Source: an uncultured Alphaproteobacteria bacterium
Lineage (GTDB): Bacteria > Pseudomonadota > Alphaproteobacteria > Sphingomonadales > Sphingomonadaceae
Direction of reading: 5' to 3'
NCBI GenBank assembly: GCA_963777795.1
Contig: CAVZRM010000001.1
Location: 485,460 to 549,459, forward strand
DNA length: 64,000 bases
Below are positions 1 to 64,000 of the stretch, piece after piece. Within the stretch, counting starts at the first letter, position 1, and the number at the start of each line of letters is the position of its first letter. The position numbers were made by a program, and so were the translations under genes. The notes under the pieces are model-generated. The model was not told where the DNA came from, searched no databases, and worked only from the letters and a program-made list of their open reading frames with translations.

Positions 1-1
1 T

Positions 2-871
2 GCCGGAATGGACAATGTCGTCAAGACGATCGACCGCGTCGGCATCGGCAAATACGATCCCTACCTGTCCTTCGCGCTGGGCGCGGGCGACACCACCGTG
101 CTGCAGATGGTCAACGCCTATTCGGCGCTGGCCAACCAGGGGGTGCAATATCCCGCAACGCTGATTGACTATGTCCAGGCGCGCAGCGGCAAGGTTATCT
201 GGCGAGCCGACACGCGGCGCTGCACCGCCTGCAAAATGGCTCAGTGGGACGGCAAACCGATGCCGCGCCTCGCCGCGCGCGGCAAGCAGGTGATCGATCC
301 GCGCACCGCCTATCAGACCGTCCACATGCTCGAAGGCGTTGTCACGCGCGGCACGGCGGAAGTGCTGCGCGACCTCAAGCTGCCGATTTTCGGCAAGACC
401 GGGACGACATCGGGCCCGACCAATGTCTGGTTCATCGGCGGCTCGCAGCGTTTCATGACCGGGGTCTATCTCGGCTATGACCAGCCGCGATCGCTCGGCG
501 GCTATGCCCAGGGCGGCCGGGTCGCCGCGCCGATCGTCAAGCAGCTGATCCAGGCGACGCTGCCGCGCTGGAGCCGGTTGCCGGCGGTCGCCCCCGCCGA
601 TGTCCACATGGTCAAGGTCGACCGGGTCACCGGCAAGCGCGCCTTTGCCGGCGATCCGGGCGACGATCCCAAGTCATCGCTGATCTGGGAAGCCTTCAAG
701 GCCGATACCGAGCCCAAGCGCTCGACCCAGCTCGATGAGTTCGAGAGCCGCCGCGATGCGCTGATCGCGCAGATCCGCCGCGGCCCGCAGGTCCGCGCGG
801 CGCAGCAGCAGCAACGCGGGCAGGCCGCCGAGGCCGGGGATTTCGTCGAGGAACAGGGCGGCGTCTATTAA
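2..871 (+). CDS. mrcA: Penicillin-binding protein 1A, C-terminal transpeptidase part (5'-truncated by window edge)
   Basis: SFALGAG, KTGTT transpeptidase motif, WFIGG...GVYLGYDQP, and a PBP1A-type C-terminal tail; the frame is open to the window start. Confidence 0.85.
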   Translation, partial: AGMDNVVKTIDRVGIGKYDPYLSFALGAGDTTVLQMVNAYSALANQGVQYPATLIDYVQARSGKVIWRADTRRCTACKMAQWDGKPMPRLAARGKQVIDPRTAYQTVHMLEGVVTRGTAEVLRDLKLPIFGKTGTTSGPTNVWFIGGSQRFMTGVYLGYDQPRSLGGYAQGGRVAAPIVKQLIQATLPRWSRLPAVAPADVHMVKVDRVTGKRAFAGDPGDDPKSSLIWEAFKADTEPKRSTQLDEFESRRDALIAQIRRGPQVRAAQQQQRGQAAEAGDFVEEQGGVY

Positions 872-913
872 ACCCTCGCGCAGGGCCACCCCACCGGCAA
901 GCCCAGCGAACAA

Positions 914-931
914 TTGACACGATCATGTCAA
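914..931. promoter_or_regulatory. Palindromic operator / -35 element upstream of the MarR gene
   Basis: Perfect inverted repeat TTGACA-cgatca-TGTCAA 17 bp before the ATG at 949; the left arm is a consensus -35. Confidence 0.5.
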
Positions 932-948
932 ACTGACACATTGTTACC

Positions 949-1413
949 ATGCATGGCAAATTCGATTCGCGTCACCCCCTGGTCGGCCTCTCGGACGAAC
1001 TGATCCGGCTGAATGGCCGGCTGAAAAGCCTGTTCGCCGCGGCGCGGCGCGGGGCGGGGCTGGGCGATTCGGAGATGGGCGTGCTCAACGCCGTGGTCGA
1101 GGCGGACCGGTCGCCGACCGTGCCGCAGATCGGTCGCTCGTTCGGCCAGCCGCGCCAGCTGGTGCAGCGCGCCGCCAATTCGCTGATCGCGGCGGGGCTG
1201 ATCGAAGCGGTGCCCAATCCCGATCACAAGCGCGCGGTGCTGTTGCGTGCGACGGAAAGCGGCGTGGCGCTAAAACGCGAGATCGACCTGCGCGCCGATG
1301 GTCTGGCCGATGGTGTTGCCAAGGGGCTCGACGCCGAGGCGATCAGTACGGCAACCCGCGCGCTTGGCGAAATTCGCCGCAATCTCGAAGCCCAGTTGCG
1401 CGCCGCGAATTGA
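949..1413 (+). CDS. MarR-family winged-helix transcriptional regulator
   Basis: 154 aa; TVPQIGRSFGQPRQLVQRAANSLIAAGLIE HTH and PNPDHKRAVLLRAT wing. Confidence 0.85.
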   Translation: MHGKFDSRHPLVGLSDELIRLNGRLKSLFAAARRGAGLGDSEMGVLNAVVEADRSPTVPQIGRSFGQPRQLVQRAANSLIAAGLIEAVPNPDHKRAVLLRATESGVALKREIDLRADGLADGVAKGLDAEAISTATRALGEIRRNLEAQLRAAN

Positions 1414-1428
1414 AGGGAGAAAACCAGC

Positions 1429-2499
1429 ATGGAAGCCAGTCTCGACGACCTTGCGCCGATCGGCCCGCTGACCGGCTGGCTCGATGCGCATGTGCCGGAA
1501 CTGGGCAAAGGGCCGCTCAAGCGCGAACTGCTGCATGGCGGCACGTCGAACGTCGTCTTCACGCTCAATCGCGGCGGCATCGACATGGTCATGCGCCGTC
1601 CGCCCGCCGTGCCGCCGCCTGGAGCGGAAAGGGGCGTGCTGCGCGAGGCGCGGGTGCTTTCCGCGCTCAACGGTACCGAGGTGCCGACGCCGGTGTGCTA
1701 TGGTGCCTGCGAGGATGTCTCGGTGATCGGCGGCTGTTTCTATGTCATGGAAAAGGTCGAAGGCTGGGCACCCAACCTGCGCGACGAGAAGATCCATAAC
1801 CTGCCGCCGTTCGACAAGATGCCTTACGAATATGGCATTGCCTATGCCATCGTCGGCGGGCTGCAATTGCTAGCCAATGTCGATTACAAGGCGGTCGGGC
1901 TCGCGGACTACGGCAAACCGGGCAGTTTCCTCGCGCGGCAGGTGGAGCGCTGGTCGAGCCAGCTCAAGAGCTATCCCGAAAAGTACAAGGGCTACACCGC
2001 CCGCCACTTCGAAGGCTACGATGCCGTCGAGGACTGGCTGCGCAACAACACGCCAACGAGGGAAGTCACCGGCATCATCCACGGCGATGTCGGCACACCC
2101 AATGTGATGTTTCGCCACGGCCCGCCCGCCCGGATCGCCGCCTTCATCGATTGGGAGCTATCGACCATCGGCGATCCGATGCTCGATCTGGGCTGGTTCA
2201 CCGGCGGCATGCGTGACGAGCGGTTTCCCGACCTGACCAATGCCAGCGGCCTCAGCGATCCAGCCAGGTCGCCGACCCGGCAGGAACTGGTGCGCTACTA
2301 TTGCGCCGGCACAGGCCGCGATCCGGCGGAGATCGACTACTACACGCTGCTTGCCGGATTCAAGTCGGGCTGCCTGCTCGAATACAAGGTGGCGCAGGCG
2401 GCGGCGGGGATTCTGCCGCAAGATGTCGGCAAGTTTTTCGCGCGGATTGTCGAGGAGAATTTCAAGAAGAACGCCGAATTCATCCGGCGGATTTCGTAA
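1429..2499 (+). CDS. APH/phosphotransferase-family kinase (ACAD10/11 N-domain, LvaA-like)
   Basis: GGTSN, LREARVLSAL, FYVMEKVEG, IHGDVGTPNVMF (Brenner motif), IDWELSTIGDPMLDLGW. Confidence 0.85.
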   Translation: MEASLDDLAPIGPLTGWLDAHVPELGKGPLKRELLHGGTSNVVFTLNRGGIDMVMRRPPAVPPPGAERGVLREARVLSALNGTEVPTPVCYGACEDVSVIGGCFYVMEKVEGWAPNLRDEKIHNLPPFDKMPYEYGIAYAIVGGLQLLANVDYKAVGLADYGKPGSFLARQVERWSSQLKSYPEKYKGYTARHFEGYDAVEDWLRNNTPTREVTGIIHGDVGTPNVMFRHGPPARIAAFIDWELSTIGDPMLDLGWFTGGMRDERFPDLTNASGLSDPARSPTRQELVRYYCAGTGRDPAEIDYYTLLAGFKSGCLLEYKVAQAAAGILPQDVGKFFARIVEENFKKNAEFIRRIS

Positions 2500-2506
2500 A
2501 TAACAG

Positions 2507-2626
2507 TCCTCCCCGAGCTTGTCTCGGGGAGGGGGACCGCCCGGGTAGCGGGTGGTGGAGGGTAAGGAAGTACCCCTCCGCCAGCCCTGAAGGGCTGCCA
2601 CCTCCCCGAGACAAGCTCGGGGAGGA
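2507..2626. mobile_element. MITE/REP-like element with 26-bp perfect terminal inverted repeats
   Basis: tcctccccgagcttgtctcggggagg (2507-2532) is the exact reverse complement of cctccccgagacaagctcggggagga (2601-2626); intergenic. Confidence 0.75.
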
Positions 2627-2641
2627 TCAAGGAGAGAGACC

Positions 2642-3955
2642 ATGATCGATTTCAGCGTAGAGCCACTCTTCCAGGCCAAGCTCGACTGGATGAACCTGTT
2701 CGTCCGCGAGGAATGCGAGACGATGGACCTGCTCTGGCCCGAGATGGGCGCGTGCTTCGACACCAGGAACGAAAGCGCACGCAAACATCTGAAACCCTTA
2801 CAGGATCAGGTCAAGGCGCAGGGGTTGTGGGCCTGTCACCTCGGCCCGCATCTCGGCGGACCGGGATACGGCCAGATCAAGCTCGGGCTGATGAACGAGA
2901 TCATCGGCCGCTCGAACTGGGCGCCGACGGTGTTCGGCACCGCCGCGCCCGACACCGGCAATGCCGAAATCCTCGCCCTGTTCGGCACGCCGGAGCAAAA
3001 GGCGAAATATCTCGAACCGCTGATGGCGGGCGATATCGTCTCGTGCTTCTCGATGACCGAGCCGCAGGGCGGGGCCGATCCCGGCGAGTTCACTTGCAAG
3101 GCGACGCTTGAAGGCAATGAGTGGGTGATCGAGGGCGAGAAGTGGTTCTCCTCCAACGCCAAGCTCGCCGCCTTTCTGCTGGTCATCGCCGTCACCGATG
3201 CCGATGCCCCGATCACCAGCCGCATGAGCATGTTCATCGTGCCGGCCGAAACCCCGGGGATCAACATCCTGCGCAATGTCGGCATTCCCGGCGACCTGCC
3301 CGAGGACGGCCACCACGCGCATATCCGCTATGAGAAAGTGCGCATTCCGCTCGATCACATGCTCGGGGAGCGGGGCGGCGGCTTCAAGGTGGCGCAGGCG
3401 CGGCTTGGCGGCGGGCGCATCCATCACGCGATGCGCACGGTCGGCAAATGCCAGCGCTTCATCGACATGATGCTCGAGCGCGCAGTGTCGCGCCGCACCC
3501 GCGGGCGGATGCTGGGCGATCACCAGTTCGTCCAGGGCAAGATCGCCGATTCGGTGATCCAGCTCGAACAGTTCCGCCTGCTGGTGCTCAAGACCGCGTG
3601 GATCATTGACGAGATCGAGGCCGGCCGCATGCCGCATGGCGCGGCGCGCAACCACATCGGCATGTGCAAGGTGGCGATGGCCAGCGTCTATGGCGACATC
3701 GCCGGCAAGGCGCTCGAAGTGCACGGCTCGCTCGGCATTTCGCAGGACATGCCGCTGGGCGCGGCGTTCGGCGGCTATATGAGCCTGGCCTTCGCCGACG
3801 GGCCGACCGACGCGCACCGCTCGCAGCTTGCGCGTGCCTACCTCAAGCAGACCAGGCCCGCGCCGGGCATGTTCCCCAGCGAACATATCCCGACCCGCAC
3901 TGCCGCCGCCCGGGCGCGCTATCCCGATGCGCGTTCCGACTGGGGGCCGCTCTGA
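2642..3955 (+). CDS. Acyl-CoA dehydrogenase (ACAD10/11, LvaC-like subfamily)
   Basis: APDTGNAEIL, CFSMTEPQGGAD, GEKWFSSNA, AQARLGGGRIHHAMR, FADGPTDAH. Confidence 0.9.
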   Translation: MIDFSVEPLFQAKLDWMNLFVREECETMDLLWPEMGACFDTRNESARKHLKPLQDQVKAQGLWACHLGPHLGGPGYGQIKLGLMNEIIGRSNWAPTVFGTAAPDTGNAEILALFGTPEQKAKYLEPLMAGDIVSCFSMTEPQGGADPGEFTCKATLEGNEWVIEGEKWFSSNAKLAAFLLVIAVTDADAPITSRMSMFIVPAETPGINILRNVGIPGDLPEDGHHAHIRYEKVRIPLDHMLGERGGGFKVAQARLGGGRIHHAMRTVGKCQRFIDMMLERAVSRRTRGRMLGDHQFVQGKIADSVIQLEQFRLLVLKTAWIIDEIEAGRMPHGAARNHIGMCKVAMASVYGDIAGKALEVHGSLGISQDMPLGAAFGGYMSLAFADGPTDAHRSQLARAYLKQTRPAPGMFPSEHIPTRTAAARARYPDARSDWGPL

Positions 3956-4725
3956 TGGAGCCCCAGAATCGCGACCCGCTGTTCGATTTTACCGGCAAGG
4001 TGGCGCTGGTCACCGGCGGCTCGCGCGGGATCGGCTACCAGATAGTCAAGGCGCTTGCGACGCGCGGTGCCGATGTTATCGTTGCCAGCCGCAAGCTGGA
4101 GAACTGCGAGGCGGTCGCTGCCGAAATGCGCGCGATGGGGCGCAAGGCTCTGGCGATTTCCGCCCATGTCGGCAAATGGGCCGAATGCGACCGGCTGATC
4201 GCTGAAAGCTATGCCGCGTTCGGGCGTGTGGATATCCTGGTGAACAATGCCGGCATGGGCCCCCGCATGCCGAGCCACGAGGTGACCGAACAAATGTTCA
4301 ATTCCGTCGTCAACCTCAACTTCAAGGGGCCATTCCGGCTCGCCAGCCAGGTCGCCAAGCGGATGTTCGACCGGGCCCAGGAAACGGGGGAGGGCGGCTG
4401 CATCATCAATGTCAGCTCGACTGGGGCGCTGATGCAAGTGCCCGAAGTGGTGCCCTATTGCTCGTCCAAGGCGGGGCTCAACGCGATGGCAGGAAGTCTG
4501 GCTGCGGAATATGGCCCGCATGTGCGGGTCAACACGCTGTCTCCGGGCCCCTTCCGCACCGACATTGCCAAGGCCTGGGCCGACGGCGGCGAAGGCCCCT
4601 TCCCCAATCCGCGCGGGATAGCGGCTTTCCCTGAGGACATCATCACGGCGGCGTTGTTCCTGGCGAGCCCGGCATCGGTGAATGTGACGGGATCGCTGGT
4701 GCGCTGCGACGGGGGGCAGCATTAG
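3955..4725 (+). CDS. SDR-family oxidoreductase
   Basis: TGGSRGIG, NNAG, YCSSK catalytic motif; ATG at 3955 overlaps the ACAD stop (TGATG). Confidence 0.9.
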   Translation: MEPQNRDPLFDFTGKVALVTGGSRGIGYQIVKALATRGADVIVASRKLENCEAVAAEMRAMGRKALAISAHVGKWAECDRLIAESYAAFGRVDILVNNAGMGPRMPSHEVTEQMFNSVVNLNFKGPFRLASQVAKRMFDRAQETGEGGCIINVSSTGALMQVPEVVPYCSSKAGLNAMAGSLAAEYGPHVRVNTLSPGPFRTDIAKAWADGGEGPFPNPRGIAAFPEDIITAALFLASPASVNVTGSLVRCDGGQH

Positions 4726-4732
4726 GATCTCC

Positions 4733-4754
4733 CCCTCCCCTGAAGGGGAGGGGC
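4733..4754. repeat. REP-like palindrome ccctcccctgaaggggaggggc (also at ~33121 and ~33334)
   Basis: Intergenic hairpin with near-identical copies at 33121-33142 and 33334-33353. Confidence 0.6.
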
Positions 4755-4773
4755 TTTAGCAAGGGAGAACATC

Positions 4774-5752
4774 ATGCCCCGTGCCGTTATCGCCGATCAG
4801 TTCGGTCCGCCCGAAAGCTATCAACTGCGCGACTATGACCCCGCCCCGCCCGGGCCCGGCCAGGTCCGCGTGGCGATCAGGGCGGCGGGGATCAGCTATG
4901 TCGATGTGCTCACCGCCATGGGCAAATACCAGTTCCACCCGCCGCTGCCCTTCATTCCCGGGCAGCGAATTTGCCGGCGTGGTCGAGGCGCTGGGCGAGG
5001 GGGTGACGACCTTCGCCATCGGCGACCGGGTCAACGGCTCGGGCATGGGCGGTATCTTCGCCGAGGCAAACAATTTCGCAGCGGGCAATGTCAGCAAGAT
5101 TGCCGATTCGATGGACCTCGAGACGGCGGCGGTGTTCCCGGTCAATTACCTCACCGCCTGGCACGCGCTGGTTGATCGCGGCCGGGCGCAGAGCGGCGAG
5201 ACGCTGCTGGTGCTTGGCGCGGCGGGCGGCACCGGCTTTGCCGCGATCCAGGTCGGCAAGCACCTCGGTCTGCGGGTGATCGCCTCGGCGTCGAGCGAAG
5301 GCAAGCGCGCGGTTGCCTTGGCGGGCGGGGCGGATGCTGCGGTCGAAACCGGCGCGCCGGACTGGCGCGATCAGGTCAAGGCGGCCAACCACGGCCAGCC
5401 GATCGACCTGGTGTTCGACGGGGTCGGCGGAGATGCCACCGAGCTTGCCTTCCGCACCCTGGGCTATGACGGGCGGCATCTGGTGATCGGCTTTCCCGCC
5501 GGCATCGCCGCACTCAAGACCAACCTGCCGCTGCTCAAATGCGCAAGCCTGGTCGGCGTGCAGGTGCGCGGGGCAGGGATTGAGCGGCCCGAGACGATGG
5601 CACAGGACCGCCTTGCTGTGCAGGAAATGGTTCGTGCCGGCGTGGTCAGGCCAGCGATTGCAAAGCGCTATGCCCTCGCGGATTACGCCGAGGCGATGAA
5701 TGCGGCCTATGGCGGCAAGGAAGCGGGCCGGATCGTGCTGGTCATGGAATAG
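4774..5752 (+). CDS. NADPH:quinone oxidoreductase (MDR family), +1 frameshift at ~4960
   Basis: N-terminal frame 4774 (GKYQFHPPLPFIPG) continues in the 4781 frame (SEFAGVV, GAAGGTG, VLVME); one extra G in cccgggcagc. Confidence 0.8.
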
Positions 5753-5813
5753 CAGCTTGACCTTGCCAAAGGCGCTGCCGAATGTCGCGGCCGCAAAGAA
5801 ACGGGAGAGCATC

Positions 5814-6797
5814 ATGGTCACCATCGCCGACCTCAAGAAGGAAGCCGAGCAACACGTCCTCTATGTCAAGGACAAGGCGACCAAGATTGCCACCATCACT
5901 TTCAGCCGGCTCGACAAGCACAACACCGCGACCATCGGCATGCGCTCGCGCTTCGGCGAACTGGTGCACAAGGCCAATATCGACGACGATGTGAAAGTGC
6001 TGGTGATCCGCGGCGAGGGCGACAATTTCGGCTCGGGCGGCGATCTCGACGAGCACGGCGATCTCTATCTCAACCCCAAGCCGGGCGACGGCTTCCTGGT
6101 CGATCTCGAAATCGACGATCCCGACGTCAAGTATCCGCCGGTCGGCTCCTACCGCTATCTCCACGGCCTGACCGATTTCTATGCCAAGGCGCGCTCGGGC
6201 AACCGTCCGCTCCAGGAATTCAAGAAAATCAGCATCATCGAGGCCAAGGGCTATTGCTATGGCTGGCACTTTTACCAGTGCGCCGATGCCGACATCATCG
6301 TCGCTTCGGACGACGCGCTGTTCGGTCACCCCTCGTTCCGCTATGCCGGCTGGGGTCCGCGCATGTGGCAGTGGCTCGAAACCGTGGGACTGCGCGCCTT
6401 TTCCGAAATGCTGTTCACCGGCCGCCCGTTCACCGCGCAGGAAATGTACACCGCCAACCGCTTCGTCAATTCGGTGGTGCCGCGCGAACAGCTGGAAGCG
6501 GAAACCGCCAAGTACGCCCACGCCTGCTCGATCACCCGGCCCAACGACGTGGTCGTGGCGCAGAAGACCTTCATCGAGGCCTACAAGCAGTACCGCGGGG
6601 AATATTTCGGCAGCCTGCTGACCGGCTGGCTCGAAGGTATGCTGCCGCTGATGAAGGACGACGGCGCGGCCGACGTCAACCTGGGCAAGGACAGCACCTT
6701 CCAGCAGGGCATCGGCCAGGTGGTCAAGGGCAATGACCTCAACTACCCGGCGGATTGGCGGCTGTCGAAGAAGGGGCGCGAGAGCAACGAGCGATAG
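5814..6797 (+). CDS. Crotonase/enoyl-CoA hydratase-superfamily protein (non-canonical active site)
   Basis: ITFSRLDKHN, VLVIRGEGDNFGSGGDL, ADIIVASDDALFGHP; RBS gggagag before the ATG at 5814. Confidence 0.75.
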   Translation: MVTIADLKKEAEQHVLYVKDKATKIATITFSRLDKHNTATIGMRSRFGELVHKANIDDDVKVLVIRGEGDNFGSGGDLDEHGDLYLNPKPGDGFLVDLEIDDPDVKYPPVGSYRYLHGLTDFYAKARSGNRPLQEFKKISIIEAKGYCYGWHFYQCADADIIVASDDALFGHPSFRYAGWGPRMWQWLETVGLRAFSEMLFTGRPFTAQEMYTANRFVNSVVPREQLEAETAKYAHACSITRPNDVVVAQKTFIEAYKQYRGEYFGSLLTGWLEGMLPLMKDDGAADVNLGKDSTFQQGIGQVVKGNDLNYPADWRLSKKGRESNER

Positions 6798-6961
6798 GCG
6801 CTGCGTACCGGGATGCCACGCGCCATCCTGCGATCGTCGCGCCGCACTGGCCAAGGCCGAGATCAGTGGCGATCCTCCCTTGACGTGTGCCAAACGAATA
6901 TGCGCAATTGCCCCAAGGCGCGCAAACAGTGCGCCCCAAGCTATCGTATGGAGGATGCCCC

Positions 6962-7297
6962 ATGGCCAAATGCAAGCTCGTCGCGCTGACCACCCCGCTG
7001 CCGGGCAAGGAAGCCGAATTCCACGACTGGTATCAGAACGCCCACTTGCCCGAGATCCTCTCGGTTCCCGGATTCGAAGGGGCGCAGCGTTTCAAGCTGG
7101 TTGCCAAGATGATGGGCTCGGATGAAAACCAGTATCTGGCGATCTACGACGCGGAAACCGATGATCCCGGCGCGCTGATGGCAGGGATCGGTGCGCTCGC
7201 CCAGTCGGGCAAGATGACCCCGCCGACGTTCCAGGACATGGCAACGACCTATACCGCGCTGTTCACCGAATGCGCGGACTATGTGAAAGCGGGGTAG
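6962..7297 (+). CDS. EthD/DUF4286-like dimeric alpha-beta barrel protein
   Basis: EFHDWYQNAHLPEILSVPGF...AQRF...YLAIYD pattern. Confidence 0.7.
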   Translation: MAKCKLVALTTPLPGKEAEFHDWYQNAHLPEILSVPGFEGAQRFKLVAKMMGSDENQYLAIYDAETDDPGALMAGIGALAQSGKMTPPTFQDMATTYTALFTECADYVKAG

Positions 7298-7301
7298 GCT
7301 T

Positions 7302-7420
7302 TCCCTCATCCAACTTCGGCTAGGCAACACGTTGCCAAGCCTGCGTATCCTTCTCCCGCATGCGGGAGAAGGAAAGCGCAGCTTGCGAGCATGGCGAGCT
7401 AGCGGAGCTTGGATGAGGGA
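7302..7420. mobile_element. Second MITE/REP-like element
   Basis: Terminal inverted repeat tccctcatccaa ... ttggatgaggga with central palindrome ccttctcccgcatgcgggagaagg; lies between convergent genes. Confidence 0.65.
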
Positions 7421-7422
7421 GT

Positions 7423-8229
7423 CTACCTCCCGAACACCGGCTTGCGCTTCTCGCGCAGCGCGGCGATGCCTTCGCGGTGGTCGGCGCTGCGCACGCTCAA
7501 TGATTCCATGGCGATGCCGGTTTCCATCACCGCGTGGGCGATGCGTTTGAGTTCCAGGTTGGTGAGCACCTTGGTCATGCGGATCGCCCCCATCGCGCCG
7601 GCGAGCAGCTTCTGGCAGAAGGCATCCACTGCCGCGTCGAGCTGATCGAGCGGCAGGCAATGATTGACCAGCCCGATCTCGGCGGCCTTCTGCGCAGTCA
7701 GCAATTCCCCGGTGAACAGGTATTCCTTGGCGCGCGCCAGTCCGATGCGCTGCGCCCAGATCACCGCGCCGCCATCGCCAGCGACCAGGCCGATGCCGAC
7801 ATGCGGATCGCCGATCTTGGCACCTTCGGCGGCGAAGACGATGTCCGAAAGCAGCGCGATGGTCGCGCCGAGGCCGACCGCATGGCCGTTGAGCCGGCAG
7901 ACCACCGGCTTGTCGATGTCGAGCAGGGTATAGACGATGCGTTTCGCCATACGCGCTTCGTGATCGAACAGATGCGGCTGTTCAGCCGAGCGTGCGATAT
8001 GGTCCAGGTCGCCGCCGGCCGAAAACGCGCGGCCCGCGCCGGTGATGACCAGAAGGTCGGACCGGGCGTCGCCCTGCACGAACCACAGCGCCTCGACCAG
8101 TTCGTCGTGCAACTGAAGATTGATCGCATTCATCGCCTCGGGCCGGTTGAGGGTCAGCCGCAGCAGGCGACCTTCGCGGGCGAGCAGCAGGGTCTGGAAC
8201 CGGGGCAGGTCACTCTGGATGTCAGGCAT
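7423..8229 (-). CDS. Crotonase-superfamily protein (PH..G..GD type)
   Basis: LNRPEAMNAIN, TGAGRAFSAGGD, KPVVCRLNGHAVGLG, GDPHVGIGLVAGDGG; ATG at 8229 within the long 7423..9999 frame. Confidence 0.85.
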   Translation of the reverse strand: MPDIQSDLPRFQTLLLAREGRLLRLTLNRPEAMNAINLQLHDELVEALWFVQGDARSDLLVITGAGRAFSAGGDLDHIARSAEQPHLFDHEARMAKRIVYTLLDIDKPVVCRLNGHAVGLGATIALLSDIVFAAEGAKIGDPHVGIGLVAGDGGAVIWAQRIGLARAKEYLFTGELLTAQKAAEIGLVNHCLPLDQLDAAVDAFCQKLLAGAMGAIRMTKVLTNLELKRIAHAVMETGIAMESLSVRSADHREGIAALREKRKPVFGR

Positions 8230-8355
8230 GGGGGCGGGTCTCTCCTCTTGCCCCGTCATAGGCGCTGCGCTGCCGCGATCAACCCGCGCAGGGCCCTTGC
8301 CAAGCGCCGCGCCTTGGTCTTTGGTCGCGACAAACATGCATGAGGAGAGGCGACC

Positions 8356-10029
8356 GTGGCGGATTTCGACGAGAGCTTCGATTGGGTCGTGATCGGCAGC
8401 GGCGCGGGCTCGATGAGCTCGGCGCTGATGATGCGCAAGGCCGGCAAGACGGTGGTCATCCTGGAAAAGGGCGAGTGGCTGGGCGGGACCACCTGCAAGT
8501 CGGGCGGGGTGATGTGGATCCCCAACAACCCGTTCATGGACCCGGGCGAGGACAGCACCGAACAGGGCATCACCTATCTCGACGCCGTGGTCGGCGATCC
8601 GGCCGATGCGCCGGGCACCTCGCACGAACGACGGCTGACCTATGTCGTCGAAGCGCCGAAAATGGTGAACTTCCTGCTTGGCGAAGGCGTCGAGCTTGAG
8701 CGCGGCTCGCACTTCTGGCCCGACTATTACGATGAGCTGCCGGGTGGCTGCAAGACCAGCCGCACAGTCACCGCAGTGCCGTTCGACAAGCGCGAACTCG
8801 GCGACTGGGAAGCTAAACTGCGCAAGGGCTTCATCGAAGCGCCGGCGCGGCTCGACGACGGCATGAAGTTTCCCTTCATGAAGCATTCGTGGAAGATCAA
8901 GTGGTCGTTCGCCAAGGTCGCCGCCCGGGTCGTGATGGGCAAGCTGACCGGCAAGCACTGGACGACGGCGGGCGCGGCGCTGCAAGGCCGCATGCTCAAG
9001 GCGGCGCTGGCGGCGGGCGCTGATATCCGCACCCGGACCCCGGTCAAGCATGTCATCATCGAGAATGGCCGCGCGCTGGGCGTCGAGGTCGAGCAAGACG
9101 GCAAGCTGCGCCGCATCGGTGCCAGGCTCGGCGTGCTCAACAACGGCGGCGGCTTCTCGCAGAACCAGCCGATGCGTGACAAGTATCAGCCGGGCACCCG
9201 CGTCGAATGGTCGAACGGCATCGAGACCGACATGGGCGACATGCACGTGGAGATGGAGCGGATCGGCGGCACCCTGGCGCAGATGGACGAATTCGTCGGC
9301 TTTCCGGGCACCTGCCCGCCGGGCTGGGATCAGGGCTATATCAAGCCCGGCATGCAGGGCACCACCGCCAAGCCGCACTGCATCCTCGTCGATCAGGCCG
9401 GACAGCGCTATTTCGACGAGGCCTGTTCCTATGAACTCTATTGCGAGACGATGCTCAAGCACCAGGGCGGGGTGCCCAGCTGGGCGGTGTTCGACGACCA
9501 ACTGCTCACCGGATACGGGGTGGGCGGGATCAAGGTCACCCCCAAGGTCAAGGCGCAGTGGCTCGAATGCGGCTACCTCAAGATGGCCGGCACGGTGGAG
9601 GGACTGGCTGCGCTGATCGCTGTCGATCCGGCGACGCTCAAGGCCACGGTCAATCGCTGGAACGGCTTCGTCGACAAGGGCATGGACGAGGATTTCGGGC
9701 GCGGCCAGCGCGCCTATGGCGACTGGCTGGGTGATCCGTTCTTTCCCGGACCGAGCAAATGCCGGGGCAGGATCGACCGGCAGCCCTACTATGCGGTGCA
9801 AGTCATTCCGGGCGACGTCGGCACCTATGGCGGCGTCGTCACCGATTCCAGCGCGCGGGTGCTCGACAGGGCGGGCAAGCCGATCGAAGGTCTCTATGCC
9901 TGCGGTGTCGCCACCGCCTCGCCGATGGGCCGGGTCTATCCCGGCGCGGGGGCCAGTGTCGGCCCGTCGATGACCTTCGGCTGGATTGCTGCCAGGCATG
10001 CCGCCGGTCTCGGCAACCAGGCGCTTTAG
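8356..10029 (+). CDS. FAD-dependent 3-ketosteroid-delta1-dehydrogenase-like oxidoreductase
   Basis: GSGAGS, GGTTCKSGGVMWIPNN, GDVGTYGGVVTD, GLYACG, YPGAGASVG motifs of the KstD/FAD_binding_2 family. Confidence 0.8.
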   Translation: MADFDESFDWVVIGSGAGSMSSALMMRKAGKTVVILEKGEWLGGTTCKSGGVMWIPNNPFMDPGEDSTEQGITYLDAVVGDPADAPGTSHERRLTYVVEAPKMVNFLLGEGVELERGSHFWPDYYDELPGGCKTSRTVTAVPFDKRELGDWEAKLRKGFIEAPARLDDGMKFPFMKHSWKIKWSFAKVAARVVMGKLTGKHWTTAGAALQGRMLKAALAAGADIRTRTPVKHVIIENGRALGVEVEQDGKLRRIGARLGVLNNGGGFSQNQPMRDKYQPGTRVEWSNGIETDMGDMHVEMERIGGTLAQMDEFVGFPGTCPPGWDQGYIKPGMQGTTAKPHCILVDQAGQRYFDEACSYELYCETMLKHQGGVPSWAVFDDQLLTGYGVGGIKVTPKVKAQWLECGYLKMAGTVEGLAALIAVDPATLKATVNRWNGFVDKGMDEDFGRGQRAYGDWLGDPFFPGPSKCRGRIDRQPYYAVQVIPGDVGTYGGVVTDSSARVLDRAGKPIEGLYACGVATASPMGRVYPGAGASVGPSMTFGWIAARHAAGLGNQAL

Positions 10030-10230
10030 TCACGCTGCACGGACAGTGTCTTCGCATGCACAAGGTCACGTTAGCAATTTGTTGGTATCGCTAGGCTTAC
10101 CGAGGGTTGCTAACCGAGCGGTTTGCACTGGCGTGGTGGAATTCGGTTCATAAACAGCTTGAGCCATGCCGTTTCACTGTGTTAACACCTATGCAAATTG
10201 CCATAGCGTTGAGTGACAGGAGTTTCAAAT

Positions 10231-10653
10231 ATGCGTAAGCCAAACGGGGTAGTTGTATCGATTGCGCTACCCTTGCTATTTTTGGCGACTTCAACGCAAG
10301 CTTCCGTTGGTGGCGCTGTGCAAGGGGCTCCCGGAGTTGGCAGCGCGGTTGGCGAACTCTGTCGAGTTAGGGTGATTCGATCAGCATCTGCGGGTGTGTT
10401 TGATCTCACTCGTGAGGTGCTTAAAAGTGGCAAGTGTGTTTGCCGGGTGACCACTGGACCTCGTAGCCAAGGTGGGGCTGCCGAGTCCGCACTGGCTTCG
10501 TTGTTGTTGGGTCGGTCATGCTCTGACGCTCCACTGGCCGCGTCCTCAGCAGCGGGCAGCGGCGGTTTAGCCCCATTTGCGGCCGGTGGCTTGATTGCTG
10601 GGGGCGCGGGTGCGGGTGCGGCTTTCAGTAGCGAAGGATCAGACAGCCCCTAA
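10231..10653 (+). CDS. Small secreted/membrane hypothetical protein (4 Cys, Gly/Ala-rich C-terminal helix)
   Basis: RBS acaggag, signal-peptide-like N-terminus, followed by a strong terminator. Confidence 0.65.
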   Translation: MRKPNGVVVSIALPLLFLATSTQASVGGAVQGAPGVGSAVGELCRVRVIRSASAGVFDLTREVLKSGKCVCRVTTGPRSQGGAAESALASLLLGRSCSDAPLAASSAAGSGGLAPFAAGGLIAGGAGAGAAFSSEGSDSP

Positions 10654-10683
10654 GGATTCGTCATAGCTGCAGGGGTTGGGGAA

Positions 10684-10708
10684 GGGCGGCTTGGGGGCCG
10701 CCTTTTTT
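10684..10708 (+). terminator. Rho-independent terminator
   Basis: ggcggc-ttgggg-gccgcc hairpin followed by tttttt. Confidence 0.7.
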
Positions 10709-10779
10709 GTATTGTCGCCAATTGCAAATCGAACTAAATAGCTTGAGCTCTTCTTTGATTGAGGTTCAAGAACTGAACG

Positions 10780-11157
10780 ATGTCGATAGCCATCAATGAA
10801 TCGGCGTGCGCGGTAACCCGCCTTGGCCGAATGCCGGAACTAATTGAGCTTCAGAAGGTCCGCCTTTATAATCCCAGGCGCACAGTCGCAGTAGTCAATT
10901 TAGCCACAACGGCAATTGTGGGGATTATTTGCTTTATTTATTCTAGTATTGTTGGAAGGCCACAGTATATTGCGGCGTGGACGGTGGGTATTTGGTGTAT
11001 ATACATTCAGTTTTCAGTACGAAAAAAGTCAAAAAATCGAAATCGGTTGCGTAAACGGCAGCACCGCGAAGATTTTATTGTTGGAGTAATCAGCATTATG
11101 CTATTTTTTTATGTTTCAGGAAGTCAGATATACTATATCATTAAGATATTTGACTGA
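10780..11157 (+). CDS. Hypothetical membrane protein (AT-rich)
   Basis: 125-aa ORF with about three hydrophobic segments; no family recognised. Confidence 0.4.
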   Translation: MSIAINESACAVTRLGRMPELIELQKVRLYNPRRTVAVVNLATTAIVGIICFIYSSIVGRPQYIAAWTVGIWCIYIQFSVRKKSKNRNRLRKRQHREDFIVGVISIMLFFYVSGSQIYYIIKIFD

Positions 11158-11162
11158 GTGGC

Positions 11163-11768
11163 TTAGATCAATTTTTTCTGTATAATCCCATTGGAAAATT
11201 TATTCATTAATTGCCGAGTTTTATCGGTTAAATTTACAAAATACCGACGTCTATCTAGATAATCTGGTGCGCGCTCGATGTATCCCCTGCTTTCGAGAAC
11301 CTGAATCCAACGAAGAGCTGTAGTTGGTGGTACGCAGGAAGCCATGCAGACACTGGTCACCGATATGCTCTTGTGATCCCGCTCAGCTGTCATCAGGTCC
11401 AAAAGAATGTCCCAAGCTGGCTCGCCAAACATTTCCTCTTCCTGGAATATGTTGTCGCGAACCCTTCGTATTTTGTATAATGTATTAGCTAAATTGTTTT
11501 GAATTAATGGGCTGACATGCTCTTGTTGAAATCGCCTGAATTTAAGAACTGGCAATTCCTCATAAATGGAAAACGTCCCTGATGCAGATTCAAATTCGTC
11601 GTTATCAGTGATATTTGCCGAGATGCGTTCGGCAGTCTCGATGAGGACTTGAGCTGCTCGGAGTAGATGGCTTACTAGCCGAGGGGATTCTGGGGCTTCT
11701 TCCGAGATGGACCTAATTTTGTCGAGAGTCGCATTGAGGCTGCTCATCCTTAGGCTCACAGCCTTCAC
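11163..11768 (-). CDS. Winged-helix (MarR-like) DNA-binding protein of the sphingomonad type
   Basis: FGEPAWDILLDL...SISVTSVCMASCVPPTTALRWI...DRRRYFVNLT. Confidence 0.8.
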   Translation of the reverse strand: MKAVSLRMSSLNATLDKIRSISEEAPESPRLVSHLLRAAQVLIETAERISANITDNDEFESASGTFSIYEELPVLKFRRFQQEHVSPLIQNNLANTLYKIRRVRDNIFQEEEMFGEPAWDILLDLMTAERDHKSISVTSVCMASCVPPTTALRWIQVLESRGYIERAPDYLDRRRYFVNLTDKTRQLMNKFSNGIIQKKLI

Positions 11769-12055
11769 TCCTCATTGGACGAATCGATTTCACTAGCCCC
11801 TATATTTCCGTGCTTTTTGAACAATTCCAAGACTAATTTTGTGCGATCCTCGTGAGCTAAATCCATTTCGGATATTTCTTCCTCGGACATCGCTTCGGCG
11901 TTCAAGGCGTCAATCGCTGTGGCAACGTACGCTGCGGCGATTTGATACCCCAAGCGGCTCAGAATGCGCTCGCACATCTGAAGGTGCCAAAGCACGGCTA
12001 GGTTCAATCGACCAACATTGGCTGGCTTTGACCTCATCCATATCGCCCTGCGCAA
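11765..12055 (-). CDS. Hypothetical protein, coupled to the winged-helix gene
   Basis: 4-bp overlap with the downstream gene; helical LSRLGYQIAAAYVATAIDAL. Confidence 0.5.
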   Translation of the reverse strand: MRRAIWMRSKPANVGRLNLAVLWHLQMCERILSRLGYQIAAAYVATAIDALNAEAMSEEEISEMDLAHEDRTKLVLELFKKHGNIGASEIDSSNEE

Positions 12056-12107
12056 ATCGAATATGTGGCACTACCTAGTGCCTGCCAGATTGATAGTCGC
12101 ACCGGCC

Positions 12108-12123
12108 TAAACGCCTGATTAAC
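12108..12123. promoter_or_regulatory. CtrA-like box TAAA-N7-TTAAC
   Basis: One mismatch to TTAA-N7-TTAAC; ~55 bp upstream of the 12055 start. Confidence 0.4.
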
Positions 12124-12392
12124 GGAATATTCGGGATATACGTAAGTGATTTTACGGGCCGTCGGGGCAATTTAAATTTGAGCGACCTGGGTATCCACCG
12201 GTGAGCGGCAAGGCTGCCGCCTGGGTCTCAGTTATTAGCTCCTAGCCAATGAGAACTCCTGCCAGCTGAATCGGCGAACTTTCGCCGACAAAGAGAGGAA
12301 TTTGTGCAAATATACGTATAAGTGACAATCTAAATTATATACAAATTATGTGCAACAACCGCCGCATATCAAAAAAATATGCGGGGTGATCT

Positions 12393-13109
12393 GTGCAAAA
12401 ATTGTCTATAAGATCATCGAATGTACAAATCAATTGCGAAAATATATTGCATAAATGCGCAATTGGATTGCGATTTGTTTCCTTAAGGTGTCTGACGTTC
12501 TTCATTTTTGTCATACTTGGAACAATATGTATTTCGGCGTCAGCTTCGGCTGAGCCTGAAGATAGTCGCGTCGGCCGTTTGGTGGCCAGGCTTGAGGCAG
12601 CTAGTCGCTCCATCTGTGAGGTTTCGGAGATTGACGGAAGCCAACTGGCTTGCAGTGTTGAAGTGGCTGTTGTTGAAAGGCGGGACTATAATGCATGGGC
12701 AAGGAATGGAAAAATTTCCGTTACGAGGCACTTGATTGATAGTTCTTCAGACGATGAAGTTGCTTTTGTAGTAGGACATGAAATGGCGCATGTCATGCTT
12801 AATCACAGAGGAAGTTCTATTGCCAATGAACTGTCTGCGGACTACCTATCGGCCAAAATGATGATCGATTCTGGTTTCGATCCGCGAACAGCGAGAGGCG
12901 TTCTGGATAGAATACAGTCAAAGCGGTTGCTGGGATTTCCCTTTTCCTTGCTTTCGCACCCGTCAAATGGCCGGCGAATGAGGGTGATCATGCAGGCACT
13001 CGAGGAACGCAATTCCTCGGTTGAAATCACCAATGATTTGCACTCAGGCGTTGGAGCAGTCGTTAGCAATGACTTTGCTTCGTTGGGCGAGGCACGATCG
13101 CGAAAATGA
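12393..13109 (+). CDS. M48-family zinc metallopeptidase, secreted (start uncertain)
   Basis: YNAWA, DEVAFVVGHEMAH (HExxH), ELSADY, LSHPSNGRR. Confidence 0.8.
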   Translation: MQKLSIRSSNVQINCENILHKCAIGLRFVSLRCLTFFIFVILGTICISASASAEPEDSRVGRLVARLEAASRSICEVSEIDGSQLACSVEVAVVERRDYNAWARNGKISVTRHLIDSSSDDEVAFVVGHEMAHVMLNHRGSSIANELSADYLSAKMMIDSGFDPRTARGVLDRIQSKRLLGFPFSLLSHPSNGRRMRVIMQALEERNSSVEITNDLHSGVGAVVSNDFASLGEARSRK

Positions 13110-13248
13110 CTATCTTTGCGGAAAGTGGGGTCGCGTCAATTCCGCTGGCTTCTTGACATTTCCGGCTATTTGCGGGTTCTAGCCGCAGCCCGGCCCGCCG
13201 GGGCGACGCGCCTTGCGGCGCGCGGGGGCACGACGAGGTCCAGCCTGC

Positions 13249-14490
13249 ATGCGTCCATCCCTTCGCACCGCCGAGCAAGTCAGGCGCTGCCTGCTCGGCC
13301 TGCTGGCCGGCGATGCGGAGCGGTCGGCCAGGTCCGTCGCCGCGCTCGGCTCCGAGGCGTGGCCGCTGGTGCGGCACATGGCGTGGCAGCATCGGCTCGA
13401 ACCGCTGCTGCATCACCGGACCGGCGAGATCGCCGCGATCCCGGTCGACCTGCGCGCGCACTGGAAGGTTGCACACCGGAGTTCCGCCATGGCGGCGCTG
13501 GCGGCGCAGGCGGCGCTGCTGCGGGCGGGGGCAGTGCTCGATTGCGCGGGGCTGCCCTATGCCGCCCTCAAGGGCGCGCGGCTGGCGTGGCATGCCTATC
13601 CCCACCCCGCGCTGCGGCCGATGCGCGACATCGACATCCTGACCCCGCCCGGCCGGACGCGCGAGGCCTATGACCTGTTGCTGGCCGCCGGGTTCCTGCC
13701 ATCGCCTGGCGCGACCACCCCGCTTGCGGTGGCGGCGGTCCAGCACAAGCATTTGCCGGGCCTGTGTGCGCCGGCGGGCGGTGCGACGGTCGAGGTGCAT
13801 TCGCGGCTGTTCGAACACCTCGATCCAGCGCATGCCGGGGCGCTGTTCGCCGATTCCGGCGCGTTGCTCGGACTGGCGGAGCGGCTCACCGTCGGCGGGC
13901 AGCTGATCGCCTTCCTGCCGCCGACCGAGACCCTGCTGCATCTGATCGTCCACGCGGTTTACGAGCACCGCTTCGATAACGGCCCGCAGGTGTTCGATGA
14001 CCTCGCCGTGCTGATCGCGCATGCGGCGATCGACTGGCCGCAGTTCTGGCGACTGGCGCGCGAGGGCGGCTGGGAGCGCGGCTGCCAGCTGCTGCTGGAA
14101 TTGACCGCGCGGCAACGCGGGCCGCTGGCCGTCACCTGGGATCCCGCGCTGCCGGCGGGACCGGACGAACCGATTCTCGATGCCGCCGCCCTGATGACGC
14201 TGCAGGACACGGACTTGCGCGGCGACCTTGCCGTGCAGGCCCAGCTGGCCGGGCTTGGCAAGGATGCGATCTCGGCAAGCAGGCCGCTCCGCGAGCGGAT
14301 TTTCGCGCCGCGCCATGTCATCGCCGCCCATGCCGGCAAAGAGCCCGGCGCGCCGGGTATCTGGCAGCACTATCCTGCCTGGCTGACCGCGCGGCTGTCG
14401 CGCACGCTCGCAGGTCTGTTCGACCGGCAGCAGCGCGCGGAAGTTGCCCGCGCCGTGGCCGTCGGCAAGTGGCTTGGCGCGGAAGGCTAG
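13249..14490 (+). CDS. Nucleotidyltransferase family protein (NTP_transf_5-like)
   Basis: LKGARLAWHAYPHPALRPMRDIDIL, VEVHSRL, LLHLIVHA. Confidence 0.8.
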   Translation: MRPSLRTAEQVRRCLLGLLAGDAERSARSVAALGSEAWPLVRHMAWQHRLEPLLHHRTGEIAAIPVDLRAHWKVAHRSSAMAALAAQAALLRAGAVLDCAGLPYAALKGARLAWHAYPHPALRPMRDIDILTPPGRTREAYDLLLAAGFLPSPGATTPLAVAAVQHKHLPGLCAPAGGATVEVHSRLFEHLDPAHAGALFADSGALLGLAERLTVGGQLIAFLPPTETLLHLIVHAVYEHRFDNGPQVFDDLAVLIAHAAIDWPQFWRLAREGGWERGCQLLLELTARQRGPLAVTWDPALPAGPDEPILDAAALMTLQDTDLRGDLAVQAQLAGLGKDAISASRPLRERIFAPRHVIAAHAGKEPGAPGIWQHYPAWLTARLSRTLAGLFDRQQRAEVARAVAVGKWLGAEG

Positions 14491-14580
14491 GCGCTGGGCC
14501 GCTTTCGCAACACGCAGTTTTCGCTGCACAAATCTCTTTCTTGGCGTAGGTAGCGGGCTTGCGTGCGAGGAATGGGGGCT

Positions 14581-15603
14581 ATGGATCCGAAACAACCCGT
14601 ATTGGTGACCGGCGGTGCCGGGTACATCGGCAGCCATGCCGTGCTGGCTTTGCGCGATGCCGGCTGGCCGGTCGCGGTGATCGACAACCTGGTCACCGGG
14701 TTTCGCTGGGCGGTGCCCGATGACGTGGCGTTCTATCAGGGCGACATCGAGGATGCCGCACTGCTTGCCCGCATTTTCGACGAACAGGGCATGTCCGGCG
14801 GCTCCGGCGCGATCATGCATTTCGCCGGATCGGTGGTGGTGCCTGAATCAGTCGACGACCCGCTCAAGTATTATCACAACAACACCGCCAAAAGCCGAGC
14901 GCTGATCGCTGCGGCGGTGACGGCGGGAGTACCGCATTTCATTTTCAGCTCGACCGCCGCGACCTATGGCATTCCCGATGTCTCGCCGGTTGCCGAGGAC
15001 TGCCCGCAGCGCCCGATCAACCCCTACGGCATGTCCAAATTGATGACTGAGCACATGCTCGGCGATGTCGCGCGGGCGCATGCCTTCAATTTTTGCGCGC
15101 TGCGCTATTTCAACGTTGCCGGTGCCGATCCGCAGGCGCGCAGCGGCCAGTCGACGGCGGGCGCGACACATCTGCTTAAGGTCGCAGTCGAGGCCGCGCT
15201 CGGCAAGCGCAGCCACGTTGATGTCTTCGGCACTGACTATGACACCCCCGACGGCACCGGCGTGCGCGACTATATCCATGTCTCCGATCTCGCCGCCGCG
15301 CATGTGCTGGCGCTGGAAGCGCTGATCGCCGCGCCGGAGCAGTCGCTGACGATGAATTGCGGCTATGGCCGGGGCTTTTCGGTGCTTGAAGTGCTCGACG
15401 CGGTCGATCGCGCGACCAACGCCGCCATTGAGCGCCGCCTTGGCCCGCGCCGCGCCGGCGATCCCGATGCGTTGATCTCCGACAATTCCCGCATTAGGGC
15501 GACGCTGCCCTGGACCCCGCAGCATGCCGACCTCGGCAAGATCGTCGCCCACGCCCTGGCCTGGGAGCGCCGGCTATCGGAGATACGCGGCGGGTCCGCC
15601 TGA
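14581..15603 (+). CDS. galE: UDP-glucose 4-epimerase
   Basis: TGGAGYIGSH, FSSTAATYG, PINPYGMSK, LRYFNVAGAD, GTGVRDYIHV. Confidence 0.95.
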   Translation: MDPKQPVLVTGGAGYIGSHAVLALRDAGWPVAVIDNLVTGFRWAVPDDVAFYQGDIEDAALLARIFDEQGMSGGSGAIMHFAGSVVVPESVDDPLKYYHNNTAKSRALIAAAVTAGVPHFIFSSTAATYGIPDVSPVAEDCPQRPINPYGMSKLMTEHMLGDVARAHAFNFCALRYFNVAGADPQARSGQSTAGATHLLKVAVEAALGKRSHVDVFGTDYDTPDGTGVRDYIHVSDLAAAHVLALEALIAAPEQSLTMNCGYGRGFSVLEVLDAVDRATNAAIERRLGPRRAGDPDALISDNSRIRATLPWTPQHADLGKIVAHALAWERRLSEIRGGSA

Positions 15604-15634
15604 GGACGCGCCGGAATGCCCGAAATCTCGCTTC

Positions 15635-16567
15635 CTATTTCGCTGCGCGGACGATGGCGCGCTCGGCCAGCGGGCGCATCACGGCATAGCCTGCGCGATT
15701 GGGGTGCAGGCCATCGTTGGCCAGCGCCGAATTGAAGCCGCCGGTGCTGTCGGCGAGCGGCGGGAAATAGTCGAGCCAGATCACCCGCCGTTGTGCCGCG
15801 AGTTGCACCAGTGCGCGGTTGACGGCGGCAATTCGGGGCGAGGGGTCGAAATCCGGTCGCATCGCGAAGCCCTTCGACGGGGTAATGCTGGCGAGAACCA
15901 CGCGAATGTTGTTCGCCTTGGCAATGTCGATCATGGCGCGGATGTTGTTGACAATCGCCTCGTCCGAGGCCGGCCCGGTATTGCCCGAAATGTCGTTGGT
16001 GCCTGCCATGATATGCACCACCCGCGGGCGCAGCGAGACGACATCCTGATAGAAGCGCAGCAGGATCTGCGGGGTGGTCTGCCCGCTGATGCCGCGGTCG
16101 AGCGTCGTGGCGCTGAACTGCGAGGGATCGCCAAGCTTCCAGTTCTCGGTGATCGAATCGCCGATGAAAACCACCCGGGGGCGGATGCCGCTGGCGAGCA
16201 CTTGCGCATTCTCGGCGGCGTAGCGGCACAGGTTGGGCCAGTCCTTCGCCCTGCGGTCCGCTTCTGCTTTCTGAAACTCAGCAATCCGGGCCATGGTCTC
16301 GGGCGGCATACTCCTCATCATTGCGGCGATGTCCATCGCCTTGCCGGGCGCGAGCATCGCCTCGGTGAACTGCGCGAAGCCTCTGGCCATTGCGGGATCG
16401 GCCGGGGTGCAGGCGCTGGCGGGGGCCGTTGCATTCGCCGCCGTGGCCGGAGGCGGCATTCCTTCGGCCAGCGCAGCCTCGGCCTGCACGAGAATGGCGA
16501 ACGCCGCTGCAACGAGCGACCGCGTCGCAATCGAACGGGGAGGCCGCATCGACCAAAATGCCTTCAT
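15635..16567 (-). CDS. Periplasmic SGNH/GDSL esterase
   Basis: Signal peptide, FIGDSITE, RGISGQTT, MAGTND, DGLHPN. Confidence 0.85.
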   Translation of the reverse strand: MKAFWSMRPPRSIATRSLVAAAFAILVQAEAALAEGMPPPATAANATAPASACTPADPAMARGFAQFTEAMLAPGKAMDIAAMMRSMPPETMARIAEFQKAEADRRAKDWPNLCRYAAENAQVLASGIRPRVVFIGDSITENWKLGDPSQFSATTLDRGISGQTTPQILLRFYQDVVSLRPRVVHIMAGTNDISGNTGPASDEAIVNNIRAMIDIAKANNIRVVLASITPSKGFAMRPDFDPSPRIAAVNRALVQLAAQRRVIWLDYFPPLADSTGGFNSALANDGLHPNRAGYAVMRPLAERAIVRAAK

Positions 16568-16624
16568 TTCCTTATCCCTTTCAGTAACTTCCTGAGACGA
16601 TCCCGGCAAGCGGCGCTCTCCCGC

Positions 16625-17092
16625 CTAGAACAGGTAGCGCAATGTGATCGAAGTCTCCATCTGCCCCTCGATCGCCATCATCGCCTCGTCGAATCTGGGG
16701 GCACGCGGCCTGAAGGGGGGGTTGCGCGAGAACCCATAGCCCTCGCGCGGGATGCCCATAAACGTGTCGAGCTTGCCGTTGGCGTTGGCGTCGTGGAACA
16801 CGCCGATAGCGTAGTTGCCTGCCGCCAGCCCGTCGAAGCGAGCCCTGGCCTCGCCTTTGTCGATGGTCAGTGTCGCCGTTCGCGCGGCGTGTGCCTTGCA
16901 GTCGGGAAAGCCCGTATGTGCCGGGCAGATGACAAGCTGGACCACGCCTTTCGAAGACCTGATGCCGTGGACAGAGACCTCCAGCGTCGCCGGCGCAGTC
17001 GGCTCAGCTGCGGCTCCCGGTGCGGCGAGCAAAAGTGCCAAGCCCGTTATCGGTGCCGCAAAGGCGATCCCAGACGCGAAAGTAGAGGCCAT
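16625..17092 (-). CDS. DUF2141 domain protein
   Basis: GNYAIGVFHDANANGKLD...GIPREGYGFSRNP...PRFDEA. Confidence 0.85.
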   Translation of the reverse strand: MASTFASGIAFAAPITGLALLLAAPGAAAEPTAPATLEVSVHGIRSSKGVVQLVICPAHTGFPDCKAHAARTATLTIDKGEARARFDGLAAGNYAIGVFHDANANGKLDTFMGIPREGYGFSRNPPFRPRAPRFDEAMMAIEGQMETSITLRYLF

Positions 17093-17753
17093 AGTTGCAA
17101 TGATACCTGTCGTGATGAAGCTGGTGGTGGGTTGCGGTTATCAGCCAGTTTCCTGCCTTGCCTCGGACCAGCCGCGCCGGAAACAGCTCCCAGCCCATGT
17201 GGTTGGTCACCCCCATTACGGTCATCACCAGCAGCACGGCAAGCACGACACCGACATGGAGTGGAAGCAGGCAGACCAGCGCGGGCACGATAAAGGCCCC
17301 GGTCAGCGCTTCCCAGGGGTGAAAGCTCATCGCCGCCCAGGCAGTCGGCGGGCGGCTGGCGTGGTGCACGGCGTGGAATGGGCCGAACAGCGCCGGGTGG
17401 TGCATCAGGCGATGCGTCCAGTAGAACCAGGCGTCATGGATCAGCAGGCACAGCAGAAAGGAAACCGGCAGCCACCACAGCGGATAGCTGGCCGCATCCT
17501 CGTAGATCCGGGTCCAGCCGCGCTCGCGCCAGCCCCAGGCAACGATCCCTGCGGGCAGGCCATAGACCCCGGCGCTGAGCAGCGACCAGCCGATCTCGCG
17601 GCGCATCTGCGGCCCGAGCCCGGCATGCAGCCCGGGGCGCAACCGTTCGCCCCACCAGGCGAACAGGCCGCTGACCGCGACATAACGCAGGGCGACAATG
17701 CCGATCATGGCGAGGCCAGCCAGAGCCGGCGCAATGAGGTCTGCCGCTTGCAT
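17004..17753 (-). CDS. Sterol-desaturase-family hydroxylase, likely CrtG-type carotenoid 2,2'-hydroxylase
   Basis: His boxes HDAWFYWTHRLMH, HAVHH, HHQLHH, NYGLYF; divergent from crtY. Confidence 0.7.
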   Translation of the reverse strand: MQAADLIAPALAGLAMIGIVALRYVAVSGLFAWWGERLRPGLHAGLGPQMRREIGWSLLSAGVYGLPAGIVAWGWRERGWTRIYEDAASYPLWWLPVSFLLCLLIHDAWFYWTHRLMHHPALFGPFHAVHHASRPPTAWAAMSFHPWEALTGAFIVPALVCLLPLHVGVVLAVLLVMTVMGVTNHMGWELFPARLVRGKAGNWLITATHHQLHHDRYHCNYGLYFRVWDRLCGTDNGLGTFARRTGSRS

Positions 17754-17794
17754 CGGCTTGGTTTAACAGCGGAGGCGCGGTAAGGCGAGCGGGC

Positions 17795-18955
17795 ATGGCA
17801 CAGCGCGCTCCCCTGATCATCGTCGGCGGCGGCCTTGCCGGCTCGCTCGCGGCGCTGCTCTTGGCCGAACGGCGGCCCGATGTGCCGGTGCTGCTGCTCG
17901 AGGCGGGCGACAACTTCGGCGGGAACCACACCTGGTCGTTCTTCGACAGCGACGTCGCCCCGGCTGCCGGCGCGCTGGTCGCGGCGCTCGGGCCGGTGCG
18001 CTGGCCGCGTCACCGGGTCCGCTTCCCCGACCGCGAGCGCGAGTTGGCCATGGCCTACAATGCCGTTTCCGCACCGGCGCTCGATGCGCTGGTGCGCCGC
18101 CGATTGCCAGCCGGGGGCTGGCGTCTGGGCACCAGGGTCGCGTCGATCGGTCCGGACAACGTAGTCCTCAACTGCGGCGAACGGATCGCGGCATGCGGGG
18201 TGATCGATGCGCGCGGGCCGGACGGGGCGATGCCGGGTCTCGAGCTTGGTTGGCAGAAATTCGTCGGAATCGAATTCGCCGCCGCCGCGCCCGAGCCGGA
18301 CTGCGCCGTGGTAATGGACGCCACGGTGCCGCAGCTTGACGGCTATCGCTTCGTCTATGTTCTGCCGCTGGCCGCCGACCGCGTGCTGGTCGAGGATACC
18401 TATTACACCGACGGGCCAGAGCTCGACCTCGCCGTGATTGCCGATCGCGTGCGCGCGCTGGCCGCCGGGCTGGGGCTGGCGGGGGCGGAACTGCGGCAGG
18501 AGGTCGGGGTGCTGCCGATTGTCATCGGCGGCGATCCCGAGCGGTTCTGGCCGGCAGACGACCCGGTCGCCCGGCTGGGGCTGCGCGGAGGGTTCTTTCA
18601 TGCCACGACGGGCTACTCGTTTTCACTCGCGCTGTGCCTTGCCGATGCGCTCGCCGATTTTGCCGGACCGTTCGACGGGGCCAGCATCGCCCGCTGGACG
18701 CGCGCGCAGTTCCTCGCGCACTGGCAGGGCAGCGGCTATTTCCGCCTGCTCAACCGGATGCTGTTCCATGCGGCCAGGCCGGACGAACGCTATCGCATCT
18801 TTGCCCATTTCTACCGGCTGCCGCCCGCACTGATCGCGCGCTTCTATGCCGGCAAGCTGACCGCGATCGACCGGCTGCGGATCCTTTCGGGCAAGCCGCC
18901 GGTGCCCCTCGGCGCGGCACTCGGCGCGCTGATCGGGCGGGGCAGGGGGGGATGA
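17795..18955 (+). CDS. crtY: Lycopene beta-cyclase
   Basis: GGGLAG, GGNHTWSF, WQKFVG, VMDATVPQLDGYRFVYVLP, EDTYY, HATTGYS. Confidence 0.95.
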   Translation: MAQRAPLIIVGGGLAGSLAALLLAERRPDVPVLLLEAGDNFGGNHTWSFFDSDVAPAAGALVAALGPVRWPRHRVRFPDRERELAMAYNAVSAPALDALVRRRLPAGGWRLGTRVASIGPDNVVLNCGERIAACGVIDARGPDGAMPGLELGWQKFVGIEFAAAAPEPDCAVVMDATVPQLDGYRFVYVLPLAADRVLVEDTYYTDGPELDLAVIADRVRALAAGLGLAGAELRQEVGVLPIVIGGDPERFWPADDPVARLGLRGGFFHATTGYSFSLALCLADALADFAGPFDGASIARWTRAQFLAHWQGSGYFRLLNRMLFHAARPDERYRIFAHFYRLPPALIARFYAGKLTAIDRLRILSGKPPVPLGAALGALIGRGRGG

Positions 18956-19926
18956 ACAGCCACCAGAGGATCGACAGGGCAGCGCTGGTCGCTGCGGCGG
19001 GCGAGACCATCGCGCGCGGATCGCAGAGCTTTGCCGCTGCCAGCCGCATCTTCGCTCCCGCAACGCGCGCACGCGCGTGGCTGCTCTATGCCTGGTGCCG
19101 CGCCGCCGACGACCTGACCGACGGGCAGGACCTGGGCCACGCCGCCGCCGACGCCGCGCCGCACGATCCCGCCGCCGCGCAGGCGCGGCTTGAGGCATTG
19201 ACGGCAGCGGCGCTCGACAGCATCGATCCGGTGCCGCTGCCCTTCGCGGCGCTGCGCGCAGTGGCGCGCGAAACCGGCATGCCGCGCGGCCTGATCGCCG
19301 ATCATCTCGCCGGCTTTGCACTCGACGCCCAGGACTGGCGGCCGCAGAGCGAGGGCGACCTCTTGCGCTACTGCTACCATGTCGCGGGCACGGTCGGCTG
19401 CATGATGGCGGTGGCGATGGGCGTCGATCCCGCCGACGAGGACACGCTCGACCGGGCTTGCGATCTCGGCCTCGCCTTCCAGCTGGCCAATATCGCGCGC
19501 GACCTGGCCCCCGATGCGGCGGTCGGGCGATGCTATGTCCCGGCAATCTGGCTGGCCGAACACGGACTGAGCGATGCAACGATGGCCAACCCGCAAAGTC
19601 GCACGGCGCTGGTGGCGATTGCCGCGCGGCTGGTTGACCTGGCCCGTCCCTATCGCGCCTCGGCGCGGGTCGGCGCGGCGCGGCTGGCACTGCGTTCGCG
19701 GCTGGCCGTGCTCGCCGCCGACGCGATCTACGGGGCGATCGGCGAAAAGGTGGTGCGGTGCGGCGAGGCCGCGCTCGATCAGCGGGTGCGCACGGGAAAG
19801 GCGGGAAAGCTCGGCCTGTTCGCCGGGGCCTTGCTGCGCGCTTCCCTGACGCCGCCAGCTGCCCCGCGCACCGGGCTGTGGACGCGTCCGAGTCAGTCCG
19901 CGAGCAGTGCCGGCTCGCGCAGCTGA
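18952..19926 (+). CDS. crtB: Phytoene synthase
   Basis: GSQSFAAAS, LYAWCRAADD, YCYHVAGTVG, LGLAFQLANIARD; ATGA overlap with crtY. Confidence 0.95.
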   Translation: MNSHQRIDRAALVAAAGETIARGSQSFAAASRIFAPATRARAWLLYAWCRAADDLTDGQDLGHAAADAAPHDPAAAQARLEALTAAALDSIDPVPLPFAALRAVARETGMPRGLIADHLAGFALDAQDWRPQSEGDLLRYCYHVAGTVGCMMAVAMGVDPADEDTLDRACDLGLAFQLANIARDLAPDAAVGRCYVPAIWLAEHGLSDATMANPQSRTALVAIAARLVDLARPYRASARVGAARLALRSRLAVLAADAIYGAIGEKVVRCGEAALDQRVRTGKAGKLGLFAGALLRASLTPPAAPRTGLWTRPSQSASSAGSRS

Positions 19927-20393
19927 GCCTGGCCCGACGCCTTTAACGCGGCCTTGAGCTGGTCGATCGGCGGGGCATAGAGGAAGCCGAAGCTCACCGT
20001 CCCGTGCTTGCTCTCGACCACATGGTGGATGCGGTGCGCCTGGACGATGCGCTTGAAATAGGCCGAACGCGGCACGATCCGGTGCGGCAGGCGGCGGTGG
20101 ACGATCCAGTCGTGAAAGCCGAAGTAGATCGCGCCATAGGCGGCTATCCCGGCACCCAGCGCGGTCGCCGAGCCGCCCCAGCCGCCTTGCACGCCGAGGT
20201 AGATCAGCACGATCGAGGGCAGTGCAAAAATCGCGGCATAAAGGTCGTTCCATTCGAACGGCCCGCTTCGCGCGCGATGGTGGCTGGCATGCAGGAACCA
20301 GCCAGGCCCGTGCATCACCCAGCGGTGCATGCCATAGGCGAACAGTTCCATCGCCAGCACGGTCAGCAGGAAGATTGCAGTCAGCTCAAGCAT
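19893..20393 (-). CDS. crtZ: Beta-carotene hydroxylase
   Basis: HRWVMHG, HASHH, EWND, HDWIVHRR, HRIHH, SFGFL. Confidence 0.95.
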   Translation of the reverse strand: MLELTAIFLLTVLAMELFAYGMHRWVMHGPGWFLHASHHRARSGPFEWNDLYAAIFALPSIVLIYLGVQGGWGGSATALGAGIAAYGAIYFGFHDWIVHRRLPHRIVPRSAYFKRIVQAHRIHHVVESKHGTVSFGFLYAPPIDQLKAALKASGQAQLREPALLAD

Positions 20394-20445
20394 AGGGCCA
20401 TTCTAGCGCGCCTGCGGTGTCTGCCGCAATCGTCTTGCCAGCCGC

Positions 20446-21918
20446 TTACACCATCAGGCTCGCGGTTGCCTTGGCGCTGCCGACCACGCCGGGGATGCCG
20501 GCCCCCGGATGCGTTCCCGCGCCGACGAAATAGAGGTTGGCGAAGTGGTCGTCGCGGTTGTGGGCGCGGAACCAGGCGCTCTGGGTGAGCAGCGGCTCGA
20601 GGCTGAACGCGCTGCCCAGATGCGCGCCGAGGTCGCTGGCAAAGTCCTGCGGGGTATAGAAAAAGCTGGTGTCGAGCCGTTCGAACAGGTCGGGGATCAG
20701 CATCGCGCGGACCCGATCAAGCACCAGATCGCGGTAGCGCGGTCCTTCGACCGACCAGTCCACCGGGGCCTTGCCGAGGTGGGGGACCGGGGCGAGCGCA
20801 TAGAATGCCGCCTTGCCCGGCGGGGCCATGTCGGGATCGGTCGCGCTGGGGTGATGCAGATAGAGCGAGGGATCCTGGGCGAGGCGGCCATGCCGGTAAA
20901 TGTCCTTGAGCAGCGGACCGTAACGATCGGAAAACAGGATCGAATGGTGCGCCACCTCGGGGAACGCACCCTTGAGCCCGAAATGGACGACGAACAGGCT
21001 GGGCGAAAAGCGCTTGCGCCGGAGCGCGCGGACGGCGCGGGCAGCATGATCCGAGCCTTCGATCAGGCCGTAGCTGTGCACCAGATCGCCGTTGCTGGCG
21101 ACCATGCCGGCGGCAAGCGTCCGGCCCGACGCGGTGACCACGCCCGTCACGCGGTTGCCCGCATGGGTGATCCGGCGCACCGCGTCGTCGAGCAGCAAGA
21201 CCCCGCCGAGCCGCTCGAACAGGGCGACCATGCCCGCCACCAGCGCGCCGGTCCCGCCTTTGGCGAACCACACCCCGCCGCTTTTCTCGAGGTGGTGGAT
21301 CAGCGCATAGATGCTGCTGGTGTTCATCGGGTTGCCGCCGACCAGCAGGGTGTGAAACGACAGGGCCTGGCGCAACTTGTCGCTTTGCACGTAGCTCGAC
21401 ACGAGATCGTAGACCGAGCGCCATGCCCGGTGCCTGATCAGCGCCGGCGCGGCCTTGATCATGCTGGAAAAGTGCAGGAACGGCACCGCGCCAAGCTTGA
21501 CGTAGCCTTCCTCGTAGACGCTGCGCGAGTATTCGAGGAACCGGGCATAGCCCGCGACATCAGCGGGATCGAGTTTGGCAATCTCGGCATCGAGACTGGC
21601 TCCGTCGTTCGAATAGTCGAACCGCGTGCCATCGCTCCACAGCAGGCGATAGAATGGCTGCACCGGCAGCAGGGTGACATCGTCGGCAAGCTTGCTGCCC
21701 GACAGCGTCCAGAGTTCTTCCAGACAGGCCGGATCGGTGATTACCGTCGGCCCGGCATCGAAGGTATAGCCGCCACGCTGCCACACATAGGCCCGGCCGC
21801 CAGGGCGGTCGCGGGCCTCGACAACGGTGGTGGCGATGCCCGCGCTTTGCAGGCGGATGGCCAGTGCGAGGCCGCCAAATCCCGATCCAATGACAATTGC
21901 GCTGCTTCTGGTGGACAT
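20446..21918 (-). CDS. crtI: Phytoene desaturase
   Basis: GSGFGG, FDAGPTVITDP, NLYFVGAGTHPGAGIPGVVGSAKATA. Confidence 0.95.
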   Translation of the reverse strand: MSTRSSAIVIGSGFGGLALAIRLQSAGIATTVVEARDRPGGRAYVWQRGGYTFDAGPTVITDPACLEELWTLSGSKLADDVTLLPVQPFYRLLWSDGTRFDYSNDGASLDAEIAKLDPADVAGYARFLEYSRSVYEEGYVKLGAVPFLHFSSMIKAAPALIRHRAWRSVYDLVSSYVQSDKLRQALSFHTLLVGGNPMNTSSIYALIHHLEKSGGVWFAKGGTGALVAGMVALFERLGGVLLLDDAVRRITHAGNRVTGVVTASGRTLAAGMVASNGDLVHSYGLIEGSDHAARAVRALRRKRFSPSLFVVHFGLKGAFPEVAHHSILFSDRYGPLLKDIYRHGRLAQDPSLYLHHPSATDPDMAPPGKAAFYALAPVPHLGKAPVDWSVEGPRYRDLVLDRVRAMLIPDLFERLDTSFFYTPQDFASDLGAHLGSAFSLEPLLTQSAWFRAHNRDDHFANLYFVGAGTHPGAGIPGVVGSAKATASLMV

Positions 21919-22044
21919 CGTTTTCGGCCTTCGGACGGGTCAGGACGATACCCCAGCGCCGATTTCGTGCATCCGGGCGTGCAACCACATTCACGGTGCG
22001 CACGTTCTGCTGGAAAAGCAATCGCCTGTGTGAGAGGCTGCCAC

Positions 22045-23025
22045 ATGTCTATCGATCCTCTGTTCTTCACAACGAACGGGAACGCGAGTCTCTCGCTCGA
22101 CCCGCTCGACCCGCTCGACCCGCTCGCGCTGTCTGGCGGGGCTGTCACGCTGGAGCATCGGCTGGCGCGGCTGCGCAGCGATATCGACGGCGTGCTCGAT
22201 GCCGCGATCGGCGGCGGCAGGGACCGCGACCGCCGCCTTGGCGAGGCAATGCGCTATGCTGCAATCGGAGCGGGCAAACGCTTTCGCGCCGGGCTTGTCG
22301 CGGCCGTGGCGGAACTGGTCGGCGGGTCCTATGCCCAGGCGCTGCGGGTCGGAGCCGCGATCGAATGCGTCCATGCCCAGTCATTGGTCCATGACGATCT
22401 CCCCTGCATGGACGACGACGACCTGCGCCGCGGTCGCCCGAGCTTGCATCGCACCTTCGACGAGGCGACGGCGGTGCTCGCGGGCGATGCCCTGCTGGCG
22501 CTGGCATTCGAGCTGCTGGCCGACGAGGCGACGCATCCCGATGGCAGTGTCCGCGCCAGGCAGGTGCTCGCGCTCGCCCGGGCGATTGGCCAGGATGGCC
22601 TCGCCGGCGGGCAGATGATGGACCTCTATCCGCCGGCCCGGCCGACCAGAGCCGATCTACGCGCCTGCCAGCACCGCAAGACCGGTTCGCTGATTCGCTT
22701 CGCGGTGGAGAGTGGTGCCATGCTTGGCCAATGCAGCCCGGGCGAGCTCGACCGGCTCCTGTTCTTTGCCGAGCGGCTGGGCCTGGTTTTCCAGATTCGC
22801 GACGACATGCTCGATGCCATCGGCGATGCCGAGGTGGTGGGCAAGGCGCTCGACAAGGACGCTGCAGCCGGCCGGGCCAGCTCGACTGTCCTGTTCGGGG
22901 TCGGCGGTGCCGCTCGCCAGGCGCGAAAGCTCGAAAGCGCCTGTCACGAGGCATTGAAAGAGTTCGGCCCGCGCGCCAAGCCGCTGCGCGATCTCGCCCG
23001 GTTTGCCGTCAGCCGGATGCACTGA
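22045..23025 (+). CDS. crtE: Geranylgeranyl diphosphate synthase
   Basis: GKRFR, HDDLPCMDDDDLRRG, GGQMMD, FQIRDD; located in the crt cluster. Confidence 0.85.
   Translation: MSIDPLFFTTNGNASLSLDPLDPLDPLALSGGAVTLEHRLARLRSDIDGVLDAAIGGGRDRDRRLGEAMRYAAIGAGKRFRAGLVAAVAELVGGSYAQALRVGAAIECVHAQSLVHDDLPCMDDDDLRRGRPSLHRTFDEATAVLAGDALLALAFELLADEATHPDGSVRARQVLALARAIGQDGLAGGQMMDLYPPARPTRADLRACQHRKTGSLIRFAVESGAMLGQCSPGELDRLLFFAERLGLVFQIRDDMLDAIGDAEVVGKALDKDAAAGRASSTVLFGVGGAARQARKLESACHEALKEFGPRAKPLRDLARFAVSRMH
22094..22126 (+). repeat. In-frame 9-bp tandem repeat (cgctcgacc x3.7) in the crtE 5' end
   Basis: Encodes LDPLDPLDPL. Confidence 0.8.
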
Positions 23026-23287
23026 ACGGCGCTTGGCGCAGCGATGCGCCCGCTCCCATGTCAAGAGCGGTTGCAGCGCATAGCCCTGGCCCTGCGATCC
23101 TCGCCCGCCGCTGCCGGCAAAACCGGCGGCAGAGAATAGCGATGGATCTGCAAATGACGAGGCACCGCGCGCTGGTGGCCGACAGCGGCGGGCGTGGCTG
23201 CCCACGCTGTTCTCGGCGTGGTGCGGCCAAAGGGTCTGGTGCGGCGCTGAAGGGTCCGGGGCCGCCGCTCGCTTTCGCAGCAGAACC

Positions 23288-24856
23288 ATGATAAGTGCCC
23301 GCCAGCCAAGGCGAGGAAGAAGCGTTATCGCAAACTGGTCGAAAGCGATGAAGGCGTACCGCGTTCAGCAGCCAACCGCATGGAAGCGCCATGTCCTGGT
23401 TGCCTCCGTGGTAGCGACTGGCGTGAGCGCCTTCCTGCCCTGGGGGACGATCCGGACGGGTCAGGTGAAAGACGTCGATCGCCGCAAGTCCGCTGCCCAA
23501 CCCGCCGCACCGCCGCTGGATCTAGCGTCACTGGATCCCGGGCTGGCGGCAGCCGGGGATCGCCTTCCGACGGTTGCGATTGCAGCACCGGGCGGTGCTC
23601 TGGCAACACTCGACACCAGCCCGCACGAAGCCGGGCTGCCGCGGGAGCGACTGGCAGCGATGGGGCCAAGCCAGCATTGGCTGGCACCGCCTCCCCCGGA
23701 GCGCAAGCAACCGGCAAGGCCGTCTCCGCGCGCTGCCGCGAGTTCGTTCGTTGAGCTTGCCGACGGTGTGTTCCAGGTCGGCGGCACGCCGGCTGGCGCA
23801 GACGTAACGACCGGCGGCGAGACGGTGGCAATCAAATCGGCAGCGCAGGACGAAGTTCAAGCCCTCACTATGGCGTCGGTCGCGGATGGTTTCCCACCCG
23901 AACCGCAGCGCGATAGTGCCAATCCGGGCCAAGGCTCGGCCTTCGATGCGGCGAATATGGGAAGCGACGGCAATATCGGCGCACCAGGCGCATTTACTCC
24001 ATCGCCAGACGACTTCGCTCTCATGTCCGCGCCGGATGGCACCCCTGTCGAGGTTCCGCGCGATAAGCCGGATTCGGCGGCAGGTTCGGACATCGCCCGG
24101 ATGGTATGGAGCGAGCAGCACTTGCGCGGTGCAGCGGCTGCAACGATTCCGTCGCCGGAAGCCTCGGCTGCGGCGACCGCAGCGGATGGAGCTTCCGGCG
24201 AAGGTCCGCGCGAACGATCCGATCCAGCCGCAGGTTCGGCTGGCGAACCGGTTGATTCAGCCAGCGGTGTCTGGACTGCGCCTGATACCGCCACGCCTCG
24301 ATCAGAAGGTCCCGCCGTGGCGTCCGCTTCGGGCGGTGTCCCGCCTGAAGCGCTGGACGGTATTTCGGGTGCACCCACGCCGCCGGCTATCGATCCGGTG
24401 GAGTGGAGCGTCGAAGACCGCAGCGGTGCATCCGTTGCGCTGGCACCCGTGCCTGACACTGCCGCCTTGCGCGCGGAAACGGACTCGCCCGCAAACGCGC
24501 GGTCCGATCTGGCATGGACCGGCGGTTTCGCAGGGGGGGCCGCGCCCGATGCCGGACCGGGCGGCGTGCAATCGAAGTCATCCTCGCTCCCCGTGCGAAT
24601 CAACGATGTCTGGGTTGGCAATGTGCCGTTCGTGATCGATTCGCGCGATCAACTCTCGGTCAGCGTGGCCGGCTTGCTCGATCTGGTGCGGCCAAGCATG
24701 CCGCTCGACAGGTTCCGGCACCTGCGATCGTCGCGCGCGGCTTCGGGCTATGCCAGTTTCGAAGCGCTCAAAAAGGCAGGGTTTACAGTCAGGTTCGATA
24801 GCGCCACCGACAGCCTGACGCTCTCGGCGCAGACCGGCGGCACCGGACGAGACTGA
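23288..24856 (+). CDS. Hypothetical membrane-anchored Pro/Ala-rich protein with a small folded C-terminal domain
   Basis: 522-aa ORF (alternative start 23349), N-terminal hydrophobic segment, low-complexity middle, C-terminal LPVRINDVWVGNVP...FDSATDSLTL. Confidence 0.55.
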   Translation: MISARQPRRGRSVIANWSKAMKAYRVQQPTAWKRHVLVASVVATGVSAFLPWGTIRTGQVKDVDRRKSAAQPAAPPLDLASLDPGLAAAGDRLPTVAIAAPGGALATLDTSPHEAGLPRERLAAMGPSQHWLAPPPPERKQPARPSPRAAASSFVELADGVFQVGGTPAGADVTTGGETVAIKSAAQDEVQALTMASVADGFPPEPQRDSANPGQGSAFDAANMGSDGNIGAPGAFTPSPDDFALMSAPDGTPVEVPRDKPDSAAGSDIARMVWSEQHLRGAAAATIPSPEASAAATAADGASGEGPRERSDPAAGSAGEPVDSASGVWTAPDTATPRSEGPAVASASGGVPPEALDGISGAPTPPAIDPVEWSVEDRSGASVALAPVPDTAALRAETDSPANARSDLAWTGGFAGGAAPDAGPGGVQSKSSSLPVRINDVWVGNVPFVIDSRDQLSVSVAGLLDLVRPSMPLDRFRHLRSSRAASGYASFEALKKAGFTVRFDSATDSLTLSAQTGGTGRD

Positions 24857-25004
24857 CCCCTCAGGCGGCCAAAGCGCGCGGATTTCGGTCACACCAGCGG
24901 TCTGCGGCGGGTTCCGCCATTCACGGCTATCCGACTCGAAAAATGCACCTCGCGTCGCAAGGTGGTTTATCGCCGCGCTCACAGCCCGGATGCGCCTCTG
25001 GACA

Positions 25005-25020
25005 ATAAGACAAAATTAAC
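25005..25020. promoter_or_regulatory. CtrA-like box ATAA-N7-TTAAC(CAT) upstream of virB1
   Basis: One mismatch to consensus, ~50 bp before the virB1 ATG. Confidence 0.5.
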
Positions 25021-25068
25021 CATGCGCTCGCTACAACTCGGTTGTTCACTTTTTCCCTCGGGGTTTCG

Positions 25069-25671
25069 ATGGTTCGTGCTTGGAAAGTTGCGTGGCTGAT
25101 GGCCGGTCTGGTCCTGTCCACGCCGGCCCACGCCGATGTGATGGAGATCGGGCGGTCGGGCGCGAGCTGGATTGTCGGCGGGCCCGTGGTCTCGGCCACG
25201 AATCCCGCCGCTGCTCCGCTTTCCCCCGCCCAGCTTGCCGACTCCCGGATACAGACCTTCGCGCTGACGGCGACCGCCGGCGTGCCGCCCGAATGGCGCG
25301 CGCGGGTCGCCGAACTTGCGCAGAAATACGATCTCAGTCCGCGGCTTATCGAGGCGCTGGTCTGGCAGGAAAGCCGCTGGAACAAGCTGGCGAGGTCTCC
25401 GGTCGGTGCCCGCGGCCTCACCCAGCTGATGCCCGGCACGGCGCGCATGCTCGGCGTCAATCCCGATGATCCGCATGCCAATCTCGAAGGCGGCGCGCGC
25501 TATCTGCGCATGCAGCTCGATGCCTTCGACGGCGACGTGCTGCTGGCGCTGGCCGCGTACAACGCGGGCCCCAATCGAGTCGTTCGCGCTGGCGGCATTC
25601 CCGCCATTCGCGAGACCAGAAACTACGTCGCGACGATCCTGTCGCGGCTTTCGCAATCGGTGCATCCATGA
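25069..25671 (+). CDS. virB1: Lytic transglycosylase VirB1
   Basis: LVWQESRW, GARGLTQLMPGTA, ALAAYNAGP, ETRNYV; first gene of the virB operon. Confidence 0.85.
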   Translation: MVRAWKVAWLMAGLVLSTPAHADVMEIGRSGASWIVGGPVVSATNPAAAPLSPAQLADSRIQTFALTATAGVPPEWRARVAELAQKYDLSPRLIEALVWQESRWNKLARSPVGARGLTQLMPGTARMLGVNPDDPHANLEGGARYLRMQLDAFDGDVLLALAAYNAGPNRVVRAGGIPAIRETRNYVATILSRLSQSVHP

Positions 25672-25982
25672 AAAACCTGTCCAAGCCTGTTTCCATTCTG
25701 GCCGGAGCCGGATCGCTCATCCTCCCGACGACCGCGAGCGCACAGGCGCTCGATCCTGCCGGCAGCGGACCGATCGTGGCCGCATTGGGCTGGCTCCAGG
25801 GCACGCTGCTCGGCAATGTGGCGACCGCCGTGGCGGTCATGGCGGTGGCGGCGGTGGGCTTCATGATGCTGACCGGACGGCTGAACTGGCGCTTCGGGGC
25901 GACGGTGATCATGGGCTGCTTCATCCTGTTCGGGGCGAGCGCCATCGTCGCGGGCATCCAGCAGGCGGCGGGTGCGGGCTGA
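25668..25982 (+). CDS. virB2: TrbC/VirB2 pilin
   Basis: Signal peptide, two hydrophobic helices, GCFILFGASAIV. Confidence 0.9.
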   Translation: MKNLSKPVSILAGAGSLILPTTASAQALDPAGSGPIVAALGWLQGTLLGNVATAVAVMAVAAVGFMMLTGRLNWRFGATVIMGCFILFGASAIVAGIQQAAGAG

Positions 25983-25995
25983 TCCGGTGGTCGAC

Positions 25996-26271
25996 ATGGT
26001 CCGCTATCCGCTGCACCGGGCGCTGACGCGGCCGCAGATGTTCGCCGGCGTCACCTACAACTTTTTCGTGATCAACGCGGCAGTCACAACCGAGCTGTTC
26101 CTGATCACCAAGAGCTTCTGGGCGCTGCCCGCAGCGCTCGTGATCCATGGTGCAGGCTATCTCGCCTGCCTGCGCGAGCCGCGTGTGTTCGACTTGTGGC
26201 TGACCAAGGTGAGCCGCTGTCCGCGGGTGAAAAACTGGCAGCGCTGGGGGTGCAACAGCTATGCGCCGTGA
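25996..26271 (+). CDS. virB3: VirB3
   Basis: PLHRALTRPQMFAGV, REPRVFDLWL, GCNSYAP. Confidence 0.9.
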   Translation: MVRYPLHRALTRPQMFAGVTYNFFVINAAVTTELFLITKSFWALPAALVIHGAGYLACLREPRVFDLWLTKVSRCPRVKNWQRWGCNSYAP

Positions 26272-28816
26272 AGGAACCAAGAGCATGATCACCGGGCGCA
26301 AGGCCAGCGGTGCCGGCAAGCGGTCGGGGGCAAATTCCTGGGCCGGCAAGGAAGCCTCGGGTGGCGAGCGGCTGCCCTATAGCGCCTTGATCGATCAGAA
26401 CGCCGTGCTGCTGCGCGACGGGTCGGTGATGCTCGGTCTGACAGTGCCGGGGCTGTCGTTCGAGACCGCCGACACTGACGAGCTCAATGCGCACGCGGCC
26501 TTGCGCGAAGTGCTGCTGCGCAGTGCGCTCGATTCGCGCTTCGTGCTGTATCACCACATTGTCCGCCGCAAGGTCGCCGCCGAACTCGAACCGGTGATCG
26601 CCGACCCGCTGTCGGAGCACATTGACGCGCGCTGGTGCGCGCAGCTCTCTGCCGGCACGCTCTACGTCAACGATCAATTCATCACCCTGGTGCGGCGCCC
26701 TGCGCGCGGGCGCGCGGGCTGGGCCGAGCGGTTGTCGCGCCGGATCCGGCGCGGCAACGAGGCGGTCGAGGCCGATCCCTCCGACCTGCGCGCATTGCGG
26801 GCGGCGGCGCAAGCGATGATCGCGGCGCTCGGGCCTTATGGCGCGCGGCTGCTCGGCGATTATGCCGGCGCAGCTGGCACCTGCTCGGAAGTCCTCGAAC
26901 TCCTTTCGGCGCTCTACAATGGCGAGATGCGGCCGGTGCGCCGGCCCGCCGAAGGCACCGACATCGGGGCCATGCTGCCCTACCGGCGGATCAGCTTCGG
27001 CCTCGACGCGCTTGAGCTGCGCGGGGCGGAAGCACGGCCCGAGTTCGCCGCGATGGTCAGTCTCAAGGACTATCCCGAATCGACGGCACCCGGCCTGACC
27101 GACGCGCTGCTGCGCCTGCCGTGCGAACTGGTGCTGTCGGAGAGCTATGCCCCGGCCGACCGCCAGATTGCGCGCGAGCGGATCGATCTTGCGGTACGGC
27201 GTTTGAAGTCGGCTGACGAAGAGGCCATGGCCGAGCGGCGCGAAATGGCCAGCGCGCGCGACGCACTGGGCGTCGGCAGCGTCGGCTTTGGCGATCATCA
27301 CCTTTCGATGCTGGTGCGCGGCGACAGCCTCGAATCGCTCGATGAAGCCTGCGCCGCCTGCGCCGCTGCGTTAGCCGATGCCGGCGCGATAGCGGTTCGC
27401 GAGGACGTCAACCTCGAGCCCGCGTTCTGGGGGCAGTTCCCCGGAAACGAGGCTTTCATCGTGCGCCGTTCGCTGATCTCGTCGGCCAACATGGCCTGCT
27501 TCTCGAGCCTGCACGGCTTTGCCATGGGCAAGGCCTGGGGCAACCACTGGGGCGAGGCGGTGACCTTGCTGCAAACCACCAGCGCGACCCCGTTTTTCTT
27601 CAACTTCCACAACGGCGATCTTGGCAACTTCAGCGTCATCGGACCTTCGGGTTCGGGCAAGACCGTGGTGATGAATTTCCTCGCCTCGCAGGCGCAGAAA
27701 TTCGCGCCGCGCATGGTGCTGTTCGACAAGGATCGGGGTGCCGAAGTGTTCGTGCGCGGCATCGGCGGAGGCTACAGCCGGATCGCGCCGGGTCATCCTA
27801 CCGGGTTCAACCCGCTGGCCATGCCCGACACGCCGGCCAACCGCGCGTTCCTGCGCGACTGGGTGGCGGTGCTGACGCAGGCGGAGGGGCCTGAGGAACT
27901 GGCGATCATCGCCGGGGCGGTCGATGCCGCCTATGCCAATGAACCGCAGCTGCGACGCCTGACCTACTTCCGCGAGCTGCTGGCCGGCTCGCGCCGGCCC
28001 AGGCCGGGCGATCTTGCCAGCCGGCTCGACCCGTGGATTGCGCCCGGTCCCCATGGCGGCACCGGCGGCGAGTACGGCTGGTTGTTCGACAATCGCGTCG
28101 CGGCCGGCGCGCGTGCCGCGAACGGGGGTGAGGGGGGCCAGGACCGGCTCGACCTGAGCGCGCGGGTGCTCGGCTTCGACATGACCGCGCTGCTCGAAAC
28201 CCCGCGCCTGCGCACCCCGGTGATGATGTATCTGTTCCACCGCATCGAGGAACTGCTCGACGGATCACCGGCGATGATCCTGATCGACGAGGGCTGGAAG
28301 GCGCTCGACGACGAGGTGTTCGCCGCGCGCATCCGCGATTGGCTCAAGACCCTGCGCAAGCGCAACGCACTGGTCGGCTTCGCCACCCAGTCGGCGCGCG
28401 ACGCGCTCGACAGCCGGATTTCTACGGCGCTGGTCGAACAGACCGCGACGATGATATTCATGCCCAATGCCCGCGCCCGGCCGGAGGACTACTGCGACGG
28501 CTTCGGACTGACGGCGCATGAGCTCGACATGATCCGCACCCTGCCAGCGCACTCGCGCTGCTTCCTCGTGCGCCAGGCCGATGCCTCGGTGGTGGTGCGG
28601 CTCGACCTGTCGGGCATGCCCGAGGTGCTGACCGTGCTTTCGGGTCGTGAATTGACGGTGCGCAAGCTCGACGCCCTGCGTCAGCAGTATGGCGATGCAC
28701 CGGCTGCCTGGTATCCGCATCTGACCGGCGCGCCATGGCCCGGGGGCAATGAATGGCCCGGAGCCGGATGGACGGCCGCCAACGATGCGCAATCCTGGCC
28801 CGAGGCCGCCGAGTGA
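26261..28816 (+). CDS. virB4: VirB4 ATPase
   Basis: Walker A GPSGSGKT, FDKDRG, IDEGW, RKRN, FATQS. Confidence 0.95.
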   Translation: MRREGTKSMITGRKASGAGKRSGANSWAGKEASGGERLPYSALIDQNAVLLRDGSVMLGLTVPGLSFETADTDELNAHAALREVLLRSALDSRFVLYHHIVRRKVAAELEPVIADPLSEHIDARWCAQLSAGTLYVNDQFITLVRRPARGRAGWAERLSRRIRRGNEAVEADPSDLRALRAAAQAMIAALGPYGARLLGDYAGAAGTCSEVLELLSALYNGEMRPVRRPAEGTDIGAMLPYRRISFGLDALELRGAEARPEFAAMVSLKDYPESTAPGLTDALLRLPCELVLSESYAPADRQIARERIDLAVRRLKSADEEAMAERREMASARDALGVGSVGFGDHHLSMLVRGDSLESLDEACAACAAALADAGAIAVREDVNLEPAFWGQFPGNEAFIVRRSLISSANMACFSSLHGFAMGKAWGNHWGEAVTLLQTTSATPFFFNFHNGDLGNFSVIGPSGSGKTVVMNFLASQAQKFAPRMVLFDKDRGAEVFVRGIGGGYSRIAPGHPTGFNPLAMPDTPANRAFLRDWVAVLTQAEGPEELAIIAGAVDAAYANEPQLRRLTYFRELLAGSRRPRPGDLASRLDPWIAPGPHGGTGGEYGWLFDNRVAAGARAANGGEGGQDRLDLSARVLGFDMTALLETPRLRTPVMMYLFHRIEELLDGSPAMILIDEGWKALDDEVFAARIRDWLKTLRKRNALVGFATQSARDALDSRISTALVEQTATMIFMPNARARPEDYCDGFGLTAHELDMIRTLPAHSRCFLVRQADASVVVRLDLSGMPEVLTVLSGRELTVRKLDALRQQYGDAPAAWYPHLTGAPWPGGNEWPGAGWTAANDAQSWPEAAE

Positions 28817-30006
28817 GCGCCTGTGGCCAGATAGCCGAAGAGGCTTCGCTCGGCGTCGCATCGGCGATGCGCGCAGTCGATTGCCTTTCGGCCGAGATGA
28901 CCGCCACCACCTTCGGGCGGCTGTTCGGCGCGCAGGGTGCCTTGTCGCAGGTTCTCACCATCCTGCTGACGCTGTATATCGCCTTCTTTGCCATATCGCT
29001 CCTCACCGGCCGTTCGCGGCTTGGCATTTCGGCGCTGACACCCCGGGTGCTCACGCTGGGGATGGTGCTGACCTTCGCCACCAGCTGGGCGGCCTACCAG
29101 AGCGTCGTGTGGAATCTCGCGGTGGGCGGGCCCGATCAGCTGGCCGGAATCCTCACCGGCGAAAGCGGCCTGGCCACGCAGATCTTCGCCGAGCGCATCG
29201 ATCTGGTCGTCACCGCGCTATCCGAAACGGCTGCCAGCATCGGTGCCAGCCAGGCAGGCGCAGCCAATGTGCCGGGCGCATCCACGCCGGTGAACCTGCT
29301 GTGGTTCGCCGCACTGCTGTTGATGCTCGGCACCGTCGGGGTGCTGGTGACGGCGCGGATTGCGCTTGCCGGCCTGCTCGCGCTTGGCCCGGTATTCGTC
29401 GTGCTGGCGCTGTTCAAGGGAACCCGCGGACTGTTCGTCGGCTGGCTGCGGGCAGTCGTGCTGACTGCGGTTTCGCCGATGTTCGCGGTGATCGGCGGCA
29501 CCTTCATGCTCAAGCTGGCGGTTCCGGTCATCGCATCATTGCAGGGGGCTGAGGGCTTCGACATCCGCGCGGTGATGGCGCTGTTCCTGATTTCGGCGGT
29601 CCACGTCGCCTTGATGGCGATGATGTTGCGAGTGGTCGGTACAATCGTCGCGGGGTGGAATGTCTTCGGACTGGCCGAGCAGCCGGATACACCGGCTTCG
29701 GCGAGCGCCAGTGCCGCACCGGCTTCCGTGATTGCACCGCTTGCCGTGGCACAAGATTCGCATCGCAGTGGCCGCGCGCCGGTCATTCTGGCGGGCGCGA
29801 CCGCGATGATGGCCAGCGGCCCGCCGCCGCCGCCCGGTTTCGCAGCCGGCAGCGGGCAGCGCAGCTACACACATACGGTTTACGGCAGCGGTGCATACGC
29901 GCCGCCGCTGCGATCGCAGACCAGGCGGGCCCAGGGTGTGGGCAGCGCCTTTCGCAGCAATGCGCACCGGATGGCCCCGCGCCATGTGAAGGAGACCCAA
30001 CGATGA
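28813..30006 (+). CDS. virB6: TrbL/VirB6 inner-membrane protein
   Basis: Multi-TM, LALGPVFVVLALFKGTRGLFVGWLR; GTG overlaps the virB4 stop. Confidence 0.85.
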   Translation: MSACGQIAEEASLGVASAMRAVDCLSAEMTATTFGRLFGAQGALSQVLTILLTLYIAFFAISLLTGRSRLGISALTPRVLTLGMVLTFATSWAAYQSVVWNLAVGGPDQLAGILTGESGLATQIFAERIDLVVTALSETAASIGASQAGAANVPGASTPVNLLWFAALLLMLGTVGVLVTARIALAGLLALGPVFVVLALFKGTRGLFVGWLRAVVLTAVSPMFAVIGGTFMLKLAVPVIASLQGAEGFDIRAVMALFLISAVHVALMAMMLRVVGTIVAGWNVFGLAEQPDTPASASASAAPASVIAPLAVAQDSHRSGRAPVILAGATAMMASGPPPPPGFAAGSGQRSYTHTVYGSGAYAPPLRSQTRRAQGVGSAFRSNAHRMAPRHVKETQR

Positions 30007-30860
30007 TCTGCGGCACCTTTGGCAGAGCGTTGTTGGGCGCTGCCGCGCTCGCCGCCATTGCCGCGCCGGCCAGCGCCGACCAGCGCCTGGTCGAGCGCGT
30101 TTATAGCGAACGCGAAGTCGTCCGCGTCGATGGCAGGATGCACGTCCAGGCGACCATCGTCTTCGGCGACACCGAAACGATCGAGAATGTCGCGGTCGGC
30201 GATGCCCAGTCATGGCAGATTACCCCGAACAAGCGCGCCAACCTGCTGTTCGTGAAACCGCTGAATGCATCGGCACGCACCAACATGACAGTGATCACCG
30301 ATCGCCATCGCTATTTCTTCGATCTGGTCGCCTCGCCGGGAGCGAGGCCGATGTACATGCTGCGCTTTGCTTACAACGATGCTCCGGCTCGTCCCGCATC
30401 GCCCGGCGTGCCGGCGCAACGCGCTCCCGGGGCTTCGTCCGAAGCGCGCATCGCGGCGAATTCCAGCCCCGGCGATCCGGCGACCGATCCATCCCGGTTT
30501 AATTTCGCATGGAAGACCTCGGGCGATTCGCGTCTGCTTCCACAAAGCATCTACGACGATGGCTCGGCCACTTACCTGCTGTGGCACGACAACCAGCCGG
30601 TTCCCGCCATTCTGGTGACCAACGACAAGGGTGACGAAGGTCCGGTCAATTACGCCGTGCGCGGCAGTACGATCGTGATCGCCGATGTGCCAGGCACGCT
30701 GATCCTGCGCCACGGGCGCGCGCGCGCGATCCTGCGCAACGACGGGCGGGGCAAGGCTTCCAATGCCGGGTCGCGTGGCGCTCCGGCGCGTGCGTCGGGG
30801 CAGGGCATTGTCGCCGCGTCGCCGGCCCTATTGACCGCTCCAGGCAAGGCAGGGAACTAG
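30003..30860 (+). CDS. virB9: TrbG/VirB9
   Basis: VAVGDAQSWQI, NLLFVKP, TNMTVITDRHRY, IYDDGSATYL. Confidence 0.9.
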   Translation: MICGTFGRALLGAAALAAIAAPASADQRLVERVYSEREVVRVDGRMHVQATIVFGDTETIENVAVGDAQSWQITPNKRANLLFVKPLNASARTNMTVITDRHRYFFDLVASPGARPMYMLRFAYNDAPARPASPGVPAQRAPGASSEARIAANSSPGDPATDPSRFNFAWKTSGDSRLLPQSIYDDGSATYLLWHDNQPVPAILVTNDKGDEGPVNYAVRGSTIVIADVPGTLILRHGRARAILRNDGRGKASNAGSRGAPARASGQGIVAASPALLTAPGKAGN

Positions 30861-30863
30861 ACC

Positions 30864-31982
30864 ATGGCACCGTCCACCAATTCTCCCCGCCGCTCGCGCT
30901 TCGACGATCATCGCGATCCGCGCGACGAGGGCCACAGTGCCGAGATCATCGACCTTGCCACGCGCAGCGTGCTGCCCCTCGTCAGTCAGCGCAAACGCAG
31001 CGAAGGCTTCGGGCTCGTCGCCGGGATCGCGGTCGTTGCCGCCATGGGGGCGCTCACGCTGTGGTCGCTCGATTCGGCGCGCAACCCCGGGCCGGTCCGC
31101 AAGGCCCCGGTCGCCGCAAGGCCCGCGCCGGCGCAAGCCGCGCTGCCGATGGCCCCGCCCGCAGTTCCACCCGCCGCGATAACGCCGGCCCCCGGCGGGC
31201 TCACCGCGCCGCCGCCGACGGCAGTGCTCGCAGCGCCGCCGCAAGGCGCGGTTTCCGCCGTCCCCGCCGCCGGGCCCAACGCCGTGCCGACCCTGGTGTT
31301 CGATGCCGGGGTCAATTCCGCTCCGATTTCAGCAGGCGCGTCCGTGCCCGGCGCACCGGCCGGCACTGGCAACGCGAACGACGATTTCGCCGCCCGGCTC
31401 ACCGGCGGCACTGGCGGCGGCAAGGCGACCGCATCGGCCAGCTTCGATCCCAGGACGACCGTCACCCAGGGCACGCTGATCCCGGCGGTGCTGGAAACCG
31501 CGATCGACACCGACGTGCCCGGCTACGTCCGCGCGGTGGTCAGCTCCGACGTGCGCAGCTTCGACGGCGCGCGCGTGCTGGTGCCGCGCGCATCGCGGCT
31601 TATCGGCCAGTACAAGAGCGGGCTCACCGCCGGTCAGAAGCGCGCCTATGTCATCTGGACCCGGCTGATCCGGCCCGACGGGGTGTCGGTCAATATCGCC
31701 TCGCCGGCGGTCGCCTTCGGCGGCGAGACGGGGCTCGCCGGCCGGGTCGATTCGCATTTCTTCGCGCGCTTCGGCTCGGCGATGCTGCTCTCGGTGATCG
31801 GCGGGCTGTCGGCGATCGGCGGTACTGCCGGGGTGATAGTCAACGGCGGCGGCCAGTCCGCCGCTGCTGCGGCTGTCGGGCAGAGCGGCCAGATCGGCCC
31901 GACCATCCGCGTGCGCCAGGGCGAGCCGATCCGCGTGTTCACCGCCAAGGACCTCGACTTCTCGAAGGTGGTGACCGAATGA
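30864..31982 (+). CDS. virB10: TrbI/VirB10
   Basis: GTLIPAVLETAIDTDVPG, VIWTRLIRPDG, GRVDSHFFARFG, PTIRVRQG. Confidence 0.95.
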   Translation: MAPSTNSPRRSRFDDHRDPRDEGHSAEIIDLATRSVLPLVSQRKRSEGFGLVAGIAVVAAMGALTLWSLDSARNPGPVRKAPVAARPAPAQAALPMAPPAVPPAAITPAPGGLTAPPPTAVLAAPPQGAVSAVPAAGPNAVPTLVFDAGVNSAPISAGASVPGAPAGTGNANDDFAARLTGGTGGGKATASASFDPRTTVTQGTLIPAVLETAIDTDVPGYVRAVVSSDVRSFDGARVLVPRASRLIGQYKSGLTAGQKRAYVIWTRLIRPDGVSVNIASPAVAFGGETGLAGRVDSHFFARFGSAMLLSVIGGLSAIGGTAGVIVNGGGQSAAAAAVGQSGQIGPTIRVRQGEPIRVFTAKDLDFSKVVTE

Positions 31983-33013
31983 GCGGAACGGTCCATCCGC
32001 TGCTGGCCGACGCGGCGCGCGTGGCAAAGGTTGACGCCGGGTTCGATGCCGGGTTCGATGCCGCACCGGAGCTGCCGCGCAGCGTCTACCTCGAAGCCTA
32101 TCTGGCACCCTTCATGCCCTGGCTCGAACGCGAAGGCGTGACCGAAATCCTGGTCAATCGCCCCGGCGAGTTGTGGATCGAGGATGCGGCGAGCCCCGGC
32201 GGCATGCAGCGCATCGCCGTGCCGCAGATCGACGACGCGCTGCTGCAGCGGCTTGCCGAGCAGGTTGCGCGCAGCACCCATCAGGGGATCAACCGCGAGC
32301 ACCCGCTGCTCTCCGCCACTCTGCCAGGCGGGGCGCGGATCCAGCTTGCCGGGCCGCCCGCCACCCGGCGGCACTGGGCCATGGCGATCCGCCTTCACCG
32401 GCTGGTCGATCTGCGGCTCGATGCCTACGACACCGGAGCCATTGTCGCGCGCGCCGAGCCGCCGATGCCCGACCCGATGGCCCAGCCGATCGCCTATCTG
32501 CGCGAGGCGATTGCCCGGAGGCGCACGATCCTGATTTCCGGCGGTACCTCGACCGGCAAGACCACTTTTCTCAACGCCATGCTGCTCGAAATTCCGCCCG
32601 GCGAGCGCCTCGTCCTGGTCGAGGACACGCCCGAACTCCGGCTGCCGGGCGACAACGGCGTCGGGCTGGTCGCGGTCAAGGGCGAACTGGGCGAAGCGCG
32701 GATCACCGCCAACGACCTGCTCCAGGCAGCCTTGCGCCTGCGCCCCGACCGGATCGTGCTCGGCGAGCTGCGCGGCAGCGAGACGGTCTCGTTCCTGCGC
32801 GCGATCAACACCGGCCACCCGGGCTCGTTCTCCACGGTTCACGCCAATAGCCCGCGCGGTGCGCTCGAGCAGATCGCGCTGATGGCGATGCAGGCCGACA
32901 TCGGCCTGACGCGCTCGGAAACGCTCGACTATGCCGCGACGGTGATCGACGTGGTGGTCCAGCTCGAGCGCCGCGACGGCCAGCGGGTCATCTCGGCGAT
33001 TGCCGAGGTGTGA
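31979..33013 (+). CDS. virB11: VirB11 ATPase
   Basis: TEILVNRPGE, GGTSTGKT, LRLRPDRIVLGELRG, NTGHPGSFSTVHA. Confidence 0.95.
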   Translation: MSGTVHPLLADAARVAKVDAGFDAGFDAAPELPRSVYLEAYLAPFMPWLEREGVTEILVNRPGELWIEDAASPGGMQRIAVPQIDDALLQRLAEQVARSTHQGINREHPLLSATLPGGARIQLAGPPATRRHWAMAIRLHRLVDLRLDAYDTGAIVARAEPPMPDPMAQPIAYLREAIARRRTILISGGTSTGKTTFLNAMLLEIPPGERLVLVEDTPELRLPGDNGVGLVAVKGELGEARITANDLLQAALRLRPDRIVLGELRGSETVSFLRAINTGHPGSFSTVHANSPRGALEQIALMAMQADIGLTRSETLDYAATVIDVVVQLERRDGQRVISAIAEV

Positions 33014-33044
33014 CGGGGTAGTGCGGTGAATCTGTCGTACGTCT

Positions 33045-33356
33045 CCCCTCCCCTTCAGGGGAAGGGCTGGGGGTGGGGCTGTCAGGAAAGCTTGCCATCC
33101 GCGACACCCCCCACCCCAACCCCTCCCCTGAAGGGGAGGGGCTATCGCATATTCACCTCAGCTCTCATTGTTCGTCATCCTGAACTTGTTTCAGGACCCA
33201 TTTCTCGGAACACCCGGAGCGTAGTTTCTGGCAGAAAACCGCGCGGTTTTCGCCTATTCTGCTTGCTTCGGGCTTGCGGCACGATGGGCCCTGAAACAAG
33301 TTCAGGGTGACGAATTTGGGAATATGCGATAGCCCTCCCCTGAAGGGGAGGGGCTC
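33045..33356. repeat. Composite nested REP/MITE cluster (ccctcccc-type palindromes plus a gtcatcctgaacttgtttcagg pair)
   Basis: Palindromes at 33045, 33121, 33334; inverted pair ttcgtcatcctgaacttgtttcagg (33171) / cctgaaacaagttcagggtgacgaa (to 33314) inside the IR gctatcgcatattc / gaatatgcgatagc. Confidence 0.8.
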
Positions 33357-33407
33357 TCCGGAGCCGCGCATAGCCCGGGCCAGATGCTTTCCAACCACCA
33401 AAACCAG

Positions 33408-33440
33408 ACAGCCTCCCCGCCGGTATGGTGGGGAGGCTGT
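33408..33440 (-). terminator. Probable terminator hairpin downstream of the PEP-CTERM gene
   Basis: acagcctcccc ... ggggaggctgt stem. Confidence 0.5.
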
Positions 33441-33546
33441 TGTGTTTGCTCATGCGAGCAATTCGAAGTTCGCTCAATCAAGCGATTTCTTGGCAGGTAT
33501 TCCGAACTGCGCAGCTGGCAAGCCGCGCAATCCGGAGCACCTGGGT

Positions 33547-34254
33547 TCAGCTCATCGCGAAGTTGACGCGGGTCTGAACCTTCGAGCGGCGACGCAGGCC
33601 AAAGCCGATCATGCCGAAGCCCATCATCATCATCGCCCAGGTTGCGGGCTCGGGCAGGGCAGGCTGCCAGTTGCCGACCTGAGCAACCGAACCGTCCTGC
33701 GTGGTATAAGTACCGCCGACATCATAGCCCGTCACGTTGGTGCGGAAGATGTAGGTCGCGGATGTCTGACCGACTGCTTCAAGGCCATTCGCGCCGAAAT
33801 CGGCACGAACCACCGAACCGGAGCCGTTACGCGAAGCGGTCGTGGTCGAAACGCCGGGCTCGCTCAGGTCGAGGTTCGGGTTGCTCGCCGCAGTGAAAAT
33901 GCCCGCGCCATCGGGATCGGCAGCGCTGACCAGCGCATCGACGGTCCAGCCAGCGAAGCTCGACGCCGTCAGGTTGAAGACCTCATCTCCCGCGTTGATC
34001 GCGGTGACCGCGACCTGATAGTAGAAGTCAAGCGTGCCGAGTGTGTTCTTATACACCGCGCTGCGCATGATGTTGGAATAGGTCGGAGTCACGATGAGCG
34101 GTGCCGCGCTGGCCAGCAGCGTGCCCTGCGTCGTGGGGTCGAAGGCCGAAAAGGCGACCCCAGTCGCACCATTGACCAGAATGGTGGCATTGGCTGCCGG
34201 GGCAATCGCCAAGGCGGAAGCGGTTGCGGCTAAGGCGAGTAACTTGCGATTCAT
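33547..34254 (-). CDS. PEPxxWA-CTERM sorting-domain surface protein
   Basis: Signal peptide; C-terminal LPEPATWAMMMMGFGMIGFGLRRR. Confidence 0.9.
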   Translation of the reverse strand: MNRKLLALAATASALAIAPAANATILVNGATGVAFSAFDPTTQGTLLASAAPLIVTPTYSNIMRSAVYKNTLGTLDFYYQVAVTAINAGDEVFNLTASSFAGWTVDALVSAADPDGAGIFTAASNPNLDLSEPGVSTTTASRNGSGSVVRADFGANGLEAVGQTSATYIFRTNVTGYDVGGTYTTQDGSVAQVGNWQPALPEPATWAMMMMGFGMIGFGLRRRSKVQTRVNFAMS

Positions 34255-34384
34255 TTTTCGTTCCCTTCGAAATCATGACGCATCGCGATGCGTAACGAAC
34301 GCCGTCCGACCCGACTGGACCGGTTGGCAAACCTATTGATGTGAACCCCTGCCGCATCAGCGACTCGGGGGATATGCGCCCTTG

Positions 34385-34399
34385 GTAACAATGGTTTTA
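34385..34399. promoter_or_regulatory. Weak CtrA-like box GTAA-N7-TTTA
   Basis: Two mismatches; ~130 bp upstream of the PEP-CTERM start, matching the spacing at the other two PEP-CTERM genes. Confidence 0.3.
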
Positions 34400-34594
34400 C
34401 CGGATGGCTGAATCTTGGCAACCCCTTTCCGATGATGGTTAATGCCGGATAATGCACGTTAAAATTGCTCTCGCATGCCGAATTTCCCACGAAAATCCGC
34501 CAATCGAGGATCGGGCTAGCCGAGGATTGTTTCAATTTGGGATTCTGCTGTTGGAAAATTCTGGCGGTGCTGACCGGTCTGGCAGGTGTCGAGG

Positions 34595-35801
34595 TCAGGC
34601 CGGCTCATCGCCGAACAGGCGGGCGAGCGGAGCGACGGCATGCCCGATGGCGAATTCCCGCGCGACGATGCCGGCTCCCGCCGCCCCGAGCCGCTCGCGC
34701 AAGGCATGGTCGGTGGCGAGCTCGGCCATGGCATCGGCGAGCGCTGCCCAGTCCGACGCGCGGACCAGCAGGCCGTTCTCGCGATGCGCCACCAGCTCGG
34801 GAATGCCCGCGACGGCGCTGGCGATCACCGGCTTGCCCAGTGCCATCGCCTCGATCAGCACCATCGGCAGGCCTTCCATGAAGCTGGGCAGCACGAGCAC
34901 GTCGGCCTGGGCGATGCGCGCCAGGGTTCGCTCCTCGGGCAGGGCACCGGCAAAGGTCACCGCGCCGCCCTGCCCCAGCGCTGCGGCACTCGCCTCGAGC
35001 GCGGCACGCTCGGGGCCGTCGCCGACGAATTCGAGCTCTGCGGCCACGCCGCGCTCGCGCAGGGCGCGGAATGCCTCGAGCAGGCCGCGCTGGCCCTTCT
35101 CGGACGACAGCCGGCCGACGCAGATGAAGCGCAACGGCCGGGCAGGGCCGGGCGTTTCCGCAAACGATGGCAGTGCGGCGGGATCGAACCCGCAGCGCAC
35201 CACATGGAGTTTCGGCCAGTCGGCGGGGTCGCTGAAGCGCATCGCCTGGGCGCGCATGAACCAGCTGGCGCAGGCGACGAATTGCGCCCGCGCGACCTTG
35301 CGTCCGAGCAGCAGGCCGGCGGGATAGTCGGTCTCGGATATGCCGTGGAGGGTCATGCTGAACGGCAGGCCCAGCAGGTGCGCGGCGAGCATGCCGACGG
35401 TCGCGCCGCTGTTGGCGAAGTGGACATGCAGCCGCGCCGCGCCGCTGCGCTGCATGCAGCCGCGCCAGCATCAGCGCCTCGACAAAGTGGAACAGCGCCC
35501 ACAGCATGGCCCGTGCGCCGGGAGGGCGATGGCGCAAGGCGAGCGCCAGCGTGGCCAGCCAGCGACCGGGCCGGGTCAGCAGCAGCGCGCCGGTCGCCGC
35601 GATATAGGCAAGGGGGCTGCGGCCGAGCACCGCTTCGGTCTCGGCGCGCGCGGCGGCATCGAGCGGTCCGCCGCCCGGCGGTATCGCCTGGATACTGAAC
35701 GGCACGATCACGATGCCGGCGGCGCGCAACGCGGCTATCTCGCGGCGGATAAAGGTATGCGAGGGCCACGGGTACTGGCTGACGAGATAGGCAGTGGTCA
35801 T
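34595..35801 (-). CDS. Glycosyltransferase family 4 (WcaL-like), frameshift at ~35456
   Basis: N-terminal AYLVSQYPWPSHTFIRREI; HVHFANSGAT, TLHG, KGQRGLL, EGLPMVLIEAMA; the two halves are in different frames. Confidence 0.85.
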
Positions 35802-36764
35802 TTGTAGGTGATCGCATGGCCAGGCGTTCCGCCCAGCTTGCGGCGCAGGTATGCCAGCGCGCCGCCCAGTTCCGCGAACTTGCCGACGAGATTCAGGGCC
35901 GCCCGGCGCATGCCGACCTGCCGGCCATAGCGGACGACATGGAGCGCCCAGAGCACGGGCGCGATGATCGCCAGCTTCCAGTCGACCAGCGCGGCGACAA
36001 CGGCGAGAAGCGGAACCGCGCCGGCCCACAAGCACCGACCGGCTGAGTTCGCGCCCATAGAGCGGGGCCTGCCGCTGCCGGGTCTCGGACCATACCTGCG
36101 CATAGCCGAACCCGCTGCGCCGGGCACGCAGCCACCATTGTCCGAACCGCAGCATGGCGGCGTCATGGATCGTCATCGGCGCGTCGAGCCGGAAAATCTT
36201 CCAGCCCTGCTCGCGCAGCCGCAGGCACATCTCCGGCTCCTCGCCGGCCATCAGCGTGCCGTCATATCCACCCACCGCTGCCATCGCCGCAGTCCGGACC
36301 AGGGCGTCGCCGCCGCATTGCTCGGCTTCGCCGATCGGCGAGTTCCATTCGGCATCGCACAGCCGGTTGTAGAAGCTCGCCTGCGGAAAGCGTTCGCGCC
36401 GCCGGCCGCAGGTCAAGGCAAATCCGGGTGCGCATCGAGAAAGGCAGTCGCAGCGGCGATCCAGCCGGGCTTCGAATTCGCAGTCGCCATCGACGAACTG
36501 GATGTAGGCGAGGGTTGGGTGGTCGGCGAGCAGCGCGCGCCAGCCTTCGTTGCGCGCGCGCGCCGCAGTAAACGGAACGGCCATGTCGAGCTGCACGACG
36601 CGCGCCCCGGCATCGCGTGCCGCAGCGACGCTGCCGTCGCTCGATCCGCTGTCGACATAGACCACGGCGAGGCCGGGCGGAATCGATGCCAGGCAGCGCA
36701 CCAGCCGCGCGCCTTCGTTGCGACCGATGGCGACAACGCCAACTTGCGGTGTCGCCTCAGCCAT
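35798..36764 (-). CDS. Glycosyltransferase family 2, three indels (~36468, ~36421, ~36033)
   Basis: AIGRNEG, VYVDSGSSDGS, FTAARARNEG, FVDGDC, GEEPEMC, WWLRARRSG; C-terminus in the 35798..36166 frame. Confidence 0.85.
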
Positions 36765-38187
36765 TCAGGGCCCTTGCCGCTTCGATCCAGGTGCCGATGC
36801 CGCCAGTGAGGCCGAGCAGAAAGCCGGCCTCCCGGCAGGCCAGCGCGGTTGCCACGAACAGGGCGGTGAAGACAAAGTCCTGGCGCAAAAAGCTCAATCC
36901 GTGGTGCCGCTTGCCGTAAGCCAGCGCGGCATAGCGCAAGGCATCGGCCGCCGCGAGCACAGCAACTGCGGCGGTCATTCCGCTGTAGGCCAGGGCAGGG
37001 GGCAGCAGCGCGACGGTCCAGGCGAGCTTGACGCCGTTGCCCAGCGCCACCCCCGAAGGAGCGCCGATGCCCAGGATCATCGCATCGGCGAGCGTGGCCA
37101 GCACGGCGAACCACGCGCCCGCCAGCAGGATCGTCAGCATCAGGCCGGCGGCGTGGTAGCGCGGATCGTATAGCAGCTCGATGATCGCGTCCGCCACGGC
37201 GACGCCGCCCCCGAGCATGACCGCGATGGCGGCGAGAGCGAGCCGCCGCTTCGGGGCGATCGCCCGGCGCAGGTCTTCGCCCCGTTCGGTATGGGCCGCG
37301 ATCCGGGGAAAAATCACGAAGATGCCCATCTGATGGACCAACTGCATGGCCGCATCAGCATAGGTTCGGGCGATGCTGTAAACACCCAGCAGGACTAGCG
37401 GGATCGCCTTGGCAAAGTACAGCCGGTCGAAGTTCATCGAGGCGAAGTAGATCAGCGAGGAAAGAAAGATCCATTTGCCGATCGAAAAGATCGAGCGCAC
37501 CGCATCCCGGTCGAGCTTGAAGCGGTGCAGGCGGTAGTCGATCAGGAAGAAGCTGGCGATCGCGGGCAGGGCCGACCCGGCCAGGAAGCCGATCATCAGC
37601 GCCCAGATCCCCGGGATCGCGAAGGCGAGGGCAATCGTGATCAGGCTGGTGATCAGCGTCCAGGTGAAGTCGAACAGGGTAAGCTCGCGCACCCGCAACT
37701 GCTTTTGCAGGACGAACCGCGACGGCGAGGTCATGCCGGTGAACACGAAGATCAGCGCGCCGATCGGGATCAGTTCGGCCAGTTGCGGCTCATCGTAAAA
37801 CTGCGCCAGCGGATCGGCGACGGCCCAGGCCAGAGCGAACAGCAACAGGCCGCGGATCGTCTGGAGGGTCCAGGCGGTGCTGAGGTAACGCGGGCTATCG
37901 CCGTCGGGACGGCTGACGATGCCCTGGCCGACGCCGATATCGGTGAACATCTCGCAGCCCATCCGCAGCGTGTTGATCAGCATCATTGTGGCGAACAGCT
38001 CGGGGGCGAGCAGGCGCGCGACAATGATGTTGGTCAGCAGCCGCAGGACCTGCGTCGCCGCGTAGAGACCGCCGACCCACACGACATGGCCGGCCAGCTT
38101 CGATCCCCCCGGCATGCGAATTTTCCAGCGGGGAACCTCGCGCGGTCCGGGGGCGATGACAGCATCGGACAGGTCTTGCTGCAACAC
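36757..38187 (-). CDS. Wzx-type oligosaccharide flippase (alternative start 38115)
   Basis: ARLLAPELF, DIGVGQGI, about 12 TM segments, LGVYSIA. Confidence 0.85.
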   Translation of the reverse strand: MLQQDLSDAVIAPGPREVPRWKIRMPGGSKLAGHVVWVGGLYAATQVLRLLTNIIVARLLAPELFATMMLINTLRMGCEMFTDIGVGQGIVSRPDGDSPRYLSTAWTLQTIRGLLLFALAWAVADPLAQFYDEPQLAELIPIGALIFVFTGMTSPSRFVLQKQLRVRELTLFDFTWTLITSLITIALAFAIPGIWALMIGFLAGSALPAIASFFLIDYRLHRFKLDRDAVRSIFSIGKWIFLSSLIYFASMNFDRLYFAKAIPLVLLGVYSIARTYADAAMQLVHQMGIFVIFPRIAAHTERGEDLRRAIAPKRRLALAAIAVMLGGGVAVADAIIELLYDPRYHAAGLMLTILLAGAWFAVLATLADAMILGIGAPSGVALGNGVKLAWTVALLPPALAYSGMTAAVAVLAAADALRYAALAYGKRHHGLSFLRQDFVFTALFVATALACREAGFLLGLTGGIGTWIEAARALNG

Positions 38188-38279
38188 AGGCCCCTTCCTG
38201 TCTGGCGAATGGTTGGCGGTCTATAGGCGCAATGCGGCGGACGTCCAGATTGGCCCGGAGCGACTTGGCCGCAGCCGCG

Positions 38280-39281
38280 CTAGCCCGGCTTGCGCGCCAC
38301 CAGGACGAAGTGCGCCCGGGAGTTGAAGATCCGTTTCTGCAACGCGCGGATGCCATTGTTGTTGAGCAGCCGGTAAGGAAATTTGCGAAACAGATGGCGC
38401 AGCTCGACCTTGAAACCGCGTGCCCTCAGCATCGCTTCAAGCTCGAACGGATCGAGCAGCCGCTCGGAATATTCGCCGGTTTCGGGATTGCGGCACCAGC
38501 CGAACTCGTCCCGCACGGGCAGCGCGCCATCGCGTTTGAACGCGGCGACGGCCTGGTCGATCTGATTGTAGACCAGCCCTGCGGTGGCGGTCCGGAGTTT
38601 TGCCACGTCCGCGTCGCCCAGTTCGGGTGCCGCCTCGCGGATGCGGCGCTCGCGCATCACGCCATAGGGCTCGGCGTCGGCGTGTTCGACCGGGCGCACA
38701 TCCTTTTTCAGCCAGTCGACGTGGTCCCATGACTCATCGCGTTCCTGCCATGATCCCCAGGAGTGCGCGCGCGCGTCGGGATTGTAGCGGTTGCTGTCAT
38801 TGACGAATACCGCAGTGCCGCCCGGTCGCAGCAAGCGCAGGCAGTTGTCGAACATTTCTCCGAGATCGTGAACGTGTTCGATCGCCTCGGTCGAAAAAAT
38901 CCCGTCGAATGAGGCGTCTGGCAGATCAAGCTGGCAGATATCGCCGTTCAGCGGGGTGACATTGAGCGGCTGGCCCTGACTTTTCATGCTCTCGAGGCAC
39001 ATGGTCATGCCGTCCACCATCGATGGCAGAATGTCGCTTGCCACCATCTCGTTCTTGCCGATGATCGACAGGCCGACCGAATCCCAGCCAAAACCGCAGC
39101 CTACTTCGAGGACGCGTTTGCCGTAGAACCCGCCCAGATCGCAGTAGTGCTTCGTGCGCCAATGCCATACTTCATGCTCATCGGCGTCGAAGGTACCCTG
39201 CCGGTAGACCTGAAGATCCGGATGCTCGGAGCCGTGCACATATTGAAGCATTGTCTCGCGCAGTTTTTCACTATCAATCAT
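38280..39281 (-). CDS. Class I SAM-dependent methyltransferase
   Basis: VLEVGCGFG, DGIFSTEAIEHV, LLRPGG. Confidence 0.85.
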   Translation of the reverse strand: MIDSEKLRETMLQYVHGSEHPDLQVYRQGTFDADEHEVWHWRTKHYCDLGGFYGKRVLEVGCGFGWDSVGLSIIGKNEMVASDILPSMVDGMTMCLESMKSQGQPLNVTPLNGDICQLDLPDASFDGIFSTEAIEHVHDLGEMFDNCLRLLRPGGTAVFVNDSNRYNPDARAHSWGSWQERDESWDHVDWLKKDVRPVEHADAEPYGVMRERRIREAAPELGDADVAKLRTATAGLVYNQIDQAVAAFKRDGALPVRDEFGWCRNPETGEYSERLLDPFELEAMLRARGFKVELRHLFRKFPYRLLNNNGIRALQKRIFNSRAHFVLVARKPG

Positions 39282-39577
39282 GCCAAACCCCGTGAATTCT
39301 CGAGCGATCGAGATGGAACGCACTGCGGCCCCATAGTCAAACAGTTGATTGAGCGCTAGAGTTTGCGCGCAGGCTCCGTGCGGACACTTAGCGAAGTCCG
39401 CCTGTTCCTGTCGGGACGCCCGATTGCCCCCGAACTGCGGGAGTGTCTGTCAAATCAGCACAAGGCAAATCTGCACTGCGGCAAAACCTGAGGATTCCGC
39501 TTGCTGCCCGAATGGCCCGGGTTGGGACAACCTGACCTGCGCGAAGGCTACTTCAATAGCAGCCTTCGCGAATGGAG

Positions 39578-41005
39578 TCAGGTCACGGCCTGGGCGGGAC
39601 GCGCCTTGCCGATCCCGCTCTGCCTGGCGCTGGCCAGCATGGTGTCGCGGCGCGTTGCGGTATTGAGCTTGCGGCGGATGGCCTGGATCATCTGCTGCTG
39701 GGCCGGCTTCAGCGGCCGGCTGCCGGTGCACAGCGAGGCGAGAGTGACCTTTGCCGGAGCATTGACCAGCCGCTGATCGGCCTTGAAATTGAAGCCATCG
39801 ATCCATTTCAGCGCGGTGCCGTTGCCGAGATTGCCAGTGGAACAACTCAGCATCTTGTCGATGCAGTTGGTGGTCCAGGCCGCCAGCGCATCGTCGTCCC
39901 ACGCGCCGAACCAGTCGGCGTGGTAAGTCGCGCCGGACACTTTGTTGGGCGTTCCCGCCATGCGATCGGACGAGAAGTGCCATGTCTGCAAGTTGGGATC
40001 GGTGTTGCCCGAGCGGTCGAGCGTGCTGTCGGTGGTGTAGGCCGCCGCCAGCGTATAGATCGGCAACACGTAGGGATGCGTCGCCGGGCAGCGCACGACG
40101 CCTTGCGCATCGGCTGCTATATACGCCATGTGGCTGCGGTGATCGGCGCTGTCGAGCTGGGTTCCGTTCCAGCACGACGGTGTTTCTGCGGCGGCGATAA
40201 GCTGTGCGCCCGAGGGACAGTTCTTCGCCGCCTCGACCAGGGTCGAATAGATACCCGGCACTGCCCCGGTCCCCATGCAGTTGAACCAGACATTCGCCGG
40301 CTGGCTGGGATTGGTCATGCTCCGCCCGAACACCAGGCGCAGACCGCGCGGGATGCCGATGCACTTGCCGTATTGCACGCACTGCGCCGAACCTGCCGGA
40401 AAACGCTTGTAATAGACCGCGAGATGATCGGGCATGACCACCTGGCCAAGCCCGTTCATCAGCGCCGGGATCCAGTAGGATGAGCGGTTGAGCTTGCTCT
40501 GGCAGGTGCTCTCGCCGGTAGTGCGCAGCGACTGGTAGGTCGAATAGGCGTCGGCTTTGGTGTTGCCAAAAAAGGTGTGCAGGTGGGCAGCCCCGGGCTG
40601 GCCGGGATAGACGATCGGATCGTCGTAGGCGTTGTGGCTCGCCTTGCAGACGAACCGGAATGCGCCGACGTTGTCGGGTGCCATCGATCCCGGTACGGCC
40701 ATAGCCACCTTTTCGACGGTGGTGTCGAAATTGGATGCGATCGAATCCAGCTGCACGTAGCTGCCTGGCGAGGTGGTCGCAGTCGCAACAGGGGTTGGTG
40801 TCGGGGTAGGCGTCGCGGTAGGCGTCGGTGTCGGCGTTGGGGCCGGCGCTTGCGCCGTTGGCGGCAGGGGCACAAGGGTGATGCGCCGCTTCATCAGACT
40901 GACCAAGTCCGAAGCGGCGCTCGCAACGCCATTGCCGGAGCCGTCGCCGCAGCCTGCGGAGAGTGAAATGAGCGCGATCAAACCCGTAGTACGGAATCGA
41001 ACCAT
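39578..41005 (-). CDS. DUF1996-domain lipoprotein, copy 1 (PT-rich linker)
   Basis: Lipobox LSAG-C, PTPT linker, SHNAYDDPIVYPGQPGAAHLHTFFGN, NRSSYWIPAL, YHADWFGAWD. Confidence 0.85.
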   Translation of the reverse strand: MVRFRTTGLIALISLSAGCGDGSGNGVASAASDLVSLMKRRITLVPLPPTAQAPAPTPTPTPTATPTPTPTPVATATTSPGSYVQLDSIASNFDTTVEKVAMAVPGSMAPDNVGAFRFVCKASHNAYDDPIVYPGQPGAAHLHTFFGNTKADAYSTYQSLRTTGESTCQSKLNRSSYWIPALMNGLGQVVMPDHLAVYYKRFPAGSAQCVQYGKCIGIPRGLRLVFGRSMTNPSQPANVWFNCMGTGAVPGIYSTLVEAAKNCPSGAQLIAAAETPSCWNGTQLDSADHRSHMAYIAADAQGVVRCPATHPYVLPIYTLAAAYTTDSTLDRSGNTDPNLQTWHFSSDRMAGTPNKVSGATYHADWFGAWDDDALAAWTTNCIDKMLSCSTGNLGNGTALKWIDGFNFKADQRLVNAPAKVTLASLCTGSRPLKPAQQQMIQAIRRKLNTATRRDTMLASARQSGIGKARPAQAVT

Positions 41006-41553
41006 GAAGATTGTCCTCGAATATTCGAAGGGGAGCTAACGGGAATTTGACTAAGATCGAGTTACGAAGGCACGTGAATTAAGTGTTCACACGTGACAGC
41101 CCCGATGGCCGCGAACAGCAGACAGGACCAGCCGCAGTCGATAAGCCGGTCGAGGAAGGCGGTGACGCGATCAGCGAACTGCTCCTGAATGCGTTCACCT
41201 GGCTCCATGCGACGCCCGGCAGGCCCAAAATCCTGACCTTGATCGGCCGGGCGGGTCGGTATGCCCGCGAAATCGGCCGTTTCGATCACCGCCGTCAGCG
41301 CCTGCTTTGCTATCCGGCAGAGCGCGCATTTGGAGACCGTGCAGAGCCCCATTTCCTGATCGCGAGACGGACCTGGAGCGTGCTAACCGCTTTGATTCAT
41401 TAGATTGCACAGCGATTACCTGTGTGATAGTCCCTGCTCTGCTATGCGTAATCCTAGTAATAGGAGTGTCTAACCCGCCCTTGTATCAGAGAAAGAAACA
41501 ATGGCTATTTTTTCAAGTAGTCTACAAGAAATTCCTGCAAAGGCCTCAATTTC

Positions 41554-41805
41554 ATGAGCTCTAATGAAGATCTTATAAAAGTCGTAAACAGAGTTGTCTG
41601 CGATGTATTGAATAGTCCGGATGTGGTGTTAACAGAAGAAACCACAGCTGCGGATGTTCCTGGATGGGATTCCTTGACTCATGTCCAGATAATAATCGAG
41701 ATTGAACGCTTGTACTCTCTTCGCTTCACTTCGACAGAAGTAGCCCAACTGGAAAATGCCGGATCACTGGTCGAGCTGATCGAGAAGCACCGGAACAAGA
41801 GCTGA
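41554..41805 (+). CDS. Acyl/aminoacyl carrier protein (DltC role)
   Basis: 83 aa, acidic, GWDSL phosphopantetheine site. Confidence 0.9.
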   Translation: MSSNEDLIKVVNRVVCDVLNSPDVVLTEETTAADVPGWDSLTHVQIIIEIERLYSLRFTSTEVAQLENAGSLVELIEKHRNKS

Positions 41806-41822
41806 GAGGGTTCAAGGCGGGA

Positions 41823-43409
41823 ATGGGTCGGCTTACAATGAACCTGGGTTCAGTCTTGATAAAGTCTGCCCGACAACACCGGCTGCGAGCGGCCTTGTGG
41901 AGCAAGGGAGCGCAACTGACGTATGGCGCGTTGTTCGAGCGGGCCAGCGGCATCGCGCAGGCGCTGGCAAATGCAGGTATCGGCCCTGGCGACCGGGTCG
42001 CGATCCTGTCAGACCGGACCTTGACCGCCTACACATGCATCGTGGCAACCTTGCTGTGCGGTGCAGCTTATGTTCCGCTGAACCCCAGGTTTCCGGTCCA
42101 TCGCAATCGGCAGATCTTGATTGAATCCGGTGCCTGTGCCTTGCTGTGCGACGACAGGCACCGTGCGATCATCGGTGAACTGACCGACGATATTGCCTCG
42201 CTCCGGCTGCTGGCATTTCCGGAAGGCGAGACCGCTCGCGGCGAAACCGCCCTGGCCCAATTGGGTGTCGCTGACCTCACCCCCCGCTCACTCGATCTGC
42301 CCGCGCCTTGCGAGCAAGCCTGCGGCGAACTGGCCTATGTGTTTTTCACCTCGGGCAGCACCGGCACGCCCAAGGGCGTGCCCATCAGCCATGGCAATGT
42401 CTTCGCCTATCTGGAGGGCATTCGTTCGATCTGTTCGATCACCGAGCAGGACCGCTTGTTGCAGCTGGTCGATCTGACGTTCGATCTTTCGGTGCACGAC
42501 ATGTTCCTGTGCTGGACTTCGGGGGCCTGCCTCTACAGTGTCCCCGAGAATGCCGTGCTGCTGTGCACCCGGTTCGTCGTCGAGCAGGAAATAACTGCCT
42601 GGCTTTCGGTTCCGTCGACGGCTGGGCTGATCAAGCAATCGGGTTTGCTGGAACCGGCCAGCATGCATAGTCTGCGGCATACCTTTTTCTGCGGCGAGGC
42701 GCTGACCGGTGCGGTAGCGGAAGCATGGGCGGAGGCGGCGCCGAATTCCCGAATCGACAATATCTACGGGCCGACCGAGGCAACGGTGGCGTTCAGTTCG
42801 TTCCAGTATCAGCCGGGCCAGGAGCTGCCGCCTGCCGTGGTGCCACTCGGCCAGCCGTTTCCCGGTCAGCACATGGCGCTTTTTTCGGACGAAGGCGAGG
42901 AACAGCTCGAATTCGGCGAAATCTGTCTTGCCGGTAGCCAGGTGATGGAGGGCTATTGGCAGGATCCCGCGATGTCTGCGAAGCGGATGTTCGATGCCAA
43001 CGGACTTCGCTGGTATCGCACCGGGGATCTCGGCCGGTACGATAAGGAACAGGGGTTCCTTTACGCCGGGCGGGCCGATCATCAGGTGAAAATTCGCGGC
43101 TACCGGGTGGAGCTGCAGGAAATCGAGCATGTCGTTCGGGAGACCTCCGGGAGCGATCTGGTGGCGGTTCTGCCGTGGTCGGAAACGCCCGGCGGACCGG
43201 CAGTCGGTTGCGCTGCATTTGCCTTGCATCCCAAATCGGATGAGGATCGGATCATTGCCGCGTGCCGTGAAAGGTTGCCAGAGTACATGGTTCCCAATCG
43301 AGTTTTCGCTGTTGCCGAGATACCGTTCAATGCGAACGGCAAAGTCGATTATGTGGCTTTGCGCAGTCACCCGATGATGGCGCAGCTGGCCGAGCGGGGC
43401 AAAAGATGA
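41823..43409 (+). CDS. Stand-alone amino-acid adenylation enzyme (DltA-like)
   Basis: YVFFTSGSTGTPKGV, FDLSV, FCGE, NIYGPTEATV, YRTGD, GRADHQVKIRGYRVEL, NGKVD. Confidence 0.9.
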   Translation: MGRLTMNLGSVLIKSARQHRLRAALWSKGAQLTYGALFERASGIAQALANAGIGPGDRVAILSDRTLTAYTCIVATLLCGAAYVPLNPRFPVHRNRQILIESGACALLCDDRHRAIIGELTDDIASLRLLAFPEGETARGETALAQLGVADLTPRSLDLPAPCEQACGELAYVFFTSGSTGTPKGVPISHGNVFAYLEGIRSICSITEQDRLLQLVDLTFDLSVHDMFLCWTSGACLYSVPENAVLLCTRFVVEQEITAWLSVPSTAGLIKQSGLLEPASMHSLRHTFFCGEALTGAVAEAWAEAAPNSRIDNIYGPTEATVAFSSFQYQPGQELPPAVVPLGQPFPGQHMALFSDEGEEQLEFGEICLAGSQVMEGYWQDPAMSAKRMFDANGLRWYRTGDLGRYDKEQGFLYAGRADHQVKIRGYRVELQEIEHVVRETSGSDLVAVLPWSETPGGPAVGCAAFALHPKSDEDRIIAACRERLPEYMVPNRVFAVAEIPFNANGKVDYVALRSHPMMAQLAERGKR

Positions 43410-43996
43410 CCGGCGCGCAGTCTGCTGGCGACCTCATGCTGCTTCCGCCAAGCGCGCTTACGCCGGACCAGCTCGGGCAGGCCGCGCGGCTGGTTTGTCA
43501 GGCTATGCCACAGTTCTATGCGACCGTTGCCGCAGACCGCGCCCGAGAGATTGTCGCGGCGGAAATGCTGGGGCCGGACAACGAGCTTTCCGATTGTTTG
43601 TGCAGCGTCGCCGATAATGCCGTGACCGGCGTGTTGTGCGCCTATCCCGCCGCAACGCAGGCTCAGCGCCAGCGAGCCGGGCTGCATCATTTCGCCGGGT
43701 CGCTCGATCGCGATGAAGTCGCCGTGTTCTTCGCCCATCTCAAGGCCTTGCGCGAACAGATCGGGCCGATAGGTCCGGTCAGTCATTATCTGGCGCGCCT
43801 TGCCGTTTCCGAGAGCTGCCGTGGTTCGCCCTTGGCGACCGAAATCTTGGGCGCACTCCTGGACATGGCGGGCATCGGCGGCGTCTCCTTGCATGTTCAT
43901 GCTGACAATGCCCGTGCGATTGCGTTTTACCGCAAGTCGGGATTCGTTTCAGTTGGGGACGCCAAACTGGACTATCTGGTCATGGAGCGGCGCTGA
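43406..43996 (+). CDS. GNAT-family N-acetyltransferase
   Basis: YLARLAVSESCRG, LHVHADNARAIAFYRKSGF; ATGA overlap with the A-domain gene. Confidence 0.85.
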   Translation: MTGAQSAGDLMLLPPSALTPDQLGQAARLVCQAMPQFYATVAADRAREIVAAEMLGPDNELSDCLCSVADNAVTGVLCAYPAATQAQRQRAGLHHFAGSLDRDEVAVFFAHLKALREQIGPIGPVSHYLARLAVSESCRGSPLATEILGALLDMAGIGGVSLHVHADNARAIAFYRKSGFVSVGDAKLDYLVMERR

Positions 43997-44038
43997 GCCT
44001 ATCCTGCACGGGAGCCAGCGCAATCGGGGGCAGCAAAT

Positions 44039-45199
44039 GTGAATCAGGGTGCGATACCCGTCAATGGCATTGCATTCTGGCTGTTCGCCATCTTTGTGAT
44101 CCTGGTGATGACCGTGCTGCGCGGGCAGCGGATGCAGCGCTATGCGCTGTCGGCGATCAACCTTGGCTTTCTCGCGCTGATACTGCACGGCCTGGTTGCC
44201 TACGTTGTCCTGGCCATCCTGGTGTTCCATGTGATGCTGCGTCTGATCCGTGGCGAAGCCTGGCCGCGCGCGGTGACGGCAATCGCATCCGTTCTCCTGC
44301 TGGCCCTGTTTGTGTTGAACAAGTCTGGCGTGGCAAATCTGCCGGGCATGCCGCATGGCGTGCCGGTGGTGCTGACGGCGGTGGGATTTTCCTTCTTGGC
44401 GCTGCGTGCGATCGAAGTGGTGCGGGCAAACTTCGAGCGCCGCCATGCACCGCCGGACTTCGTCGCGCTGGTCAATTATCTGATTCCGTTCCACATGCTG
44501 GCCGCGGGGCCAATCCAGGCGTACGACGACTTTTGCCGTCCGTCGCAGCCGGCACCGATCGACAAGGAAGTGGTCTTGTCCGGAACGGAAGCAATCGCCA
44601 GCGGGTTGTTCAAGAAATTCGTGCTCGCTTTTGCCGTGCAGTCGATCTTTCTCAACGACTTCAACTCGAACGGCGTGCAGTTGCTGTTTGAATCAATGGC
44701 CTTCTTGTTGTGGCTCTATCTCGATTTCAGCGCCTACAGCAACATAGCGCTGGGAATTGGCATTCTGGCGGGCATTCCCACGCCCGAAAACTTTCGCAAC
44801 CCGTTGATGGCCCGCAATCTGGTCGATTTCTGGGATCGCTGGCACATTTCGCTGTCGCTGTTCATCCGCAGGAACATCTTTATCCCGATTCAGCTAAGCC
44901 TGATGCGCCACAGCAGCAGGCCGAACCCGGTTCTGGTCGCATCGGTCGCGACTGGCGTTTCCTTCCTGCTGTGCGGTTTGTGGCATGGTTTGTCATGGGG
45001 GTGGTTCGTATGGGGCGCGTTGCATGCCGCCGGGCTGATCGGAGTTCGGCTCTATGGCGTTGCTCTGGCGCGGTTCTGCAATCCGCAGCAAATCGCCGCC
45101 TATCGCCAGAGCCGTGTGGCCGGGGGTGCCGCGATGCTGCTGACCTACATGTATGTCTCGGCGGCATTCCTGCCTGTGTTCCTGATCGGAAAGGCGTGA
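44039..45199 (+). CDS. MBOAT O-acyltransferase (DltB/AlgI family)
   Basis: GFSF, LAAGPI, YLDFSAYS, PENFRNP, DFWDRWHISLS, GLWHG. Confidence 0.92.
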   Translation: MNQGAIPVNGIAFWLFAIFVILVMTVLRGQRMQRYALSAINLGFLALILHGLVAYVVLAILVFHVMLRLIRGEAWPRAVTAIASVLLLALFVLNKSGVANLPGMPHGVPVVLTAVGFSFLALRAIEVVRANFERRHAPPDFVALVNYLIPFHMLAAGPIQAYDDFCRPSQPAPIDKEVVLSGTEAIASGLFKKFVLAFAVQSIFLNDFNSNGVQLLFESMAFLLWLYLDFSAYSNIALGIGILAGIPTPENFRNPLMARNLVDFWDRWHISLSLFIRRNIFIPIQLSLMRHSSRPNPVLVASVATGVSFLLCGLWHGLSWGWFVWGALHAAGLIGVRLYGVALARFCNPQQIAAYRQSRVAGGAAMLLTYMYVSAAFLPVFLIGKA

Positions 45200-45205
45200 C
45201 ACGCT

Positions 45206-45391
45206 ATGACTGACAATCAACCAGCCGTTGCGGGTGAGTTTCCGGCGATCCGGGCGCATGCGAATCTTGCCAACCGGCTGCGCGCCGTTCGCCGCAGCGT
45301 TCCAGTCCGCTCGGCCGTTATTGCTGTCCAGTTGATGCTCGTTTACGTCCTGTCGCAGAAAGATGCGACGTTCTTCTATCAGCAGTTCTGA
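45206..45391 (+). CDS. DltX-like acyl-shuttle microprotein
   Basis: 61 aa, single TM helix, ends FFYQQF*; tightly packed between the MBOAT and SGNH genes. Confidence 0.8.
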   Translation: MTDNQPAVAGEFPAIRAHANLANRLRAVRRSVPVRSAVIAVQLMLVYVLSQKDATFFYQQF

Positions 45392-45398
45392 CCAGACC

Positions 45399-46547
45399 AT
45401 GCTTGCGCAGCGCATCCGTCCCTTGATCAGTTTCGCCTATGTCGGCACTTGGATCGTGGCCATGGCCGCTGCGATCAACCTGCTGTTGGGATCGCTGGAC
45501 AAGACTCCCGTGCTGCAATGGTTGCCGGACCGCCAGACCGGCATAGGCTTCCTGATGGAGAGCAAGCAGCGGATAGATGCGGCGCAGCTAGCCTATCGCA
45601 GCGGCGTGGTCCGACCCGATCACTACCTTGGCGTGATTGTCGGCATTTCGGACGTCAGGGAGGGCGTCAGCATCGAAGAACTGACCAGAAAACTGGGCGA
45701 TCGCTGGCGTTTCATTGGCGTCGCGGGAGCCGGGGCGGGTAGCCCCAGCATAGCCGAACAGGCGGAATTGGTGTCGCAAAGCCAGTTGCGGCCCGATCTG
45801 GTCGTGCTCGGCATATCGCCCATGCACATGCTCGATACGCTGGTCGATCCCGCGCGGTCGCGGGCGATTGCCGATCAGGGGCCGCCGCCCGGTTTTGCCG
45901 AACGGTCCAAGGCTGCGGTTCGCGAGGCCATGTGGGTTGCCAATCGCCGCCATGATCTGCGCGCCTTTTTCGATCGCGTGCTCATGGATGTGCGATCAAC
46001 CGTGCAATCGTTCATCGGGCTTGATGCGGCGACGCAGGATTCACGCAGTCCGTGGCGCCCGATGTTGCGAACTTTGATCCAGAACAATCCTACCGAAAAG
46101 ACCTTGAGCAATGGCATCGCCTGGGCCCGCTCGTTCGGTGCCGATCGCATGGAAGCCTTTCAGCAAAGCGTCCTCGGGCCGGGCGTGGCCGGCGGCCTCG
46201 TCCGTGACTTCACCCGGCAAGGAGCCTGCGTGATGGTGATCATCATGCCTGAACACAGCCGGTTGCGCGCACTCATGCCCGCTGGCGTTGGCGCATGGAC
46301 TGAAAGTCGTTTGCGGCAGGAGAGCGGCGTTCCGAATCTTGCGGTGCTCGATTTCAGGGATCGTGCACCCGACAACGATTTTATCGACCTGGTGCATCTC
46401 AACACGGAGGGGAGCACGCGACTGAGCGGTATGCTGGCGGATTCGGTTCGCGAACTGGGTTTCGCTCAACCTCCGCTGATGGGCTCAAAGAACGCGGGGA
46501 GTGATTCAGGCCAGAGATGTGCCCCCATTGCGACCGATCGGAATTGA
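45399..46547 (+). CDS. DltD/AlgX-like SGNH-fold periplasmic acyltransferase
   Basis: N-terminal TM anchor, GIS (block I), PDLVVLGISP, DLVHLN (DxxH). Confidence 0.7.
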   Translation: MLAQRIRPLISFAYVGTWIVAMAAAINLLLGSLDKTPVLQWLPDRQTGIGFLMESKQRIDAAQLAYRSGVVRPDHYLGVIVGISDVREGVSIEELTRKLGDRWRFIGVAGAGAGSPSIAEQAELVSQSQLRPDLVVLGISPMHMLDTLVDPARSRAIADQGPPPGFAERSKAAVREAMWVANRRHDLRAFFDRVLMDVRSTVQSFIGLDAATQDSRSPWRPMLRTLIQNNPTEKTLSNGIAWARSFGADRMEAFQQSVLGPGVAGGLVRDFTRQGACVMVIIMPEHSRLRALMPAGVGAWTESRLRQESGVPNLAVLDFRDRAPDNDFIDLVHLNTEGSTRLSGMLADSVRELGFAQPPLMGSKNAGSDSGQRCAPIATDRN

Positions 46548-46559
46548 ACTGTCGCGGGG

Positions 46560-47480
46560 TCAGCTGATCGATGAATTGGGCGACTGCGGCTTGCGCACGG
46601 TGATCCGCTGCATGTCGCGCATGTTGAGGCGCAGATGCACGCGCTCCAGCTTCAGGGCGGTCGACATCCGGTAAAGGGCACGCCGTATCGTCTGGTTCTT
46701 GCTCATCACCCCGATATTCCAGGCCAGTCTTTCCAGGCTCAGCGACCGTCCGACGGATTTGTATTGCACAGGTTCGAACCCGGCCTTTTCGCTCAGCCTG
46801 CGAAGCGAATCGGTGGTGAAGAAATAGATATGGCCATCGCAGCTCAAGCTGCGTTCGCGGCGGCCGAACAGGCGGAACATCAGGCTGTCGAAGCGCGGGG
46901 TCTCGATCACCAGATGCCCGCCCGGCTTGAGCGCACGGTAGATGCCTTGCAGCGTTCCCAGCGGGTCGGGCACATGTTCGATGACGTGCAGAAACACCAC
47001 GACATCGATCGATCCGTCGGGGAGGCCGGCTTCCTCAAGGATGGTCGGCAGTGCTTTCAATCCATGAAAGTCGCCGATGAACTGGCAGAAACCCCGGTCC
47101 GGTTCGATCCCGGTGACGTCCCATCCGTCCTGGTGAAACGCTTCCAGCTGGAATCCCATGCCGCAGCCGATTTCGACCAGCGATCCGCGCTGGGGGTAGA
47201 GGCGGGCGAGCTCGGCGCGGGTGTCGGCATAGTCGCGGACTTGCAGTCGCTCCTTGTCGTAGCGGGTCGGATCGTAATCGGCCGCCGCACTGGTGAGGCC
47301 GGGATCGTAATCCTTGATCGCATCCTGATCGACCAGCCTGATCCGCGGGCTCGAATACATCAGCCCGCATTGCCTGCATTCGACGATCCGGTTGACTTGC
47401 GCGACTCCGGCTTCGAACAGCGTCTGCGGGTTTTCCGCGCCGCAAAGATTGCAGGGAACTTCACCAGGAAAAGCTGACAT
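46560..47480 (-). CDS. Class I SAM-dependent methyltransferase with N-terminal CxxC pairs
   Basis: CNLCG, CRQCG, VEIGCGMG, HVIEHVPDP, HIYFFT. Confidence 0.85.
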   Translation of the reverse strand: MSAFPGEVPCNLCGAENPQTLFEAGVAQVNRIVECRQCGLMYSSPRIRLVDQDAIKDYDPGLTSAAADYDPTRYDKERLQVRDYADTRAELARLYPQRGSLVEIGCGMGFQLEAFHQDGWDVTGIEPDRGFCQFIGDFHGLKALPTILEEAGLPDGSIDVVVFLHVIEHVPDPLGTLQGIYRALKPGGHLVIETPRFDSLMFRLFGRRERSLSCDGHIYFFTTDSLRRLSEKAGFEPVQYKSVGRSLSLERLAWNIGVMSKNQTIRRALYRMSTALKLERVHLRLNMRDMQRITVRKPQSPNSSIS

Positions 47481-47618
47481 CGCCTCAATTCTCCGCTTCG
47501 CAAGCGCGCAGTCTAAACGAAAAGTCCTAAAAGGTTAAGTTGGCGGGCCCGCGACCCGACACGGGAATGCTGCGGCGAGGCCTGCCGGCCATCGTGCAAC
47601 CGGGCGAACCGAGCCTCG

Positions 47619-48985
47619 TCAGGTGACCGTCGAATGTAGCCGCTTGGAAATCTCGCTCGGCTTGGTGCTGGCCAGCAGCGTGTCACGGTCCATGGCGGCA
47701 TTGAGCTTGCGGCGGATGGCCTGGATCATCTGCTGCTGGGCGGGTTTCAGCGGCCGGCTGCCGGTGCACAGCGAGGCGAGAGTGACGCGGGCCGGGGCAT
47801 TGACCAGCCGCTGATCGGCCTTCCAATTGAAGCCGTCGATCCATTTCAGCGCGGTGCCATCGCCAAGATTGCCGCTGGTGCAGCTCAGCAGCTTGTCGAT
47901 GCAGTTCGCGGTCCACGCCGCCAGCGCATCATCGTCCCACGCGCCAAACCAGTCGGCGTGAAAGGTCGCGCCGGACACCTTGTTGGCCATTCCCGTCATG
48001 CGATCGGACGAGAAGTGCCAGGTCTGCAAGTTGGGATTGGCATTGCCTGTGCGGTCGAGCGTGTCGTCGGTGGTGTAGGCCGCCGCCAGGGTAAAGATCG
48101 GCAGCACGTTGGGGTGGCTCGCTGGGCAGCGGACGAGTCCCTGTGCGTCGGCGGCGGGGAAAGCCATGTGGCTGCGGTGATCGGCGCTGTCGAGCTGGGT
48201 TCCATTCCAGCAGGAGGGAGATTCGAGCGCGGCGATGATCTGCGCGCCCGAGGGACAGTTCTTCGCCGCCTCAACCAGGGTCGGGTAGATACCCGGCACT
48301 GCCCCGGTTCCCGAACAATTGAACCAGACATTCGCTGGCTGATCGGGATTGGTCATGCTCCGCCCGAAGACGATGCGCAGGCCGCGCGGGATGGCAATGC
48401 ACTTGCCGTGCTGCAGGCACTGCGCCGAGCCTGCGGGAAAGCGCTTGTAATAGACCGCGAGATGATCCGGCATGACCACCTGGCCGCGCCCGTTCATCAG
48501 CGCCGGGATCCAGTAGGCCGAGCGATTGAGCTTGGACTGGCAGGTGCTCTCGCCGGTGGTGCGCAGCGACTGGTAGGTCGAATAGGCGTCGGCCTTGGTG
48601 TTGCCGAAAAAGGTGTGAAGGTGGGACGCGCCGGGCTGGCCCGGATAGACCACCGGATCGTCGTAGGCGTTGTGGCTCGCCTTGCAGACAAACCGGAACG
48701 CGCCGACATTGTCGGGTGCCATCGATCCCGGGACGGCCATGGGTTCCAGTTCGGCCGAAGTATCGAAATTGGATGGAATCGGATCAAGCTGGACGAGCTG
48801 GCTGCCGGTCGCCGCAGGGCTTTGAGCGGGTTCCGGGCTGGGCGAAGCGCTGGCAACCGCGACGTGGCTGGCGCGCTGGCCGCTCCGCCCGCAGCCAGGG
48901 TCGTCAACCCGCTGCCGGAGCCATCGCCGCAACTCGCGCAAATCAAGATCAGCGGTAGTAGTCGCACCGCTCGCTTATGCACCAT
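47619..48985 (-). CDS. DUF1996-domain lipoprotein, copy 2, frameshift at ~48860-48880
   Basis: Lipobox CAS-C-GDGSG in the 48985 frame; body in the 48941 frame nearly identical to copy 1. Confidence 0.8.
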
Positions 48986-49030
48986 TTTTGCGACCCCTCC
49001 AAGGTCGCGGCCTGCCTATCTGCGAGCTTC

Positions 49031-49046
49031 TTGATTTCAAGTTAAC
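49031..49046. promoter_or_regulatory. CtrA-like box TTGA-N7-TTAAC
   Basis: One mismatch; 45 bp upstream of the DUF1996 copy 2 start. Confidence 0.45.
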
Positions 49047-49172
49047 CACGAACCGTTATCGCGCCGATATGGTCCGACCGTGCCGTGGACGCGCCGGGAC
49101 GACGCGCCGCGATCAAAAATCGAGCGCATTTGGCCGAAATCAGCGAGACTCCGGGAGGTTGCGCGTAACGCG

Positions 49173-50069
49173 CTAAAGCTCGCTCAATTTTCTGTGAACC
49201 GTCGCGGGGATGCGCATCTTGAGATCGGTTCGCTTGGCGCGGACGGCCAGGGTCACCTGATTTTCCTTGAACTGCGGGAACAGCCTGTAAAACACACGCG
49301 AAGCGCGCCGGCGCAAGGAAGACAGCGGCAGTGTCTCGCTCAAGCTGAAGAAATACTGGCGATCGATCCTGAAGCCGAGCGGCTCCAGCATGCGGCGCAC
49401 CTCTTCGGGGGCATATTCGCGCCAGTGGCCGTAGACGATTTCGGATGAATTGGGAGACAGCTGCGTGAAGTGCTCCAGCACGCCGATTCCGCTCGTTTCG
49501 CCGCGCAGCATGCGCTTGCGTTCGGGCAGCGAACGGGGATTGGGCAGCGCGACGTAGAACAGACCGTTGGGGCGCAGCACCCGGTTGATCTCCTTGAGCA
49601 GCGGCAGCGGATTGAAATTGAGATGCTCCAGCACCTCGCACATGATGACGACGTCGAACGCCTCGTCGCCGAACGGGAGCACGAAGTCATCGAGGCGGAC
49701 GCCTTGCGTGGCAATGCCATGGCGGGCGTAGCGCTCGACCTGCTCGGGCTGTTCGATGAACTCGGGCGCATCCGCGGCTGTCACTGTGTAGCCGAGCTTG
49801 GCCAGGGCAATGCAGACCGTCCCGAAAAAGGCACCCAGTTCAAGCACCCGGTTGTCGCCTTCCGGTTTTGGCGGCATGAATTCGAGCAGGTCGCGGGCAG
49901 TTCGCACGTATTCGTGGCGATGCCGGGCGACGTAGCCCGCCGCGCCATTTGCCGAGGTCACGCTGGGCATGCCTTCGCTGGCCCCTTCGACCTTGAGATC
50001 GAAGCTGCCGATGTCCGCGATGGCCGCGTCAACAGCGGCGACAGCCCGATCCTCTGCGGTATTCTGCAT
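49173..50069 (-). CDS. Class I SAM-dependent methyltransferase
   Basis: VLELGAFFG, FDVVIMCEVLEHL, EINRVLRPNG, HWREY. Confidence 0.85.
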   Translation of the reverse strand: MQNTAEDRAVAAVDAAIADIGSFDLKVEGASEGMPSVTSANGAAGYVARHRHEYVRTARDLLEFMPPKPEGDNRVLELGAFFGTVCIALAKLGYTVTAADAPEFIEQPEQVERYARHGIATQGVRLDDFVLPFGDEAFDVVIMCEVLEHLNFNPLPLLKEINRVLRPNGLFYVALPNPRSLPERKRMLRGETSGIGVLEHFTQLSPNSSEIVYGHWREYAPEEVRRMLEPLGFRIDRQYFFSLSETLPLSSLRRRASRVFYRLFPQFKENQVTLAVRAKRTDLKMRIPATVHRKLSEL

Positions 50070-50113
50070 TCCGTCTTGCTCCGGCTATTCTTTGAGAGTT
50101 CGAATGAGCCGAC

Positions 50114-51468
50114 CTAGGCCCACGGGGCGGCGGCTGGACCAGATCCCGGCGATTGGCCTGCTTCGGCTATCAACCGATTCTCGCTGCGCGTCGCGCCACG
50201 CGCGCGCTTGACCACGCTCGTTCCGATCACTGCGCCCATGCCCATCACCACCACTGCCTGCGAGGTGTAGAGCAGCGAGATCCACTCGAAATAGGCGTGG
50301 ACCAGGGCGACGATGGTCGCGGCATAGAGCCCGACATACACCTCTGACCGATCGCCCAATGCAGGACGCCTGATGCGCCGGTAACCTGCTATCAGGTAAG
50401 TTCCAGCCAACAGCAAGAATCCGGCAAGTCCCAACAACCCGCTTTCCGCCCAAATCAGATAATAACTGTTATGGACCGGCTGGCTTCGTATGGAATAGGC
50501 CCAGACCACGCCAGCGCGCTCCGAGTAGCCTTTGCCGACTGCCACCGAAACGAACTGGTTCGGTCCGACGCCAAGCGGATTGTCGGCAATCATCATCTGG
50601 GTCGCGCGTATCATCGCGGCGCGCTGATCGTTGCTCGAAAGCCGCGCTTCCTCGCCCCGGCGGTCGATTGCCCAGAGCATCGCGGGAACCGACGCCGCCA
50701 GGGCGAGCGCGGTGACGACTGCGAAACCCATCTTGTAGGTCGTGCGCCGATGCATCAGCGACAATAGGGTGGTGAGCAACAGGCCGCCGCCAAACAGGCC
50801 GAGCGTGGCGCGCGATGCGCCGGCCAAGGCGACGACTGCACCAGCGATCAGCACAATGGCCGCCAGCGCGCTATGGCGACGCGCCAGCAGCATGGCATAT
50901 GCGGGCATGACGGCCATGTTGGAGAGGAAACCCGAGCAGGTTCTGGTGGCCCATCATTCCCGAGGCCTGAATTGCCCCGCTCAGCGATTGATTCACCGAA
51001 GCAAGCGCTTGAATCAGGATTGCGGCCCCAATCCCAGCACCAAGGCCGACTGCCGTATCGCCATTTGCCGCTGTCGCGCGTGCAACTGCCACAAAGATCA
51101 GTGCGACACGCAGAAGCTGCCAGATGTAAAACAGCGATGCCACCGGATAAATCGCGTTGATCGTCGCGACAAGCTGTGCTGCCAGGTAAACCCCAAAGCT
51201 GATCGCAATCGAGATCGGCGTTCGGACATGCCTGGTCGCCAGGATAATCGCCAGCGCGATCCCATCCAGACAGCGAAATTTCGAACCCCTTCGCCGTTCC
51301 GATCCAGTCAAACCAGGCATAGGGCGCGACATAGAGGTGCAAGTGCAAAAAGAACGCCAGAAATCCCATGGCGAAGCTCGCCTTGGGCAGATGCCGGTTA
51401 TTTTTCAGGACGACCGATAGTGCTACCACCAGGATCGGCATCATGGCCAGAAACAGCCACCTATACAT
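50114..51468 (-). CDS. O-antigen ligase / Wzy-like polymerase, two indels (~51270, ~50929)
   Basis: Multi-TM; GHQNLLG, ASRATLG, PLGVGPNQF, PVHNSYYLIWAESGLLG; assembled from three frames. Confidence 0.8.
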
Positions 51469-52631
51469 GCCGGTGCCCGTCGCTGTAGGCGAGGCTGACC
51501 TGACCTGGTTGCGCTTCGTTCACCGCGGGCACGGCACCACGGGCCTTCGACACGGCCCGATTTTGTCCGCTCGGCTTCACTGGCCGTATGGCCGCCTTTT
51601 GAAAGTAGCGCGTGAGCGGCCGTTCGACGAGGGCATAGAACAGCCATGCCGCAACGATCGAGAAAGCCACGGCAACCAGCGGGAACGTCATGTTCACCGG
51701 CAACTTTGCGAGCATCCAGGCGGTCGCGGCGACCGCAAGCGTGATCTGGTGGGTGATGTAGAGGCTGTAGGACGAATCGCCCAGCTTCTGCAGGAACCAG
51801 CCGCTCATGGCCGGCGCGAACACGGTGCCAGCAACGATCAGCAGGGCAGGCAGGCCCCATGCCAGCGAACGCGGCAGGCCAATCGGCTCGATCGCGTAGG
51901 CCAGTCCGCCCCAGCCGGCCGCGAGCGCGATCCACCACAGCCTGGAGGCTCTGATCCAGCCGCGCGAATAGGCAATGCCAAGCAGCACCCCGCCGACAAA
52001 TTCGAGCAGCAGGTCCTGCGTGTAAAATGCCAGCGCGCCGGAAGGACCCGCCAGAAATCCGATCAAGGCTATGCCGGTCAGCGAGAACACGAGCAGGAGC
52101 GCACGTCGCAGGAGGTTGCTTCCGCACAGCGCCATTGCCGCAGCAAAGATCAGATAGAAGAACATCTCCAGATTCAGCGTCCAGCCGGCCGTGAGAACCG
52201 GTTGGAAATCGCCCTTTATCGGATGCTGCGAAGCGACAAAAAGGAAACTGGAGATAACATGCCACAGATGATCGCCAAGCACGAAGTCAGGCGAGACCGA
52301 AGCCGGTCGGATCGCACCTGGAGCAACGGCCAGCGCCACGACGATCGCCGCTGTCAAAATCCAGTAGGCCGGACCGATGCGTTGCAACCGGTCGCGCAGA
52401 AAATGCACTGCGGTTCGCTCGGGCCGGGCTGCGGTTGTGACCCACATGATGAAGCCGCTGATGACAAAGAAGATATCGACACCGGCCATCAGCACGTCGA
52501 AATGGGCGCGCTCCCAGCCCATCGAACTCCATCCGGATCCCGAGATGGTAAAGCACCACCATCAGCGCGGCGATGCCTCGCAGGCCTTGTATCCCGGCAA
52601 GCTTCCTGCGCGGTGTTTCGCTCGTCATCAC
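51461..52631 (-). CDS. Acyltransferase family 3 (OafA-like O-acyltransferase), indel at ~52526
   Basis: IQGLRGIAALMVVLYH, GVDIFFVISGF, WTLNLEMFFY, LGDSSYSLYITH, VERP. Confidence 0.85.
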
Positions 52632-52698
52632 GCGATATTAGGTGAAAAAAATTGCGAATGTAACAACAAATCCGACACCAGATTGCCGCCGCACAGTG

Positions 52699-53463
52699 TC
52701 AGAAAGTGAAGAATTCGGGCCGCAGGGGCGAACCGTGGCGGGCGAAGACAAGGTCGATCTGGACGAGGTGCGCACCGGGCCGGCTGAAGCCCGCCACTTC
52801 GGTGACCAGCAGGCCGCGCGCCGCCATGAAGGCAACCACCTCGGCGAGCAGCGGCGCGCCCGCGTTGTAAGGCAGCAGGGCCACTTCGAGCTGCACCGCA
52901 GCGCAGCGCGACAAGGTAACCTCGCCGCCCGCCAGGACCATCAGCTCCGCACCCTGGATATCGAGCTTGAGAAAGATCGACTGCGCCGCCGGAAGCGTTT
53001 CCGCGATCAGGGAATCGAGCGTTTGCGTGACCGATCTGGTGACCGTGCGGGCGGCATTGCTGTTTTCGGGCAGCAGCGACGAACCGGTGCCCATTTCGTA
53101 GAACGCGCGCTCCTCGCCGCCGACAGGTCCGAGCAGCACGATCCGATGCTGGGCGCGGCCGATCTCGCTCGCGGCGCGCGCGAGTTCGCCTTCGAGTGCG
53201 GTCTGGGCCTCGACCATCAGGATTTCTGCTGCGGAAAAGATCGGGCGGACCATCCGCGACCAGTCGCCGCGATTGGCACCGATATCGACCACGGCATCGG
53301 GGGCGAGGCCGTTTTCGCTCAGCCGCTCGTAGGTCACGCGCTCGAACCCGCGGGTCACCGTACCGCTGGCGCGTCGCCGGAAAGCGGCCGAACCGTTGGG
53401 CCAGGCCCGCGCAAGCAGGGCGTTCGCCCCGCGTTCGAGCAGACGCCGCACCCTAGTAGGCAT
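52699..53463 (-). CDS. FkbM-family methyltransferase
   Basis: VDIGANRG, FLKLDIQGAELMVLAG. Confidence 0.88.
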   Translation of the reverse strand: MPTRVRRLLERGANALLARAWPNGSAAFRRRASGTVTRGFERVTYERLSENGLAPDAVVDIGANRGDWSRMVRPIFSAAEILMVEAQTALEGELARAASEIGRAQHRIVLLGPVGGEERAFYEMGTGSSLLPENSNAARTVTRSVTQTLDSLIAETLPAAQSIFLKLDIQGAELMVLAGGEVTLSRCAAVQLEVALLPYNAGAPLLAEVVAFMAARGLLVTEVAGFSRPGAHLVQIDLVFARHGSPLRPEFFTF

Positions 53464-54847
53464 TCGGATGGATGATCACGCCGAAGGTCTTGACGAGGAT
53501 CAGGAAATCGCCGCCGATGCTCCAGCTTTGCAGATATTCCAGATCGCAACGCAGGCGTTGCTCGAGGTCTTCGGCCCGTTCGGTCGCGCCGCGAAAGCCG
53601 CGGATCTGGGCAAGGCCGGTGATGCCCGGCTTGAGCGCGTGGCGCATCCAGTAGCGGTCGGTCACTTCCCAGAACAGCGCGGCCCCGGCCAGCGACCCGA
53701 GCGCGTGGGGACGAGGGCCGACGAGGCTCATGTCGCCGCGCAGCACGTTGAGCAGCTGGGGCAGCTCATCGATGCTGGTATGGCGGATGAAGCGGCCGAC
53801 GCGGGTGATCCGATCGTCGTCACGCGATGTCGAGCGATTGCCTGCGGCATCGTTCGTCTCGAGGCGCATCGAGCGAAATTTGAAGATGCTGAACTGACGG
53901 CTGCCCTGGCCGACCCTGACCTGGCGGAACAGGGCGGGGCCCTTGCTTTCGATCCGGATTGCCAAGGCGACTGCCAGCAAGGGAATGGCCAGTACCACCA
54001 GCAGGGGAACCGTAATCGCCAAGTCGAAAGCGCGCTTTTGCATACGGCTGTAGAGACTGAGCGGTCCGCGCGAAAGGATCAGGGTATCCTGCCGCCCGCA
54101 GCCCCCGATCGCCACAGCGCCGAGCAACTGCTCGCGCGAAAAAACGATCTCGCCGCCAACGTCGCTGCCTTTGAGGAACTTGGCCCAGGCGAGCCGGTGG
54201 TCGGCCTGGCACGCCACGACCACGCGGTCATAGCTTTCGATCAACCGTGACAGGCTATCGATCTGCTCGGGCCGCGAGAGATCAGGCCACAGGCCCAGTT
54301 GGCCGATATCCACCACGTCCATGTGCGGATCGGGTACCGCGTCGGCCCCATCGAGCAAGAGCAGTTCGGAGCGCGCGCTGCCGGCCATCGTCGCCTTGAA
54401 GATGCGGTCGAGCACCATGCGTTCGACAACCATCAGCACTGCCGCCGAAGCGAAGGTAACCCCGAAGCCGAGCCTCGACATGTCCTCGATCTTGAACAGG
54501 AAGGTCAGCAGCAGCAGCGCGATTGCCGTGCCGGCCAGCGCGATAAGTGCGCGCTGGATACCGAGCAGGCGGTTTTCCAGTGTCTCGACTGATTGCGCCT
54601 CGCCGGCGATGGCCAGCGCAACGAACAGCGGAATCGCGATTATCGGCAGCGCCTGTCCCCCCGCATCGAGGAAGCGGGCTTCGCGCACCGTCAGCGCGAT
54701 CGCATAGCCGCCGAGCAGCGCCAGGCAATCGAGCAGCAGCGACAGCCCATAGAGCAGCGCCCGTTTGTCGCGAGCGGGCATGCGGTGCGCGCCCTCGCCA
54801 TTGGCAACGGCGCGTGTCGCGCTGAGGCTGCTGCTTTCAAGGTTCAC
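53453..54847 (-). CDS. Priming glycosyltransferase (WcaJ/WbaP-type polyprenyl glycosylphosphotransferase)
   Basis: KRAFDL, FKFRSM, DDRITRVGRFIRHTSIDELPQL, MSLVGPRP, KPGITGLAQ. Confidence 0.93.
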   Translation of the reverse strand: MNLESSSLSATRAVANGEGAHRMPARDKRALLYGLSLLLDCLALLGGYAIALTVREARFLDAGGQALPIIAIPLFVALAIAGEAQSVETLENRLLGIQRALIALAGTAIALLLLTFLFKIEDMSRLGFGVTFASAAVLMVVERMVLDRIFKATMAGSARSELLLLDGADAVPDPHMDVVDIGQLGLWPDLSRPEQIDSLSRLIESYDRVVVACQADHRLAWAKFLKGSDVGGEIVFSREQLLGAVAIGGCGRQDTLILSRGPLSLYSRMQKRAFDLAITVPLLVVLAIPLLAVALAIRIESKGPALFRQVRVGQGSRQFSIFKFRSMRLETNDAAGNRSTSRDDDRITRVGRFIRHTSIDELPQLLNVLRGDMSLVGPRPHALGSLAGAALFWEVTDRYWMRHALKPGITGLAQIRGFRGATERAEDLEQRLRCDLEYLQSWSIGGDFLILVKTFGVIIHPNAY

Positions 54848-55112
54848 GTTGACCCCGGTCCATCCCTGGCAGATCGCGACTGGTTAGCCGCGAGCACATC
54901 ACCTTACTGGCAAGTGGCTGAAACAACCACAGGATTTTTCATTTGCCCAAGTCCAAACATGGAACAGGAGAAAAACATGCGGCAGATCGGTCTTGCTGCA
55001 AGGTGTTGCGATCATGGGATCGTCGCTGCCAGCATCCGCGCGGTGTTCCACAAATCCCGGCGAAACCCGTTCGCGCCCCCTGACATACGACCCTTTACCC
55101 ATGGCCCTCCAT

Positions 55113-56648
55113 TCATGGGCGGTAAGCTACGGCGAGGATCTGCGAGCCGGTGTAGTCGCCGCAATTCGCGGCTCCCCGCCCGGTATCGGCGCGCTGGCCG
55201 GCCCACATCCGCTCGCCGCCGAGCGCGCGCTCGGCATCCTCGGTGCAGCCGGCCCCGGGCGTTGCCGAAGTTCCGCCGCTGCGCACCTGGATCAGCCCGA
55301 CGCCGCTCGCCGGGACGGTCAGGTCGGTGCTGGTCTGCTGCGGATCGAGCAGATAGTCGAACCCGCGCGAGGCTGCCGACGCATAGGTCGCGGCGGCGTC
55401 GGTAGTCCACATGTCGAAGCCGGCAAACCCGATGTTGGTCGCGGCAAAGGTCAGCGTCTTGCCTGCCCCCGGCGCTGTCGGCACCACCTCGAAAGCGAAC
55501 ATCACCTGCGTTCCGCTGATGACCTCGCCCGCCAGCTTGGTCATGGCGTCGCCGCCCAGGGTCAACACCGGCGTGCCGGTGAAGTTGCCCGCCGCGATCA
55601 TCACCACGTGCTTCTCGCCCGCGTAGGTGGTGATCCCGGTGAAGTCGAAGCTGGCGGTGTTGCCCGCGTCGCCCGTCCCGCCGGTGCGATAGTCCGCGAC
55701 CAGCGCCGCGCCCGACGACGAGGTCACCGTCCAGGTATCGCTCACCCCGTTGAAAGCGAGCGTGTGATCGAGCGCCGCCGAGGGCGTGGCCGAAGCGGTC
55801 AGCCGGCTGGTGATAACCTGCCCGTTGGTGACTGTCTTGCCGGTGCCGTAGCTCGCCTCCAGCCCGACTGAGATGTCGCCCGTGCCGGTGACGGTTGCCC
55901 CGGTCGAGGTCCGGAACGGCAGCCCGGCGACGGTGGTGTATTCGTAGTTGACGCTTCCCGGCGCGGCGTTGTTGAGGTCGGCACGCGGGATGGCGGTGCT
56001 CTCGTTCGGCGCGGGCATGCGCGGCCCCAGCGTGACCCGGTAGATGCGCGCCAGCGCCGCCTGGACAGTCACACCGGGATGGATGCCATCGGGCCACAGC
56101 GCCACATTCGCGCCCGCCGCATCGCTCGAATAGACCGGGTGGTCGCCCATCGGGATCACCACGTCGATCAGCCCGCCGCCAAGCGCGCCCCAGATCGAAG
56201 CGTTCATCGCCGGGCGGCGCGGATTGTGGTTCACCGCGTCGTTGCGCGGCACCACGGTGGCAACCGCCAGCACGACATCGGGCAGCGCGGCCCGCAGCGC
56301 CGTGAGGTAATCGGTCAGCTTGCCGAAAGTCACTGCGCCCGAGGTGTCATAGCCGAGGTCGTTCGAACCGATCATTACCGAAACCAGATCGGGCGCGCGG
56401 CTGATGGTGGTGGCGATCCGGCCCCACAGGCTGTTGGCCCCCGGCGCATCGGCGCTGGTGCCGATCGTCGAGCTGCTCACCCCCTGATTATACACGGTAA
56501 CGCCGGGGTAGGCTGCGACAAACTCGGTAATCATGTTGTAGGCGGCAGTGATGCTGTCGCCCTCGGCAACGATGGTGTTGATCACGGGGGGCGGGGCGGC
56601 GGGCGCGCCCAGGCGGCGCAGGATGCGCCGGCGGTGTGTCGCGTCCAT
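55113..56648 (-). CDS. Signal-less SGNH esterase plus beta-rich C-terminal domains; candidate head fibre/spike
   Basis: EGDSIT, G, IGSND, DGIHP catalytic blocks; Thr/Gly-rich beta repeats; ATG abuts the stop of the spike-base gene (TGAATG). Confidence 0.6.
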   Translation of the reverse strand: MDATHRRRILRRLGAPAAPPPVINTIVAEGDSITAAYNMITEFVAAYPGVTVYNQGVSSSTIGTSADAPGANSLWGRIATTISRAPDLVSVMIGSNDLGYDTSGAVTFGKLTDYLTALRAALPDVVLAVATVVPRNDAVNHNPRRPAMNASIWGALGGGLIDVVIPMGDHPVYSSDAAGANVALWPDGIHPGVTVQAALARIYRVTLGPRMPAPNESTAIPRADLNNAAPGSVNYEYTTVAGLPFRTSTGATVTGTGDISVGLEASYGTGKTVTNGQVITSRLTASATPSAALDHTLAFNGVSDTWTVTSSSGAALVADYRTGGTGDAGNTASFDFTGITTYAGEKHVVMIAAGNFTGTPVLTLGGDAMTKLAGEVISGTQVMFAFEVVPTAPGAGKTLTFAATNIGFAGFDMWTTDAAATYASAASRGFDYLLDPQQTSTDLTVPASGVGLIQVRSGGTSATPGAGCTEDAERALGGERMWAGQRADTGRGAANCGDYTGSQILAVAYRP

Positions 56649-56918
56649 TCAGGCCTCGCCGACCAGGTCTGCTGCGGTCGTCCCGCTGGCGCGGACGTGC
56701 GAGGCGCGGATCGTCAGATAGCTTCCTGCCGCAACATTGCGATAGACGACATCGGCTGGCGAGCGCAGCGGACGCAAAGTGACGTGGCCGGCGGTTCCGA
56801 CGTAGATCGCCTTGGTCACCTGGGCCAGTTCGGCGGCATCGGAAGGGACGATGGCGAAGGCCGCCGCCGCCGGCGCATTGGGCGAATCGCTGTGCAAGGA
56901 AAAGGGATCGGTCGGCAT
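56649..56918 (-). CDS. Spike base protein, Rcc01079/GhsA family (GTA head-spike base)
   Basis: MPTDPF...SPNAPAAAAFAIVPSD...TKAIYVGTAGHV...NVAAGSYLTIRASHVRASGTTAADLV matches the family pattern as recalled. Confidence 0.8.
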   Translation of the reverse strand: MPTDPFSLHSDSPNAPAAAAFAIVPSDAAELAQVTKAIYVGTAGHVTLRPLRSPADVVYRNVAAGSYLTIRASHVRASGTTAADLVGEA

Positions 56919-57082
56919 CGGGTTCTCCATCGTTCAGAACAGAAGAAGAACATCGTAAGCCACGAGCCATCGTGTAGGAAAATGGAAAATGCGCGGCGGA
57001 GTCCTGCGGAGGCTGCCTCCACGCAAGAACTGGTCGATTTCGATCATCCCGCCGCAGCAGGGCGGGGAACGCAGCCCGGCGG

Positions 57083-57325
57083 TCAGCGCCCCGGCAAACG
57101 CACTTTCAGCACGGTGAAGATATAGACCACGACCCCGGCGAGCAGCAGCCCGGCAATGATCGGCTGGTCATGGTTGCCAAGATAATTTGCGACCGCGCAG
57201 CCCAGGGCCGGGGGGGCGTATTGCCACAGCTTGTCTTTCGGCTCGTCCTCGCTCGAACGCTGGAGAAGGAGCGTGGCGAGCCCTGCGAAAATGAATACCG
57301 TCACCCAGTCCCAGATCGTCTCCAC
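57083..57325 (-). CDS. XrtV sorting-system accessory protein
   Basis: METIWDWVTVFIFAGLATLLLQRS...WQYAPPALGCAVANYLGN; near the exosortase V gene. Confidence 0.8.
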   Translation of the reverse strand: METIWDWVTVFIFAGLATLLLQRSSEDEPKDKLWQYAPPALGCAVANYLGNHDQPIIAGLLLAGVVVYIFTVLKVRLPGR

Positions 57326-57463
57326 GGCATTCTCCCAGCGTTGTCGCTCGCATGGTCGCGACCCGGTCGCAACCTCGCATTTATCCAGTCCCGGCGTCTT
57401 TGCCCGCACTTGCCGCACTTCACAATGGTCCGGACGAAAATCGTTGCGGGGGAACACAAAACG

Positions 57464-57495
57464 AAAAAGGCCGCAGCACATGAAATGCTGCGGCC
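57464..57495 (-). terminator. Rho-independent terminator of the PEP-CTERM gene
   Basis: ggccgcagca / tgctgcggcc stem followed by T5 on the minus strand. Confidence 0.75.
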
Positions 57496-57518
57496 ACCGT
57501 CCCGGCCCGACGCGTGAA

Positions 57519-58250
57519 TCAGATGAAGCGGACCCGCGTCTGGGGGGCACCGTTGCGCTTGCGCATCGCCAGACCGATCCCGCCGAAGCCGAGCAGCATC
57601 GTCATCCACGCAGCCGGCTCGGGCACCGGCGCCGTGGGGCGGCCGACAGCCGATCCGGCACCGTTGGCGGCACCCGCCACCGACTGGTAGCGCACGAAGA
57701 AGTTGGTCAGCTGGACCGTCGCTGGTGCAACGGCAAAGGTCAGGGCCAGGCTGCCGCTGACCGAAGTGCCCTGGGTGATGCCCTTGCCGGCACCACCGCT
57801 GCAATTGTTACCGACAACCGCCCGGACGCAGAATTCGGCAGCACCGAAATTGGGCACTGTGCCGTTGGGGCTGACGTTGGGGGCGTCGTAAATTCCGGTG
57901 GCCACCGCGCTGATGATGTCAGGGTTCGAGTTGAAACCGAACAGCGGAATCCGCGAGGCAGTGATCGGCGTCGAGGAGGTGTTCTCGATCAGATAGGCAA
58001 AAGTGGCTGTGTTGCCGATCAGGCTGCTGAAAGTCAGAGTCAGCTTCGAGGTCAGGCCGCCGATCACCGTGGCGGGATCGCCGCCGAAGCCGTCGAAATG
58101 GATCGTCGCCGAACCGCCGCTGGCCCCCGAAGTGGTCAGCGTGGTGCCAGTGCCAGTGCCCGTCAAGGTGACCGCAGCCTGCGCCGGAACCGCAGCGAGC
58201 AGCGCCGGGCCGGCGGCCAGCAGCACCAGGGTCTTGAGGTATAGATTCAT
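57519..58250 (-). CDS. PEPxxWA-CTERM protein (cistern-family-like)
   Basis: Signal peptide; GLTSKLTLTF, NTSSTPITASR, FGFNSNP, FFVRYQSV; VPEPAAWMTMLLGFGGIGLAMRKR. Confidence 0.88.
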   Translation of the reverse strand: MNLYLKTLVLLAAGPALLAAVPAQAAVTLTGTGTGTTLTTSGASGGSATIHFDGFGGDPATVIGGLTSKLTLTFSSLIGNTATFAYLIENTSSTPITASRIPLFGFNSNPDIISAVATGIYDAPNVSPNGTVPNFGAAEFCVRAVVGNNCSGGAGKGITQGTSVSGSLALTFAVAPATVQLTNFFVRYQSVAGAANGAGSAVGRPTAPVPEPAAWMTMLLGFGGIGLAMRKRNGAPQTRVRFI

Positions 58251-58366
58251 CTGCGTTCTCCTGTCGCCAGCCGGCGTGGTAACCATCCAGAACGACCGGA
58301 CCCGCACTGCTTTCAGGCGGAAATCCTGTCGATCCTTCAATCGTCCGCTGGCGGCGGCTCGCTCGA

Positions 58367-58381
58367 TTAACGGTCTGTTTA
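58367..58381. promoter_or_regulatory. CtrA-like box TTAA-N7-TTTA
   Basis: One mismatch; ~117 bp upstream of the 58250 start. Confidence 0.45.
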
Positions 58382-58530
58382 CCCAGCATATTTGCCTTGG
58401 CAAGCCAGGGCGCAGCGCAGCAAAATGGCCGTCCCGTTGCGAGACGATGGTCAGGTGAAATGCTAACGTGGTATCGGGGCGTGTTGCATGAATTCCGCAT
58501 CGATCATTGCGGAGCCAGAGCGACCTTGTC

Positions 58531-58820
58531 CCCCTCCCGCTGGCGGGAGGGGTCAGGGGTGGGCCAGTCGGACGAAGTCGGCGGCCTGGGGTGAATGGCC
58601 TGACTCACCCACCCCCAACCCCTCCCGCTGGCGGGAGGGGGGGCTATCGCATATTCCCACATTCGTCACCCTGAACTTGTTTCAGGGCCCATCGTGCCGC
58701 AAGCCCGGAGCAAGCCGGACAGGGCCAAACCGTCAGGAATTCTCCCGAATACCTCGCTCCGGGTGTTCCGAGACATGGGTCCTGAAACAAGTTCAGGATG
58801 ACGAACAATGAGAGCTCAGG
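58531..58820. repeat. Composite REP/MITE cluster; inverted copy of the 33.1-33.3 kb element
   Basis: cccctcccgctggcgggagggg palindromes at 58531 and ~58620; 58644-58816 is the reverse complement of ~33160-33335 with near-identical ends and a divergent middle. Confidence 0.8.
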
Positions 58821-58964
58821 CGAACATCCGATAGCCCTGCCGCGCAGGCGAGGACCTCCGTCCGGCAAACGCAAGGACCCGCCAAGCCGGATGAGTATTC
58901 CGCAAGCCGCAGGGCAGTGCAGCCATGCGGTTGCCGTCACCAGACGTGACAGAACCCAACGCGA

Positions 58965-58998
58965 CAGGGCCGCCGCACCGCTAGGTGCGACGGCCCTG
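58965..58998 (-). terminator. Hairpin downstream of the PEP-CTERM gene
   Basis: cagggccg(c)cgcacc / ggtgcg(a)cggccctg stem. Confidence 0.5.
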
Positions 58999-59023
58999 GT
59001 TCAGACCCTTGCGGGCCAATTGG

Positions 59024-59611
59024 TCAGCCGAAACGGACGCGCGTCTGGCTGGTGCCATTGCGCTTGCGCATGGCCAGACCGATCCCGCCGAAGCCGAGCA
59101 TCATCAGCAGCCACGTTGCCGGTTCGGGAACCGAAGGCGTCCCGTTGGTGAACAGCCGGGCATTGGACAGTCCGGGCAGATTGAGCGTCAGGATGTCGCC
59201 ACCGTTGTTGACCTTGAAGAACGCCGTGCCACTATAGCCGATACCACCGGCACCAACGGCACCGCCCACGTGAACCGCCAGAACCGAAGTGCCGGTCAGG
59301 AGCGTTGCGAAGTTGATTGCATTTCCGCTCAGGCTCGGAAGGGTTTCAAGAATCGGCAGCGTAGCGCCGGTGAAGCTCGTGCCCAGCAGGGCGTTGACGG
59401 CTGTGGCCGAGTCGGCCAGGTCCGTCGCGTTTCCGCTGACGAGATTGCCCACATACCAGCCAGAGCAAGCGCTGGCCGTGGGGGAGATGTTGGTGTTTGC
59501 GCAATTTGTGGCACCCAGCACCAGAGCCGCAGAGGCCGGGGTCGAGGTTCCAACCAGGCACGCAGCCGCGAGCGCCAGAGCCGATACTCTGCGAGCGATC
59601 TTCATGTTCAA
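59024..59611 (-). CDS. PEPxxWA-CTERM surface protein
   Basis: Signal peptide; VPEPATWLLMMLGFGGIGLAMRKR; LSNARLF. Confidence 0.9.
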   Translation of the reverse strand: MNMKIARRVSALALAAACLVGTSTPASAALVLGATNCANTNISPTASACSGWYVGNLVSGNATDLADSATAVNALLGTSFTGATLPILETLPSLSGNAINFATLLTGTSVLAVHVGGAVGAGGIGYSGTAFFKVNNGGDILTLNLPGLSNARLFTNGTPSVPEPATWLLMMLGFGGIGLAMRKRNGTSQTRVRFG

Positions 59612-59735
59612 TCTCCTAAATCCCGCCTGGCGAGAGGACGAATAGAATCGCCAACGCGTGGGACAGAAGCCCGCGTTGCCAGACCGACGATGTACTGCGT
59701 GCCCGGCGGCGTTCGCTCAACGCGAGTCGCCTTTA

Positions 59736-59751
59736 TGAATCACTGGTTAAC
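59736..59751. promoter_or_regulatory. CtrA-like box TGAA-N7-TTAAC
   Basis: One mismatch; ~125 bp upstream of the 59611 start. Confidence 0.45.
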
Positions 59752-59919
59752 CCGACTTGTTAGGAAATGCAAAACCATTTTGCAGTGCGGCAGTCCGTGA
59801 GTCCCGGATCGGGACAATTGCGCGGGAAAAAGCGAAAATTTGCAATGTTGCGCGGCTATGATCGACTGACACAGGGGAAGCCGCGATCCGGCAGGGGTGC
59901 TTCGTCTGGCAGAGCGGCC

Positions 59920-60912
59920 CTATTGCCCGGTCCCGTCGGGCTGGGGACGCGCCTCGGGATTGCCGCCCTGGTTCGAATACAAGGTGCCGGATGCTTCGTC
60001 GGCGAGCAGCTTGCCCGCCTGGCTATCGGCCGCGACCGCAGCGCTTGAGGCCGCAGGGTTTCCGGGCAAGGCAAGCTGGCCCTTCGCCTCGTCGGCCAGC
60101 AGCCTGGTCAGCGGCGTGTTGTCCGCCGCCAGAAAATCCGTAGCCGTCGCTGCGGGCAGCTCGATTGCTGCTTCGGTTGAACCCAGCGCCAGCTCCTGCG
60201 GTTCCCCCTGATAGCGGCTGGAGAAGGCCGCGCGCCTGCCCCAGTAACCGGGCCAGCGGTAAAAGATGTGCGCCCCGACCGTGGCCAGCTTGGTCAGCGA
60301 GTCCGCCCAGTAGGGCAAGATCCATACGGTGTGGTAATGGGTTGCGGTGCCGACCGATGGTTCGACCCAGCCGTTCAGCGCCGCTGCGGCGATTCCCGCA
60401 GCACGGTCCCATGCCGCGCGTGACGGACGCCGCGCCAGACTGCCGTCGCAGGTGAAGGAGAACTGGCAGCCGGTCTTGCGTTCGGAGCCCTGGTAGACCA
60501 CTCCGCACACGCTGTGCGGGAAGGCGGGATGGCGCACGCGGTTGAGCACGACCTGCGCCACCCCTCGCTGGCCCTGTACCGTTTCGCTGGCGGCTTCGTA
60601 GTAGATCGCCGCAGTCAGACAATCGAGCGCGGTGCCACGTGACAAGACGTCCGACAAGGCCGGTGCCACGAGAAATGGGCTCGCCGCTTCGACCGGCTCG
60701 GCTGAAGTCGCGATCGCGGCGTTGGCGGCGACCGCCTGTTCGGCGGTGAGCGGCCGGATGAGATTTTCGGGCAGCGGCGGCGGAGCGGCGGGACCCAGGC
60801 GCACGCGCGCCTCCGGTGCCCGCCCACTGTCGTACAGCGCGGCAAGCCCAAGCCCGATCAGTCCGGCTGCCGCGATCCAGATGCACCACGCCAGAACGCG
60901 CCGGGCGCGCAA
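59920..60912 (-). CDS. Cell wall hydrolase (Hydrolase_2/SleB family)
   Basis: CLTAAIYYEA, VAQVVLNRVRHPAFP, VCGVVYQG, CQFSFTCDG, ATHYH, HIFYR. Confidence 0.9.
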   Translation of the reverse strand: MRARRVLAWCIWIAAAGLIGLGLAALYDSGRAPEARVRLGPAAPPPLPENLIRPLTAEQAVAANAAIATSAEPVEAASPFLVAPALSDVLSRGTALDCLTAAIYYEAASETVQGQRGVAQVVLNRVRHPAFPHSVCGVVYQGSERKTGCQFSFTCDGSLARRPSRAAWDRAAGIAAAALNGWVEPSVGTATHYHTVWILPYWADSLTKLATVGAHIFYRWPGYWGRRAAFSSRYQGEPQELALGSTEAAIELPAATATDFLAADNTPLTRLLADEAKGQLALPGNPAASSAAVAADSQAGKLLADEASGTLYSNQGGNPEARPQPDGTGQ

Positions 60913-61147
60913 GCCCTTGGCGCTCGGCGAGAATTTGACTGGTCGAAGTTCGGCAGGGCGAATGGCGATGTCCTCGAAGCGCGGAAGCGGTTGGCGTTGG
61001 TCCGATTAACCGCCAATGACCGCAGCGGGCCAGCGCGTAAACCTTTTGCGCAGAACCGCCCCAGCTTCGGACACCTCGCGAGCCCCGAAGTATCCGCGAT
61101 TGCGCCCAGGCAAAGGCATCCGTATATAGCCGGTCTGCGCTTCTGCA

Positions 61148-62164
61148 GTGCGTTGGAATGTCCCTGATTTCATGACGATGTATGCAACGATCGCCGATAC
61201 GGCCCCGAAAGGGTCCGGCCATGGCCTGCCCAGCGATAGTCGGCTGGACGTTCCCGGGATCCCGAGCGAGCCTGGGGAATCGTCGGCTCTGCCCGGGCGT
61301 TCCGCTGCTGCGCTGTCCTGGGCCGCGCTCATCGCGCTGGTTGCCGGTGCCGTTGCACTGGCGCTGCCGACGATGCTGTTCGTCGCGCAAGAGAGCTGGG
61401 GCAGCGAGCAGGGCGCGCATGGCCCGATCGTGCTGTTCACCGGGTTATGGCTGCTTTTTCGCCTATGGCCTGCCGCTAGCCGCCGTATCAGCCGGCCGCA
61501 GTTGGGAAGGGTCGTTCTGGCTTTCGCGGTGGTCTTGCCTGCCTTCGTGCTCGCGCGGATCACCCAGATCATCGAACTCGAAGGCTACCTCATGTATGCC
61601 ACATTGCTGATCGCGCTGTGGAGCGTGATCGGCACCGCAGCATTGCGCGCGTTGTGGTTTCCGCTGTTCTATCTCGCGTTCATCTTTCCGCCACCGGAGT
61701 CGATCGTCGCCGCAGTCACGCTGCCGATGAAGATGGAGCTGTCGCGGGTCGCGGTAGGACTGCTGACGCTGCTCGGCTATCCGATCGGGCGGGAAGGGGT
61801 GATGATCTATATCGGCCAGTACGAACTCCTGGTTGCCGCTGCGTGCTCGGGGCTCAATTCGATTGTTTCGCTTTCGGCCATCTCGCTGTTCTACATCTAC
61901 ATGCGGCACCAGGCCGAATGGCGCTACGCGGCGTTTCTGGTGCTGTTCATCGTGCCGGTAGCGTTGATCGCCAACTTCGTGCGGGTGCTGATCCTGATCC
62001 TGCTGACCTACCATATGGGTGAGGCCGCAGCGCAGGGGTTCCTCCACAATTTTGCCGGGCTGGTGATGTTTGCAGCGGCACTTGTCACGATTTTCGGGCT
62101 CGATGCGGTGCTCAAGCCGTTGTGGGACCGGATGCGTCTGCGCATGGCTGGAGCTGGCCGATGA
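61148..62164 (+). CDS. xrtV: Exosortase V (start uncertain)
   Basis: HGPIV, LFYLAFIFPPP, VAAACSGLNS, ANFVRV, LHNFAG; followed by EpsI. Confidence 0.9.
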   Translation: MRWNVPDFMTMYATIADTAPKGSGHGLPSDSRLDVPGIPSEPGESSALPGRSAAALSWAALIALVAGAVALALPTMLFVAQESWGSEQGAHGPIVLFTGLWLLFRLWPAASRRISRPQLGRVVLAFAVVLPAFVLARITQIIELEGYLMYATLLIALWSVIGTAALRALWFPLFYLAFIFPPPESIVAAVTLPMKMELSRVAVGLLTLLGYPIGREGVMIYIGQYELLVAAACSGLNSIVSLSAISLFYIYMRHQAEWRYAAFLVLFIVPVALIANFVRVLILILLTYHMGEAAAQGFLHNFAGLVMFAAALVTIFGLDAVLKPLWDRMRLRMAGAGR

Positions 62165-62871
62165 CCGATCCGAACGACCTTGGGCCGATGCGCCAGCCGC
62201 TCCAGTTCGGACGCCGCCACATGTTGATCGGGGCTGCGATGTTCGCTGCCTCGGGCATCGCGGTCGCGCGAATGCCCAGCGCCTATGCCTCGCCGATCGA
62301 CAAGAAGCGCTTCCTCGCCTGGATGCCCGATACGGTCGGGCCGTGGAACTTTGTCAGGGCCAGCGGAGTCGTCCTGCCGCCGTCGGACGCCTTGCTCGAC
62401 CGGACCTACGACAATCTCGTAACCCGGGTTTACGAGGCTCCGAACCACATGGCGATCATGCTGCTGATCGCTTACAACAATACGCAGGACGGCGTGCTGC
62501 AGGTTCACCGGCCCGAAGTTTGCTACCCGGTCGGCGGCTTTGCCCTCTCGCCGACAATGCCGGGCAGCCTGGCGCTGCCAGGGCGCAGTCTGCCGATCAA
62601 CGCGTTCAGCGCGGTCGGACCGGACCGGACCGAGCAGGTGCTCTACTGGACAAGGGTCGGGACCGCATTCCCGCGCACCTGGGCTGAACAGCGCATGGCA
62701 GTGGCCGAAGCCAACATCGCCGGGCGCATTCCCGACGGAGCCATGTTGCGTGTCTCGGTAATCGGCGACAGCTTCGCTGTGGCACGGCCCGAGCTCGAAC
62801 GTTTTTCGCGTGATTTCCTTGCCGCCAGCCCGGAACCGCTAGGGCGCGTGTTGCTCGGACCGAAAGCGTGA
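62161..62871 (+). CDS. epsI: Exosortase-associated EpsI-family protein
   Basis: YDNLVTRVY, QDGVLQVHRPEVCYPVGGF, YWTRVG, PDGAMLRVS. Confidence 0.88.
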   Translation: MTDPNDLGPMRQPLQFGRRHMLIGAAMFAASGIAVARMPSAYASPIDKKRFLAWMPDTVGPWNFVRASGVVLPPSDALLDRTYDNLVTRVYEAPNHMAIMLLIAYNNTQDGVLQVHRPEVCYPVGGFALSPTMPGSLALPGRSLPINAFSAVGPDRTEQVLYWTRVGTAFPRTWAEQRMAVAEANIAGRIPDGAMLRVSVIGDSFAVARPELERFSRDFLAASPEPLGRVLLGPKA

Positions 62872-62923
62872 ACGCACCGGATCGAATACATTGAATCCAG
62901 AAACAACAGGGAGTTATTAGTCC

Positions 62924-63802
62924 ATGCGCCGAATCCTGCCGCCTGCGGCCGCTGTCGCCTGCATCCTGGTCCTAGCCGGATGCAGTCGCGAGCCCACCGG
63001 ACAAGTCGTGGCCGTCGTCGGCGACGATGAAATTACGCTCCAGGAGATCAACGCCGAAATCGGCAACGCGCAATTGCCCAAGAACGTCAACGTCAAGGAC
63101 GTTCAGCGGCTTGCGCTCGAGCGGATCGTCGAACGCCGGCTGCTCGCCGACGTCGCCCGCGATCAGGAACTCGACAAGAAGCCCGATTTTCTCATTCGCG
63201 AGCGCCAGCTCGCCGATGCGCTGCTGGTCCAGCAACTCGGGGAACACGCCGGACGCTCGATCAGGGTCCCGGACGGCGCGGCGCTCGACAAATACGTCGA
63301 GGCCCATCCCACGACCTTCGCGAAACGCGAGATTCTCCAGCTCGACCAGATCCGCTTCCAGATGCCTGCCGAACCGGATAAACTGCGCGCGCTGGAGGCA
63401 GATCATTCGATGGCAGCGGTCGCGACCAGGCTCCAGCAAATGGGGATCGAGTTCCAGCGCGGCGCCGCCGGGCTCGATACGGCGGTCGTGCCACAGGCCG
63501 TTTTCGCCCGGATCGAAGGGCTTCCCGCCGGCGAGCCGTTCGTTATTCCGCAGAACGGGGTCGTCACCGTTTCGGCCATCGTCGGGCGCAGGCCCGCAGC
63601 GCTGGTTGGCGAAGCGGCGCGCCCGGTCGCGGTGCAGCTGATCCGCAACGAAGAACTGGCCAAGGGGCTCAAGCAGCGGCTGGACGCCAAGCGGGCGGAA
63701 ACCGAAATCAAGTATCAGGACGGCTTCGCGCCGCCCAAACCGGGAGCCTCGCCCGCTGCGTCAGCCTCGGCTGCGGCACCCGTTTCGCCAGCGAAGAAGT
63801 AG
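62924..63802 (+). CDS. EpsD-family peptidyl-prolyl isomerase-like lipoprotein
   Basis: Lipobox LAG-C, GQVVAVVGDDEIT, LERIVERRLL, located after epsI. Confidence 0.8.
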   Translation: MRRILPPAAAVACILVLAGCSREPTGQVVAVVGDDEITLQEINAEIGNAQLPKNVNVKDVQRLALERIVERRLLADVARDQELDKKPDFLIRERQLADALLVQQLGEHAGRSIRVPDGAALDKYVEAHPTTFAKREILQLDQIRFQMPAEPDKLRALEADHSMAAVATRLQQMGIEFQRGAAGLDTAVVPQAVFARIEGLPAGEPFVIPQNGVVTVSAIVGRRPAALVGEAARPVAVQLIRNEELAKGLKQRLDAKRAETEIKYQDGFAPPKPGASPAASASAAAPVSPAKK

Positions 63803-63845
63803 CGCGCCGATACGCATTCCGGGCGCGGGGATCGAGGGCTGGGCG

Positions 63846-64000
63846 ATGCGCATCGGGTTCGCCCTGTCCGGATTCCACCGCCATGATCGCGGTGCCGAAA
63901 TCGCTTTGCTCGCGGTCGCCGATGCCCTGGCGAGGGGCGGCGACTCGGTGGTGGTGTTCGGATCGGGACGCGAGCGGTCGGGGTGCGCCTATGAATTCCG
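63846..64000 (+). CDS. Probable glycosyltransferase family 4, N-terminus (3'-truncated)
   Basis: MRIGFALSGFHRHDRGAEIALLAVADALARGGDSVVVF; open to the window end. Confidence 0.6.
   Translation, partial: MRIGFALSGFHRHDRGAEIALLAVADALARGGDSVVVFGSGRERSGCAYEF

Follow-up and report, generated by a model that had tools for sequence, protein, structure and literature searches.

A minimal, chromosomally fixed VirB/Trw-type secretion system family of Sphingomonadales without VirB5, VirB7, VirB8 and VirD4

In VirB-type type IV secretion systems (T4SSs), VirB5 forms the tip of the stalk, VirB7 is an outer-membrane lipoprotein, and VirB8 makes up the periplasmic arches and inner-membrane tails. To our knowledge, no VirB-type system studied can dispense with VirB8, so a machine that worked without it would be unprecedented. 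The Ptl system of Bordetella pertussis, which is chromosomal, sets a precedent for the export of a periplasmic substrate. In a screen of marine genomes with PF04335, Persson et al. (2009) listed the T4SSs of Erythrobacter litoralis HTCC2594 and Erythrobacter sp. NAP1 (Erythrobacteraceae) as having no VirB8; they carry a table footnote to that effect ("Lacks VirB8"), without analysis of the loss of VirB5, VirB7 and VirD4, or of conservation, regulation and function (PMC2702493). Both probably belong to the same family as the operon described here.

This operon lies on a sphingomonad chromosome, in a 64-kb stretch of DNA analysed as a whole (referred to as the window), and consists of virB1-B2-B3-B4-B6-B9-B10-B11 (25070–33013, plus strand), all eight assigned by Pfam and free of internal stops. 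Its first gene, virB1 (25070–25671; SLT, PF01464, 1.2e-24), encodes a lytic transglycosylase with a signal peptide and an intact catalytic Glu in an E-S motif; judging from the signal peptide and from the relatives, the ATG at 25070 is a more likely start than the TTG at 25042. It is followed by virB2, coding for a pilin with a signal peptide and two hydrophobic helices (25668–25982; TrbC, PF04956, 1.7e-16), virB3 (25972–26271; PF05101, 2.1e-28), and the ATPase gene virB4 (26261–28816; PF03135, 2e-42), with intact Walker A and B motifs (GPSGSGKT, MILIDE) and R388 TrwK as best match among solved structures (E 8e-117). VirB6 (28813–30006; TrbL, PF04610, 7.5e-33; TrwI, E 0.002) comprises a helical core (residues 1–290) and a disordered tail of about 100 residues, at the end of which the conservation profile shows an R-A-x-G-x-G-S-x-F-R motif. 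VirB9 (30003–30860; CagX, PF03524, 3.9e-47) has a signal peptide and both its N- and C-terminal domains, and matches TrwF over residues 14–258 (E 1.4e-16). The last two genes are virB10 (30864–31982; TrbI, PF03743, 1.7e-48; NF038091, 193.5 bits) and virB11 (31979–33013; T2SSE, PF00437, 8.1e-34), the latter encoding an ATPase that scores 295.8 bits against TIGR02788, above the cut-off of 249.95 bits, and keeps its Walker A and B motifs (GGTSTGKT, IVLGE) and His box.

The genes are packed so closely that the operon has no gap or unassigned ORF large enough for virB5 (~220 aa), virB7, or virB8 (~230 aa). An ATGA is common to virB1 and virB2 at 25668, virB2/virB3 and virB3/virB4 overlap by 11 nt each, the GTG start of virB6 overlaps the virB4 stop in a shared GTGA (28813), virB6 and virB9 share an ATGA (30003) with an AAGGAG just 5' of it, 3 nt separate virB9 from virB10, and virB10 and virB11 overlap at 31979. 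Among the ORFs across the window that were scanned with Pfam, none matched a coupling protein (T4CP), relaxase, integrase, or transposase; tRNA genes were sought in the same 64 kb and none was found; and tblastn with one VirD4, two VirB8, and one VirB5-like query gave a best E of only 0.024. The earlier note, made from the letters and predicted ORFs, had described intact genes packed with no room for VirB5, VirB7, or VirB8, and no coupling protein, relaxase, or integrase nearby, and all of this holds.

That note also named two possible stand-ins for VirB8, both of which we rejected. Most of residues 297–388 of the VirB6 tail have an AlphaFold (AF2) pLDDT below 50, and the tail is thus predicted to be disordered. 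The other candidate is a membrane-anchored protein encoded upstream (23348–24856, plus strand; M21 of the ORF that opens at 23288 is probably the conserved start), consisting of an N-terminal transmembrane helix, a disordered Pro/Ala-rich linker of ~380 aa, and a conserved C-terminal domain of ~85 aa. It matches nothing in Pfam or NCBIfam, and a search of 5.8e9 proteins yields only three homologues, each encoded 5' of this T4SS in the window's sub-clade. Its C-terminal domain (AF2 pLDDT 70–78) does not resemble the NTF2 fold; the top Foldseek matches are usher N-domains of FimD/Caf1A, and these are weak (E 0.014, TM 0.42–0.55). A hairpin, CACCTCGCGTCGCAAGGTG, 3' of this gene (24946–24964, plus strand; scored on the minus strand in the scan) is kept in the related locus L090 and probably separates the gene from the T4SS transcription unit.

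The same compact operon is present on more than 80 Sphingomonadales chromosomes, with VirB4 identities of 70–79%, and is therefore an order-wide family and not an oddity of one genome. The packing recurs in 81–83 related loci, where the virB4-to-virB6 gap has a median of 11 nt (maximum 239 nt) and the virB6 and virB9 starts lie 1148–1379 nt apart, as opposed to 2771 and 1906 nt in VirB8-bearing outgroups. None of these loci encodes VirD4, VirB8, or VirB5 within ±10 kb. Every orthologue pair, including the window against L084, L087, and L088, gives dN/dS of 0.00–0.32 for all eight genes, which are thus under purifying selection; VirB2 is the most conserved subunit (0.00–0.19; 70–96% identity across the order, the upper value also between genera). 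The best plasmid VirB4 is only 52.8% identical, and in the tree the chromosomal systems form a monophyletic clade on a long branch apart from plasmid systems. The relatives' operons lie in a syntenic chromosomal setting, with a TonB receptor, a lipoprotein, a small TPR gene, ppx, and ppk; the TonB receptor and ppx/ppk, joined at some loci by plcP-agt, are the ancestral neighbours. The T4SS, inherited vertically and fixed in the chromosome, thus belongs to a minimal VirB/Trw-type (MPF-T) family, which has lost VirB5, VirB7, VirB8, and the VirD4/relaxase module (as seen within ±10 kb) and retains VirB2, B3, B4, B6, B9, B10, B11, and usually B1, under strong purifying selection. "Domesticated", the word used in the earlier note, is apt for the window and for its more than 80 relatives, in that the operon is fixed, intact, selected, and without conjugation genes nearby.

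Upstream of the operon, 66 of the 79 relatives' loci carry a repeat, GTCAY-N5-TGTCAY, with 20 other matches in 1.53 Mb on both strands. We consider it Pho-box-like from its sequence and its surroundings: the relatives' operon adjoins phosphate-starvation genes, and this box is also found ahead of a PhoB-like regulator that lies beside a metallophosphoesterase/GT4 pair resembling plcP-agt, which is Pho-regulated in Erythrobacter NAP1 (PMC4796936).

In the window, the position of this repeat is held by ATAA-GACAAAA-TTAACCAT (25005–25023, plus strand), ending 47 nt 5' of the probable virB1 ATG and agreeing with TTAA-N7-TTAAC at eight of nine positions; its upstream half, ATAA, is imperfect. The perfect 8-mer TTAACCAT is what we take to be the CtrA motif reported for Caulobacter (Laub et al. 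2002). The box is kept at the same position in four of four sub-clade contigs (identical in L090, ATAAGACTTAATTAACCAT in L084, TTAGGATAAAATTAACCTT in L087), where the flanks diverge and it is the best-conserved intergenic block. Just 3' of it, GCTACAAC (25030–25037, plus strand), of the alphaproteobacterial GCTANAWC type and partly conserved (GCTAAGAC / GGTAAGAC), may be the promoter -10 element. The 8-mer also occurs at the T4SS promoters of L079 and L080 and of L023, where it was evidently gained anew, T4SS promoters accounting for three of its only five occurrences in 1.5 Mb of loci. In the window it is found twice (0.32 expected), the second copy (34435–34442, minus strand) lying ~180 nt upstream of a PEP-CTERM gene in the same orientation; L087 has TTAACCTT there. 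This convergent gene (33547–34254, minus strand; PF07589, 1.3e-7) follows the non-coding 3' end of the operon (33045–33441), which contains two long REP/MITE-like inverted repeats (33045–33141, 33171–33314) and a 16-bp hairpin (33407–33441). It adjoins the operon in every member of the sub-clade (L084, L087, and L088 alike); IS elements also adjoin the operon in L084. The sub-clade's operon has thus moved beside the PEP-CTERM/EPS locus, and its Pho-like box has been replaced by the conserved ATAA-N7-TTAACCAT. The envelope link that the earlier note proposed for the machine is therefore specific to the sub-clade, and of its proposed CtrA control the box itself is real and conserved there but absent from most of the family, which has the Pho-like repeat instead, so that such control would be a derived rewiring.

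Taken together, we consider it probable that this is a minimal, VirD4-independent T4SS with a Pho-type promoter ancestrally and a CtrA-type promoter in the sub-clade, and most likely non-conjugative. By homology to R388 Trw, VirB9 and VirB10 would form the outer-membrane core, VirB3, VirB4, and VirB6 the inner-membrane platform, and VirB4 and VirB11 would supply the power. As VirB5 is absent and VirB2 the most conserved subunit, polymerized VirB2 may form a short stalk or pseudopilus rather than a tipped adhesive pilus. Without a coupling protein, relaxase-bound DNA and VirD4-dependent effectors would not be taken up from the cytoplasm, so transport between the periplasm and the outside is most likely, outwards as in Ptl or inwards as in ComB; the locus has no evident cargo gene. 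The Pho-box-type promoter would have induced the ancestral operon under phosphate starvation. After relocation, with the CtrA-type box overlapping the -35 region in place of the Pho box, the window operon would probably be switched on by CtrA alongside other surface and developmental functions.

That the operon is instead a functionless, decaying ICE remnant might be suggested by the disappearance of four components and all transfer genes and by the IS elements beside the L084 operon, but this is already largely refuted and very improbable: the ORFs are intact in window and relatives alike, dN/dS is low throughout, catalytic motifs and promoter boxes are conserved, and the window lacks an integrase, an att-type tRNA, and a transposase. 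It is less far-fetched, though unlikely, that the function is canonical (conjugation or effector delivery), with VirB5, VirB7, VirB8, and VirD4 encoded elsewhere in the genome or supplied by the T4SS of a plasmid or ICE that the cell carries. Plasmid T4SSs with VirB8 are frequent in sphingomonads, and the Erythrobacter systems were flagged as wanting VirB8 only, not VirD4 (PMC2702493). The same screen, however, did list both without VirB8, the missing genes are absent within ±10 kb at all loci, and more than 80 species keep the compact operon, irrespective of the plasmids they are likely to carry. Cross-fitting of subunits is also unlikely, as VirB4 of the closest system with VirB8 shows only ~53% identity.

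An adhesive T-pilus of the Bartonella Trw kind, serving attachment or biofilm formation, would suit the CtrA box, the retained VirB1, VirB2, and VirB11, and the adjoining PEP-CTERM/EPS genes with their own copy of the 8-mer. We regard this too as doubtful, since the VirB5 tip/adhesin protein is absent, VirB2 is too constant for a surface-exposed adhesin, and the rest of the family has no EPS linkage. A stronger challenge, although still the less likely reading, is that TTAACCAT is no CtrA site and confers no cell-cycle control: its TTAACC could simply be the -35 element of some promoter, housekeeping or otherwise, or a different regulator could bind there. In favour of this, the 5' half-site (ATAA or TTAG) is degenerate, L087 carries TTAACCTT, and the box is missing from most of the family. 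Against this, the 8-mer is presumably identical to that of Caulobacter, outlasts the rest of the intergenic region, has been regained at the T4SS promoter in other lineages, and occurs elsewhere in the window only in the PEP-CTERM promoter region. The assignment of the box to CtrA is drawn from these sequence features.

The minimal, VirD4-independent T4SS that we favour thus shares with R388 Trw, pKM101 Tra, and Agrobacterium VirB-D4 (MPF-T, type IVA) the homologous VirB1, B2, B3, B4, B6, B9, B10, and B11 in the same order, but differs in lacking VirB5, VirB7, VirB8, VirD4, and a relaxase, in its conserved syntenic position on the chromosome, and in the disordered C-terminal tail of VirB6. The nearest plasmid relative found, from Sphingomonas aerolata PDD-32b-11 (NZ_CP098765.1), with the closest non-chromosomal VirB4 (52.8%), has the same gene order and neither a Pho nor a CtrA box; unlike in the window operon, a gene annotated as VirB8/TrbF separates the virB6 region from virB9, and the virB6 and virB9 starts lie 2771 nt apart there and ~1200 nt apart here. 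Ptl likewise lacks VirD4 and VirB5 and keeps VirB4, VirB11, and VirB2/3/6/9/10, but it retains VirB7 (PtlI) and VirB8 (PtlE), has no VirB1, and shares a transcript with its cargo genes. Helicobacter pylori ComB, whose ComB10 profile (NF038092) weakly matches the window VirB10, is also VirD4-independent and VirB5-less and transports between the outside and the periplasm; it includes ComB8 and ComB7 but neither VirB11 nor VirB1, so that for VirB8 and VirB11 the two systems are mirror images.

The T4SS operon comprises eight genes on the forward strand, whose identities, first assigned from the sequence alone, were borne out by Pfam, with NCBIfam in agreement: virB1 (SLT; 25042/25070-25671, Pfam E 1.2e-24), virB2 (TrbC/VirB2; 25668-25982, E 1.7e-16), virB3 (VirB3; 25972-26271, E 2.1e-28), virB4 (VirB4, PF03135; 26261-28816, E 2e-42, with a TrwK match at 8e-117), virB6 (TrbL/VirB6; 28813-30006, E 7.5e-33), virB9 (CagX/VirB9; 30003-30860, E 3.9e-47), virB10 (TrbI/VirB10; 30864-31982, E 1.7e-48), and virB11 (T2SSE/VirB11; 31979-33013, E 8.1e-34). 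The start of virB1 is most likely the ATG at 25070, as in its relatives, rather than the TTG at 25042. A VirB4 ATPase with intact Walker motifs (GPSGSGKT and MILIDE), encoded in one operon with homologs of VirB2, VirB3, VirB6, VirB9, VirB10, and VirB11 (Pfam and NCBIfam), places the system among the MPF-T/VirB-type (type IVA) T4SSs, and the Walker motifs of VirB11 and the SLT catalytic Glu of VirB1 are likewise intact. VirB11 scores above its NCBIfam equivalog cut-off; VirB9 (170.7 vs. 217.7 bits) and VirB10 (193.5 vs. 220 bits) score below theirs, which marks this as a divergent subfamily.

Nearly all T4SSs are considered to have VirB8, and VirB5 and VirB7 are counted among the usual components of VirB-type systems. 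In current cryo-EM models, VirB8 builds the periplasmic arches and contributes to the inner-membrane complex, and VirB5 sits at the tip of the stalk, where it nucleates the pilus. The gene junctions proved to be as the earlier note had described them, with nowhere for any of the three: the virB4 stop and virB6 start share a GTGA at 28813, virB6 and virB9 share an ATGA at 30003 with an AAGGAG ribosome site in front, the longest gap between operon genes is 3 nt, and every ORF in the operon is assigned, so that VirB5, VirB7, and VirB8 cannot hide inside it. VirB5 and VirB7 are thus not encoded in the locus, and neither is the bitopic, NTF2-like VirB8, as tblastn with two VirB8s found nothing significant in the window or in 80 related loci. 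When VirD4, these two VirB8s, and a VirB5-like protein, all taken from annotated plasmids, served as queries, the best tblastn match in the window had E=0.024. The literature that we found on this T4SS family, its regulation or its function amounts to one table footnote, in which the T4SSs of Erythrobacter litoralis HTCC2594 and Erythrobacter sp. NAP1, probably members of it, are marked ‘Lacks VirB8’ (Persson et al., 2009; PMC2702493), and a 2025 review treats the absence of VirB8 solely for mycoplasma ICEs (PMC12857230).

Upstream of the operon are carotenoid genes followed by a 522-aa Pro/Ala-rich ORF (23288-24856), and on the downstream side non-coding inverted repeats and a hairpin precede a convergent PEP-CTERM gene, beyond which is a large EPS/exosortase locus. 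The claim that no conjugation genes lie near the T4SS also held, as neither the Pfam scans of the window ORFs nor the VirD4 tblastn revealed any. Among the ORFs tested by Pfam across the 64-kb window there is no coupling protein, relaxase, integrase, or transposase, and tRNA and Rfam scans of the window gave no match, leaving the T4SS without the coupling protein, relaxase, integrase, or att-type tRNA by which a conjugative element (ICE or plasmid) would be recognized. The space past virB11 is occupied by two long REP/MITE-like inverted repeats (33045-33314, with 39-nt and 50-nt arms); this repeat DNA is non-coding and gives rise to artefactual ORFs at 33026-33310 and 33307-34233. Elsewhere in the window, a low-GC stretch at 10000-13000 (49-58% vs. 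about 66%) contains small ORFs of unknown function, a MarR-like regulator, and an M48 peptidase, and is without mobile-element genes.

Using VirB4 as the query and one genome per species, we found at least 498 relatives, and analyzed the best 80 loci. These best 80 are all from Sphingomonadales, plus one from Phenylobacterium, include members of Novosphingobium, Erythrobacter, Qipengyuania, Tsuneonella, Croceicoccus, and Sphingobium, and have a VirB4 identity of 70-79%. The genes B2-B3-B4-B6-B9-B10-B11 are kept at every related locus, and B1 is absent solely from one Novosphingobium sub-group. From the end of B4 to the start of B6 is a median of 11 nt (maximum 239; 83 loci), vs. 57 nt and 2045 nt in the plasmid outgroups of S. 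aerolata and Bosea, respectively; from the start of B6 to the start of B9 is 1148-1379 nt (81 loci), vs. 2771 nt in the S. aerolata plasmid, which has VirB8, and 1906 nt in the Bosea plasmid. By tblastn, VirD4, VirB8, and VirB5 were not found within 10 kb at any of the 80 loci.

The operon is not decaying and does not belong to a recent ICE, as several features of this family show. All eight genes have pairwise dN/dS of 0.00-0.32 in orthologue pairs, including those between the window and its closest relatives (contigs L088, L084, and L087), and higher values (about 0.5, for B2 and B6) occur solely when two almost identical copies from a single genome are compared. The flanks of the relatives are chromosomal and syntenic, with genes for a TonB-dependent receptor, a 532-aa lipoprotein, ppx, and ppk. 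Among 72,556 plasmids, the best VirB4 match has 52.8% identity (the S. aerolata plasmid) and the remaining ones have 43% or less, and in a concatenated B4+B9+B10+B11 tree (FastTree on HSP translations, read by topology only) the compact chromosomal systems form a single clade on a long branch from the plasmid systems.

The two copies mentioned are on chromosome 1 of Novosphingobium sp. BL-52-GroH (L013/L014), inverted and about 118 kb apart; they differ chiefly in VirB2 and VirB6, and one lacks both the Pho-like box described below and a gene for a small secreted TPR protein (about 124 aa). At 59 loci, spanning Novosphingobium and Erythrobacteraceae, this gene immediately precedes the Pho box and T4SS on the same strand (e.g., L001:8664-9038), and the TPR protein may be an assembly factor. 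The window and its closest relatives (contigs L084, L087, and L088/L090; with the window, hereafter the sub-clade; 72-74% VirB6 and 86-88% VirB4 identity to the window) do not have the TPR gene. They share another context, with an usher-N-like protein upstream and a PEP-CTERM gene downstream, followed by EPS genes where the contig reaches. In L084, IS elements (DDE transposases) are present at 470-2087 and 4769-5587 on the upstream side of the T4SS, which fits a relocation of the operon in the sub-clade lineage. No real counterparts of the relatives’ neighbors (TonB receptor, 532-aa lipoprotein, TPR protein, PhoB-like regulator, ppx, and ppk) were found in the window, the single tblastn match being a weak one to a GT4 (29% identity, E 1.7e-7).

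Two proteins had been put forward as substitutes for VirB8, namely VirB6 with its C-terminal tail and the membrane-anchored, mostly disordered protein encoded at 23288, and structure prediction favors neither. VirB6 is about 100 aa longer than usual; among 119 homologs its residues 1-290 are highly conserved and its tail is variable, with the exception of a conserved R-A-x-G-x-G-S-x-F-R near the C-terminus (29923-29952, residues about 371-380). The AlphaFold model of VirB6 (55 sequences) has a confident helical core at residues 1-290 and pLDDT below 50 across most of 297-388, so the tail is predicted to be disordered, with no NTF2-like domain, and was rejected as a surrogate. The N-terminal segment of VirB6 also contains an invariant Cys pair (C4 and C24), and this pair and the RAxGxGSxFR motif are candidate interaction sites. 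As for the 23288 protein, its C-terminal 85 aa are folded (pLDDT 70-78), and the best Foldseek matches of this domain are the N-terminal domains of the chaperone-usher proteins FimD and Caf1A, although these matches are weak (E 0.014, TM 0.42-0.55), and the domain does not resemble NTF2. It has three homologs in all among 5.8 billion proteins, each upstream of a sub-clade T4SS; being limited to four contigs while VirB8 is missing family-wide, it cannot be a general replacement.

Most of the family carries a Pho-like box, GTCA[CT]-N5-TGTCA[CT], located 15-175 nt upstream of the first operon gene on the same strand at 66 of 79 related loci (e.g., at about 8675 in L010 and about 9238 in L001), with just 20 further matches elsewhere in 1.53 Mb of loci on both strands. 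The box has the architecture of a Pho box, two direct TGTCA repeats at a period of 11 bp, and its sequence and position imply putative phosphate-starvation control of the T4SS family. In about ten of the Pho-box loci, a box of the same type is also present upstream of a PhoB-like response regulator, which is atypical (TIGR02154 147 bits vs. a cut-off of 296) and has a degenerate acidic pocket. In L001 (2290-3040) and its equivalents, this regulator is about 7.7 kb upstream of virB4, behind three phased TGTCA repeats. The regulator adjoins a divergent metallophosphoesterase and GT4 pair resembling plcP-agt, a Pho-regulated lipid-remodelling pair in Erythrobacter NAP1 (PMC4796936). The window has no Pho box, even when the pattern is loosened; a GACAA-N3-GACAA repeat in the virB1 promoter was considered as a residual Pho box and rejected, as its period is not that of a Pho box, nor is it conserved.

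Instead, the window promoter contains the box ATAA-GACAAAA-TTAACCAT at 25005-25023, in which the perfect 8-mer TTAACCAT (25016-25023) is identical to the 8-mer CtrA motif reported for Caulobacter, and 25005-25020 matches the full CtrA site TTAA-N7-TTAAC at 8 of 9 positions. It thus carries a sequence of the kind expected of a CtrA regulon promoter (TTAA-N7-TTAAC or TTAACCAT), and CtrA is the best candidate for the factor acting at the box. The box reads GGACAATAAGACAAAATTAACCATG in the window and L090, CCAATAAGACTTAATTAACCATG in L084, and TTAGGATAAAATTAACCTT in L087, and is at equal distance from virB1 in all; the intergenic region around it has diverged, and no other block there is as well conserved. 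The CtrA-like box of the earlier note is real and kept in four of four sub-clade contigs, but it is absent from most of the family, which has the Pho-like box, and is derived, since the sub-clade is nested among Pho-box lineages on the tree. Outside the sub-clade, TTAACCAT adjoins a degenerate Pho box in loci L079 and L080 and is upstream of the Pho box in L023; these are three of just five TTAACCAT occurrences in 1.5 Mb of loci, and the remaining 76 of 79 promoters do not have it. The second and last TTAACCAT in the window (34435-34442, reverse strand) precedes the PEP-CTERM gene by about 180 nt and has the orientation of that gene, and its equivalent in L087 is TTAACCTT, which suggests that the T4SS and PEP-CTERM units are co-regulated. 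A scan of 24.7-34.7 kb with the sigma-70 consensus, which does not cover alphaproteobacterial promoter types, found no promoter.

A 7.9-kb soil metatranscriptome contig, 97% identical to N. resinovorum (L025:8753-16680), extends from part of the TPR gene through virB11 and ends at a repeat; it is compatible with one long polycistronic transcript, with DNA carry-over as another possible source. In the runs matching N. resinovorum, the Logan contigs have a flat, genome-like depth that is uninformative on expression.

By homology to the R388 Trw system, VirB9 and VirB10 would form the outer-membrane core, VirB3, VirB4, and VirB6 the inner-membrane platform, VirB4 and VirB11 the motors, and VirB2 the polymer. 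This polymer would be a short internal stalk or pseudopilus rather than an adhesive pilus, because VirB5 is absent and no other subunit is as conserved as VirB2 (identities between genera of up to 96%, and dN/dS of 0.19 or less in orthologue pairs). We regard this general model of the machine as somewhat probable, and any specific cargo as unlikely. Judging by the ancestral Pho box, the machine may help to scavenge phosphorus, through either export of a scavenging factor or DNA uptake, and in the window genome its role is probably linked with surface or developmental programs under CtrA control.

A bolder and rather doubtful reading is that these operons represent a new functional T4SS class, which works without VirB8 arches, a VirB5 tip, VirB7, or a coupling protein, and has a physiological role. 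It would be an order-wide chromosomal machine for physiology, not gene transfer, moving for example DNA or a phosphorus-scavenging factor between periplasm and environment, and its control would have moved repeatedly from PhoB, which responds to phosphate starvation, to CtrA, which governs cell cycle and development.

A family that has no VirB5, VirB7, VirB8, or coupling protein, yet is strongly selected across the order, sets the true minimum for a VirB machine, is a natural test for the purpose of the arches, the tip, and the lipoprotein, and points to a T4SS function other than conjugation and host or bacterial targeting. With a Pho box in most lineages and a CtrA-type box gained in the window lineage and others, this function becomes testable, and the family is also a clear example of a single operon whose regulation has been rewired.

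For the general model, the absence of VirD4 leaves no known route for cytoplasmic substrates into the machine, and the known VirD4-less precedents are Ptl, which exports periplasmic cargo, and ComB, which imports DNA into the periplasm. The composition of the present system is that of Ptl minus PtlI and PtlE and plus VirB1. It resembles a Ptl-type exporter in its ATPase set and in the absence of VirD4 and VirB5, but B7 and B8 are missing here, and no periplasmic cargo gene co-transcribed with the T4SS was identified. A ComB-type uptake system, in contrast, has ComB8 and is without VirB11, whereas the present system has VirB11 and is without VirB8, and so differs from ComB in both respects.
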